A stretch of 64,000 nucleotides of DNA from Klebsormidium nitens. Lineage: Eukaryota; Plantae; Klebsormidiophyceae. Where the stretch lies: NCBI GenBank assembly GCA_000708835.1, contig DF237142.1:88537-152536 (forward strand), written 5' to 3'. Shown here piece after piece: positions 1 to 64,000 of the stretch. Below the pieces are notes generated by a model. The model was not told the DNA's origin, made no database searches, and saw nothing but the letters and a program-made list of their open reading frames with translations. The stretch's first letter is position 1; every line of letters begins with the position of its first letter. A program made the translations under genes and the position numbers.

Positions 1-343
1 TACGTCCTATAGTGCCCTGATTAAATCGCCGCAAGCTCTACGAACGCACATGTCTCGCAGAAACGTCAGCCACAGCACGTCTCCGGTAAAGTGCCACTTT
101 GGCGCCATGGGCAAGATGTCATTCAAGATCCACAGAGAAGCCTAAACTTCGACGCCAAATGATGTACCCGCTCATATCATAAGCAACTCGGCTGCGGGTG
201 CCTTCGAGCATAAAGTCCACTTAAATCTGCAGCCAACGGGTTTCATCGCACTCAAAGAACTCCCTCTTTTATGCAGGAGAAAAGCGCAACCTGTTCTCCA
301 GGGACAGCCTCCCAAAAAAAACAGCTCATTTCGAGCCATCTCA

Positions 344-3300
344 TCAGTTCTTGTCTAACACCCCGAACAACATACTGCTCATCTGTTCCCATGTAAGCGA
401 CTCCGATAGCGCCACATGGCGGTGGCGAGACAGCAGGTTGAGCAAATTTATCTCGTGAAGCACGGCGAAACACCTGTAGTGAAGGAGGTCGCGTGCAACT
501 TAACGTGAGCTTGCGTCAGAGCGACACTGAGGACACGGCGATAAAAGCTGGTGTGAAGTATGACCACACGTTCACCTCAAGCCTTTGATGACTCTACAAA
601 GCTACTTTGAAGCTGCGAAGAAGCACGTTCTGGACCAGCAGCTTATCGTGAGGAAGACAGCTAAACGCGCCATTCAATTCGAACCGTTTGTCAGAAGAGG
701 ACACTTACATGGCGCGGAACGAGCGTGCGTGTTGGGGGGACTTCTGCGCAGCGCCGCTCGGAGGGGAGCCATCTGGGGACAAGCGCTTATCTCCGGAATT
801 CGTGGAGGGTTGGGAAGCGCCAAGGAATGCTGACAGCAGCTCGGGGCTCCCCCGGAAAGTTCCAATGTGCAGCGATGCAATCTCGTACAGGGGGTCCCCT
901 GCAATCGAAAAGAGTCGTCAAATGATTGACTGCCACGTGGTTCGCTGATTTGCAAGTGTTGCAGCTCGCTAATTATGAATCACCAACGGACGGGGAACGG
1001 GACAGCATTATGGTTTGTCAAATGCGACATAAGTCGTCACGGCCGGAACACAACTTGCTCTGGAGATTCAGGGTTTTGAAGTCGGGCAGAGGTTTTATAC
1101 ACGTCTTAGCAAGAAGGCTACAACAGATTTTGGCTCGTTGCTTTAGAATCGAGACGTGCAGATTGGCAGGCGCTAACCTCCCTTGGGAGGTTAGCGCCTT
1201 TCCGTTTGGGAGACTTTTAAAATCATGGTGCTCAGATCGGACCAACCTTAAGATGGTGAACGAATCCGCTTGCAGTCGCTAGGGATGTCATGCAGGATCC
1301 AAATAGGCAACGGCAATGCCCAAACACGATCAGAAATGGCGGCCAAGAAACGCCAATTTGAGGAGCTGGGCTCACCCGTTCGCGCATCTGCGAAGTCTAG
1401 AATATGCACCGCCTCATACCGACCGCCAGTGTCCTTTGTTTCCCTCTTTTCCCGAACCACCCCCTCACCCACCTCCTTTTCCACCGGGCTTCGACATACC
1501 TCTCCATTCAAACGTTGCCCACCAACACCTTTCTCCTCGTCGTCACACCTCTTCGCTTCCCCTTCTGCCACCTTAAAACCCCCGTTCGCTGGATTAACTT
1601 CTCCACCCTCCTCCGTTCCCTCATTTTCGGCCCCCCTCCTCTTAGACATCAGAATATTATCCACCAGCAGGTCCGTGTGCAGCCACACCGGGTCCCCCCC
1701 GTCGAACTCGAGCAGCTCCACCGGGTCCTCCGGTACGTACCCCTCCGCTGACGTCAGCAACCGGTCGGGGAGCCCGAAGTCCTTCAGCCGGTCCGGCAGA
1801 TCCTTGCGCTGCGCCCGGAGAAACGCGGCAAAAGGACGCCACCGGGGGGGGACGCCCAGCGCCTCAAGCGAGGGCAAGTCCACCCCCCCGCGTGATTCGG
1901 TCCCCGTGGTTGACTCGTCTTCTAGGTGTAAATTGGCGCCCGGGTTCGGTTTGTTTCCCGGGATGGCAACCGCTTCGATATGTGAATTGGTTCCGGGGTG
2001 AGAGTCAGCTCCAAGGGGAACTTCAGTCTCTAGGGGACGCGCACTGCTGGTCTTCGAAATCGTGCTTGCCGATGCCCCATTCGATCCGTGGGGCTCCGAA
2101 TGCACACCATTTGAACTTGTGCCGTTGCCCTGCTGCGATCTCAAAGCGCAGTTCCCGACGACCATATTTTGAGCCTGGGGTGCTGACGTCACTGCCGACC
2201 GTGCATGCGCTTCTCCGAGGAGCCCGTCTGACTTAGTGGCCTCGCCCGGAGCTTGATGGCTGTTTTTCAAACTGGGCTCGGCGGCAGAGAAAACTTTCCG
2301 GCGCTTTTGTGGAGGCTGCCCGGCTTGACGGTCCGGTTCGTGGGCGTCATTTGCGCAGTCTGGCGGAAGCGGGAGGGCTTGAATGAAGCCGACTTGTCGG
2401 CCCAAGAAACGGGCGAGCGCGAGAAGGTCGCCTTTCGACATCTTGTCGTATCTGCAACAGATCGGCAACGGGGCGAGATGAGCGACAAAATCTGGCCAAC
2501 TAGAGCGGGTCGACAAACGGCACCTTCACTTGTCCGGTTACTAGCCAGCTCAGAGACGGACAAACGGTTCTTTTACTCGTCCGATATCAGGGAACAAAGC
2601 AAGAGTCCAGGACTTACTAAGAACATCCAAAGTAGAGCAGAAGCAAACGATCACTTCCGGCGGAATGACTGGCGTCGGTGGCTCTGAAGATGCATAGGTG
2701 GTGATGACCACTTGATTTTACATGGACACGTCACAGAGATTGCTCACGCTCAATCACAGCATACAACACTCAAAAGGGGTCACGAACGCAGGTTCGGGAG
2801 ACTTTAGCCTTCGATACGACGGCGTCAGGAGAGGCTCGACTCACCGCAAGAGATAGCAAGCAGACAAGCAACATTTGAAGACGGGAACAATCAATAATAA
2901 TCCTTCATCGGCGAACTCCACCGGTAATTGAAGCTGTTCACCAAATTTTGTTTCCTTCGGCGCAAAGGGGTAAGCCTTAAGCTCAACCCTGCTCGATATG
3001 CCTGATCCGGGGAGCGGTGCTAGAAAGGACGTTGAGACACCTCCAGCAGAACCAAAAACGTCTTCTGAGATTCGAGTTTACTCGAAGGATGGATGCGACA
3101 CAGTCTGTTCAGATCAACTGTCAGAGGTGCTTACACGTCACTGAATAGCGTCCCTTCGCACTCCGCCATAATGACGTACATCCACCTCCTCTTCACGTCA
3201 GCCGTTCCGGACGGCTCCTCCACCGTTCCGTTGACATTCCGTTCCTCAACCACTTCCCCCGCCCTGCCTTTTCCACTCGTTCTAGTTTTTCCTTCCACCC

Positions 3301-6300
3301 TGTTTGCGCCGTTTCCTATTCCTGCTCCATCCTCCAAACACCCCCCAGCCGGCCCCCGTAGTCCCACCTTGACAACCTTTCCGTTCGCATGGCCCGGTTC
3401 CGTCGCACTCTTTCCGCCGGATTTCATGTCTTCCAGCGCCAGGCTCCCGTCCTCTCCTTCGATTATTACCCCGTGACCCAAAAGGGCGGGCACCGTCCGC
3501 ACCAGCGGGCTTTTGGCCGTCCGAATGAGTTCGTGCATCATCAACTCGGTCCGGAACATTCTCTCCTGCTCCCTTCCCCCGTTCTCCTCGTCCTCGTCTT
3601 CTGCATCCCGCGCTTGGCAAGTGTGATCCCTCCTGCTTTGCACATCGCCCGCGCCATTTGACAATGCTCTACCGTTTTGCAAACACTGCCCATTTCCGTG
3701 CTCGATCTTCCCATCGTCCCCATGTCCCGCACTCACCTCAGGAACCACCCCCGCCTCATCTTCTTCCAAACCGCCCCCCAAAAACACCTTGACCACCCTC
3801 CCCCCAACCCGGAACACCGCATTCCTCCCCCCACTCACTGGGAGGCTCTCCCCTCTGCTGGGGGAGGGCTTCTCGTGCGCCGCACACACAAGCGCCAGCA
3901 CTTGCCGCCAGTGCTCTGCGCCGACGGTTTTGCAGGCGCAGTCCCAGATCCGACTTCGCAGGTCAGGGCGAGCCGCCCACATCTTCCGGAGAAGCTCTCG
4001 AAGGGCCGGCCGGTTGACGTAGTCATCTGTTAGGTCGGTGAAGTGTGACCAGGCAATGTCGGCGGGGGACGAGTGCTCGGGGGATGCATCAACCGAGCGG
4101 TTTTGGGCGAGGCGGCCGGCCCGGGACAGGCCCCTGTGGGCGAAACCCGGGGCCAAATCAGAGAAGACCTGCAAAGAAGCCAGTTTATTGTCAACTGGTA
4201 AACCTGAACTCAAATTAAGCCTTTACTTTCAGAGCAACCGCAATCAAGACGATCTGACACGCTGCCTGGCAGCCAAGCTGAAGAGTTACGATCCCAAACT
4301 TCGCCTTGGCAGAAACTTTCAAACCAAGCTTTCACCATAGGCTAGCTGCCTGCTAATGGGTTTGGGTGATTCCCTCGCTTTCAAAGGCTTGTGTTTGCTA
4401 ATCCCGTACCCTATTTTTGGCACCCAGTACTTCCTTCTTCTGTCAGTTTCCCGAGCCGTCCAGCTGGGAAAAAGATAACAGGATCTACCCTTCTTGTTGA
4501 AGCGGCCCTTGCACACGACAATTTCTCGACTGAGCACTCCTTAAATCGAGTCTCGGGAATCACCGTCTCGAAGTTGGCCTCGTTCAGGAAGTTGTGCGTA
4601 ACCGCGATCGAGTTCTCGATGTTGAGCACGCAGTGCCACCACCCCCCCGGAACGAATATGGTTTCTCCAGGGAGCTGTGTGCACTCGAGGGGCCGCTCAT
4701 CCGGGGGTATGTGGGGATATACGTCCAGCCACCACTGCAAACTGGGGGGGCCGTCGAAAGATAGATCGCCGTCGTCTTCGCTCACCTGCCAAAGAAGGGT
4801 GAGAACCAAAATAGAATGATGAGAGAAAACCCATTTTTAGGAACTGTCGTTTGGCCGAAGCTTTCGTCTATGTGGCCACATTAGAGGATTCTGACGAATT
4901 TATTGCAAGCTTTCGTGCTCACCGAGGGAAGGCGTAAAGGATGACGAAAGTAACCATGAGCTTGAGGCCCAATGTATTCAAAGTCACGTGTTCTTGATTC
5001 GCATTTGAATGCGCACAAGGACTGCGCAGACCAGCGACTCAACAAAACTGGTATGGTTTAGTGAAGCTCCTCGAAGACCCTCTTACACGCAATGCTTGGC
5101 CAGTTACTTGATATCTGTGCATGAATGGATTTTGAGTCCCGCATCAACTCACCCTGAGCGTCACGCCAGGCGGCACTCTTCCGGGGGGGTACAACGCCCA
5201 GCGTTTCTTCCCCCTCACAAGCGCGTTCCAGGCGCTCGTCAGATTTGGGTCCACGTGCCAGGCCGCCCCGGACCGGGGGGGTCCCAGAACCAGCCACCGG
5301 AAGGGGGGCTTCAACTCCCCCTCGAGAAGCTCTAGAAAATCGTCCCCGAAAAGGGGGGGAACGGAGTAGTCGCTCAGGAGGGGGGGGGCCGTCTCGCCGT
5401 ATGTGGGGTCGAAAATGTACAGGGGTTCTTCGTCATGCTGGACGCGTGTGTAAGCTGCGTAGTCGCGCAGCGTCATCTTGACCTGCGGAGTTTTCGAAGC
5501 TGGGTCAGAAACGCCATTAAAAGGCTCCGGTTGCTGGCTTGAAGGCCTCAAAGTCGTGACATTGATCCGAAGATCAAGCATACCGGTATTCTCAAGCTTG
5601 CGTTTCCGACCTTGTTGAATTTCTGGCACTTCGAAACTGCCTGTGGCGTTCACCAGAAGTCGTTTCGTTGGCCCAGTCGGTACGTCCGTCCACCATTAAA
5701 AGAGTACTAGCTTTCAAACAGCCTTGAAGCTTTCGGTTCTAGGGCATGATCCCCTGATGAATTTCAATCTCACGAGCCTGCAAATCGAGGAACCGAAATT
5801 TGAAAACAATCAACGTCAGACGTGACTTGGAACGTCGAGGTAGAGAAGAACACTCCTGATTGGAAAGGCAGTGATAGTAGTCACAGAAGTCCGCACTGAG
5901 AGGCTAGCAACGACAAAGGCTGCTCTTATCTTAACTTTATTCGCAGACCGGAATATCACGGATCAATTGCAATACCAAGACGAGAAGGTCACAAGATTTG
6001 TTCTCTCACTTCACCTTAGCAAAGGCTTGGTTCCTGTGCGCCTCTAATACCCAACAGATCAGAAGAAAGCTTCACAGCCTGGACACGTGCTGACAAATAA
6101 CAAGAACACATCCTCACCGCTTTCCCGTGCGCTTGCGAGACTTTGAACTTGGCGTCCCCGAATCGGTCCACCAACTTAGGCAGGGTCCACTCCTGGCTGG
6201 CTGGCCAACGCCCCACAATGTCCGTCAGAAGAACCGGCTTCTTTCCGTCAAACTCCGCAGCAAACTCCTGTTGCGAGATGTTGCCCCGTCGCTCGACGTG

Positions 6301-8162
6301 GCCGGTGTCAAAGGAGAAGGTGTGCAGGTCGATGTGGCAGCGGTACCACTGGCGGTACAGGTGCAGCGAGGAAAACCCTGGAGGGAATTGGGTTTGTTCT
6401 GCTCTAAAACACTGAACACTCTGGTTGAGGCAAAGGACGCTCAATATCCTCAACAAATGGAACCCAGAATTCCTTTGAGAAATTGGTGGCAATCGACATG
6501 AGTGTTGAACGAGGTTCTTCGTGTTGTCGAATGTAGGTATTTGTCACTCTAATGACAATTTCTATTCGTGATAGAGGAGTGGGACTTGCAGCAGACCGCC
6601 AGAAAGAGTGGATTCTGGGAAGCAATTTGGCCCCACTGATCCAACCTGGCTGTCCCTTCTAAGCTATAAGTTGCATACTCTGTCCGTCATATTATCAAAA
6701 TATGACGCAGCAAATTCCTTGAAACTACGCCCAAATTCCAATCCATATTTGCAGTTGCAACATGCTCACCTCGTAAGCAGTCAAACTCAATTGAGAACGG
6801 CTAGTCGACTTTTGTTCGAAAGTGGTGACCAAGATAAGACACAGGGTCCGGCTGCTCTGAGACAAGACGCCCTCACCTTCGAACCTTCGCAGAGGGTGTG
6901 GGCTTGGCAGTGCAATCTTCATCTCCTCGGCTCGCCTGCAAGTATCAAGGCACCGAGCGTTCTTAGCCTGGCCGTCAGATGACAAATTGTTCCGCCTCCG
7001 GTTCAAAAGCTGTCCCTAAAATATGGCTATGCACACAAAGCTGACAATTCCGCCTCATATTTGCTGGAGAAGAGGCGACGATGCCTGGTCACAGAGTGGA
7101 AGGCGGCAGTCCTGTGAATGTCTTCCATATGTTTGAGTGGTTCAAACAAGGAGTACGAGGCAGGTTTGCTGTCGTCTTGCCGGTAGCCTTGAGTGGGGCA
7201 CTTGGATACATTGGGTTCTAGCTGAACCTCGCCGAAGGATACAAACCTGCGGACCTCGGAAGTCAAGTTCAAACCCAGAGAGAGAGTACAATCAAAAACC
7301 AACATCCTGTGTGAGTTTACTGCGCTTTCTAGATGTGTGACGATTAAGCTGCGACTGGGAATTCTCTTGGGGGGTGAAGTCTGCAACTCTCGGAAAAATT
7401 GGCGCACCTTGCGAGCGCAGTCTGCTTCCAAGTCCCATGGTACACCATCGGCTTGTCAGAGGGAGTGCCCAGGCACAACCGCATCCACAGAGGCTCGTCG
7501 TTGCAGAATATGTAAAACACACTGGCGAAAGCGCACATACAAGAGTCAGCAAGGATGCTTCTGCCCCTGCGGTGGCCCCAAATGCTTCAGTGAATTTTAC
7601 ATGAAGCCAGCTGGACTTTGACATTGCGGACCAATTGAAGGTGACTGGAAGTGATGACAAGATAGAAGCTGAAGCATGCGCCAAAATCTTAAAAGCGACA
7701 AACTTATCAGGCGATGGTTTTTCAGAATGACAAGTGCATCAGCATCTCTCCTGTGGCACATGTAGACAAACCATTTGTGAGTCTTCAAACGCCAACACAA
7801 CGGCTCCTCTTAGGTGCAGATTTTTAAAAGCCTGGTTGACAAAGCTCCTTACACCAACAGGTCTCAGAATCTAGTCCAGTTTTGCCAAGAGTCGCAAATG
7901 GGAGCTCAAGTCCTCTGCAGACAACAGGATTTGCCCTAGCAAATGCCATAGCATACATAAAGTCTGGGAGTGCTTCTCAACAGATTGTAAAGGAAGCGCC
8001 AATTCACCTGCTCACACACGCCAGCCTTTCCACCTCTTGCATGTGTAGCCCGCCCAGTATGCGGCAGATGATGTCATCTGTCAGGACTCGGAGGTTTCCC
8101 AACCCGCTGTTCCTCCTCCAATCCATGGCCGCAAGCGGAGGGATCCCTGAGTGCTGACTCAT
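344..8162 (-). CDS. F-box + JmjC (JMJD6-like) + aminoglycoside-phosphotransferase-like domain protein (At1g78280/JMJ21-like)
   Basis: Spliced model: 8162-8008, 7521-7408, 7246-~7090 (donor uncertain), 6967-6877, 6377-6118, 5482-5153, 4785-4564, 4168-3135, 2451-1376, 898-708, 473-344. F-box LRVLTDDIICRILGGL...LACVSSVFYIFCNDEPLW; JmjC FRWLVLGPPRSGAAWHVDP...PGETIFVPGGWWHCVLN; kinase-like WLHTDLLVDNIL...HILDFADARTGDPLYEI; ends CFAVLHE...LTWEQMSSMLFGVLDKN*. GT-AG junctions with consistent phases apart from the uncertain exon 3 donor. Confidence 0.9.
1168..1199. repeat. Perfect intronic inverted repeat (15-bp arms, 2-nt loop)
   Basis: AGGCGCTAACCTCCC-TT-GGGAGGTTAGCGCCT inside the 899-1375 intron. 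Confidence 0.9.
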
Positions 8163-9012
8163 TAAGTACCACCTCTGTCTACTTGTAACAGGATGTGGAG
8201 CAGACCGCAAGCGGAAGACAGGAACTCAAATCCTCAAATCCTTGAGGAGTAATGTTGAGTTTTTGATACCTCAAAGCACTCTCACGCATTCCGCCCTCTT
8301 GATTTCAGAGAGTGCGCTACGATTTAACAAGCATATGTTGCCCTCCCTTTGGCCAACAGACAGATCAGCAAATTGGCGACCACCCACTGCTTCCGGACAG
8401 AAGATACACAAAGCCTTCACGCCTCGGTTCTGCACCACCAACTGATCCCCACTGCCACCGTCCCTACCACCACTGGCACCAGCCGGACTCGCCTCTTATT
8501 TGTTGCGGCCAACTCCGCGCTTTCAATTTGCGCTTTCAACTTCAAGTTCAAGTTGCCGAGCGGCGAGTCCTGTGCACAGTACTGCAGTGGCACTGCAGTC
8601 TGCAGCGTGCAGGCGCCCGGCCTCGCCCTGGTTCTTGCAAGCCCGTCGACGTTGTCCCGTTCCGTTGTTGAGTTTTCCGCCCCTGCCTCCATCAGATAAT
8701 CATCCGGAACGCGAAAGGATTGCTCCCCATGCATGACGTGCATGTTTGCCGGATTGTTGGATTGTGCACAGTTCTGAGTTCATGCCATAATGAATTCTGT
8801 CAGAATGTATCAGCACTCGTACACAGTGTCAGTCAGAGCTCTACTTCACAGCTCTTGGGTTCATGCTATTGCCAGTAGGTCCACATGGAAGCCTTCTGAA
8901 GGCCAGTGATGGTCCAGAATGTGTCAAGAATATGTTATACAGCGGACAAAGCTTGCAATCACCATCTCAGGTACAGGTCATGACAGAAGTCGAGTAGTAG
9001 ACTACGTGCCGA

Positions 9013-9074
9013 CTTCAAAAAGTGACCTTGATCTGGTTCTCCACTTCAAAAAGTGATCTTGATTTGGTTCTCCA
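9013..9074. repeat. 31-bp tandem duplication (2 copies, 2 mismatches)
   Basis: CTTCAAAAAGTGACCTTGATCTGGTTCTCCA followed directly by CTTCAAAAAGTGATCTTGATTTGGTTCTCCA. Confidence 0.9.
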
Positions 9075-9680
9075 GAGATTCGTACATGGATTTGGCATAT
9101 TATGGCGCAAACTTATCGAGTGACCATCAGTACAATGATCACCTTGCAACATTCACTAGAGCCGCTTCTTGTAATCTACATCAAATCGTGTTAGAGCCCA
9201 GCTCTATGAAAACTTGGCCTTCGTTTTAAATATGATGTATATGGTCCCAGCAACATAACTGTCCTTGATTAAGTGCTTGGTAAGAGCTGCGGCCCATGGC
9301 TGCTTGATGGTCACTCCGTATTAATGAACGCGTGCACACCCAGGTGCATACGGCATTAGTCAGGCATGCGTGTCCGTCGCAATCAACCATGATTCCATCA
9401 GGCACTAGCTTATCAGTGATTCAACGGGCTACTACATCCAAGAAGCGAAGAACAGAAAACAAGCGCTTGGGGGAAAAGTGATGATGCGTGTAACCTCTGT
9501 TTCAATGGACCTGGTGGGTCAACATAATCAGCTCCGGAGAAAAATCCTTCAGCACCTCTTCAAAGCTTCATAAACCTGCAATGTCTCTCAACCAGCCTCC
9601 CAGTTTAGTTCGTCTGAAGAAGGAGATTCGCGGGCATGTATTCGCAGCAAAATCTAGCTCCCAAGGAGTTGAAGACGGTC

Positions 9681-12600
9681 TTACTTCTTATCCTTGGCTC
9701 TGCTGATGTAACTACCTGCTTTTGTATCTATAATGATGTCGTCGCCAATATTTACAAAGAGCGGAACCTGAAGTGTGCCTCCAGTCTCCACCGTACAAGG
9801 CTTGGATCCACCTGAAAGCAGCCGGAGGATGTGCTCCATTATTAACCAGCTCCAAGCGAACGGAAGGACGTTTCCGGAAAGCGTGAAATATCAGCGACCT
9901 GCTTTCAGAGAGCGACCGTTCTGCGCAGGACTATGCATTGTGATTACGGGGACGCCCCCAGTATCCAGTTGGGAACGGAGGACTCACGTTACTTAAGTTT
10001 GGTTAGAGCTCCTAACCCATACTTCGACAACCTAGGTTTAGATGAGGTGGAGGTCAGGCGGGCATGAGCATCCAAATCTTTTCGCCCTTACATCAAGAGC
10101 CAATTGGCTTCCGCCCGTTTCGATATGACCGGTGGCCCCCTGCAGACCACTGCCGCAACCGCAAACTTTCTCGTAAGCTTTGAAGTTACTCGTCCGCTCA
10201 ATGCAGATTCTGCACAGGTTGCTGCCCCGCCGAAGAAATCTTGCTTTCGTCAAGCGACTAACTTCGACGAGTTTCATCGTGAATCGATGGGACGCTCTCA
10301 TCACTGCCGCTATTTGCCACTGCGCCATTGACCTTGCGCGGTGTCAGCTGATGCGCTCGTAAGTTCGGAAACTCGCTAAAAAATGAGTAAAGAAAAAGGG
10401 AACTATAAGAAAGAAGAACATAAGCAAGCTCACCCTGCGCAGTGTCGCCTCTGACCCCCGGGTCCGTGTCCGTGACTTTGAGCACGACCGACGACGGCAA
10501 CTCGACAGCCAGCACGCGGCCGTTCCATATCACCACTTCGCACTCGGAGCCTTCCTTGAGCCACTTGTTCATGTCGCCCACGTTCTCCTTCGTCACTCGG
10601 ATCTCCTCGTACGTTTCCTGGCGACACAGAAACGGAGGCATGAGCGCAAGGACGGAAAGAGACAGAGTCTCTTCAAAGGAAAGGGGATCAAAGACCGCGA
10701 GCTTTGTACATAGCTCTACGTGTCCTTTCGTAGGACGAGGCTCCCCATGAGTTTCCTGGCGACACGGAATGGATGCGGAAGTGGAGGACAACGGAGACTA
10801 AAATATCTTCTAACGAGAGGAAACAGATGTCGCGAACGCTGCAGATGGCTGTACTTCTCCTCAGTCACAAGAGCTCCTCGTACGTTTCCTGGCGGTGGCG
10901 TTTCACGGGGATCACCAATCCACAAAAGCCGAAAACTATAAGGAGCTCGTGTCGAGCACTTATAGAGCCTGGGAAAAGACGTGGATCATCCTGGAGTGGG
11001 ATTGCTAAGACTGAAAAGTTTGTAGAGCATCGAAACGTTCAGCTCTCACCATATCCATAAACACTAGTTGGTCCCCGTCATTGTACGTGTACTGCTTCGT
11101 CCGCTTGTCGACCTCCGCAGCCTCCACGCTTTCGCCCGCCCGGAACGTCTTTTCGACCGTGTTGTTGGTGATGTAGTTCTTGAGCTTGGAGCGCACAAAC
11201 GCGGAGCCCTTGCCAGGCTTGACGTGCAAAAACTCTGCGAGAAGCTCCAGGGTGACGTCAGAAAAGTGACGATCGCTTGGAAGTTGATCTGTCCTTTCTG
11301 TGAAGCCGGATGGCAGAGGGCAATCGTTGATCGGGCTTGCAATACTTCAGGGCGCTGGCTTGTGCGATTCTGAAACTCGAGACTTCATTGGATGGAGTGT
11401 CACGGCGACGCGCAGCTTTTATCACATCTCGTTGGAACGGGCTTATCTGCACCTAAGCATCGCTTCCATCTCGGAGAGCTTTGTCAAAGAGTGACATCTG
11501 AAAATAGCGGCTGTCGGAATCGTGGACAACATTAGATCGAAAAACGCATTCCTTATCCCACAGCTTATGTACCCATCTTAAGAGACCGAACAGGGTCTTT
11601 GTCTAGGTGTAGGCTTGGTGCAGAATGCACGTACCTTGCACCCTGTATGGCGCGCCATCAACTACGATGTTCAGACCCGTCTTGAAGTCATTGCTAGAGA
11701 CGGTGGCCGCTCGTATACCTGCAACAGGGGCAAGCTTGTGGTTTGAGTGATTCGAGGTTTTAGGCTTAGCCGCAGCGTCAGCTTCAAAGGTGTAACTCCT
11801 TACATGCTTCTGATTCAATAGGTGGCAGGGATTACAATGGAAGTTTGATTTTGGGCCAGTCTGACGACTTTTCATTGGATACGAAATCCTAGAGCTTTGA
11901 AAATGTATCATCAATTTCACCCTGGTAGCATTGTCAATCAAACTAGCTAAGGTGTAAAGCGTAGATAATATTGTCAGAGTGATAACCTTCCAAGCTCTCT
12001 AAAGTGCCATAAAACGTCAAGTGAATTGTCTTGTGAGCAGACACCAGTCAGCGGGCATGAAAGTCTTCTGGGTGATGCCAAAGCGTTGAGGCGCCAACAG
12101 ATTCTATGAGGTTGTCAACAACGATAGAAGAGGACAGGATTCTGCTGATTCTGACCGCAGGCGCAACAGTTGAGCTGCAACTTGATATCCAGACACTGTT
12201 CCGCGACTAGACCGTGAACGTAGGAATAGCGACACCAGACCCATCAACGAATGCAACAATCAGTGCAGTACAAGAACACTGCACAGCATGCTCATACCGA
12301 AGGTGGCAGGCGACTGCCCAAGCCTGGTAAGCGCTGTGATGGATTATGTGCGGGGAGCAAGTGTTTTTAGAGAACGCATCGGAGGAGACTCTAGGAATCT
12401 GGAGGAACCGGTACGATGGTCGGTGGTAACTCACAGGAACATGGGGACAACGCTAAATAGCCCATTCTTAGCAAGATAGACGTGTAGTGCATTCAGGAAT
12501 CCAAGCTGATAGAGCCGCGATGCATTGGGTGCTGATATGCATATCTACATCTAGTGGCATTTTGAGTGGTCCCGATCAACTGTGCCACCGTTGAGCGACC

Positions 12601-12937
12601 CTCAAAGTGCGGACTGGTAAATGGTATACGTAAAGCTCAGCCACTACAACTCTTAAGTCGGGCTCTCTACTAATCATCAGACTCCCACATTGCGTGCAAC
12701 CAAAGAAGCTCCTCAGTATTGACGCTTGCACAACTTACTGATCGGGCGCCTTTCCGGCAGGCGACTCGGTCTCATGTGCGGTTGCCTCTGCGTCCACCCC
12801 TGCGGCCCCGCCAGAAAGCTCTTGATTCCGATGAAGGAACTGGGCCTTGGTTTGAGTGCCCCCTGCATTCCGCTGGCGGGGGACACTGCCAGCCCGCTTG
12901 TCAACATTGATCGGCACCCCGCGTGGACAAGCGCCAT
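9681..12937 (-). CDS. efp: Plastid-targeted translation elongation factor P
   Basis: Exons 12937-12739 (transit-peptide-like, Ser/Arg-rich), 11718-11635, 11234-11050, 10617-10434, 9811-9681. [41 protein letters not shown] (conserved KPGKG loop)...[36 protein letters not shown]...*. Confidence 0.95.
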
Positions 12938-12994
12938 CGTTGCAGGTGCCTAAGTCAAATGGAGAAGGATGTCGTTGTGGACAGGGGTTCTGGC

Positions 12995-13831
12995 GCCGTG
13001 CAGATCGCCGTGCATAGCACGGCCGGGGGAATTTCTGCACGGCCGGGCGAAGCCCGCCGTGCAGATTGCCGTGCAGGCCCGGTGCCCTTGTTCCGGCCAG
13101 GTATCCCGCTGGCCGGGCACTCTCCGTCGACGGCAAGTACTCAAGAGTCTCGGAACACCTAATAATTCGAGTAAGCTAGCTATATTCAGGGCACGTTTGT
13201 CCGGCTATATTAGACTTTCCGGAAAGACCGACCCGGCCCGGCCCGGCCCGGCTTTACAAAACCTAAGCCCCCTTGAATAGTCTGGTAACTAAAGAGTGAC
13301 TTCACAGCGGGGTGACTTGAGATAGGCACCCGGGAGACGGGTGGGGTTAGCATGGTGGTTAGGGTGGGTTCGGGTGCGGAGCGGGTGAGTATCTGGGTTA
13401 GATTTTTTAGTTTGTTTGGTCGGGGATTGTGAATCTTAAGTCACTCACCCGTTAAGTCACCCCGGAGTTACCAGTAGGTATCCCTTGAATCACTCTCGCA
13501 ACTATACTTTCGTATGTGGCGGTCGATGGAACCTTTTGAACGGTTTGGATCTTCTAATATGCATCTTCGATTTTCTCCTCGGGGGTTTGTAAAAGAAACC
13601 TGGGTCCTGGTTGCAGCATCATAACGTCGTATACGGTTTGATATCGGTCATATGGTGTGTAAACGCGCAAATATCAATGCCATTGAGAATATATAGCAGG
13701 CCGTGCATGGTTTGCAGCGTCAGGGGGGAAAAGCCCGGGCAGAGTCATCGGCTCGGGGCTCTCAGCTGCACCGTCACGGCCGGCAAGGCCGTTGCACGGC
13801 CGGGCGGAGCCCGCCGTGCAGAATGCACGGC
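12995..13831. repeat. Two clusters of GCCGTGCA/TGCACGGC motifs sharing a 30-bp hairpin unit
   Basis: About 6 motif copies at 12995-13075 and about 4-5 at 13700-13831. TGCACGGCCGGGCG(A/G)AGCCCGCCGTGCAGA occurs at 13036-13065 and 13793-13822 (29/30 identical). Confidence 0.8.
13279..13481. mobile_element. Putative MITE with imperfect terminal inverted repeats and 9-bp flanking direct repeat
   Basis: CTGGTAACT at 13282-13290 and AGTTACCAG at 13466-13474, each followed inward by two GTGACTT/AAGTCAC subterminal copies. CCCTTGAAT flanks both sides (13270-13278, 13482-13490). Confidence 0.55.
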
Positions 13832-15633
13832 CGGGAAAAATTTGCTAGAACCCCTGGTTGTGGATGCTCAATGCAATGCCAGAGACGAAGCACAATGACG
13901 TGATGTACAGCCCTGTTAAACTTCAAAATCCAACTTCACAAGTTGCATAAATTTAAATCTCGAGTGGCGAGAGGGCGCCCTAGACATGTGATGCAACGAG
14001 AGGCGGGTAAACCAGGGCGGCCGCCACAAAGTCGACAATGGTTCCCTCGTGTGTGCATGTCCACTCTAAGTCTCTAGGCTAAGCGAGCTTAGCAAGCTGA
14101 CAAATGCTGCGTGCTCATTGGTCACACTGACACTTGAGTCACCGGCACTTCTGCGGCAATGGTTGTTGTCACTACGTAATCATTAATGTCGCGCGAAGTG
14201 GATTTGACACTTTACTTTTTACTCCAGTTTCTAGTTCTTCCTGGGCCAGCTTGCTCGCCATGGGCAATTGCCACTTTTGCAACGTTGCATTGGATTTGTT
14301 GTTGATGCTGGACTTTGGAGGTGGTTTCTTTCAGTAAGTAATAGCCCAGAGGGCAAAGGAAAGATCAGCTCCGAGCTGCCGTTGTTTGCTGTGACAGCAC
14401 CTGCAGGCTTCAGGTGAGCCTTGATGATGGAGATCTTGCATAACAAGATTGGGTTTTTATTATTTTGGCCGCAGGTACGCATCCAGATCTTCTTCTTTGC
14501 GTGTATTTCTGCTCGCTTGGTTCAGCTAATACTCACTGGACGTGAAGAGATGATGGGCTTGCAATCATTCTCATCTGCTTGAAAGCAACTTATGAAGCTC
14601 AGTAGAAGAGGAGTACAAAAGGGAAAATGACAACATGGACCTGAAAGTTGGTCAGGACGCCGAAGGGGTCGAGAAACTTTCCTCAAAACCTGGTAGCACT
14701 CTGCAAAAGATCTGAGATGAGTTTCAATAGTCTCACATTAGCTGGTTGTTCTAGAACCTTCTTTCGCAAAAGAGGTTCACAACTTCTTGTTGAAACTAGT
14801 GTGATACTATGTGTGCTGGCTAATAAATCTGTGGTGGAGATTTTAAATCAGTGGGCAAGACTTACATCAGCATTCAAGAAAGATCTTTGATCTCTACCAT
14901 TTGTGGGCAACTCCTTCTGACCTCAAGGCATGCTCAAGTATGGCCTACAGTAAATCAACACGATGACAGCACTTTCTCAGGATCGTCTGCTCTTCTCTTT
15001 TTTAAATCCAACTTTTAAGCACCTTCAATACATGTGGCGTTATATTCAAGGGCGCAATGACAGCTCTTTGAATCGATAAAATGACGGTTGTAAGATCAAA
15101 TGGATGGAAAAAACCTGTCACATCGTTTGATTCTGGGGCACCCCCTGTGTTGCAGGACACCGTGCCAGCTTTCCTTAGGGACTGCCCCAACCTCAGCACG
15201 GACCGCACCCCTGTTGAAAGTTTTGTGGTAGACCCCGGCCGCTCGCAGCAGTCACAAAAAAAGTCACATACAACATATAAAGGGGCAATTAAGGCGTGGG
15301 CATCATCAGTTCTCAACGGTGTGCACACAGGAGCCAGGTCCCAGCCCTTGTCCGTGCCAGCCAATATCAGTTTCTTACGGACGTCTGACACTAGCCAGTG
15401 AGGCAGAGCTGCCGCAAAGGCCCAGCCGATAGAAAGTGTCAAGCCTGAGAGGAGTGCTCGGGGAAGGGTGTGGCTGCAGGTCCACCAACGCTCTGCCAGT
15501 TTCCAAATATCACCGCACACAGTCAGAAGCTAGGAAGAGAAACCTGCCCAGCATAGACGATCACTCACTTACGTAAACATGGGCGATCGTCAGAGAAGAA
15601 GTGACACATAGTCAGCGAGAGGGCCCCTGAGCA

Positions 15634-18600
15634 ATGAGCCTCCCCCGGGGATCCCTCTTCTCAGGCAAGGTCAAGTTCGGGGGCCTGAAAGCCATAATGG
15701 TGCGCCCCGATCCGCGCTGCGTGGCGGCCGTGGCGCTCGTGTTCGTGACAGGTGTCATGCTCCGATTGGGCCTCTCGAGCAGCCCCCGATGCACGATCAC
15801 AGAGCTGTCCCTGGGGTACAATATCAACTACGCCAGGATCCAACAAGATGCGGAGCAAGTCCTGGCGTCCGCGCCTAGTTGGGTGGACGACCCAATGTGG
15901 TTCCGGGACCCTGTGCCGGAGAGCCCGATGAATGAACCAGGTAAGCTCAGGGGGCCTGCGTCCAAGACAAAGAGGGGTCGTCAGGACTTCCTCCCTCGTT
16001 AAGGTCTGTCTATTCTGACAGAGGGAGCCCAAGCAGGATATGCGGAAGGAAGCCGTGTTGCGTTGCTTGAGCTATTGTTGCGGTTTGCCTTATCTCAGAT
16101 AGGGAACAGCGCATTCCCCTCCCGCCGACAAGGGACACCGTGGTTTTTCCGTTCTCATTGTCACTTGAAGCTCGTCAATCTCGTGCCCATGCACATTACC
16201 AAGATCTCATGCTTTACTTAGAAGAGTATCATGCTCTTCGCATCCGCACTTGCGCGCAGTTTTTGGCGCCCCGTTGTAGCCTCTGAACTGCCATCATAGT
16301 CAACAGCCTCCCATTCCATAGTTTCTACGTCCAAGCTACACACACGAGAAGCTTTCCTTCCCATCTTTCTTTCCGTAGATTTGAAGCCGCCGGACGTGGC
16401 CTACTATCTGCTTTGACACTGTATCACCTTCCCGTGCCGCCCAAATTTCGAGGCCCAAATCACCTTTCTGAAACGCATTTCTTTCCCCTTTGTTCCTTGC
16501 AGACTTCTGGCGCCCCGTCGTGGCCTATCATCTATAACAACATCTATCACCTTCTCAGGCCAATTCCACGAGTTGAGGCCCAGATCGCCTTTTCTATTCC
16601 CTTTGTTTTTGCAGACTTTTGGCGCCCCGTCGTGGCCTACTATTTGTCCCCTTGGTCCCACCTGCAGCAGAAAGTGTGCCACCACATCGACTCCTCCCCA
16701 GCCTGCTCGGCGGCCGCAATCCTCCGCGCCTCCGACACTCCGCAAAAACGGATCACGAACCCCCTGCTAGACTATGCCTGCCAGCGACTGCACACCGAAT
16801 ACCAGTCCTTCCGAGCACAGGTGGGGGACGGCCCCGGGGGGAGTCGACTTTTGCGAATGTCATTCTCTTGACAGTTTCGTGTGACGTGGCAGTTTAGGGG
16901 CGGAGTAATGAGCGAAATTTGGGCCAATAATCACCAGGAATCACACCCAATGAGCAGAAGAGGTCAAGAACGGATTGTAAATGCTGGTCTTTTCAGTCTT
17001 GTTGCGGCAATCTTAAAAGTCATCGGTCGAACGTGAAACTGGGGGTAAACAGACATCAGGAAATCACAATTGATGAGCAGAGTTTGAGAATTTTTGCCAG
17101 ATTGACATGGTCGCGGGGTCATCATTTCACAAAAAGCCGATTCTCTGATTGACGGGTGTTAGAAGGTCCTGACTGTTCAGAACACCTATCTCTGTGAAGA
17201 AACGTCGACACGTCAGCGAGGCCGACCTCGATGCATCCTCGAAGATCTACCAGCTCCAGCACCCCAGGAATGCATTCCCACCACCTGGATTTGCCCCGCT
17301 CCCCCCAGGTGGTAAACGGCACCCTGTTCCTGTCAGAGTGCTGGTCTCTGCCCAACTGGCAGCCCACGATCGCCAACACCAAAATGGTCATTCTCGAAGC
17401 CATCCGGCAATTCGGCCCGCACGCTTTCCCTCCGGTGGACTTCACCGGGAACCAGTGGGACAACGACCTGGTGTCAATAAAAGGGCTGAACACGTCCGCC
17501 ATTGAAAATGACTCCATCGGGCTGAAGTGGGCGCCGCTTCCGATCTTTAGCCCGGTGCAGCAACCGGGGAAAACAGTGGACGTGCCGTTCCCAGGTAAGG
17601 AGCGCGGCGCTCGATTGTGAAATCTGAAAGCGGAGTGGCTTGGACTGGTTGGTATTTTCGGTGTTCGTTCGCATGAAGCATCGCCTTCTCTCGGTGTCAA
17701 GGGGCGGGCGGTTAATAGACACCAATTGCGGGTCGGCTGGCAAAAGATCTGTAAAATTTGTAAGCCGAGAAAGAACGGATGGGTTTTTTATTTCTTGAGA
17801 AGCGTGTGGAATCGACAAAGCGTGAAATACTTTCTTTTTCTGTTTGTTAACTGCGAAGAATAGCTTAAACCTTCTTGTGGGCTGCGGGGCTGTCTTGCCA
17901 ACCCTACTGGAACTTTCGAGTATTTCCATGTATTCCTTTCGTGATCTGTAATTTTTATCGTAACCGATCACCAGGTACCCCGCTTTCGAGGTCGTCGATG
18001 CCTCCGCCGCAATTCGTTGGGACTGTCGAACACATTCCATATGGATCTTTTGGATTTCTTTCCGTTCCACCTCGTCCTCGTCTCTTCTTTTTGAGACCTT
18101 CGGTTGGCAACGAAAAAAGAATATTTTGTGAAGACTGGCGGCTGTCGGTACTTCACGCATGGCCCCGTCCCCTGACCGACATTGGACTTGCTCCCCCGAA
18201 CAAACACCGTCGTAAAATCGAGTCCTTGCGCATTGCGTCGCTGTTGAAGTCGTCTCGGTTCTGGATCTGCTACGCATCTATTACAGATCCCGATTGACCT
18301 AGTCGATCAACGGCTGTTCGCCTTTCAAAACAACGCCCCGTCAGCATCGACTGACAATGGCGCAAGTCGTGCTTGAGATTCGATCCGTTTTGGCCGCAAT
18401 CACGTTGCAAATTGTCTCGATATCCACCGCAAAGGTAACTTATTGCCCTCACGTTCAGTTTATGTCGCAAGGCAAATAAGCCGGACCCCGATCGCCACTA
18501 TTGCCAAGACTTCTTGTGCACGTTGGGCCCCAAGGCGAGTTTGAGAGGATTTCGAGAGTGCTTGGGAAGCCTCTTACACAATCTCCTTCCGAAGAAGACC

Positions 18601-21569
18601 CCAACTTCTGTCCGTATTCTTCGTCTACGCTGGGCCTCAGCACACGACACCACAACGGTCCGAACGAGCTCGAGAAATCGCGATCCGAATCCCTCCACAA
18701 GATAGACCGTGACGATCCGTTTCTCCCCTTTTGGCCAGACTTCTCATTCATGCTGGGCCCCAACAACGAGTTCAAGACGCCCCCCTGGGACTACCGCCGT
18801 CGGATGGTGGCGGAGATTGCGTCGCGTATCCCGTGGGAGGCGCGCAGCAGCCTCGCCATCTGGAGCGGCAGCGTCGGGAAGGAGGGGTCGCAGCGGCAGG
18901 CGAGTCTGAGTCCACGTTTCCCTTCTTCTCGTCTTATTCTCGTCTTCTTCCCTTCTTCTTCTTTATCTTCTGCAGCTTTTCTTTCATTTCTCCTGACGGT
19001 AGGCTATTCTACAGCCAATTGACAAGAAACGCTATTGGACATAAAAAGTCCAGTACCTCTTGCTTCTTCCTGGCTTCGGTTTAGAAGATTGCCTATTTGT
19101 GTCAGCCTTCTCTCGAAAGGCTTCGCTTCATTGTTTGAGCCATGCACGCCCTAGGTAACCTGTCAACTCCAGCGGCTGACCTTTACCGCCAAGCACCAGT
19201 TTCTTTGGCAGCTCGGACATTTGAATTCGAGGTTGCTTCGAAGCTGACGGGGAAGAAGGCCAGTTCTCCTTCTGTGGTCAACCAGAGGCTGCTGAAATCA
19301 CAATCCGCTGTTGACGAAAATTGCGAAACGGATGATCTCTTCAAATACGGATCCGACAATTGCCCAAAATACCTCGAAAAGCACTTGTGTGCTACTGGGC
19401 CTTTGCTGACCGGAAAGCCCTTTGTTTGTTCCACTGCTTTATCAGAATTGATTCAACGTGCGGCTATACTTGTACGGAAGAGTCTAGGATTCGTCAAGGT
19501 TGTTTTCTTGTCGAGCTGACAAGCTCGAACGCTGATAGGGGTTCTTTCGACCTGTGAGCCCCTCGCAACAAGCCATTTAGAGCTTTTCGGGACTCGCTTC
19601 GGAGTGTGCTATTCAGCAACCAGCAGATTCGAGGGCGTTTCATTTGACAACAGAGTGCGATTGGCCTGCAGGAGCTGAAAGCGGTGGCAGAGGCAAATCC
19701 CGAGCTTCTGTTTGTGAACGACTTCGACGTGTACATCAGCAGGGTTAGGGCGGTGCGCAAGTGCCACGTCACGATGCCGGGTGAGGACACTGCACACGTC
19801 ACTGTTCCGATTTCAAAATTGATTGTTGTAAGCTCGCTTGCATCCGTGACTGGACGGCTCAAAGTGCCCCAAAACCCTGTTCAGGGGCGTGTTCGGGAAA
19901 AAGTGTGACACCGTCGAATTTCGGTCGACCGTGCCAAACCCCTACGTCTAATAGGGACACGTTTCGGAGGCACTGCTCCGTAAGATGGGACGGGTCAACC
20001 TGTGGTACGTATGATTCTGGGCCTCATCGATGTTTTGGGTTCTGATTGTGTTCTTCCGCTTGCTGCGTTTGCACTCCCCTTCCTGGTTGCACCTTCACCC
20101 TACGAAAGACTCTAACTACAGTTTAGAGTCAGCTTGCTGAATGTACGTCAGAAATGTGCCCTTGAAAGCCTCGGACGTCCGCTTCACGCCAAAACGGACA
20201 ACCATTTTTGGCGCATAGGCCCATTTGGTCTCGGTTGCACCGTGAGTTTCTTGGTCCTCATTCAGGGACGACCGATGAGAAGAGTTGCAGACTTTTCTTG
20301 GACAAGACTAGGACAAGGCAGATCCGTCTTCAGGAGGGTGAAGACCGGCTCGTCAACCAGGCATTCTTGGCGAGGCTGTCGTTCACAGTTTCTTTGCACT
20401 TCACCTTCTTTTCCCGGGCATACGGCAAAGGACGCGCTTTCTACCAATGAGTCGGCACGTTGTTCGACACACGGTGGCGTCCTTGGGAACTCGCTGCAAC
20501 GACCGGGCACCTTGCACGTATGAACACCACTTGCTACGCCGTGCTGACGTATGTCTTGCTGACGTGGCAGGGGAGCTGACGGTGGGGCGGGGCATGGGCA
20601 GCAGCACGAACGCGTGCCAGATGGACTTCCACGACCTGTGCAAGTTCAAGTACCTAGTGCACATACGGGGGGGCGTCGGGGGGATGACGTGTGAGCCACG
20701 TTATCCTACTTGCGCTCCGCCCCTTGATTTACACAAATCGCTTTATCTCGCCTTTCCGGCCATGCCACTAAAAGCAGGGCCTTCTGATGGGACCCGAAAC
20801 GGTTTTGACATTCAAGGTTGAGCTTTGCGTTCAGCACGTGCCTAGCTTTGAAGCACTTTATTGAAAGTTCTGCAGGATAAACTCTTCAAGCCCCTTGTTG
20901 ATTTGCGTGCTTCGGTTTGATTCACGGCTCTTTTTGGGCTGCAATGCCCGGACGAGTTTTCCCAAGAACGTCTCCTTCATTCTCATTCTTGTGCGGCAAT
21001 TACCTTTGTCGGTGTTGGCTCGTTCAACCTCGGCAGTGACGTTCTGCTGACGCTTTTCAGAGCAAGCTCCCAGTTGATCTACTTTGCGCACCATCTGCAC
21101 TGTTTTCATTCTCTCTTCACACCGCTCAGCTAACGTTTCCCTCCTGCGTTTTCCAGACTCGAATCGGTTGAAGGACTTGTTGCTGTGCGGCTCCGTGGTT
21201 CTATACGTAGAGTACCCGTGGCAGGAGTTCTTCGAGCCGCTCTTACAACCGTGGGTGCATTACGTCCCGGTACCAACCGTTGGGGACCTCCCCGCGGTCA
21301 TCCGGGAGCTCAAACGGAACGAACGGGAGGCGAAGCGGATCGGGCGGAATGGGGCGGAGTTTGCGCAGGGCATGGGCTCACGCGCGGTGTCGGCGTATGT
21401 GGTGGAGCTGTTTCGGCAATACGCGGCGCTGCAAGACTTCGTGCCGGAGGGCTTGCCGGACGCGACAGCTGTGCGATGCCCGCGGGATTTGTATGAGCAC
21501 TATCACCTGCCGCTCGAAGATTACCCGATGTACCCATGTATGAATGAGATGCCCCGCCTGCTCGAGTAG
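15634..21569 (+). CDS. Glycosyltransferase family 90 (CAP10/KDELC/POGLUT-like), type II membrane protein
   Basis: Exons 15634-15940, 16615-16820, 17309-17594, 18739-18899 (probable GC donor), 19672-19780, 20571-20690, 21157-21569. N-terminal TM (CVAAVALVFVTGVMLRL); GT90 motifs LPIFS...DVPFPDFSF, PWEARSSLAIWSGS, DLCKFKYLVHIRG...YSNRLKDLLLCGSVVL...EFFEPLLQPWVHYVPV. Confidence 0.88.
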
Positions 21570-22702
21570 GGCGCTTTCACGCCGGAGGCGATGCAGCAGA
21601 GCCAACTGCAATGGTTCCGCAGCAACCAGCATGTGCGCTTAAGCGAAGGTTGGGTGTTATAAGCCGTTCTCCGGCTTTGTAAGCTTTGACTTTGCCTCCG
21701 GAAGTGGAGCCGGGTGGTCGAAATCGACCACCCAGCCAGAGCTAAGCAAACAAAATTAACACCCATGCAATGGATCAGATAGTTCCGGCTGCCTTCATTT
21801 GACTAGCTATAGCCGAGAGCCCAAATTATGGAAACCATGTAGGCACCTATTGTTAAGTACTGAATACTTCATGCTTGTCTAGTGTGCGAGTTCCTAATAC
21901 AAGCGCACATGCAATGATCAGCTCCTCGACAATCATGCGCCTTTGGCACTTTATATGGGGAGATTGCATATCTGATTACCTGCTGTGCATCAGGGCAGAT
22001 TAATGCAGGCCCTGTGTCTGTGTTGCACATAGGGTACTTCTTGCATGAGCCATATCTATCATGCGTCGGGGTACGTACGCCCTTCATGAATTAAATATAC
22101 ATGTGAATGTGTACCTATATTCGTAGAGAGCTCTGTCATGCACTTCATTGTCCAATTCTGACTCAGTGGGATCCTCAGTTATCGAAGTGCTTTGAATGAC
22201 AGGTTCTGTTCTCGCGGCTATTCAAAGCAAGAAACATAGAATACTCCGTTTATGCACAGCACCCAGTGCTGTGGCCCATTCCGATGTTAACAGCACAAAA
22301 TACAGGCATGCAAAAGCCTCAAAAGGTGAATTTATCCTTGATTCGCATTGCAAGCGCAGATGGTGTTGAATCAAGATGGCAGCCGACATGCGTCAATGAG
22401 TTCTTGAAGGGAATATGAAAAACGTTGACACCAGGCTCTCAAGATCTCGAGAACCATTGCTGCTTACGTTGAATTCTATGTACACAAACATCCGTATCTG
22501 AAGCCCGACCAATAGCACAAGGCCGCAATCATCCCGACAGGGAGGATGAGGCCCCAGCTCGCCCGAAAAACTCAATGTGATGTCACCGCTACTTGCTGGT
22601 CTGCATTCGAGGGTGGCTGACTTGCCTGTATCAATGTAGGCTTGCTGTTCTGTTCTGTTATTGCTCATTACGCTCTTGTAGCACAGATCACAGACGTGCT
22701 GC

Positions 22703-24637
22703 CTATGCTGAGCCCATCATATCAGCAGGCTCGCCATATGGTGTCTTGCCTGTGAACTTGAGATCGGCAGGGTTTGCGTTTGACCCAATGTTCCTCATGT
22801 TCATGTTCTCGCCCTTCCTGCCAGCGTTGACCTTCTCAGGGTACACTCCGTCCTTAGGGTGCAAGTATTGGACCTCACCGCTGCAGAAAAATGATCAACT
22901 AGTCTTTTATTTTAAACAACTCTAACAAGCAACACTAAGAAATCTTCTCACCCTCAAGCAAGACAAGCGCAAAACTGATGCTGTGGAGACAAAACTGCAG
23001 CTGCGGTAAGGGTTGCGCGAGAAACAGAGAAACACTGAACAATTGTACTGCCACCTTGCACGTTCTCGAAAAACAACCAGATGCCACTACATCTCACAAT
23101 AAAGAGCTTCAACCGGCCCTAGGGAACCGCTGAATGACGAAGAACAAGGCACCAAGAAGTGACATACCTGGGGAACACCCTGTAGAATTGGTAGTTGATC
23201 TTGAACTTGTTCCTAAGCTGCGTTCCTAGAGCCAGGCACTGCTCCTTCCTGGCAAGTTTCAAAAGGTTGGGTCCCTTGCGAGCGATGGCAGCGCCCCCGG
23301 TTGGCAACTCAAAGATCTGCTCCTTGGGTGACTCGAAAGTGATGACATAGAACTCCTCAACCTGAGCCTTTCTAAGCAGACCGCCGGTGGACCCGCCTGC
23401 ATTCAGAAACAAGGCCGCCATGAGTATGCGCAAGCGCAACCTGAAAGTGAAAGTGTTTGCTAGGATGTAGAATTCCCTTCCCATTACTTGCCTTCCCTTC
23501 CCTTACAAGAATTTGGAAACCCTGGTGGCGATTGCCCAATACAAGCTGCATATGCTATTGCATTCTGTGCTGCCCTTGGCATACTATTTGCAATCGTTCT
23601 TATCCTATCATGGCACCCTAGCTAGAATGGGGTGCCTGGTCTGAATACGGGCAGCAACTTCCAATAGATAATCAGGAGAAAAGTGACATTGGCAAACACT
23701 GTTACTGGAAAGCTTGCTGCAAACAGAGTAGTCTTGAGGTTGAGGTGAATGCAGCTGTTCATGCTACAGCGCAGCCGGAATTTGCACAGGACTGCTTGTT
23801 AACCACCCTTGGTCAAGACCATTGCCGGGTCTTCTCAAATATACAATACCTTCTTAATTTGTGCCATTCAGATGCCAGATGCAACATTGTCACCATCCTT
23901 TTGTCGTGCAACGCTCTCTTTCAGACCACCAGAAACACACCCGTCATAACGAACCAAATCCCGCAAGCTAATCAGGAGGTATGCACTTGGCAGAATCCAA
24001 CCCCTGAAAGCTGACACCTCACCGAGATGCTTGAGACAAACTAGGAAGAGCGATTATCAGCTAACATTCTAGCACAGTCCTTTTTGAGCTTTTATCCATA
24101 TTGATCACAGCCAATGCATTTGCAGGTCAGCAGGACGATTGCATACAGCGTGACCTGATCTTGGTTTATTGCCAACTAAAGCTAAAGGCAGTGGCCGGTG
24201 TCTCTCATTCTCCCTGAAAACCTGTCTCCGAGGCTCAGACTTGCCGTAATTCTGCATTGCTTATGAGGACTAAGTATCCAGAACCAAGCTAGGACCTTAC
24301 AACTCTGCTCATCAATCTGCGAACCAAAGGAGACAGTTTGTCCTTGAAATCTGCACTCACCGAAGATGGGAGAAGGGATAGATGAGTCCAAGGTGGGGGG
24401 GGTGAAAGGCTTCTTCTCAGCCTTTCCCTCTGGCGGCTTAACAGCGGTGCTCTTCTCCTCCATTACTGTCCTGTGCCCAGACTGCACCGCAGCCAGCCTC
24501 TGGCCCCTGAAAGCGCTGCCCCTCATTGGGATGCCAGACACAAAGCTCCTGACCTGCACAGTCTGGCTGGCCGCTGCCGACCCAGCCACCGAGGTGGCGG
24601 CCACACTGGTCGAAGCACGGGCAAGAGAGGAAGCCAT
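22703..24637 (-). CDS. psaD: Photosystem I reaction centre subunit II (PsaD), nuclear-encoded with transit peptide
   Basis: Exons 24637-24361, 23396-23168, 22880-22703. [43 protein letters not shown]...[11 protein letters not shown]...[28 protein letters not shown]. Confidence 0.97.
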
Positions 24638-25448
24638 TGCGCCTGCTGATTGCAGAGGGGAAACAAAGGTGGTCAGGAAAGATCAAAGCACTTCTCAATG
24701 GCGTCTTTCGTGTGCTTTTCCTTCTTCCTGATTCTTCACTCCAGAGTTCAGTCTGACTGTCTGTTCATCACACTGCTCAAATGACAAGGACGACCGTTCC
24801 TCCATGTGGCGTCAACCGATAGCTAATTCACTTCCCAGGCGCTCCCAGGTTCGTACCAAGGACTCAGTTTGCGGGCAAACTGGTTAACTGGAGGTCGGTT
24901 AGATCTTCCGACCATTCCTCGGGGCTTCTGAAGGCTGGTTGGAAAGGTAAAGCGCAATCTGATTCAGATTCTGCGCCTTCTTATTGGACGAAGGATGGCG
25001 GATAAGGGGCCAGATCGCTGCCGCCGATAGTGTGCCTTGAGACAAATCAACGGTTGTTATGGGACATCTTCCGTCGAGATAATTTGGCCCCTGCGATCGG
25101 TGATCCATTTTCGACGCTCTTGTAAACGTAAGAAAGGCCGCCGCTTCCTGTGCGCGCGCTAACGCGCAGCATATGCCATATGACATGGTGCGTCGCGCGT
25201 AAAAGCATCGCCGCGGCCGCGCTGCAGCATCTCATGTGTAGCTCGCGGCCGGCAATCATGGCCCTGACTGTCAGCTCCAGAAAAGCCCGAGCAGGAAATG
25301 AAACTTGAAGTTGAACTAAGAAGTTGAAAGGAAGTTAGAACGTGAAGAGCCCAGCAGGCGACTGCAGGATAGATCAGACTTGTCCTGATCTGTGGGTTCG
25401 TTGTGGGCCCCTGGAGCTTAGCAATCGTTACTGCTTTGCGTTGAAAAG

Positions 25449-28400
25449 ATGGGGAGCGGGGCAGGCCGCGGCAAGTTTAAGAAGGGCCCCACGGGGAGGA
25501 AGAATTTCTCGACGCCAGAGGAAATAGGTGCCCAGGCCATGCCCTTAGCTCTATGCCATTTGCGTCCGCAATCAAAAACCCAAATACTGTAATTCTGCAA
25601 TGTTGCAGTCTTTGTCTGCTTACGGGATGATCTTTTCATGGGTTCAGAACCTATTGGAGTTGTTTGTGGAACTTGGGTATCCGCACTTTTGAAAAGGATG
25701 CAGAGCTTGGTATGCCAAGCTCTTAGAGCGCACTTCTGCATCAATATTGGTAATGGTAGTCTGTTCCGCAGCTTTTTGTTTAGGCTTTGTTTGAGTTCAA
25801 CAGAACCAGAAGACAAGTCTGACTGACCGCAATGACTGGGTCTTGTCAAGGCAATTGCCAGCTCAAACATGATTGTCTGTTTCTTTCTGATTGTTTGTGG
25901 GGTGCAAAAGAGCGCAAGAAGCTGGCCTTCATTGCTGGACCAACTCGGGCAGGGGAAGGCCACAAGCGCTTGTGCACATCCATTTCTCCTTCATTGTACT
26001 TTCAAGGCAATGTCTGGGCCAGTAGAGTTTCTCACCAAGAATTCGTGCGTCTGTCGCCAAAAAGCTCCATTTTGGTTGCTCTTTATGAAAGACTGCGCGC
26101 ACCTGAGTTTTATGCGCACAAGAATCAGGCACTTGCAGGCTTCCCGGGAATTTGCATAGCCTCTTTTTGAGAGGGTCCTTTTGATCGTGCACGAAGGTTG
26201 TAGCATTTTGTTGGCGCCCGTTCTGGCACGTCCTTGTTAGGTGGCAAAACGAGGTCTGCCACCCCTTATGCTTCAACTGCGAGGTAAGGAAGAGGCCAAC
26301 ATGTTTCAGCATGGAAGGCGGAAAAACGAGGACTTAACTGCCCGTCTTTGTCTCTGGGACTCGTTCTGAAATCATTACGCTGCAATTGCAAGCCCCTGAT
26401 CGTGCTGACCCGTGCCAGTATTTCTCTGCAGCGGCCGGTGCCGACGGGCCTCGAAGCGGGTTTAGAAAGAAGGACCCGGTAAGTGTAAAGATGACGGTAC
26501 TGCGCATCCCGCTCCCTTGTTTTAGCGCTGCGCTTGCTGTATAGTCCTGGCGCTCCTCATGTTGCAGCGGGATTTTGACAGTCAGGTGGAGCACAAGTGG
26601 AGCACGAGCATCGGTGGTAGATGTGGTTTTGGCTACAAGCAATCCCAGTCATTCAAGGTTTTGGACTGCCGAGATCGGGTGCCCTCTTCTCACACAGCAA
26701 TGCTCGTTGGGGGGGGTGATTGCCCTGGTGCCCAGTCTAGATAGAAAGCCAAACACGCTGAGCCGTTTGATTGATTTTTGATACACGCTTATCTGATTCC
26801 CCTCAATCGAATCACTCTATATGTACCATACTTCGAATACCTGCCTCTCTTGCTCTTTGCAAAGTCGACGCCTGTTTGCTTCTCAGGAAGAGGTAGAGGA
26901 TGCTGAAGAGGAGGAGGAGGAATCGAGCGAAGAGGAGTCCAGTGAAGAGGAAGACGATGACCAAAAAGAGGTGAGGCGCGGCTGCGCTCTGGCACGGCAT
27001 CAATGTCTCGTGATTCTGGTTGACAAAGAAACGATGGTTGTGACTTTGGAGTATTCAGGCGCTAGCCGGCAACTGAAGCTCTTCGAGCAAGCATCTAGTT
27101 TCTCGAAGTCTGGTTGCAAGAGACTACTGCTTCGAGTAAGGCAAAGGGCCAGGCTTGGTCAGATGCTAGGATCTGTCCGCTGTTTTTCGCTGGCGCATCC
27201 TGGTGCTACCGCTTTCAATCTGGTGTCTTTCCTGAGCTTCTTGTTGGCTGCGAGGTCCTTTGGAGCCCAAGATGACGTCGCGAATCTGCCAGCTGTGTTC
27301 ATGAGCCTTCTGGCCGTGATCAACGAATTGTTTCTGGACAGATTGTCAACTTACATTGAGGTCACTCGCAAAGTATCGTGTTTCGCATCACTGGAATTCC
27401 GAATACGGGAGCCAAGTCATTCTAAGCTATCTCAAATTGGATTCACTGTCGATCTAGCTTTCCTCCAAGGTGCATTCCACACGCTTGCAATCTGCAGAGT
27501 TCATCACAGTTCGTCAGCTTCATGAGCCGATGCCGATGGTGGATGATTTACCAACGAGGGGTTATGGAAAAGAATATACATTTGTGGTTGTGCGAGATCG
27601 GCGGATTGTTTCGCCTTTTTTATGGGCCTTTAGCAGACGAACTCCTGTCCCCTTTTTCGTGCAGAAAAAGGGCAAGGGCGTCCAGAACTTGATAGCCACC
27701 GACAACCCGAACGCGGCCAAGAAGACGACCGTCAAGGCGAAGGACATTGACCTTGCCACGTCGAAGGGGCCCGAGCTCTCACGAAGGGAAAGGTGGGCCA
27801 TGCTTAGTTGTCCCTTGTTTTCTCATCGCGGTGTAGACCATGATTTAATTGAATCCGATCGGGTGTCCTGCGAAAGGTTTCTGAAACCTGGTTTTTGGAT
27901 GCGGGTGAAATAAGCGAAATCGCACAGAGTGAGAATTACAAAGTCAGAATGACTTAGTTTCAGAGGGTTTTAAGAGTGTCAGCCTTCTGGGAACTGACGT
28001 TTGTTTGAATCGTCACGCACAGCTTGAGCAGACCCTGATTTGAGGATTTTTTTCAAGCCGGAAATCACGAGTCACGATCTGCGAGTTACCAAGGGTAAGG
28101 GGTGCGTGTGCTCATGTTACTTCGCTGGTCGAGACAAGCAGTTGAGTCCGAAGAGGACGCAACGAAAGCGCTTTTCTTCTTCAAGTCCCGCAAAGTGGCC
28201 CAATTGAGACTGGCCAAATCTCCCGGCGTATACTCACATGAGGTCCTTCAGGGGCCTCCTCCTTCCAAGAAGACAGCGGGAAGCTCCTCAAGATTAATGA
28301 GAGTACGGGGAAGGACCAGATCCCGGGACATTGAGTTCTTCGGTACTCCAGTCTCACAAGCCCGCCCCTGGTGCAGGGAGGAGCTAGAGAAGCAGCGCGC

Positions 28401-29293
28401 CAAGGAGCGCTACTGGAAGCTGCACGAGCAGGGCAAGACGGAAGAGGCCAGGAAGGACCTCGGTGAGTGTGTTTTGGTAAAAGTACTTTTTAAGAGAGCC
28501 ACGAAGAAAACTGGTCGGGGATTTCTTCATGGGGTAGTTGTTGACGGGAAAGATGCCGTTGTTAAGGTAGCCAGCGGGAAGAGCACTCCGTTCCTTTGCT
28601 AGTTGTGTCTCAGGAGACCATGTTAAAATCTTCCTTTGACAGTCCTCTACAGAGATGACGTCACGCCTTCGCAAGTGGCAAAGAAAGTTGCTGGTATGTA
28701 GGCGTTCAGGTTGTGGGGCAGCGCCTCGCTTCTGCTCATTGGGTTGTTTAGCAAGGAAGACCCCTGTGAACCGTTCCTCGTATGCGGGTGTGGCACAGCA
28801 GGGAACCGTGGGGCATTCTTGAATGAAGTCTTCTGAAAACATGCTGCCGGTTCTTTTACAGAGCGCTTGGCTATCATCCGGCAGCAACGAGAGGAGGCCG
28901 CCAAGAAAAGGGAAGAGGAGAAAGCGGGTGAGTAGGGTTCAACGTACCCTTTGTTATGGACTCACAGATGATGTCCTTTCTTCGCTTCTTGGGTTGTGTA
29001 TCAAGGTGCAGTGCCACGAAGGCCTTCTTACAGAATCAGCATATTTAAATCAGCCGCTGTGGCTGTGTTCCTGCTTGTCGGATCTTGTGAGGAAACGAAG
29101 AGCCAATCGGTGGACTTTCTTAGGATCGAAAGTCTGTGTTACGCATGACAGTCGCCCAATGACGGTGCCATTCGTCAGGGCTGGACCCGCCTGGCCGCAG
29201 CGGCTTAGAATTGGTTGTGCCCTTCGCCTACGCTGACGAGTCTCCTTTTCCTTTTCAGCTCGGGAGGCGAAAGCAGCAGCAACCAAAAGGTAG
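25449..29293 (+). CDS. PDAP1: 28 kDa heat- and acid-stable phosphoprotein (PDGFA-associated protein 1 family)
   Basis: Exons 25449-25527, 26432-26478, 26887-26970, 27665-27792, 28377-28462, 28862-28927, 29259-29293. MGSGAGRGKFKKGPTG...FSTPEEI, acidic tract, GVQNLIATDNPN...[56 protein letters not shown]. Confidence 0.92.
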
Positions 29294-30286
29294 TGCAGTG
29301 GACCTCGTATGATGTGCAACCAAATCGACTTAGAAAGAACAAAGTCTCCTTTATTTACTATGTACAGATTCGTGTCAAATTTTCAGAATGAGTTGCAGTA
29401 CAACCCAAGTCTTCTGCTGTAAATTGTCCTGGCGTCCGCTTGCCACCCTTACTCAAAAATTTGGATGGGATGCACCTTCACAAATGATGAAGCGAAGAGC
29501 TCTCGATATGGCGGTTTGTCGAATGTAAGCCTAATCTGAGTATATAATTCATCATCTATCCACATGCAATGTATCATAATCTGCTGACGGGATCGATGCC
29601 TAGTTGGATGATCGCTTGACCATGATGCACATATATCTCTAACAACCTTTGTGTGCAGTATCCTGGGTCATGCTGCTGCAGCTAGGCGGCCATGCAGCCA
29701 TGCAGCCGTTACATGCATCATGGTATGAGATCACTTTTACTCGCAACTTTAAATAACGGCAGCGCTGATTCAAAAGCTTGTGACCCGCTCGATGTGCAAC
29801 AATCAGTTGTGAATCATTATTCTGCTCGAAGTCCTAGGGCGAGCACCATGCAACTGCAAGTGCTATAACCCACTAACTCGGTGTCCAATGCTTATTCCGT
29901 CAAAAACATGTAACAACAACCGAGTCCTACAGTGATACATTCATCTTTGTTTGGACAACTAGACGCGCATCCAAATCCTACTATAAAACGCATTCTGGAA
30001 GTACTTAGCTTCTAGGGTCCTTCATGCATCCGTGCCTGAATCGACTGGAAAGAATGACTAAACAACATAACTTCGCATATGCTGACTATGCAGATAACGC
30101 TTGAACCAAAAACCTCACATCCTATAAAAGAAATGGCCTCTCAGGAAACATCATTCTACAAATTATCAAGTTTATTGCCCCTCGCTTTCTAGTACCATTC
30201 ACAGGTCTGTGCCTGCATCGCTGACCAGCACTTTTGCGACAGGCGTACCCCAAAGTGTCCACGTTATGTACGACAAAAGGATCCAC

Positions 30287-33200
30287 CTAAGACTTCCTTG
30301 GAAGCGCAAAACCAATGATTAGAGCGATGACGGCAATAAGCAGCACCAGCATCCACGAAATGCCTCCCCCCGTCCTGGCAGGAACTGTCGTTGTGCCGCC
30401 CGATGATGGCGCCTTCTTTTCCAGATACTGATGCTCGTTCGCCTGCAAAATGGGCAGGAAAGGATCAACCACCATAAGAGTCGACCTAACAATGCAATTC
30501 CAAGGCAAAACGAAGAAGATGGTCAAATCCGTGTGCCAACAGAGCTCAATGAGTCAACCGCTATGGTCGTCAAGAGCATAGTCTCCAAGAACAGAATATC
30601 GACTCCAAACAGGCAGAGCTAGCCCTCTGAACCGAAATGGAGAATCCCAAAGGATGCTGTAGCTATAATGATGAAAGGGCCCTTGAAAGCAATGCACAAC
30701 CCTCCGTTCCTTCTTAAAGTCAGTGCATTCTACTAAGAAGCACAGCAAGAGGTTGCAATTCACAGGCTTCCATGGAGCGTAAGCGCGCAGATATAGTTAG
30801 GGGGGCAGAAGCTTCAGATTGAAGGACCCACCTGTCGTGCCTTGACCTGATGATCCACTGACTCCGCTGGTGTGGTAGCCTTCTGTGACGTGAAAAGCAT
30901 CGTCAGTAAGGGGAGAGTACCAGATTGACTGAACCTCCCAGACGTAAAGCCTCAGCAACAGCACTATATTAAACCAGGCAACCAGAGACACCAACAGAAG
31001 CCAGTTAAGCTTCGGCTGCATACGTCTCACCTCAACATGCAATATGCAGAGGAGGAGTATGATTGAGACCAAAGGGATGCCTTTCCAGTGGCGGCCTCAT
31101 TCACCACCAACAGTTCACAGTGAGCCGAATCAGAGACGGGGCCAGTCTTGCATTGCAATTGCGAGGCTTACTTCTGCGAAGAAGTGCGCGTTGCTGTGGC
31201 TTTCTGGCTCCACGGCCTTGGGAGAGAGGCCCTCCTCTGCTGACTCATTGATGGGGGGAGGGGGGGGCGGGGGGGACACGTACACCACGCGCAGCTTGGT
31301 CTCAGTGATCTCGCGCCCGGACTCCTTGGAGAACTGCAGCGGGCGGAAGAGATGTTCGATTCAATGTGCGCACAATCCGTATCTATGTCTAGCTCTGGCA
31401 ATCTATGAAGTGTCCAAGGCTGGACAAGAAGCATGCACCTGCTCCTCCAGTAGGTTGCCTGAACGCACAGTACTTCAATTCATGCGTGCTCGGCTGGACG
31501 CTCTTGTACAACGTGTTATACGATCGAGTTTCAAGCAATTACATTCTGTTAGAAGCCTTGCTACACCTCTGCTCAAACCAAGCGTGGCCGCCTTCAAAGA
31601 GCAAAGCGATGCATTTTTGCACATTTGCCTTTGTGCCTGATAAACGAATCAGATTCATCAGAGCATTCCGCACTTAACCACATGATAGCGCTCCAGGCTT
31701 CGTGATACATACAGCAAGCTCACGGCGGAAGCGCCTGTGAATAAGGCCTCACCAGCTCTGGGGTGATATCTTTTGGGGAAGCGATGTCAGCGAAGACACT
31801 CTGCACCAGGAACTTGTCCTTGCACTGCATGTCGGGGGGGTACTCGCGCTGCGCCTGCATCGTCACTGCAACGAACAGAGTCTGGAAACTTCAAGAGAAG
31901 TTTTGGAGTGAAGTGCAACTGGACACGAGAAAGAGCTCGCTCAAACTTGCAAGTCCTAAGAAACAAACAAAGTTGGATTGCAATGATGACTTGATCCATC
32001 CGGTTTGCACTAAGCACAGACACAGTTTTCCATGCCAACCACTGCGCGGTCGATAAGAAATGTCAGGACCCCAGCCGTTCTGAACACCACAGCACTTGCG
32101 CTTCTTAGCACTAATCACAGCGCATCACACAGAATCAAAAGCTTACCAGTGACCTCGATTGTGGCGTTGGGGGGCACAATCCCGGTGTTGGGCCGCACAC
32201 AGTACTTCTTGGGGGAGGTCGTCTTGACCTGCAACAGAGAGCACCATACGTGCGTCAGGGGCGCAGCTAAAACAACATTCATAGCTGATCAGTGAGCTGC
32301 CTCATCAAACTATCTCTTGAAATGTAGACAACGAATGCACCGCATCTGCCTTGGCTAGGGACTTGACGTCCTTGTCCACCCTGTAACCTTCTGGTGAGAA
32401 TATCTAGATTGATCTTCTGCTGGAGTGCTACGGAATCAGAAGCTGGATTGATTGTCCTCCTGACAATTTCAACAGGACTTACAATGCTTCCGGCAGTCAA
32501 CTTGATAAATCTTGAGGATGATGCTTCCTCCACAAAGTGCCTCACAAGCATGCTGAGGTGCACATACCTCAAGAAGGATGGGCTCACCTTGAATGCGACA
32601 TTCTTTGAGGTCTGATTTTGCAGCCGGAGGCTTGCAGAAACCTGCTTCTTCAGCTCAACTGCAGAGATGAATCACCGGGTTCAGAGGAGTTCCACATCAG
32701 CAGATTGACTTTATGCGGTAGCTATCTGCCCCCTGACAGCTACCAAACCCTAATTGCACCAAAAGAGAGAGTGTTGGATAGCATGACAAGGTTGGATTGG
32801 CTCCACACCATTACCAACTCGTAACTCCACGGGCAACAAGACACATTCATCGGTACCCAAGAGTTTGTCGGCCTATACACATGACTTCTACAAAGCCCAA
32901 GCCCGTGCTCTCCCCTGAGATCTCAAATGCAGGAAAAGGCCAATAAAGGCAACAAAAACTTGAGGGTGTCATCGAAGACGGCTCATAAAAGGGCACTGCA
33001 TGCACAGCTAGTATAGATTTGCATACAGAAGATACGACCCAGTTTCTGATCGCGACTAAGAATCTGGACATGCTTCAAAGGGAACTTATTTATGTCATTC
33101 CAGATTGAGGACATGCATTGACTAATAAATTGGGATTGAAACTAGCAGATCGAAATGATACAAGGGACAAACACATGCATCTACAAGGCAAGGCAAAGCA

Positions 33201-33584
33201 TAATCATAATCAGCAAAGGCAGAGCAGCCATCACCATCATTCTATCCCATACGTGTAAGGCACCAGTCTTTAAGGCGATATGAGCTGAGAACGGGAACTA
33301 GAGAATTACAACATAATGAATCACTTCCAAGCAACATGAATCTGCGAAGGCAAACTGAGTGCTTGCAGAAGAGATGCTCACGATAGATGATTTCAAACTG
33401 ACTAGTAAAGCAGACGCTTCCACCTTACCAGCATAGATCCGGCTGCATCCATCAGCCTTGCGACCCTGAAGAATTCAATCTCAGCATCCAAGCTGCCTGC
33501 AGTGCATGACAAGGACTTGGTTCGGTAATACTCACATGGAAATTTGAGCTCCCCAGGCTGGATGTTGAGCAACTCCGATGGCAT
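30287..33584 (-). CDS. VAP27: VAMP-associated protein (VAP27/PVA family; MSP domain + C-terminal TM anchor)
   Basis: Exons 33584-33536, 32658-32588, 32228-32147, 31865-31753, 31333-31172, 30882-30832, 30442-30287. LLNIQPGELKFPFELKKQVSASLRL...VAFKVKTTSPKKYCVRPNTG...MQAQREYPPDMQCKDKFLVQS; tail TM ISWMLVLLIAVIALIIGFAL. Confidence 0.92.
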
Positions 33585-34342
33585 GGCTGCCCTCAGCCCT
33601 TGCCCTGACAAAATGGCAGAAAGCAATCCGATCTAAAATAATCGACTGCACTCCTGTCACGATCTCTAACTACTTCGATCAAGCTTCTCTGCACTTGACT
33701 GCTTGAATTGCAAATGACTCCCAGCAATTGCTTTTGACCAAGAAACCGCGACCACTGCCCCCGGCAAAATGCTTTTCTCTTGCTCGTGAGCAGTCGTTCT
33801 AAGCAATCCCTCACAATCGCTCCGAAAAGCCCGGGTATCCTTTAGGCAGTATCGGGCCTATTTCACAGCACCGACTCGGGAGAGCCCCCCCTGCTACCTA
33901 CTTGATTACAAATACAACACAGCAAGCATGTCAAAGCCCCACAGAGCGGTGCCAGCGCCCCTTGCTGTAGCCTAATAGGAAGCTCTTGAGACTCAGAGAC
34001 TCGGACAACTCGACTCCGAGTCCCGTGCGTGACTGTCAACGACAACAGAGGGGAGGAGCTTGTCTGCCAAACTTTCATATCAACCTGATTCTTAAACCCG
34101 CTTGTTCTCGAAAACCCCTCACGAAACCATGCACGAAACGCGGAGAAATACTGTCTCCTTGGCTTGTCGTATTAAAGCTCGGTTTAATACCTGCGGATGC
34201 ACTACATAACCAGCCTCGCGCAACCACGGTTAGCCCTGACGCTCTCCGAGTTCAATGCATGGTGGTGGAGTGACCTGGATTCGGTGTTGTTCTGCCGCAA
34301 CACTCGAGAGTCACTAGGACTCGGAGCTCTGTAAAATTGTAG

Positions 34343-34541
34343 TACCGTACTGCTTTTTAATTTCGGCGAAAAATAAATAATAATTATTTGGCCTGCTGAA
34401 AATTTTGAATAATTATCCAAGGGCGATAATGGTCGATAACGGTTGTTTTTAGCAGGTAACGCTGGGTCTGCCGAAAGTCTCAAACGTTTCATAATTAACT
34501 ATTTTGCGTCGAAGGTGCCGATATTAAAAAGCAGTACGGTA
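34343..34541. mobile_element. MITE-like element (TA-flanked, probably Tc1/mariner-type) between the divergent VAP and SNF7 genes
   Basis: Perfect 19-bp TIR TACCGTACTGCTTTTTAAT / ATTAAAAAGCAGTACGGTA (25 bp with 1 mismatch); AT-rich non-coding interior. Confidence 0.75.
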
Positions 34542-34882
34542 GTACCTTGAACGGAAGGGAGGAAAGCCCCCAGCGTCTACTAAAACGTGGGAGTAAAGCC
34601 TCAGCCTCTCACTGGCGCCTCAACTTCATGAATAGCACGTCACGTCTTGCTTCTTTCTGACTCCTACAAAATCTTTGTTTGGAGAAATCTTCCAGAGGGC
34701 TTGCAGTTTAGGCGGCGATTGGTTTAGACGCACAAACAAGCAGACGAGCAACCAAGGGATCTGGGGGCTCATACCTGCGGCAGCCAACTCATTCAGCGGA
34801 TTCTTTGGTTCATCTGATCAGTACATAGTCTGCAATCAATTTTCACTCTGTTAAAAGGCGAACAAGGGCAAATAGAGTACAG

Positions 34883-37800
34883 ATGGCTGGAAACATGTTT
34901 GGCCGGTTGTTTGGAAAACCCAAGGAGGAGGTTTCTCCTTTGAGTACTCTAGAAAAACTCAACGAGGTGAGCATGACGAGTTTGTAGGCGATGGCTTGTG
35001 GTGAACACTTGCCGTCTTCGGATTTAACGACTCTGTGCCTTGATCAACCTAGGTCATCAGTTGGTCTGTGGTCGAGTCTTCTTAGGATGGACTTTGAGAA
35101 GGCATTTCATTTCAGAAAGAAGGTGCACCCACTTATGTTTGCTCGTAGTCCCAAAAGAGGTCACGAACACCCCTCATTATAAATGCTCATAGATTTGGTT
35201 GGCCCATCCAGAAAGGCTGATCCTCCGTCTTGGGAAATGGCAAAGTGTTCTGGCAGGCTGACTCCATAAGCTCTGAGATTTTGGTGGTTTGGGGCAGAGT
35301 GTTGGGAAGTCCGAAGAGGTTGTTTTGTTCTGCACGTTTGCTCAGAACATTTTTGTTGCACCAGCCAGCTCATGCACGTGCTACTTTCAGATTGTGCCTT
35401 TGACAAGAGCCAGATGCTTCTTGGTGGCCAGATTTCGCAGTTGAGGCCATGCAGGGCAGTCTCTGAATTGCTTCATTGTTGTATGTCATTTTGGTTTTAG
35501 GGTTTGTCCAAGCCTTGCTGTGATTCAGAAGCCCCACTCAGTTTATGCAGATGACACAGGAGACGAATTTGTTCTAAGTATGCCTGTCTGTATGTTAATG
35601 TTCCTCGTGTTGAGAAACTATGTTGCAATTGAATCGTGATAAAACGTGTAAAGATAGATCGAGTTGATATGTTCAGACTGCAGCTCCATTTACAATGTGT
35701 CCTTGTTGCTTGGCTGTAAGTATTGTGGTCTCAAGCGGGACTCTGCTGACTTTTATTTGCTATTACTTGCAGACATTAGAGATGCTGGAAAAGAAGGAGA
35801 ACCTGATGCAGAAAAAGATTGCACAGGAGATGGAGAAGGCAAAGGAGTTCACACGGGCGAAGAATAAGAGGGGTGAGAATGCTGCGCCTGCTCGATGGTT
35901 GGAAGTCCTGTGCTCAGACAGTGCAGAGTTCTGAGCACTGATTTCTGCTCAGAGTCAAGTGGTTCATTGCTATCTGGGGTCAATACTTGCAATTGTGTAT
36001 ACAGGCTGCTCAGCTTTGAGCTGTAGAATTCTGTTTCTTTTTACGTGAAGTTATCAATCTGTCGAAGCTTGAATATTAGCTCAGCAGTGTACGCAAGGCC
36101 TTTATGCATGCGCTGATGGAAAAACTTCTGCTCATGAGATGGATAGCCAAGGCCAGCTTTTAGAAGTAACCTTGTTACATCTCTTTGACTTGCATAAGCC
36201 ACTGTGACTGCGTTTGTTTAACGAGGACATCTTTTGCGCCCTTGTCACATTTTTCATGTTACTTTCGGTTACTCAACTCCGATCATCTCAGCCAGCAAGT
36301 TATGTGAGCCTGAAAGACCTGTGTCCCTCCTACCTGCCCACTCAATAGAACATTTGTCTGTGTCATGAGGTACCTGTGACCCCGTTATGTGTACCTTTTA
36401 AAGAAGAGTTCTAAGATCAGACACTGACACGAGAACGACCCGGAGACAACCGTAGTAGTTTGAAGTGGGTACACTACAAACACTCCTATGTTAACGCCCC
36501 CGTCACTTTCCGGTTCCAAGAGTTGTTGCTGTCCGGCGCGTACATCATTTGATTATGACTATGATCATGGGACCAGGTCGGAGGGCAACGATATTGAGCC
36601 TGCGTTTTTTGGCGAAGTTAATAGCCAGTTCTGGTCCCACCATCGGTATTGACGGTGCCTGGTTTTGTTGCAGCGGCTATACAATGTCTGAAGAGGAAGA
36701 AACTGTATGAGCAACAAGTAGAGCAGCTAGCAAACAACCAGCTTCGGATTCAAGATCAGGTGAGGCGCTCTTGCCCCATCAAGCTGTCCCTTTCTGCAAT
36801 TTAAATTTTCTGGAATTGGTATGTTATGTAGTCGCTGGACCGTGTGCGCCAAGGACAGCTGTGGAAGATTGCTTTCTTTGTCGGGTTGACATGTGGTTGA
36901 GCCGCATCTACGAGGTTCTCAACCTCGTCTTTGTGAATGCAAGTTGGGAATTTCCAGGTCCGCCTAGTCTTCCTCGTCTTACATGTTTAGATTCATCGGT
37001 GCAAACTGTAGACTCCTGGGACGTTGTCCGGAATCTTTTGTGTTTGTCAGATTCACCGTCCACAAATGCAGATTTACTGTGCACTACTCGGATCTACTGT
37101 CCACAATCTGCCTCATGTGAAATGGAAGCCGTTAATCAGACAGGCTAGTCTGGTTCAAAAGAACAGCACCTGAGGTACAGCCTGGTTTTTGTCGGCTCGT
37201 GAAGTCGTCCCCGTTGGCGCCTGTGCCCAGATGATCATGTTGGAGAGCGCCAAGGTGACGACGGAGACGGTGGATGCGCTGCGGAGTGGGGCGCAGGCGA
37301 TGCGGGCGCAGCTCAAGACGACCAAGATTGATGACGTGGACAAGACCATGGACGAAATTAACGAGTCGACTGAGGACATGAAGGCCATCCAGGAAGCGCT
37401 GGCGAATCCTGTGGGCGGCATGGCCGAGTTTGATGACGTGAGCGCGCGCACCCGTTTAGCATCCCATCCTTAGTGTGTTGCGACAGAAGAGCGTGTGGAT
37501 GTTCAGGGTTTTTTTTCGTGTGAGCTGGGAGGATTCACTCAGGGTGTCGTTTATTCAGTCCTGAATTTTATGTGTGCTGGGTCGTGTCCTGGATTGTTTG
37601 ACAGTATTATGCCCTGAGTCGGGTTTCTACTAGCTTGTGGTTTCTCGAATACCCGGGGCCACCGTGTATCGTGCAAACAGTCGACTTTTCTCCGGAGCAT
37701 TTTACAAACCCACAAATTGCAGATCCGAGGGCGATGGGCATGCATGGCTTGTCCAGAGCCATTTCAGAAGCACATGTTCTTTTCGGAGGGGTGTTAGAAA

Positions 37801-39046
37801 TGTCGGAAATGCCGCATGGGTGATCAGTGGGTTTGGCTTTGTGTTTAAACACTCTGGACTCCTCTCCCTGCCTTTCGTTGGTTCCACACGGGAGTTTTCG
37901 CTCCTTTCTTATGCTTGGTAAGCGGGCAGCTAACCGTCTTTGAAGCATACCAGCCCGGTCGAAGGGCAGCAGCTGAGCTGCTGCTCATTTTCGATTAATT
38001 GCCTGTTTGCTGGATTCCCTGCTTCAAATGAAGCTCTCTCAACTCTGGCCTGAGCTTGCCAACAACACACCCTCTCTTCTTTTGAGTATGAACGAACTGT
38101 TCGTCCAAGCCGACCTTGTCATTGACAGACGATTCAATCGCTGACGTTGGTTTGTGTCCCCCCGCAGGACGACCTGTTGACCGAGCTGGAGGAGTTGGAG
38201 GGCCAGGAGCTGGACGAGCAGCTGCTAGCGCCCTCGACCGCCGCGCCCGCCACGCACCTCCCCTCCGTGCCCACCGCCAGGGTGCCCGCACAAGTGAGCC
38301 GCCCCGTCGATACACGCTCTTTCGTTCTGCGTACAGTACCAGCCAACTGACCCACCACAGTATCTGTCAGACTCCATGGTTGGAGTGTGTACTTCTGCGT
38401 TGGCTGTCGGGATAGAGACAAATTGGCTACTCGGTTAACGATAAAATCCGTGGGACCGGCTCGTGGAACCACCGATCTAGGGCGGCAAAGCGGTCCCCCA
38501 GAAGGAAGGACCGGAGCTTTTCTCGATTCCCGCCTCTCTCAGAAGCGCTTTGAAAGCGACGAGGGGCGGACAGATATTGGCGCACTGGTACCGTAGGAAC
38601 AGTCAAAAAGGTGTTTCTGATCCGACCAAGTGAGCAATCCTCGATAATGAAATTGAGAAAGGCCACCATATCTGTGTTTTGATCTTGAGTTCAGTCCTCT
38701 ACATTGAGCGCCTCCTTTTTGAAACTTTTCCAACGGGAAAGTTGGATTTTGTTCTGATGGCTCTGAAAGTTGAAAGTGAAGACGAGGCGGTGACTTGAGA
38801 AAGGGTCGGTTTGAAGTAGGTACCAGGTTTACACGACCTTGCGCGCCCATACTTGGAGCAACGGTCTTGCGTCAATGACATTCTCAGGAGTGAAGGTCTC
38901 AGCCTCCCATAGAAGAGCATCGTGTGTGCTAATACAGATGCTTTCTGACGGCAACCCTATTTGCTTTTCAGGCCGGCAAAGCGCAGCCCGTACGAACCGA
39001 AGAGGACGACGAATTAGCAGCCCTTCAAGCGGAGATGGCACTATAG
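34883..39046 (+). CDS. SNF7: ESCRT-III subunit SNF7/VPS32 (CHMP4)
   Basis: Exons 34883-34966, 35773-35872, 36674-36759, 37231-37437, 38168-38293, 38972-39046. MFGRLFGKPK...LEKLNETLEMLEKKE...AKNKRAAIQCLKRKKLYEQQ...IDDVDKTMDEINE...DDELAALQAEMAL*. Confidence 0.95.
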
Positions 39047-41197
39047 CTTCTCACTGCAAAGAGTCTTGGCGTCAGAAATGCACTTGGGGTACCTTATGTT
39101 GATCAAGCGCTTGAGATCGGGAGATGTTGCCAGTCTGGTCTTGGGGCCGCACACGCATCGGCTGTGTGCCCTTCGTAGTAAGCTGCGGCTACCACACCTC
39201 GTGGGGGACGATCGGTGGATTCAAAGAAGGCCCACTTGTAGAGAAGACGGGTCGTCCGAATGGGTCCTTCGAAGTGGGGCTGTCTTTGACGGACCTGCTG
39301 TTAGTGTTTCTTCTTGTATAAAGACGTTTTTCTATGCTTTTGTAAAGCTTTATTATTACCCATCTCCTTTCAAAGCCAAACATCTTGTGTGATTCCAGAC
39401 ATGCGGCTGATATTGCATATCATCGGTTGGTATGACTGCCACCGATCCGACGGTGTGCGCGACACGAAGAACTCAGAGTGATTTGCTAGGTTTCCTGTGG
39501 CATGGCCAGTCATAGGAAAGCTATGATCGTTCAAGTTTGTTGCAGCGCTCAATAACGGCTAGATGATCATCTCCACGTCGTGCATACGTATGCTCACTAG
39601 ACAACAATTGCAGGACAATGAAATCATGCTTAAGGGGTCTCAACTTTGAACATGCCGGTCAATGCAATTGCATGATTTGGTGTTCAGCTTGTGCCAAGTG
39701 ACGTTGCTAGAGCTTAACTACTCAACTTTCAAGCTTTTGGTAGTTATGTCGACTCAGGTTGAAAGCGCGCGGGTTACGGTATGGGTTACGGTATGGACTC
39801 TGCAAATGAATGGCATGACGAATCCCTTGAACTATGACTCTGAGCTTAGATCATGCACCGAGCTCGAGCTAGCCGTCCAACCTCAGGCCATTTGCGCACT
39901 GAGTCCAGTGGTCGGCATGCAATAATTTAAGGCGGCACGCGCCGGTCACTTCATATATGTCAAGCTGCATGAGGTGATAATGTTGTAAATATGTCTGGTG
40001 CTAAGATCGACATCCTACAAGTCCGGTCTGGCTCGAGGCATACACGTGTGCTGCATGATGCAGTTTCTCTCAAATACGCCTTATAGCCAATAAGGCCATA
40101 TAGGCGCTTCTCATGGCACACAAATGTTTTGGAGTGTTCAAGTGAGTTAGTACGCCAGCTAAAATCGATGATTACACTACCTACCCTATTAGGATATAGA
40201 GATGCAGATGCCGGCAGCCTCACATTCACCGCGCAAGCTAGGGATTATATTCCACTTAAACAGTCGACATGAGAAGGCCAATCAAATTGTTCTATCTGTC
40301 AGATTCTCTATTTTCAGTGTATGCACGCTAGACTGCTCCTTATTTGAGAGACAGCTATCACTTCTTCAAGATCGTGAGAGCATCCGCGAATCAAGCCTAC
40401 ATATGCGGCTAGGCGCGTTCACTGGATTAGCATGGCCCGGCGCCGGGCGCTCTGGGGATGGTCAGCACCGCGTATGCAACCGCAGCCTATGATAATGCAA
40501 TGTCCAAGTGGATTCTTGGTGAGATGTCGAGCTGCAGCAGAGAATAAGCTCCTGGAATTCATCTGACCGCCCCAAATACGGTCTGTAAAGTCCACCAATA
40601 TAAGTCATCAACCAAAGTGGAGGCTCACCAAGTTGAGCCCCTCTCACGAACTCCTGATCTCAAGGATGGCATGGATGACCACATGGCCAGCACACTCCGG
40701 TATTGCCGGTCACTACGACCGTTCTCTAATATAGAAACTCCACCTACCCAAGCTTTCTGATCATACCGTACTACAAAACACACTGTTACCTATGCTCGCC
40801 GAAGCTCTGCAACCACTGCCTCCCCGCACGAGCTCAAGCTTTGACGCCGAAAGCCTTTGACGTCGCAACAGGACGGCTCTACCTCTATGGCAACACTGAC
40901 GTCAGCTAATCAAGACGAAACAGGCGCCCTTCCGATCGGCAAAGGTAGAGTACACAACGCTAACCGCTGTTTCCTAAGTCTGCTGACGCCATTTTCAGAG
41001 TCTGCTGGCGCGGAATAACTCTCAATTTAGTGTTGGGTTAGGCTACGTTACACTGCATCAGTTCCCCGGGCTCATATAAACAACATCCTTAACCCAACGG
41101 CAACATGCTCCGTACCGTACCCACCCGAAACCCCCATCCCATCCGAATCGACGTAGCGGGTTTCAACGTAAAATCAGTATCGTGCCTGGCGTGGCAA

Positions 41198-44100
41198 CTA
41201 GTGCGGCGTGCGGGCCTTGAATGCTTCCAAGATCCGCATCCGCGCGCCGAGGGGGTGCACGCCCACCTCCTTGAGCTGCTGCAACGTCAGGCGCGACAGC
41301 ACCGCCAACGTCACCTCCTCCTGCCAGCGTGACGGCAGAATGACGTCAGCGAAGAGCAAAACAGTCTCGCGTGCGGACCTCGTTCTGGCAGCGCCGCGAA
41401 CGATGCCGGTCAGCAAGGTTGGCAACACGATCTGAAGTGATAATCAACGGTGGTCATGATAGGCCTCGTGTGACACTTCCTATTTGCCGTGGTAGAACTG
41501 AAAAGCCGGTGGAGGCCGGAGATATAATGGAAATGATCTTAGGTACATCCTTCAATGAATTTCTACGGCGAGGCTTCAAACAGAAGTATGCTGCTCAGGG
41601 TAAGTTGTTAGCGAGACGAGCCATGTATCTGATCTCCGCCAGCTCAAAAGAAACATCCGAAAGACCGACTCGAGATACTGGTGGCAGATGATCAGACAGC
41701 AACCGTGCAGTTTCACGAAGCATGGCCACTGGGAGCAAGGTCGCCCCAGAAGAAGGCAGCCTTAACAGAGTGCTATAATGATCTCCCATCTCAGGGGCAC
41801 ATACTTGCAATCGCACCTTTTCGACAGCTTCTTTTCCACTTCTAAGCAACTTACGAGGGGGGCTGAGATGTTACCAAGGGGCCGACAGACCGGGGTTCCG
41901 CTGTAGCGAGACGGAACCACTTTAAGATAATCGGGCCAACTTTATTATTGTTGGCTTTCATCGCTCTCACCTGCTCCAGCGTGTCCAGGTAATGTCCGAG
42001 CCCGAGTCCCGTCAAGAACCGCGCAATCTCGCCGGGCGCGTCCCTGCCGCCGGCCAAGTGTCCATTTCCGGACGCGTCCGCCAGCCTGGCACCGTTCGCG
42101 CCCCGCGCTTGCAGGTCGTCGCCCTCTGCTGACGTCACCTCGGGCCGATAGCGGTCGAACCCGGGCGCGCCGCCGGTGTACGTGGATTCGAAGCTGGACC
42201 AGCTCCCGCTGCTCACGTCACTGGCCACGTCAGCCCAGCCACCGGGCGGGGCCCGGGCTTCCGAGCGGTCCCTCTCGTACCGCGCAGCGACGCCGTCCTC
42301 GGAGTAGCTGCGCGTAAGCTCGAGCTGCCACGGGAAGCCGGCCACGTGTCGGCCCTGGATTGGAAGGCTGGAAGCCGCTGCGCCGGGGTATGCGGGGTCC
42401 GATGCGAACCGCGACTCCTCTCTCGCCCAGCCGTCGTCGTGCGCGGCAAACTCCGTGAAAGCCATCCTGCCCCGGGGCGAGCGCGACCCCCCGGGGGACG
42501 TCTTCCCGGACGAGTCCCGCGAAGCCTCGTCCAGGGGAATCCCCCGCGCGGGCACTCTCCAGGGACCCCACCCCGCTCCGCGCAGGGGGCTGGCCGACAG
42601 TGAGCGTTGCGCGCGGTCCTGCCCGGAGGGGCTCCCCCGCGAGGACGAGATTGAGGACGTGGAGCCGCGCGGCGTCCCCAGGTGACTCAGCACCTGCTCG
42701 GTGATCGCCTCCGTCAGCCGCTCCAGCGTCGCCGCGTCTAGTTCGACTCCCTCCGCCAGGCGCGGCTTGGCAGGGACCTTGATGCCGCGCGCGGCCGCCA
42801 CGGCGGCCGCGGCCGCGCGCGTTTGCGAGCTGAGCGGGTCCGGAACCGGGCGCTCGGGGGCGCGATGCTCAGGAGAGCGGTCTTGGCTGGACCCCCCGGG
42901 GGAGACTACCGACGTCTTGCGCCGTTGTCCCGGCTGTTGGGCGAGCGCCTCGGCCTTAGTCCGCTGCGCCGGTGAGCCCGTCGGTTGGGGAGGCGGCGCG
43001 CCTGGGGGGCTGTTCCGCTCGGGCAGCCACTGGCTGACGCTGCGGCGATGCGCTGCGTGGGCGGAACTCGTTGCGACGCGCAGCGGAGCTGGAGCGAAGT
43101 CTGTGTACCTACGGGGCGACCTCTCTGGGCTCCTGCTGCCGTCTTTTTTCGCTGTGAGGGGAGCAACCTGCTCGTCGTCGCTACTCACGCCTTGGTCGTT
43201 CGACAGCGTTCCGTTCGCTTCGGTTCCGGTTCCGTTCTCGAGACTCGGCTTAGTAACCACAGGGAACTCTTCTTCGACGTTCGCCATGCTCCTGTCAGCT
43301 AATGGCAACGCCAGTGGCTTGACCTCCTCTTCCAACCGGGTTAAGTTCAGGGGGATCCCCGCAATGTCCGGGCGCGGCTTCAGCGGGCTCGGATCCCGCC
43401 CTGACCACCGGGGCTTTCTACCGGGCTCTCCTACTCTCCCACAAACTTGCTGCTCCACGCCGGGGGGTGCTCGGTCGTCCTGCCCCGGGCGCAGGTGCGA
43501 GAACCCCTTGTCATGTGCCGGGTCTGCAACAGGGCCCCCGACCGGGGGATCCCTCTCCTCCAAAGACGACCGCTTGGACCCTTCCGGCGTCTCGAAAGAC
43601 GGCCGCTTGGAGCCCTCGGGAGTGCCCGAGTTGCTGACGTCACGGCTGTGCGGGTCCGAGAAGCCGCAAGAGGAGGCGGCCAGGCACACCAGCTCCGTGC
43701 GCGACACGCGCGAGTACTGGCGGAGACTTCCGGACGCGCCCAACACGCCGCCGCCGCCAGCCGCGGGGCCCTCGAGGGCCGCCGCCAGGTTGCGTTGCAC
43801 CATCACGGGCAGGCTGCGCGGGGGGGCCTGCGCGGACAAGGTGCCGACAGGCTGACGTCAGCGGCTGGCATGGCAGCAGAGAGGCTCTGAGGGGTGTGTC
43901 CTTCCCAACACAGTCAGCAGAGAAGTGACTAATAAATGGAGCCATTGGACGAGGAACGAAGTGAGACAGAAGTGAGTCACAGCGAAACTGGAAAGGTACG
44001 GAGATCGGAAGATTCAAGCGCACCAAGAAGACATTGGAAGAGACACCGTTTCGGGCGCACGAAGGTGCGCACTATTATCGTACGATGTTTGCTAAAACAG

Positions 44101-47100
44101 GCGATGCTGAAGGGTAGCATGGCGCCGCATCTGCCGCCCGCAGGTTCTTTGATATCAAACCTAATAAACCAAACACGGCGGATATACCTTCTCCGTTGCT
44201 TGTTCCTCCTTTCGCTTCTCCTCCCGCTTGGGTGCCCCGCGGCTGACGTCATCAGTCGACGGTGGACTCTTCTCAGCCGTTGGTTTCGTCGTGTGTGCTT
44301 TGACTTCCGAGTCCTTTGCACTTGGCGTTTCCTTGGCGAGAGACGTCTCCGCCGGGCGCCCAGCACGTTCAGATTCCGCCTTCGTCCGGCTTCCGTCCGC
44401 TGCCGGCACACCCGCGGGCGCCGTGCCTCTCTCCGGCGGCCCCCCGTCCTCGTGCGGACCGTCCAAATCGGATATGATGCTGGTGTCCGACAGCCGCCGG
44501 ACGTAGCTCCCCGGGTCGCTGCCCAGCATCATCTTCAGGTGCTCCATCCGGGTGTCCTTGGCGGCCGGCGGTGCGGCCGCCTTTCCGGCGACCCCGAAGC
44601 CGACAATCGGGGCAGCGGGGTCGCCTTTCGCACCGGATATGGAGGGCGGGCGCTTTAACACCCAGGCCGTCTTGCCGACCTGCACGAACTTGGTGCTGTG
44701 GAGCTCCAGCTTCGGGCTGCCGTCGCTCACGCGCCGCTCGCTCTCACTTACGGGCGTCGACCCCAGGGATCCCCCTGCCGACGTGGACCGCACGCTCGGC
44801 TTCGGGCTCGGCGTCCCGTTTGCGGGTGCCGGAGACATCCCCTCCAGGGAGGGGCTGGACTCGGGGTACGCCGCTTGGAACGCCTCCCGGTTGATGAGCA
44901 CTTTCAGGTCGGGGGACGAGTAGCTGCGCGAGAGGGGGGAGCGGATGCGTGGGGACGCCGGGTGGAGCGGCCCCCCCGGGGGAGTGATGCGCAGGCTCGT
45001 GAAGCGCGCCCGGGCGGACGCGTCCGCGACCGGGGACACCCCCGGCGGCTCATCGGCCGCGAGTTTGGAGCTTGGCTGAGTCCCGGGATCCTGCACCGGG
45101 GGCCTCTTATCCACTTCTTGCCGCAGCGGCGGAACAGGTTCGGAGCTTGCCCGGATCCGGGAGTCGGAAAGCCTGTTTTCTGTTTCGCTCTGGGCCGGCG
45201 CTTTCTCTTCGGCGCTCTTCTCGCCGTCCTCCTTCCCTTTGTCCTCGGGGACGCGTCCCCCGACCGCCATNTCCAGCCACCANCCCGTACTCGCCGACGG
45301 TCCCCGGTCGCGTCCCCGGACCGTCGACGTCGCGGCGCGGACTCCGTGCGCGCGAGCGCGTTTCGNNNNNNNNNNNNNNNNNNNNNNNNNNNNNNNNNNN
45401 NNNNNNNNNNNNNNNNNNNNNNNNNNNNNNNNNNNNNNNNNNNNNNNNNNNNNNNNNNNNNNNNNNNNNNNNNNNNNNNNNNNNNNNNNNNNNNNNNNNN
45501 NNNNNNNNNNNNNNNNNNNNNNNNNNNNNNNNNNNNNNNNNNNNNNNNNNNNNNNNNNNNNNNNNNNNNNNNNNNNNNNNNNNNNNNNNNNNNNNNNNNN
45601 NNNNNNNNNNNNNNNNNNNNNNNNNNNNNNNNNNNNNNNNNNNNNNNNNNNNNNNNNNNNNNNNNNNNNNNNNNNNNNNNNNNNNNNNNNNNNNNNNNNN
45701 NNNNNNNNNNNNNNNNNNNNNNNNNNNNNNNNNNNNNNNNNNNNNNNNNNNNNNNNNNNNNNNNNNNNNNNNNNNNNNNNNNNNNNNNNNNNNNNNNNNN
45801 NNNNNNNNNNNNNNNNNNNNNNNNNNNNNNNNNNNNNNNNNNNNNNNNNNNNNNNNNNNNNNNNNNNNNNNNNNNNNNNNNNNNNNNNNNNNNNNNNNNN
45901 NNNNNNNNNNNNNNNNNNNNNNNNNNNNNNNNTCGGCCCCGGCGAGCGGCGGGCCGACCGGTCGTGCTGAGGCGAGCGGCGGTCGGGGGCCGTCCTTCGG
46001 GGAGGTCGGTGAGAATCGGGCGACCGACCCCGCGCGCTCCAGCGGCGGCGCGGCCGCGGCGTCGGCAAGCAGCGCGCGGTGTGCGAGCTCCCACTCGCCG
46101 TGCTTCAGCAAGTACGTCTCCATGGGGCCCTTGCCCTTGATGTGCCGCCGGGGCACCTGCAAACATGACAGCAAAAACTAAGGGCGCTAGAAAGCCAAAA
46201 AGCCAAAAGTGTTAAATGAAGCGTTGTCGCACAAGTTCTGCGCCGATTTATGCTCAAAATTGTGGAGGCTGCCTTCAGCCTCTGAATAGACTTTACGACC
46301 GGGGAAATGGCCGGAAGAAGTGCTTACTAACGTTTCTTACGCCGACAAGGCCCACCGTAGATCTATAAAATCGCCGCTCGATCAAAGAGTTGTGAAACGG
46401 CGGGCGCACGGCGCAGAAGTCAGGTACCTCGGGCGCATACGCAAACGTCGTACGATCGCTGGTTTTTCTTTTCGGGGGTCCAAGGATTTGAAGTTACAAG
46501 CATCATGCTGCGGCTCACGGTTGCGAAGTCGAAGAGGTGCTTGGTGAGGTCGTGCGTGGCGGGGCTGCAGTGCACGGCCTGCGCGTAGCCGTTGCTCTCC
46601 ATGCGGCTCGCCGTGTTCACCGTGTCGCCGAAGAAGCAGTACCGCGGACACTTGACGCCGATCACGCCTGCGCGGCGCGGCCAAAACCGGGTTAGCAATG
46701 CTCTAACAAGTGAAATTGCTGAAGTGGCGCATGGGAAGAAAGTGTGCCGCAACACTTGACGTCGACCACGCCTGCGCGGCACGGCGGGAAGCTACGTCAA
46801 CAAGAAGGGAGTGCTTGGATAGATTCGACGTATGAGGAGAAAGGATTGTACCGCGGCAAAGTCCACAAAATCAGAGGCAACCCTAAATACTCGAGAAGAC
46901 CGGCAACCCCTACATCAAGAAACCCCCGGGCTCAAAGAATCCAAAAGCTCCGAGGTAACAAAAACCGAGGAGCCGAGACCGCGGCGGCGCACCTGCGTAT
47001 GCTGGCCCGGAGTGCACCCCGATTCGGATGCGCACCGACTCGCGCTGGTTGGGCTGCTTGATGGCGTGCACGAGCGCGAGCATGTCCATCGCCATACGCA

Positions 47101-50100
47101 GAACGCGGCCCGCGTGGTCCGCCGCGCCGTCGTGGCCCGCCACCACCATGTACGCGTCGCCGATCGTCTCCACCTGGCAAGGGTTGAGGGTTTAGAACTT
47201 CGGGATTAGGGATTGGGGTTACGTGAGCATCCTGGGCTTGAAGCGCTATTGTGGCCCGCCAAAAGCCATGTACGCGTGACGATGTTTACGGGGTCAGAGT
47301 TTAGGATTCGAGCTTTCACATAGGGGTCTCAGGAGGTGTCGGAATCTGTCAGTCCAGTTTGAGGATCTGGGGCTGAATGCGTGGTCATGGCCAGCCACCA
47401 CTCTATACGCGTCCCCAAAGCGGACCAACGCCTCCTTGTGCTCGTGTGCTGGGCCCTGATTTCGCCACTAGCGGCGATCAGATTGGCAGGAGCAACCTTA
47501 GTACTCTGCACAACGAGCCTGGGGAAAAAGGTAAGGAGAGCAAGGCGGAAACAAGAACGCAAGAAGATGAAAGGGCGCGGAAGACGCCGTGGTGGCGGGT
47601 GTACCTTGTAGACGCCGTGCTTGTCGACGAGCTCGTCGAAGCCGGTGAACATGTCGTTGAGCATGAAGATGAGGTCAGCCGTGCGCGAGCAGCCCGCGAT
47701 CTCGGTGAAGCCCACGATGTCGCTGAACAGGATCGTCACCTGCGCGCAGCACACGGGCCGGGACGACGATCAGGGGTTCGTCATTCAGAACCATTTCAAA
47801 GATTGTGAACTCAAGGGCGCCGAACGGACGGATACCTGTAACGTTTACTGAAGTAATTAGCGTAGAGAAGGCGAGAAAGCTTGGCCACGCCCTGAAGGGG
47901 CGAGTGACGGTGTGAAGTTCAAATCAGGAGCGCTTAACATTTGATCTTTCAGAAGGAGAAATGCGGTGGAAAGAGCATTTGCGGAGTTGTGAACAGTGAT
48001 CATCTCCGGCCCCAATTGAACGGGGGCCATGTTTTATTCTTAGAAAATAAGAGAAGGTATCACTGTTCACAGGGCGGAAGCCGCTCCTCTCTAAACCTAA
48101 AAGGCGCGACTTGTGCCACAGCAAAGCTTCTGAGCTTTTGTGATTAGCCGGCTGGGGTGCGCGACACGGGCTAGCGAGGACTCGAAATTTCCGACTCAAT
48201 CGCGTCAATGATAGTTACCATCTGAAACCTTAGAAACGCGAATTAAAAGAGGCGAATCAAGAAGAGGAGTCGATGAAAAACGCTCTGCGCCCCGTGCGAG
48301 GAAGTCGGTGTGAGTCTGCGGCCGATATTGGAAGACCGGCTCAATACCGTCTCAGAAACTTTCGTTTCCAATTCGAAGTTGAAGCTGACAGATAGCAAGC
48401 TCCAGCGAACAGAGGTTTGTCTGCTCCACGCGCGCACCTCGGGGTGGGAGTCCGCGATGAGGGACTGGCCCGAGTTGAGGCGGTGGATGATGGACTCGGG
48501 CAGCATCTTCTTGAGCAGCTGGTAGCTCTTGGCGGCCTCCATCTCCACCTTCCACAGCTTCTTGATCTTCAGCTGCGTCTCGATGCGCGCCAAGATCTCC
48601 AGCCGCTTGAACGGCTGTGCAACGAAACCGGCACGCACAGTAAGTAGAGGTGGGACAAGGCTCGAAGCAGAATGTCAGACTGTTCAATAATGGTGACCAA
48701 ACCAGGAATCAAGTAAAAGAACACTGAGCTTGAGGCGCTTTCCCTGCGAGGGTTCGGGCTTTTCGGACGCTCCATTCAGTACTCAAAGCTGCTGTACGTC
48801 GCTAGAACACCATGGTCGTGAAGAATCAGCGACCCAAACTTATGACTCCCTTTCTCCACGAAGCAGCAAAGGCACGCCCGCAAGTCAGACTGGAGTTCCT
48901 GTCGCGACGGGACGCTGGATAAAACAGAGATACCGCGTTCTTTGGCTCGTTCTGCCGCAATGCGGTTCTCTTGCCCCTGCCTCTCGCAAATCACTCCGGA
49001 AGGTTTCAAACGTGTGCATGGCAAAACGCGCGGGATACTCGAGTCCAGTTGGTATTTGCGCGCTTGCCTTGGTGAGGTAGTCGTTGGCCCCCGCCTTGAG
49101 CCCCTCCACGATGTCCCCTTCCTGGCTCTTGGCGCTCACCATGATCACCGGGAGCGCGCTCGCGGGGAACATCTGCCGCACCTTGCGGCACACCTGCAGC
49201 ACGGCACGTGGCAACATCAGCGACGGCCACGCGGCAAACGAAGCCAAGCACTGGGAACGCGGGAACAAGACGTAAAGCTGGTTCAGATTTCGGACGAGTG
49301 TGTTGCACTGAAGCACTTAACTTCCCATAGTGCCTACCTTTCCTCAACCAGGTCTATGTGACATTTGTCGGACAAACGAAAGAATGAAAGGCTTATACAA
49401 AAGTGGCCGCAGACCGACATCCTTTATCACGTTCCGATTCCAGTTACCGTTGCCACATCCCTGACGACTAAAAGCTGGGAGTTCTCCCCGAGAATTCACT
49501 AAAGGTCCCGGGCTTGAGGGTGTCGGGTTCACAAAGTGAAAATATTGAGCAATCTAAAGGTTTAGGGTTCTCGCAGTTCAGGTTTCTGGAATGCTGCGGC
49601 GCGCACCTCGTATCCCGAGATGCCCGGCATCGAAACGGGGCAGAGGGAAAAGGTTAGGGCAAAGGCAAGCTTATGGGTCAGAATTTTAGGTTTTAGGTCA
49701 ACGTTCCCGAGATTAGGCTTCCCTTTCCATGATGTTAACGATAAAGGCGCGCACCTCGTATCCGGAGAGGCCCGGCATCATGACGTCCAGCAGGATGAGG
49801 TCCGGCGTCGTGTCGCTGCGCTCCAGGTACGCCAGCGCCTCCATGCCGTCCATCTTCTTCGTGATCTGCGCCAGCAGGAGCGCACGTGACGTCAGCAGAA
49901 AGGCACAATGACGTCAGTGGAACGGGACCCGGAAGCGCGGCGCAGGAGTTCCCTCGGTGCGGTGCACTAGCGCCAGGGATGAGAATCGAAACGGCTCTCC
50001 AAAATAACCATTGTTAGACTGCAAAGGTCTGCCACGGAGTTTGTTCTCGAAACCGGGCAAGGTCGCAGAAAACTCCGCAACTGGTTGCAAATTTACGACG

Positions 50101-53100
50101 AATCCTGTAAATCTCTCTTCAACATGTTCCTTCAACTGTACTCTCAACGAATTACGTGTCGCTTCAAAAAGTATTCTTCTGAGTATCTGTTCAGCGGATC
50201 TCTTCCACGTATCTCTTCAAACCATCTCTTCAACGTATCTCTTCAAACAATCTCTTCAAAATAATTCTTCAAAGTATGTCTTCAAAGCTCCACCACGCTC
50301 CCAGCAGCAGTTGCGACCTCTTTTCGTGCCGTCACCTTGTACGCCGCGGGCCGCAGCATGCCCTCGACGACCATTTGGTTGACCGGGTCGTCGTCCACCG
50401 ACAGGATCTCGTACTGCCCGTTCACGTCGAAGAACGACCGGTGCAGCCGCCCCGCGCCGTCCTCGAACCCCTCGCTCGCGCAGTGCCCCGTGATCTGCGA
50501 GACACGCGGGAGGAAGCGAATGCATGAATTTGCGAGGTCGCAATGGCTCCGAGGAGTCCGCCGACTTCTGTAAATACACGGAGCTTTGCGGCTTTCGAAT
50601 GCGTTCGACGGTTCTACCTAACTAAGCAGCGGAGACCGCATGAGAGAAATGGCTTTTGAACCAAGGCAGCACTTTTCCAGATCTCAGACTCCCAAAGAAC
50701 AAGTCTACATCTCGCCGAATGGTGCGTATGGTGCGAAAGTCTCGCTCTCGATGCAATCTAGACGTCATCGAGGCTATCTCGTTTCGCGCGCCGCGGCCGC
50801 CCCGCGCGCACCTGTTGCTTGAGCGTGTAGCCCGACGCGGACTCGCGCTGGAACTTGGTGAGCGAGCTGCGCGCGAACTTGGGCGCCGCCTCGCCGTCCG
50901 ACGCCGCCGAGTCCGCGCTGCTGCTCGCGCGCTCGCGCCGATCCGCCTCGCGCTGCGGGGAGGGCGCGCTCGGCGGGCGCGAGCGCGAGGGCTCAGGCTC
51001 CTCGGGGGCGCTCTCTTCCTTTTCGCGCTTGGGCTGCGGAAAATAAAAGCGGAAACGGGTGTGAAAGAGGCTTCGAGCGAAATGAGAGGAATCAGAGAAG
51101 TAAACGAAGGAAAACTCGAAGGCTTGCCAAGCCTGGAGGGTGATCAAGCAATCTTCCCGCAGGATTTCAACGTACGTAATCTCCGGGCGCTTCAAAAGCC
51201 AATCTGAAAAGATTGAACCATGAAACCAGGAGCAAACTGCTTGCCGCCTGGTTCACGGGCAAGGGAACCTCCGTCAGTTTACTTGCTAACTGTACGGTTA
51301 GCGAGGGGCGCGAGCGGCGTTACCTGCACGAGCGGCAGCACGAAAGTGAAGGCGGACCCCTCGCCGAGGCGTGACGTCACGGAGATGGAGCCGTGGTGCG
51401 CGCGCACGAGCGTCTCCGCGAGGGACAGCCCGAGGCCCGTGCCGCCGTGCTGCTGCACGATCGCGTCGCTGCCCTGCTCGAACGCGCTGAAGATATCGGC
51501 GATGCGCTCCGCGGGGATGCCGATGCCTGCCGACAAGGCGAAGGGAGAGATGCGGCATTATGTACCTCAGAGAGTTCGAGCAAGTTTGCCCAAAAGAAAC
51601 GTTGCCTGCCAGGAGAGAGGGGGGATAGAACCTGATAAGCGGCCGCAACTCGCTTAGGAGAGATGCCGATGTCTGCAAGCATAAGAGGTGCGGGCACAGA
51701 AGAATCATTGATGACCCAAAGTGGAACGAGGGCGCAGAGAGGGTTCAACAACGGCAGACGTATATCAGGTACGGCACACGATGGCCGCTTTCTGAATGTG
51801 CTGACTCCGTCGCAACCTCGTGGTCGCACCGGGCAGGAACTCTTTGCTTTCCGCAGGATCATGAGCCAGTGTTGAGCACGGAATCACGCGCGGCGACTTC
51901 ACCGAGGCCGCTCAAGAAAAGACTGCTCTTTGAAGATCTCTTCCTGTGACTGACCCCTCGCTTCCTCGCCGCCAGGAGCTACAGCGTCATTCGGCATTTT
52001 GGGTGTGCATCTGAACTCACACCCATCAACACATGCAGCCACGCGACGTGGCTCCGCCCGAGTTGGTTATCCGAGGACTCTGCACGCGCGCTCACCGGTG
52101 TCTTTGACGGTGACGGCCACGACGTCCTGCCCGGTCTGGTTCTTGCGCAGCCGCGCGCTCACGCGGATCTCGCCTGCACCGCCGACAGCGCGCGCACGAT
52201 CAGACTCAGCGGTTTAAAGATTGCAGAGCCGGAAAACATCACGATCTCTTCGTACTACAGCTTGGGAAGTAAGTTAGGTCGTTTTCCGCAAAGGAATCCA
52301 AGCATTCGCAACCCGGTGCCGAAGCGGCAAGGTTCCCTGCAGTGCATCACGATGAAGATTGCTGCAGGCATGGGCGCTCAAGGAAAGATTACTGTGCAAG
52401 AATGTGCAGCGGCGCGCTTCTCTCATATCCATCACGACGACCCCGGAATTGAAACAAGAATGGCTCTCCGCTCAAGTACTTATCTGCTTCTGAACGTGAG
52501 CTTTTGGCTCGACGACTCATCATAAACGACACTGATTAGGTCTGAGTCGTATGGCCGGAAGTGCACTCAACAGCGCAGGTGACGATGCTCAGGTGTCGGG
52601 GTTGACACGGACAAAAGAAGTCCGCTTAGCCTCGGAAAAATCAAACCCCTCAATCAGGTTGAGGAGTTTTGAACACTTGTTTTGGGTCCGTGCCTTCAGG
52701 TTTCAGAGCGGGGCGTGCGTGGGAGTGCGCTGACCTTCGTCGGTGAACTTGGCTGCGTTGCCCACTATGTTGTGCAGCACCTGGATCAGCCGCGCCGGGT
52801 CGCACTGCAGCTCCGGCAAACCCGCCGGCACGTCGTTGTGCAGCTGCAAGCAGGCGAGAGCGGGCGGCTGGGAACAGCACTGGGCGGAAAGTACACGTGG
52901 GCACAGTTGACGACTAAGAGTCTTCATAGAACGGTTTTGAACAGCCGCTTCGAAGGTCGAGTCAAGAGACATTCCTGTGTGTGTACTGAGAAGACCCCGT
53001 CACGACCAGATGCCAAAGTGCAACTATAGGTAGGAAGCTTCACGCTTACACAGCACCGCCGTGAGGCGTGGAAGCCATAACTTTGTTATCTATACTTTCA

Positions 53101-56100
53101 AGCCTTGCAGCTGATTTTGCAGCTGGTTTTGGGACTCAAGGCGCCCCAATCAAACCCTCGGTATCCTTTTTCAAACACCAACCACCTCTACTAGGGCGGG
53201 GGGTAAAGGGCAGGACTATTAAGGGACACAGTGGCGTGCAAGGCAGGTGATTCGCAAGTTCCGTTCTCCTGGTTTCCGTTCCGGCGCGCACCTTGACGGA
53301 CCACTTGAGCGACGGCGTGGTGAGGTCCAGCACGTGGTCCACGCACGGCCGCAGCTTCACGCGGTCGTACCGCAGCACCAGCGGGCCGCTGCGCGCGCTG
53401 CTCACGTCCAGAATGTCTGCGCGCCAGCAAAGCGGAGCGAACGTCAGGCTTACGGTCTCCTTCCTCTCTGATCAACCGGCTGGAACGTGCTGCCATGAAA
53501 AGGCTTCTCGAATTGCTCCAGACGGTCAAAGGTCTGGAGATGCAAGTCCTCGACCGGTGCTGCCGTCTCGTGTGCACCTCAAAGCCGGGACGATGGGCGC
53601 TGGGCGCTGACAGCGTTGGGGATAGCTGGACTCTGCGTCAAAGCTGCACTAGGCTTGCCGCACTATCTGGCCGCTTTTGTATTTTCGGAACTCATTTCGA
53701 CCGTTCTCTTGCGAGGGTGTCCGTGTGAGCCAGATACCGGGATTGCCCTCAAACAGTCCGCTGACCGAGAATGTGTGCGCAGCTCCCGCAATCGCCTCCT
53801 TTCACATCTCTGCTGCCCAACAGTCACTCCGCGAGCCGTGCTTGAGAGCCCGCATACACCACACCCATGAGAAAAGCCAACCAGCTTCCGTGCCCTGGCG
53901 ATCCGCTTGTTTCCGCTGCCGTTCCGGTGCGGGTGGCTCACCGTTGACGAGGTTCTGCAGTCGGTGCCCGCTCTTTTTGATGGTCCCCAGCGTGTGCAAC
54001 AGCACCTCCGTCACCGGCCCGCACGACCCCTGCACAACCCACCCGCGCCGTCAGCACAGTTCCAACCATGAGGGACACAGGTAAAAGCGTCCTCTCCTAC
54101 GCCGTAACTGATTCAGGCGCTCTCTACTGTACCACTTCCGGCGCCTTTCGCGCTCGATGGGAGCTGGACCCATCAAGTGCGTCACGCCAACCTCTGTCTT
54201 CAGTGTTCCAAAGCCTCCGATCGTCATCTGTTTGCGCCTCGCGATACGAAGCTAGTGTTCGCGCACAATCCCTCGTGTAGCCGAATTGTTCCGTACCCTG
54301 TCCGGTCAATCTCACAACACACTCGCGCGCGCGCGTTACCTGCAGGACGGTGTCGGAGAGGCCGATGATGCCGTTGAGCGGCGTGCGCAGCTCGTGCGAG
54401 ACGGAGGCGAGGAAGCGGTCCTTCTGGCTGACCGCCTGCCGCAGCTCCGCGATCAGCGCGTTCTTGCTGTTCTCCTCCTGCACCGCGGCCGCCGCGCGCC
54501 GCTTCTCCTCGATGCTCAAAAAACTGCCCTCCAGCAGCAGCGCGCTGAACACCACCTGGCAATACAAGAAGGGGAGGAAAAGGGCGTCGCGGCAGGCTCG
54601 CCGGGTGGAGAAGAGCAGGGCCGGAAGGGAAGACGGACGGAGGCGCGAGGGAGTCGCACGAACAAAGGAGAAACCAGAAAGACGGCGGACATACGTTCAG
54701 ACACCACTAAGCGGCGGTGTTTGAAGTCGGGGCCAGCCTCGCAGCTCTTCGCCGCTTTCGATAGCGGAAAGCCTCTTGAAAGAAGGACGCATTTCCAATG
54801 GAAGGGAGTCGCTCTTCACACAGTTCCAGGATTCTGTGATTTTGTCCTTGTGTAGAAGAACATCTCAAGAGATCGTTGCGAATATGTTGGAAACCATTAT
54901 CTGGGTTGCACTGGGCCGTTTGTAGCTGGGATTGCATAATCTCTGCCTTTTACTGGGTTCCTGGTAAGCTGCACCGCAGCAAGCAGTGCCGGCTCCAGAC
55001 GCTGACCTTGGCGGAGAGGTCGCCTGCGAGGTAGAGGTACGCCTCGGTCTCGGGCGTGATGACGTGGAGCGCGGAGAGGGCCCACACGAGCGGGAAGATG
55101 TTCCACGTGAACACCATGTGCGCCTGCAGGAACTGCAGGTTGCGGTAGCTCGCCAGGTCGCGCGCCTGCGGAGGAGCGAAGGGACACCGAATCAGTGGCC
55201 GTACGCAAACGAACGACGGAGCGGCGCCGAGAGGCCGTTCCGTATCAGCGCTGATTGGACGCGAACAAGAGTGGAGTCAATTTTGGCTAGATATGGCCTT
55301 GAAAGGTTCGACTTGGCATCTAAAATCTCTGCAAAACGTGTGCGGGCTCAAGCCGCCAGCAAACACTACCCTCAGCAACAGCCGTCAGCCCTCCTCCCTG
55401 GGTTCGGCCATCGATCCCAGTAACCTGAAAAGTACGGCCGTCCGAACCAGCAAGGAGCAATTCGTGCGCCAAACAAGGCGTGCCGTGCTTGTCAACAAAG
55501 TATGCGCGGGAAAAGCTCGCCACTGAGACTTCCTACTAACTGGAACGTCCCCGAAAAGCGCCAAGAGCATTTGCATTTGTGTCTGGCTGGGGCGTTGCTG
55601 GCGCACCTCGCGCAGCGCGCTGCGGAACATGTTCCACACGAGGACGAGCACCGCGAGGAACGCGGCGCAGGAGCACGAGATGGCGGCGGCCATGACGGGC
55701 CACGACGGCGCCAGCGACGCGGTCAGGCCGGTGGCCAGCATCAGCATGTCGTACAAGACAGCCACGACCACCTGCCGGGCAATGGGGAACTGGGGTTTAG
55801 TGACGGCACAAGACGGCAGAGGAAGCGGTACCGGGGGTGTCAGGATCCGGGTGGGGGTGACGTCATGGTGAGGGGCACTGAGGGTGAGACGACGAGAAGC
55901 AACGGGTGGAAGGTTGTCGTAAGCTCGTCCCAGCCGATCCCTGACATGCCCGGGCATCCGAACGGGGGATGGTCACCCCGGCAGCAGGAGGGGGATCATC
56001 CACACCGTGCTCGCCCGACAGAAGCCTGCCCGTAAGAGTGAGTAAGGGCAGACCAGGAACGGCGACAAGAAGCGCCACGTGAATCTTGCAGAAGGGCGAA

Positions 56101-57838
56101 GAGTGAGGAGCGCCCGGGACGAGTGGCACCCTGTTCCCCTGACGGGGCAATCGTGTCAGCGACCATGTGGGCGAGCGTGATCTGCGGGCCGGCGCGCAGC
56201 TGACCTGGGGGCTGGTGAAGGAGGAGATCTTGGCGGCCATGAAGATCATGGTGGGCGTCGTGTGCAGCCACTGCACGTAGCGCACCGGGAAGCAGGGCCG
56301 GCCAAAGAAGTCGAGGACAACGGGCGTGGCGGAGTAATACAGCAGCATGTTGGTGCTGAATGCGATTGCGTTAATGTAACACACCAGGAACGCCTGCGCA
56401 CGACAGCCGCGACGAGTCAGCACAGCAGCAGCTTACGCTCACTCAGATCTTGATCTGCCCTTGCTGGCGGCAAAGCCCGGAGTCTGCTGAGTGGCGATCT
56501 AATGAGAGAAGGCTGCTTACCGCGGTTCTCTTCTCCTTGTCGGTGCGGCAGATGAGGGAACACGTGAACAGGATGAATGCGCAGCCGAAGGCGACCATGC
56601 CCACCTGCGGGGGCAAGGAAGGATACCGTTTGTTATAAGAGCATGGCAGGAAAGATCTTCTTTTGAAGCGTGTGCTGGAAGCTTCTTTCCAGTGGGGCCG
56701 AGCTACTGCCTCATTCGCGGACCGGTCACTTCCTTGGGCCGCACTGCCGCTTACTGCTTCGTTACTGCTGCTGCCAAAGACATCTTGCAAGCCCTGTGAG
56801 GTGCCACAAAGTGTCGGCCTCTGGCCTCAGTAAGCCCGCAGCAGTGACCGGCTTAGCTACAGCATGCCTGGCCCTCCTCTCATTGACAGGTGCTCAGATG
56901 AGCGAGCTACTTCCGAGCTTCTTCCAAAGGCGTTTTGTGATCTCTGCATCCACTGACGTTTACCCCCTAAGTCTCATAGCCACCCCCTGTGAGAAGAATG
57001 GGGGATTCTGACCTCAGTAGAGTGGCGCGTTGGGTCGAAGGGCGCTTGTCTGCCGGCTGGCGGGTGCCACTGGCGCAGCAGCAGCACCAGGACTGCAAAC
57101 GTAGCCACCAGTGCGCTCACGCTCGATGCGATCAGCCAGGTGCGGGGCGGCTTGCGCAGCGAGCGCTCCTGCGCAGAACAAGGTAGGCATGAGCTTTTGG
57201 GACAGTTCTCGATGCAGCTGAGGATTGGAGGAGAAGGCGGTCTCGGAAGCTCAGCAGTCCAGCTTTCCTGATCCTGGGTTCTGACTACGCAACATGAGGG
57301 TAATCTACCCAAAGGTATGCAAGGAGCCCTCCCCAAGCAGGCTGGGGTCTTCAGCAGGCTGACAAGCCCGCGAGCTAGTCCTTCTACTGGGCATGGAAAC
57401 GCGTCGTGCGTTTATTGACCACAGGAAGCTGGGCTGTCCCGAGCTCGCATCTGCCACGCAGTGTGCCCTGATTGCCAAAGACCAATTGCAGTTCACACAA
57501 CACTTGCTGTAACTAGTAGCCCCAGCCCTGCCCTGCCCCTGCCTCCACCATGTGACCCCTCATCCTGCACCACAGTCTACCTCCCGTTAAGTCTTTTGCC
57601 CCTGCTGTTCCTGCTTGACCCTCAGCTCCCAGCCGGCGTGGTCCTGCGCTGCCCCACATCTGAACCTGCCTGTCCCTGCCCCCTGCTGCTGCCTGCCCCT
57701 CACCGAGTCTAGCAGCTCCAGCAGTTGCGGGACAGCGCCGCGCGGCACCGGCACCACTGGCGAAGGCGGCCCTTCCTTTTCCCCCTCCTGCGCTGCGGGT
57801 GGGCCCCCCGGCGGCGTGCTGGGGACCTCGTCAGCCAT
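41198..57838 (-). CDS. Histidine-kinase rhodopsin / two-component cyclase opsin: 8-TM rhodopsin - HisKA - HATPase - receiver - guanylyl-type class III cyclase - long low-complexity tail - SAM
   Basis: Exons 57838-57704, 57168-57013, 56604-56521, 56393-56205, 55771-55607, 55165-55007, 54555-54340, 54029-53942, 53416-53292, 52843-52735, 52173-52096, 51526-51324, 51033-50812, 50494-50336, 49865-49755, 49193-49068, 48614-48438, 47739-47605, 47173-46993, 46667-46519, 46156-44188 (spans N gap), 43827-41971, 41320-41198. The first 20 exons total 2967 nt in frame. Motifs: [106 protein letters not shown]; [44 protein letters not shown]. Confidence 0.93.
45366..45932. other. Assembly gap (567 N); single Ns also at 45271 and 45283
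   Basis: Run of n in the sequence. Confidence 1.
50198..50288. repeat. 13-bp tandem minisatellite (ATCTCTTCAANNN x7) in a receiver-domain intron
   Basis: Units start at 50198, 50211, 50224, 50237, 50250, 50263 and 50276. Confidence 0.9.
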
Positions 57839-58964
57839 GCCTGCGGGTGTCTATGCAAGGTGGCGCTCCCGTGCAGCACAGTGCGGTGCAGCACGCGTGA
57901 CCTCACCCCCAGTGACCTGCGCCCGGGGGCGTCGCTGCATCGCCCCAGCTAGCTGGCAGCGCGTGATTGCAGGCCGAGAAGGACGTCATCACTGGCTGCC
58001 TAGCGGCCCCCGTGAGGCGGCGGCCCTGCCACGCAGCAACACTGTGCCTGAGCCCGCCACAGGGGCTGCGCACAAGCTTGCGGGCAGTGTTACGGGCTGC
58101 TCTTGGCCCCCTGCCACACGCTCGTTGTGCTTGCGATCTCTCTACTTGCAACCTCTGCCGGAGGGCCTACCATTCTTCGCTGCCAATTGTGCCACTAGTG
58201 GCTGCCAACCGTCTCATGCTGGGGGAGAGCTGGGCTACTCCGGCTTTGCCAAAACTGGCCGAGAGCAGTACAAGTGCTGTCCTTGGCACTCGATCATTGC
58301 GGCTTGACAAGCGTGGGACACGTTCTGTCTGAAAGATTGCTGATGGATCAGTCCGACAAAGCATTGCAATGCCTCGTTGTCAGATACACGAAATGCCGTT
58401 GATCCTTGCTACGACAGCCTAGAATCAGCAATTGCGTCAGAGGGCATCGCAATGCGGGTAGTGACCATAGTCAGCCTGACCGTCGGCCGGCTTCTTGGGA
58501 GCGCTCTCAACTTAGCTATCCTACCTAGTCCTACTTGAAAATCCTTCGTTATTTCGTAAGCCAAAGAGGCGAACCAGGGCGCCGGCCTGACGACAGGATA
58601 ACGATCTAGGAAGTTCACAGATCTCAGAATCTCATATACCAACCTGTCTGACTACAGTATCAGACTTCGAAGTACTTAGGTCCTATACAGCTGCCATGGA
58701 ATGATGCACAATTAAAAGGATAAAGTCTCCAGGCTGCGGCGCATCAATGATCAGATGCAAGCCTCTTCTGAACAGAAAGCTCACCTGGATCCCTACGTCA
58801 GCTTGTCAGATGCAAGATCCGGCAGCCGGGCAAAATGATTGTGTGAGGCAGGCTTGAAGTTGAGGCTGAGCTTTGATCAGCACTCTGCAGAGAATACTCA
58901 ATACCGGTACTAGGTAGTCCTACACACCTACGGCACCTACGGTATTAGGGTCATGTAGAGGTAC

Positions 58965-59125
58965 CCGTACCGATTGTCCGGTTGGGCAGCTTCATTTTAC
59001 TAATTTATTTCGTTTTCGTACCAGGCAAAATGACTTGCAGATTTGAAATTCGAAATTTATTTTACATTCAGATTTTTGGGCAAGTCGAAAAAATATATTT
59101 TTGCCCAACCGGACAATCGGTACGG
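58965..59125. mobile_element. MITE-like element with perfect 24-bp TIRs
   Basis: CCGTACCGATTGTCCGGTTGGGCA / TGCCCAACCGGACAATCGGTACGG; TA follows on the right, TAC precedes on the left; AT-rich interior. Confidence 0.78.
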
Positions 59126-60467
59126 TAGTCTTGAGTGTACCTTCCTAGTACCTAGTACCTAGTGTACCTATTTTCTGATTTTTCTTATCTTTTGTCTGAG
59201 TCGGAACTTGGAAGTCCTGACTTCTGACCAAAAGTCAGTACTGTCAGTGTCAGGAGTCAGGAGTCTACCTACTCAGGATACCGTACATGCGGTATCTGGA
59301 TTCTGATCGTGTAGAACCGGCGAGGAACTCAATCGGCCCCGGGACGTCGTCTGACTGGTGTCCCGATCACATTCTTACTGTCTCCTAAGTCCTGCCTCGG
59401 AGTCCTGTGCGGGTTGCGGCGAGCCATTTCAAAACATCAATTAGACAATCGGGGGCTACCTAATCCCCGGTGGCCAGTTTACCATCTGGCACCCTACATC
59501 TGACAAAGAAACGACAGCCCTGAGCCTAGAACTTCGAACTTCGAAGGACCGACAGACTGTGACGGATCGCGATCATTGCTGCCTGACATCAGATTCAACA
59601 GAAAGTGTACGGTGCCTAGCTACCTACTACCTACGAGCTTCAACTGGTACCGTACTACAAGAATCTTGAAGTACCTACGGTTACTGTTGGTACAGTACCA
59701 ACGCCGGCAACTACCTACCTACGGTGGTTATTAAAGGGTGAGCTGTACATTCTGAGTCTCGAGACCTGACCAAACACCTCGGTAACCGCTGTTTGACTGC
59801 ACCCAAGAATGAGAAATTTCATCGGACGGATAAAACATAGCAGATTGTAGAATCCAATTCCAGGGTTCGAACAGAGGTAGACCGGGGACCCTACCATAAA
59901 AGTCGGAGCACGACTCGGACCTTCAAAATTGACCCGGACGCGGTCCCCGCGGTCGCGCGAAATTCCACTCTAGTAAGAAATTTCGTCGCACCGTAGACTG
60001 CCGACTTGCTGCCGACACTACGCAGAATTCCGTCAGGTTCTTGCGGACTCCAGTCTGCATTTCAGTCCTAGTCTGCATTTCAGTCCTGTAAGAAGTATGT
60101 AGCACGTGCATCATTGTTATTGCATATTCTGGCGCCACGACACCTATACGGTTGACGTGGCATATCTGCACCGTTCGATGCGTACCTGTCGCCATAGCCT
60201 AACGGCTACTTGCTTGCATTTGTCCGTTAGGGTTGCTGCTTTCTTGCGAGCACTGCTTTGTTATGTTCTCTTGCACCTTGTGACTGGAGCTACGGCTCAC
60301 CTATAAAGGTGGACTTCTCCACCGTGTAAGTCCTCATTCCTGGTTTCCAAGTTTGAGGCATCCAATCTCTAGCAAGTTTCTCAACTCCCGAGCTCCGCTC
60401 TTCCCGCTAAGCTCCCTACTAGTGTATAAGTCTCCAATTTCCTTGTGAAATTAGCCTGAGATTACAT

Positions 60468-60476
60468 TGGTATCAG
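60468..60476 (+). promoter_or_regulatory. Primer-binding site, tRNA-iMet type
   Basis: TGGTATCAG one base after the CA LTR end; matches the first 9 nt of the plant TGGTATCAGAGC PBS. Confidence 0.75.
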
Positions 60477-60577
60477 GGGTTTAGTTTCCTTCTCTCTCTT
60501 TCCCTCAGCTCACCTACCTTCCTCTCTGCTCTTCCCTCCAATTCTGCCTTCTCTGTGAACTCTCCTCTTCCAATGCC

Positions 60578-61705
60578 ATGGTGGACGTCGACCCCGGAGC
60601 TCAAGGTGGAGCTGCTCTTCAAGCAGCTATCGGCCAGCTCACAGAGGTGGTCGCCGAAATGGCAGGCCAGATGCAGCATATGCAGGCCCAGCTGGAGGAG
60701 CAAAGGGCGACTGCAGCTGCAGCTGGTGGTGCAGGGGTACCTCCCATGGAACCCGCTGCAGAGGCACAAGTACCAGCGGCAGGGGTACCTGGTGCTGGTA
60801 TACCTGGTGGTAAAAATCTCAGATTGAGGTTTTCAGAGGTCTATGATGGTTCGTCCACCGCAGGTGCAGTGGAGAACTTCATTTTCGACTATGAGATGTA
60901 CTTTGAGGGGATGGACACACCTGTTGATAAGCAGGTTTATCTTGCTGCTGGTTTGTTAACCGGGAGTGCAAAGTCTTGGTGGCGGTACACCGGCCTGGCC
61001 CATGGGGGCAACCAGACCTTGTACTCCTGGGATGCATTCTCTGGGGAGCTCTTGTCCCGGTTCCGAGCTGTTAACTCCACACGCCATGCCAGAGATAAGC
61101 TTGCGGGTCTTAGGCAGGACGGCAGTGTCAGGACGTATGCTCAAACCATGCAAGAGTCATCCCTGCAGGTACCCGGTATCCAGGACGAGGAGCTCCTGGA
61201 CCGGTTCATCCGCGGCCTCAAACCCCGCACACGCCAGGAAGTTATCATGCGTGAGCCCGAAACCTTCGAGGAAGCGGTTAAGCTTGCTGACCGCTATGAC
61301 TCATTGTGGGGCTCTGCTGGGTTACAGTCTGGTTTTGCACGACCTACATTTGCAGCTAATGGGGTGCGGACTTCCAGGGTCCAAACCCCTCTCAGCTTCT
61401 CTAACCCCGCGCCCACCAGGTCAGCTAACCCTGGTAGCACGGGCCCTGTCTCTATGGAGATCGACGCGCTCCGACGCAAACCCAGGGCGCCACTAACCCA
61501 ATCTGAGCGAGCGCGCTTGGTCAAGGTTGGTGGATGCTTCTACTGCAGGCAACCGGGGCACTTGATCGCCGAGTGCCCCAATAAACCCCCTGTGCAGAGA
61601 ACTGTCGCCCAAGGCGAGCGACCAGCTGATCCCACCGAGCACCCCAACCTCATCGACTTCGGGCTCGAAGAGCCTAGGTGCTCGGAAAACTCTCTGCCCC
61701 AGTAG
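60578..61705 (+). CDS. gag: Retrotransposon Gag with CCHC zinc knuckle
   Basis: 375-aa ORF; LLTGSAKSWW, LRQDGSVRTY...LLDRFIRGLKP, CFYCRQPGHLIAEC. Confidence 0.92.
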   Translation: MVDVDPGAQGGAALQAAIGQLTEVVAEMAGQMQHMQAQLEEQRATAAAAGGAGVPPMEPAAEAQVPAAGVPGAGIPGGKNLRLRFSEVYDGSSTAGAVENFIFDYEMYFEGMDTPVDKQVYLAAGLLTGSAKSWWRYTGLAHGGNQTLYSWDAFSGELLSRFRAVNSTRHARDKLAGLRQDGSVRTYAQTMQESSLQVPGIQDEELLDRFIRGLKPRTRQEVIMREPETFEEAVKLADRYDSLWGSAGLQSGFARPTFAANGVRTSRVQTPLSFSNPAPTRSANPGSTGPVSMEIDALRRKPRAPLTQSERARLVKVGGCFYCRQPGHLIAECPNKPPVQRTVAQGERPADPTEHPNLIDFGLEEPRCSENSLPQ

Positions 61706-63956
61706 ACGGCCCTGGGACATCTACTTGCGGCGAGCCCGAAGAAGATAAGTCTTCTTCTCCCAGGGGTCGTGCTAAACCGGGTGACTAAATGGTGCCCCGA
61801 AATCTTCGCGCTTGATTTACCTGCGTGGCAGTGTTTCCGGTCAGCCATGCAGGGTGTTGCTGGATTGCGGGTCTTCTGATAATTGCATGTCTGCGTCATT
61901 CGCCGCTCGTGTAGGGATTGAAACCGCTGACGTGTCTGACGGTGCCGGCGTGCGTTTGGCCGACGGTTCCTACCGACCGGTACAGCGTACTGTCAATGCT
62001 GTATCATTTTCTGTTGGTTCCGAGTACTCGGAGGATTTGCATTTCACAGTCGCAGACATCACATACGACGTCATTTTGGGACTGCCTTGGCTTGAGTCGG
62101 GGAATAAGAAGGTCGACTGGAAAAAGCGCCATATCTCCTTTGTCCACAATGCTTGCCCTGTAACGCTGGAGGCCGGAAGGCCGTCAAAACGGGCTTTAAA
62201 GCAGGAGTATGGCGACCAGCTGCTCAACTCGGTACAAATGAAGAAAATTTTGAAGAAAAAGCAGCCGGTATTCCAGGTCTTCCCTAACGTTACCCCTGAC
62301 ATGGCCAATAACCTGGCGGCTGAGTCTGAACGCTGTGAGAAATTACGAACTGAATTCGCTGATGTTTTCCCTCAGGACCTCCCGGCACATCTTCCACCCG
62401 ACCGGGGCATGCCCTTCCACATCGAAACCCTGCCGGGCACCACCCCGGTTAATCGCTCCATCTACCGGCTGTCCCCAACCGAGCTGGATGAGCTTCGTCG
62501 CACCCTCGACGACTTGCTTGCCAAGGGGTTCATTCGCCCCAGCTCGTCCCCGTGGGGCGCCCCGGTTCTCTTCGCCCCAAAGAAGGACGGGGGCCTCCGC
62601 TTCTGTATTGACTACCGGGGGCTCAACAAGCAGACGGTCAAAAACGCGTATCCTCTGCCCCGTGCTGACGATCTTATTGACCAACTGCATGGCGCAAAAA
62701 TCTTCTCTAAAATCGACTTGCGCTCTGGATATTGGCAAATTCCGATCAGTGCAGAGGATGTCACAAAAACTGCTTTCCGCACCCGGTACGGCCACTTCGA
62801 ATGGCTCGTACTCCCCTTTGGTTTGACTAACGCCCCGGCAGCTTTCATGGACCTAATGCACAAAATCTTCGCGGATCTGCTGGATAAGGGCGTGGTCATT
62901 TTCCTGGACGATATACTCATATATTCCAACTCCGCAGATGAGCACGAACGGCTTCTACGGGAGGTATTCACACGCCTTCGTGCCAACAACCTCTACGCCA
63001 AGGAATCGAAGTGTGAATTGTGGCGAACCGAGGTAACGTTCCTCGGCCACTTCATCAATGAGCCGCGGCGTTTCTATGGAGTCTTGCAAGGTCGAAGCCA
63101 TATCCCAATGGCCTCGACCATCTGATCCTGGTGATATCCGCTCGTTTCTTGGCCTTGCTGGGTTTTATCGCCGATTTATTCGTAGATTTGCGCACCTTGC
63201 CACGCCACTCACAGACCTTTTGCAAAAGGGGTGCAAATTCGAGTGGACTGATAAATGCGAGCACGCATTCCAGTCCCTCAAATTTGCACTCACTCATGCA
63301 CCCATCCTACGGCCCTTCGACCCCGCTTTACCCCAGGTACGGTTGATTTGGACGCTTCTGATTTCGCCGTTGGAGCGGTCCATTTGCAGACTACCGGTAA
63401 AAACCGCGACCTCCTACCGGTCGCGTTCGAGAGCAAGCGGCTCAACCGGGCGGAGCGCAATTACTCCGCACGCGATCGCGAACAGCTCGCAGTAGTACAC
63501 GCCACGTACAAGTGGCGTTACTATTTGCTGGGTCAACCGGTCACCGTCCGTACTGACCACCGCCCACTCATTTTTCCCCTCAGACTGGAGTTCATGAAGT
63601 CCCGCCACCACCGGTGGGAGGAACAACTCAACCAATTCAACCTTACCCTCACCTACCGTGAGGGACGACTTAACACTGTTCCTGACGCACTCTCTCGCAG
63701 ACCTGACCACAAACCGCTACCACCTCTTGACCAACCTACGCTTGCCGCAGTGTCAAGCGTTGGACCTGATCCCGACTTGCTGGCAGCTGTACGCGCTGCC
63801 AACTCAACCGACCCCTACGCCCGGATGGTCATCGGCCGTTTAACACTGGCCAATACTGCCTACGCCCACTTCTCTCTAACCGATGGTCTCTTGTGCTGCT
63901 CCGACCGCTTGTACATCCCTCCTGTACCTGCGTTGCGATCGCTTGTACTTGTGTAA
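61678..63956 (+). pseudogene. pol: Gypsy Pol (protease-RT-RNase H-start of integrase), frameshifted and truncated as assembled
   Basis: Protease VLLDCGSS; [32 protein letters not shown]...[10 protein letters not shown]...PFGLTNAP...[10 protein letters not shown]; RNase H DASDFAVGAV...NYSARDREQLAV...TDHRPL. Frame changes at ~61785, ~63060 and ~63335; stop at 63954-63956. Confidence 0.9.
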
Positions 63957-64000
63957 CGATTACGACTGGTTACGCCTAACCTCGTTCTCGACAGGATTTC

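What the first reader, a model, noticed from the sequence alone, without database searches (positions are those of the whole stretch)
41198..57838. Light-sensing two-component cyclase: rhodopsin-HK-receiver-guanylyl cyclase-SAM in one ~2300-aa protein in a probable streptophyte alga
Seen: stitching 23 exons gives a type-1 opsin fused to a complete His-to-Asp relay and a class III cyclase. The relay has an H-box SHELRTP, N box, G boxes, receiver Asp in LLDVMMP and Lys in TKPF. Established: this architecture defines chlorophyte HKR/2c-Cyclop proteins (Chlamydomonas COP5/COP6, Volvox VOP6), where COP6/VOP6 are ATP-dependent, light-inhibited guanylyl cyclases; land plants lack microbial rhodopsins. 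Inference: this is a self-contained light-to-cGMP module retained on the lineage leading to land plants. It is invisible in the ORF track because short exons fragment it. Modular rhodopsins have been catalogued from algal genomes, so this locus may already be listed; the SAM-tailed variant and its function are the open question.
Basis: partly seen in the sequence, partly recalled or inferred. Interest (0 to 1): 0.9.

Follow-up and report, generated by a model that had tools for sequence, protein, structure and literature searches.

The report
Klebsormidium rhodopsin–kinase–cyclase gene KnRh1
This is a real, expressed 23-exon gene for a light sensor fused to a histidine kinase, a receiver, a guanylyl cyclase and a SAM tail, but it is the already annotated and catalogued Klebsormidium nitens gene KnRh1, so it is a known kind of photoreceptor whose function is still untested.

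Summary
On the minus strand, 57838 to 41198, 23 GT/GC-AG exons encode in order an opsin with a predicted extra N-terminal helix, HisKA, HATPase_c, a receiver, a class III cyclase, a tail of about 1,050 aa with no Pfam domain, and a SAM domain. The protein is about 2,120 aa, not 2,300.

RNA contigs from four runs confirm nine introns, from the G-box exon to the last cyclase exon. They run 2.3 to 4 kb further 3' past the gap.

The 567-N gap is overestimated. Two related genomes have one open exon there, and only about 15 to 30 nt are missing. Both flanks of the gap carry indel errors that shift the frame.

The gene is not new. It matches GAQ84541.1 / kfl00193_0190, listed as KnRh1 (Rh-HisK-RR-Cyc-SAM) by Awasthi et al. 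2020, down to residue numbers and an X at the window's single Ns. The SAM tail is ordinary for this family (Cop5-8, Vop5, KnRh2, many trebouxiophytes).

All catalytic residues are intact, and the cyclase specificity pair is Glu/Cys (guanylyl). A quick tree places the gene beside the COP6/2c-Cyclop clade, not with COP5.

New here are two likely corrections to the deposited model: a false intron over the gap, and a 37-aa insert inside the SAM domain.

No functional test was found in the papers searched. Interest is low to moderate.

The parts
57704..57838 (-). Exon 1: start codon at 57838-57836, cytosolic N-terminus (aa 1-45)
   Evidence: This is the first ATG after an in-frame stop. The donor is GTGAGG. 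It matches the N-terminus of the published KnRh1 sequence.
57013..57168 (-). Exon 2: extra N-terminal hydrophobic helix 'TM0' (aa about 54-80)
   Evidence: AG/GT flanks. The hydropathy scan finds a hydrophobic segment. The exon is conserved in rel1 and rel2.
56521..56604 (-). Exon 3: opsin helix A
   Evidence: AG/GT flanks are conserved in both relatives.
56205..56393 (-). Exon 4: opsin helices B-C, with R163, Q166 (BR D85 position), T170, T171, M177
   Evidence: Pfam Bac_rhodopsin 39-86. The residue numbers equal those in the KnRh1 table of PMC7693036.
55607..55771 (-). Exon 5: opsin helices D-E
   Evidence: Pfam Bac_rhodopsin 102-165, E 1.9e-7. Splice sites are conserved.
55007..55165 (-). 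Exon 6: opsin helices F-G up to D292 and the retinal lysine K296 (last codon of the exon)
   Evidence: Pfam Bac_rhodopsin 172-211. Residue positions.
54340..54555 (-). Exon 7: rest of helix G, coiled coil, and the H box SHELRTP (His350, Thr354). One exon carries both opsin and kinase sequence.
   Evidence: Pfam HisKA, E 8e-10. Translation.
53942..54029 (-). Exon 8: DHp second helix
   Evidence: In rel1 this exon is fused to exon 7, so that intron is lost there.
53292..53416 (-). Exon 9: kinase linker to the CA domain
   Evidence: The phase-1 join gives NDILDVSS, as in the published model.
52735..52843 (-). Exon 10: N box ([11 protein letters not shown], Asn464)
   Evidence: Weak Pfam HATPase_c hit. 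Alignment.
52096..52173 (-). Exon 11: CA domain up to the G1 box (Asp500)
   Evidence: 100% nucleotide identity to rel1. Residue position.
51324..51526 (-). Exon 12: G1, F and G2 boxes (GGTGLGL)
   Evidence: Pfam HATPase_c, E 1e-15. The RNA loose end at 51037 reads into this exon.
50812..51033 (-). Exon 13: charged linker between kinase and receiver
   Evidence: RNA contigs cover it and join it to exons 12 and 14. The acceptor was set to 51033.
50336..50494 (-). Exon 14: receiver start, acidic pair D677/D678
   Evidence: RNA joints 50812|50494 and 50336|49865.
49755..49865 (-). Exon 15: receiver phospho-acceptor Asp723 (LLDVMMP)
   Evidence: Pfam Response_reg. RNA joints.
49068..49193 (-). Exon 16: receiver Ser753 and Lys775, followed by a GC-AG intron
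   Evidence: Pfam Response_reg. The RNA joint 49068|48614 has GC..AG ends.
48438..48614 (-). Exon 17: coiled-coil / cyclase-transducer helix between receiver and cyclase
   Evidence: RNA joints. Alignment with COP6.
47605..47739 (-). Exon 18: cyclase, metal-binding Asp841
   Evidence: Pfam Guanylate_cyc 10-54. RNA joints.
46993..47173 (-). Exon 19: cyclase, Glu881 (specificity), Asp885 (metal), Arg929
   Evidence: Pfam Guanylate_cyc 55-114. RNA joints.
46519..46667 (-). Exon 20: cyclase, Cys950 (specificity), Asn957, Arg961
   Evidence: Pfam Guanylate_cyc 115-140. RNA joints.
44188..46156 (-). Exon 21: end of the cyclase (Lys998) and first part of the tail. A single exon that contains the assembly gap.
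   Evidence: The acceptor at 46156 is confirmed by RNA. rel1 and rel2 have uninterrupted ORFs of 1,400 and 1,411 aa from exon 3 through this exon. The donor is GTATAT at 44187.
45271..46022 (.). Untrustworthy assembly zone: a 567-N run (45366-45932), single Ns at 45271 and 45283, and indel-ridden flanks
   Evidence: RNA contigs lack the window's letters at 46017 and 46022 and stop matching at 46000. No RNA lies on 45284-45365. The flank reads as the RNA sequence with inserted bases. Only 29 nt of rel1 separate the two aligned flanks.
41971..43827 (-). Exon 22: tail (619 aa, no Pfam domain) ending in the first half of the SAM domain
   Evidence: The frame is open, and the exon is conserved in rel1 (74% aa identity, dN/dS 0.42) and in rel2. 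No Pfam hit was found.
41198..41320 (-). Exon 23: second half of the SAM domain and stop codon (TAG 41200-41198)
   Evidence: Pfam SAM_1/SAM_2. AG is at the same place in rel1 and rel2, with stops upstream in frame. It aligns without gaps to the SAM domains of homologues.
41321..41431 (-). In-frame 111-nt extension used by the deposited gene model (acceptor at 41431). Probably intron, or a minor isoform.
   Evidence: It is not conserved as coding sequence in rel1 or rel2. No homologue has the 37-aa insert. Its words are absent from RNA runs X10 and X13, which hold the exons, but present in four runs of another study.
40601..41197 (-). Probable 3' UTR
   Evidence: It is conserved with rel1 at about 75%. 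The length of RNA contig X6 (3,960 nt beyond 46000) would end near here. This is an inference.

Best explanation
The locus is the Klebsormidium nitens gene kfl00193_0190 (GenBank protein GAQ84541.1). It was catalogued in 2020 as the modular rhodopsin KnRh1.

It encodes one polypeptide of about 2,120 aa with these parts in order:
- a type-1 opsin with a predicted extra N-terminal helix (8 TM)
- a histidine kinase (DHp + CA)
- a short charged linker
- a receiver domain
- a coiled-coil transducer
- a class III cyclase
- a fast-evolving tail of about 1,050 aa
- a C-terminal SAM domain

The mechanism is inferred from the tested relative Cr2c-Cyclop1 (COP6). The kinase autophosphorylates His350 with ATP. 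It passes the phosphoryl group to Asp723 of the receiver. The phosphorylated receiver switches on the dimeric cyclase, which makes cGMP (specificity pair Glu881/Cys950). Retinal bound at Lys296 lets light change the kinase or phosphotransfer step.

The sign of the light effect and the colour are not known. The opsin has Gln at the BR-85 position like COP6, but keeps Asp at BR-212 like COP5 and COP7. The SAM domain most likely mediates self-association or docking. That role is an inference and has not been tested in any family member.
For: Shown:
- Domain order by Pfam on exon pieces.
- A chain of 23 exons with no stop, GT/GC-AG introns, and the same splice positions in two orthologous loci.
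- Spliced RNA contigs in four runs from three studies confirm nine introns, from the exon 12/13 join to the exon 20/21 join. They continue 2,257 nt (X5) and 3,960 nt (X6) beyond position 46000, which is long enough to reach the stop codon and the 3' UTR.
- Exon 7 encodes both the end of opsin helix G and the H-box histidine.
- Identity with KnRh1: N- and C-terminal sequence, 'WWLXMAVGG' with X at the window's single N, and residue numbers Q166, T170, T171, M177, D292, K296 equal to the paper's table.
- All catalytic residues of opsin, kinase, receiver and cyclase are present and align with COP6, whereas COP5's cyclase is degenerate.
- Purifying selection against rel1: dN/dS 0.06-0.36 in the domains and 0.4-0.5 in the tail and SAM.
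- In a quick ML tree, KnRh1, two orthologues and KnRh2 form one clade. That clade is sister to the COP6 + trebouxiophyte clade and lies outside the COP5 clade.

From the literature: COP6 and VOP6 are ATP-dependent, light-inhibited guanylyl cyclases that need the Lys, His, G-box Gly and Asp residues. They have 8 TM helices and long C-terminal sections of unknown function (PMC6284317).
Against: - No RNA was laid on exons 1-11, so the opsin-kinase join rests on exon 7, on conservation and on homology. The only RNA hint there is that the share of words held fits transcription of all exons.
- The sequence across the gap is not known for this strain beyond 30 nt of RNA.
- I could not see where the long RNA contigs end.
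- No biochemical data exist for KnRh1 in the papers searched.
- The opsin counter-ion pattern differs from COP6 (Asp rather than Asn at BR-212). Light could therefore activate, inhibit or switch the enzyme.
- The tree is a quick search, with 81% support for the sister relation.
Confidence: 0.8

Rival explanations
1. The locus holds two or three neighbouring genes (opsin-kinase; receiver-cyclase; a SAM protein) that only look fused when exons are stitched.
For: RNA reads were laid only on 45284-51283, so exons 1-11 and 22-23 have no direct junction evidence here. The tool itself warns that a contig across two genes does not prove one transcript.
Against: There is no stop anywhere in the 23-exon chain. 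Phase-compatible splice sites are conserved in two other genomes. One exon carries both opsin helix G and the H box. Spliced contigs of 3.7 and 5.0 kb link the receiver and cyclase exons to 2.3-4 kb of downstream mRNA. The SAM domain is split between exons 22 and 23. The same full architecture occurs in single annotated proteins of many green algae.
Confidence: 0.04
2. The gene is a decaying pseudogene, and the frame change at the gap is real.
For: The window's reading frames differ on the two sides of the N run. Further frame changes lie just after it.
Against: RNA contigs from four runs disagree with the window exactly at the flank. They give a sequence that keeps the frame and aligns without gaps to rel1, rel2 and KnRh2. 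The orthologues have open frames through this exon. dN/dS is below 1 everywhere. The gene is expressed.
Confidence: 0.03
3. The protein is a real single HKR, but the cyclase is not the light-regulated output. It might be constitutive, make cAMP, or be inactive as in COP5, with signalling through phosphotransfer or SAM-mediated partners instead.
For: COP5 has the same layout but showed no cyclase activity (PMC6284317; PMC8006352). No assay exists for KnRh1.
Against: Unlike COP5, KnRh1 keeps both metal aspartates, the Glu/Cys guanine pair, and the Asn, Arg and Lys of active class III cyclases, identical to COP6. The cyclase exons are the most constrained part of the gene, with dN/dS 0.06 against rel1.
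Confidence: 0.13

Closest known systems
KnRh1 (GAQ84541.1, kfl00193_0190) of Klebsormidium nitens, catalogued by Awasthi et al. 2020 (PMC7693036)
   Same: It is the same gene. The sequence, the residue numbering and even the X from the assembly's N agree.
   Different: The deposited model jumps the gap with a false intron ('...LERAG|TGWWLX...'). It probably uses a wrong acceptor that puts 37 aa inside the SAM domain. The paper's extra 'ICP4' and 'Mn104' domains were not found by Pfam in the tail.
Cr2c-Cyclop1 (COP6) and Vc2c-Cyclop1 (VOP6), ATP-dependent light-inhibited guanylyl cyclases (PMC6284317)
   Same: Predicted 8-TM opsin, HK, receiver, active-type guanylyl cyclase and a long C-terminal tail. 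All residues shown essential in COP6 (Lys, His, G-box Gly, Asp) are conserved. Gln sits at BR-85. The two are sister clades in the tree.
   Different: KnRh1 has Asp at BR-212 where COP6 has Asn. The HK-receiver spacer is about 100 aa in KnRh1 against about 500 aa. KnRh1 is from a streptophyte that has no flagella in its vegetative stage. Its activity is untested.
KnRh2 (KFL_004210020, P0100), paralogue in the same genome
   Same: Same architecture including SAM, and the same clade. The cyclase and SAM regions align without gaps.
   Different: KnRh2 is 1,419 aa with a much shorter tail and a longer HK-receiver spacer. It has Glu at BR-212 and Leu at BR-96.
COP5 / HKR1 of Chlamydomonas (bistable UV-A/blue histidine kinase rhodopsin)
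   Same: Opsin-HK-receiver-cyclase-like-SAM layout, with Asp at BR-212.
   Different: COP5 has Met at BR-85 and a degenerate, inactive cyclase. It falls in a different clade.
Fungal rhodopsin-guanylyl cyclase (BeCyclOp / RhGC)
   Same: An 8-TM type-1 opsin that controls a class III guanylyl cyclase through a coiled coil.
   Different: RhGC has no histidine kinase or receiver. Light activates its cyclase directly (PMC6284317). KnRh1 has the full His-Asp relay between opsin and cyclase.

Membership tests
HKR / 2c-Cyclop (two-component cyclase opsins) | Type-1 opsin with a retinal lysine in helix G | tested here: met
   Three exon pieces hit Bac_rhodopsin. K296 lies in the DLSAK motif and R163 in RYVQW.
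HKR / 2c-Cyclop (two-component cyclase opsins) | Extra N-terminal transmembrane helix (8 TM, cytosolic N-terminus) | tested here: inconclusive
   The hydropathy scan finds a hydrophobic segment at aa 54-80, ahead of helices A-G. Topology was not tested.
HKR / 2c-Cyclop (two-component cyclase opsins) | Histidine kinase directly after the opsin, with H, N, G1, F and G2 boxes | tested here: met
   Pfam HisKA and HATPase_c. His350, Thr354, Asn464, DTGIGI and GGTGLGL align with COP6.
HKR / 2c-Cyclop (two-component cyclase opsins) | Receiver domain with an acidic pair, phospho-Asp, Ser/Thr and Lys | tested here: met
   D677/D678, D723, S753, K775.
HKR / 2c-Cyclop (two-component cyclase opsins) | Class III cyclase with a full catalytic set and the Glu/Cys guanine-specifying pair | tested here: met
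   D841, D885, E881, C950, R929, N957, R961, K998, identical to COP6 in the alignment.
HKR / 2c-Cyclop (two-component cyclase opsins) | All modules on one polypeptide | tested here: met
   The 23-exon frame is open. Spliced RNA contigs run from exon 12 to beyond exon 21. Exon 7 is shared by opsin and kinase. Exons 1-11 and 22-23 lack direct RNA junction evidence here.
HKR / 2c-Cyclop (two-component cyclase opsins) | Groups with tested 2c-Cyclops in a tree | tested here: met
   In the quick ML tree the Klebsormidium clade is sister to the COP6 + trebouxiophyte clade (81). Together with one unnamed sequence they form a starred group (95) that excludes COP5.
HKR / 2c-Cyclop (two-component cyclase opsins) | ATP-dependent guanylyl cyclase activity that is inhibited by light | not testable with these tools
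   This needs expression and a cGMP assay. No such data for KnRh1 were found.
SAM domain (PF00536 / PF07647) | Five-helix SAM fold of about 65 aa at the C-terminus | tested here: met
   The last exon hits SAM_1 (E 1.7e-4, just under the gathering score) and SAM_2 (20.7 bits, cut-off 20.5) over profile positions 26-63. With the 41320 acceptor the whole domain aligns without gaps to Pfam-positive SAM domains of KnRh2, Myrmecia, Trebouxia and Chlamydomonas homologues.
Fungal RhGC / CyclOp (direct opsin-cyclase fusion) | Opsin joined to the cyclase by a coiled coil only, with no two-component relay | tested here: not met
   A complete kinase and receiver lie between the opsin and the cyclase.

The most novel reading that the evidence does not exclude
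KnRh1 could be a working light-regulated guanylyl cyclase whose photochemistry differs from COP6. The combination of Gln at BR-85 and Asp at BR-212 is that of the untested COP7/VOP7 type. It might therefore be activated by light, or switched between two stable states, instead of simply being inhibited. It would act in a terrestrial streptophyte that has no flagella in its vegetative stage. That would give the first natural cGMP photoreceptor on the plant side of the green lineage, and a natural counterpart to the engineered switch-Cyclop.
Probability: 0.15. Interest if true: 0.55.

Novelty: already known. Interest (0 to 1): 0.25.

Why it matters
The gene shows that the two-component cyclase opsin, including its SAM tail, predates the split between chlorophytes and streptophytes and survives in Klebsormidium. 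That point is already in the literature (PMC7693036). What remains open is biochemical. No streptophyte HKR has been assayed, and the role of the SAM domain and of the roughly 1,000-aa tail is unknown in every member of the family. The practical gain here is a better gene model for anyone who clones it. The gap is a short stretch inside one exon, the deposited protein carries a false junction there, and it probably has a spurious 37-aa insert in its SAM domain.

Tried and rejected
- **Reads across the gap and SAM exons:** I therefore laid 45284-51283 and have no direct junction evidence for exons 21/22/23.
- **Transcript-derived proteins:** I tried to recover proteins derived from this strain's transcripts. 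The 668-aa exon query found only the two orthologues. The long RNA contigs would give ORFs outside the search tool's length window.
- **Deposited protein:** GAQ84541.1 never appeared in any protein search, although KnRh2 did. Identity therefore rests on the sequence printed in a paper's supplement, which is machine-read and has small OCR errors.
- **Last-exon extension:** the word search for the 111-nt extension had only 6 sampled words and gave a mixed answer.
- **Acceptor ladder:** I tested whether the two last-exon acceptors are a duplicated 'acceptor ladder' like those noted elsewhere in this genome. No direct repeat was found.
- **Tail domains:** Pfam found nothing in the tail exons. I therefore do not adopt the ICP4/Mn104 labels of the 2020 catalogue.
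- **Not done:** structure prediction, because it would not change the verdict.

Full report
**1. What is in the sequence**

Stop-to-stop frames on the minus strand between 57838 and 41198 contain a series of short conserved pieces. Scanned one by one against Pfam, they hit in collinear order:
- Bac_rhodopsin (profile positions 39-86, 102-165, 172-211)
- HisKA
- HATPase_c
- Response_reg
- Guanylate_cyc (10-54, 55-114, 115-140)
- SAM_1/SAM_2

**2. Related loci**

The 668-aa open exon near the 3' end found two relatives. Their contigs are a Logan assembly (SRR23617307 contig 57920, 'rel1') and a JGI metagenome contig (3300060284 Ga0590114_0001055, 'rel2'). Both carry the same series from opsin to SAM in the same order.

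Nucleotide comparison leaves only the exons aligned, at 77-100% identity to rel1 and 70-93% to rel2. This delimited the exons. Nearly all splice sites sit at the same positions with AG/GT flanks in all three genomes. In rel1 the intron between exons 7 and 8 is absent.

**3. Gene model**

Enumerating phase-compatible GT/GC-AG pairs next to the conserved blocks gave a chain of 23 exons with no stop.

The protein is about 2,117 aa. That figure uses a 47-residue placeholder over the gap, sized from rel1, and the 41320 acceptor. With the deposited acceptor it is 2,154 aa.

Exon 6 ends with the retinal lysine. Exon 7 begins with the rest of helix G and also holds the H-box histidine. The opsin and the kinase therefore cannot be separate genes.

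**4. RNA evidence**

RNA runs of the same organism hold 16-28% of the sampled words of 46201-56200. That fits the exon share of about 19-24%.

Logan contigs of four RNA runs from three studies were laid on 45284-51283. They show eight spliced joints exactly at the predicted sites: 50812|50494, 50336|49865, 49755|49193, 49068|48614 (a GC-AG intron), 48438|47739, 47605|47173, 46993|46667 and 46519|46156. A loose end reads from exon 13 into exon 12.

One contig of 5,024 nt extends 3,960 nt beyond position 46000, and one of 3,671 nt extends 2,257 nt. The predicted remaining coding sequence is about 3.3 kb. The longer contig is therefore long enough to reach the stop and a 3' UTR ending near 40600, where conservation with rel1 also ends. 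That last step is an inference from lengths, because I could not see the contig sequence.

**5. The gap (tested first, as asked)**

All four RNA runs lack the window's letters at 46017 and 46022. They stop matching the window at 46000, 67 nt before the N run. No RNA lies on the 82 nt just after it.

The 30 nt of RNA that follow 46000 are the window's own flank without five inserted bases. They match rel1.

With the RNA correction, the protein reads '...LERAGSVPILTDLPKEAPTALLK'. This aligns without gaps to rel1, rel2 and the paralogue KnRh2.

In rel1 only 29 nt lie between the parts aligned to the two flanks. Both relatives have uninterrupted ORFs of 1,400 and 1,411 aa from exon 3 through this exon.

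The conclusions are:
- The letters on the two sides belong to one continuous exon.
- The 567 Ns stand for roughly 15-30 nt.
- The apparent frame change comes from indel errors in both flanks, about 46022 to 45271. It is not a real break.

**6. Identity**

A paper search led to Awasthi et al. 2020 (PMC7693036). It lists KnRh1 and KnRh2 of Klebsormidium nitens as rhodopsins coupled to HisK, RR, Cyc and SAM.

Its supplement prints KnRh1 = GAQ84541.1 = kfl00193_0190_v1.1. That sequence matches this gene at the N-terminus, through the domains and at the C-terminus. It even contains 'WWLXMAVGG', with an X where the window has a single N.

The paper's table gives KnRh1 residues Q166, T170, T171, M177, D292, L276, E284 and K296. 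My model gives the same numbers for the six I computed (Q166, T170, T171, M177, D292, K296).

The window is therefore K. nitens NIES-2285. I found no functional study of it.

**7. Two likely faults in the deposited model**

First, it bridges the gap with a false intron ('...PPLERAG|TGWWLX...'). This drops the true sequence seen in RNA and in the relatives.

Second, its last exon starts at 41431, which puts 37 aa inside the SAM domain. The evidence against that acceptor is:
- The acceptor at 41320 has AG at the same place in rel1 and rel2.
- The stretch upstream is unconserved and contains in-frame stops in both relatives.
- It has a CTGAC branch-point-like motif at -29, as do five other introns of the gene.
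- With 41320 the SAM domain aligns without gaps to those of KnRh2 and chlorophyte homologues.

Word search of the 111-nt extension was mixed. Two RNA runs that hold the exons lack it, and four runs of another study hold it. It may therefore be a retained intron or a minor isoform.

**8. Function by residues**

- Opsin: R163, Q166 (BR-85), T170, T171, M177 (BR-96), D292 (BR-212), K296.
- Kinase: His350, Thr354, the N box with Asn464, the G1 box with Asp500, and G2 GGTGLGL.
- Receiver: D677/D678, D723, S753, K775.
- Cyclase: metal Asp841 and Asp885, specificity Glu881 and Cys950, Arg929, Asn957, Arg961, Lys998.

All align with COP6, whereas the COP5 cyclase lacks them.

Glu/Cys is the guanylyl-cyclase pair by established knowledge of class III cyclases. 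COP6 and VOP6 are ATP-dependent, light-inhibited guanylyl cyclases that need the Lys, His, G-box Gly and Asp. They have 8 TM helices and long C-terminal parts of unknown function (PMC6284317).

A hydropathy scan finds an extra N-terminal hydrophobic segment at aa 54-80.

The opsin pattern Q/T/T/M/D/K is closest to the untested COP7/VOP7 type. It differs from COP6 at BR-212. The direction and colour of light control are therefore open.

**9. Selection and phylogeny**

Against rel1, dN/dS values are:

| Region | dN/dS |
|---|---|
| Opsin | 0.15 |
| Kinase | 0.36 |
| Receiver and coiled coil | 0.15 |
| Cyclase | 0.06 |
| Tail and SAM | 0.41-0.50 |

The tail is a fast-evolving but maintained coding region.

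A quick ML tree of 36 sequences (1,020 columns) puts KnRh1, rel1, rel2 and KnRh2 in one clade with 100% support. That clade is sister (81%) to the clade of COP6-type Chlamydomonadales and trebouxiophyte Rh-HK-RR-Cyc-SAM proteins. The COP5 clade lies outside. This fits vertical descent from the common ancestor of green algae and plants, which is an inference.

**10. The SAM tail and the 'lineage to land plants'**

SAM-tailed members are common. Examples are Myrmecia, Trebouxia, Apatococcus, Symbiochloris, Haematococcus, C. eustigma, C. incerta and C. schloesseri, plus Cop5-8 and Vop5 by the catalogue.

Among named hits in two family searches, the only streptophyte was K. nitens. Those searches were capped at 8,000 candidates and limited by length, so absence elsewhere is weak evidence.

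**11. Surroundings**

About 2.7 kb upstream of the start, at 60578-64000 on the plus strand, lies a Ty3/gypsy-type retrotransposon with gag, protease, reverse transcriptase and RNase H. No Pfam domain was found in the larger ORFs of 30-41 kb.

**Verdict**

It is already known as KnRh1, and its SAM tail is normal for the family. The remaining value is a corrected gene model and an untested protein.

Noticed in passing
window 60578-64000 (+): A Ty3/gypsy-type LTR retrotransposon lies about 2.7 kb upstream of the gene's start. Its ORFs hit Retrotrans_gag/zf-CCHC, aspartyl protease + RVT_1, and RT_RNaseH. It runs off the end of the window.
   Followed up: partly
L003 4845-5148 (rel1) versus window 54555-53942: The 310-nt intron between exons 7 and 8 of the window gene is missing in the close relative rel1, where the two exons are contiguous. 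rel2 keeps an intron there. This is a recent intron loss or gain within the Klebsormidium-like group.
   Followed up: partly
window 49067-48615 (-): A GC-AG intron is confirmed by RNA joints in four runs. rel1 also has GC at this donor, while rel2 has GT.
   Followed up: yes
window 49438-49656, 50046-50365, 50501-50806: Low-depth RNA contigs (2.5-7.7, against 13-68 for the spliced contigs) lie inside introns 13 to 15. This suggests pre-mRNA or some intron retention in these libraries.
   Followed up: no
window 43850-43862 and 41340-41352 (-); L001 equivalents: The palindrome CTGACGTCA sits 29-34 nt upstream of the acceptors of exons 22, 23 and 15, and is conserved in rel1 at exons 22 and 23. 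CTGAC lies 25-34 nt upstream of the acceptor in 6 of 22 introns. This is a likely branch-point consensus in this genome.
   Followed up: partly
protein databases: The deposited protein of this gene (GAQ84541.1) never came back from the protein searches, although its paralogue KnRh2 (KFL_004210020) did.
   Followed up: no
P0099 and P0177 (JGI contigs of 7.1 and 6.6 kb): Two long Rh-HK-RR-cyclase proteins (1,692 aa with SAM; 2,082 aa) come from unnamed environmental contigs. P0099 branches at the base of the Klebsormidium + COP6 group and could mark a further lineage that carries this family.
   Followed up: no
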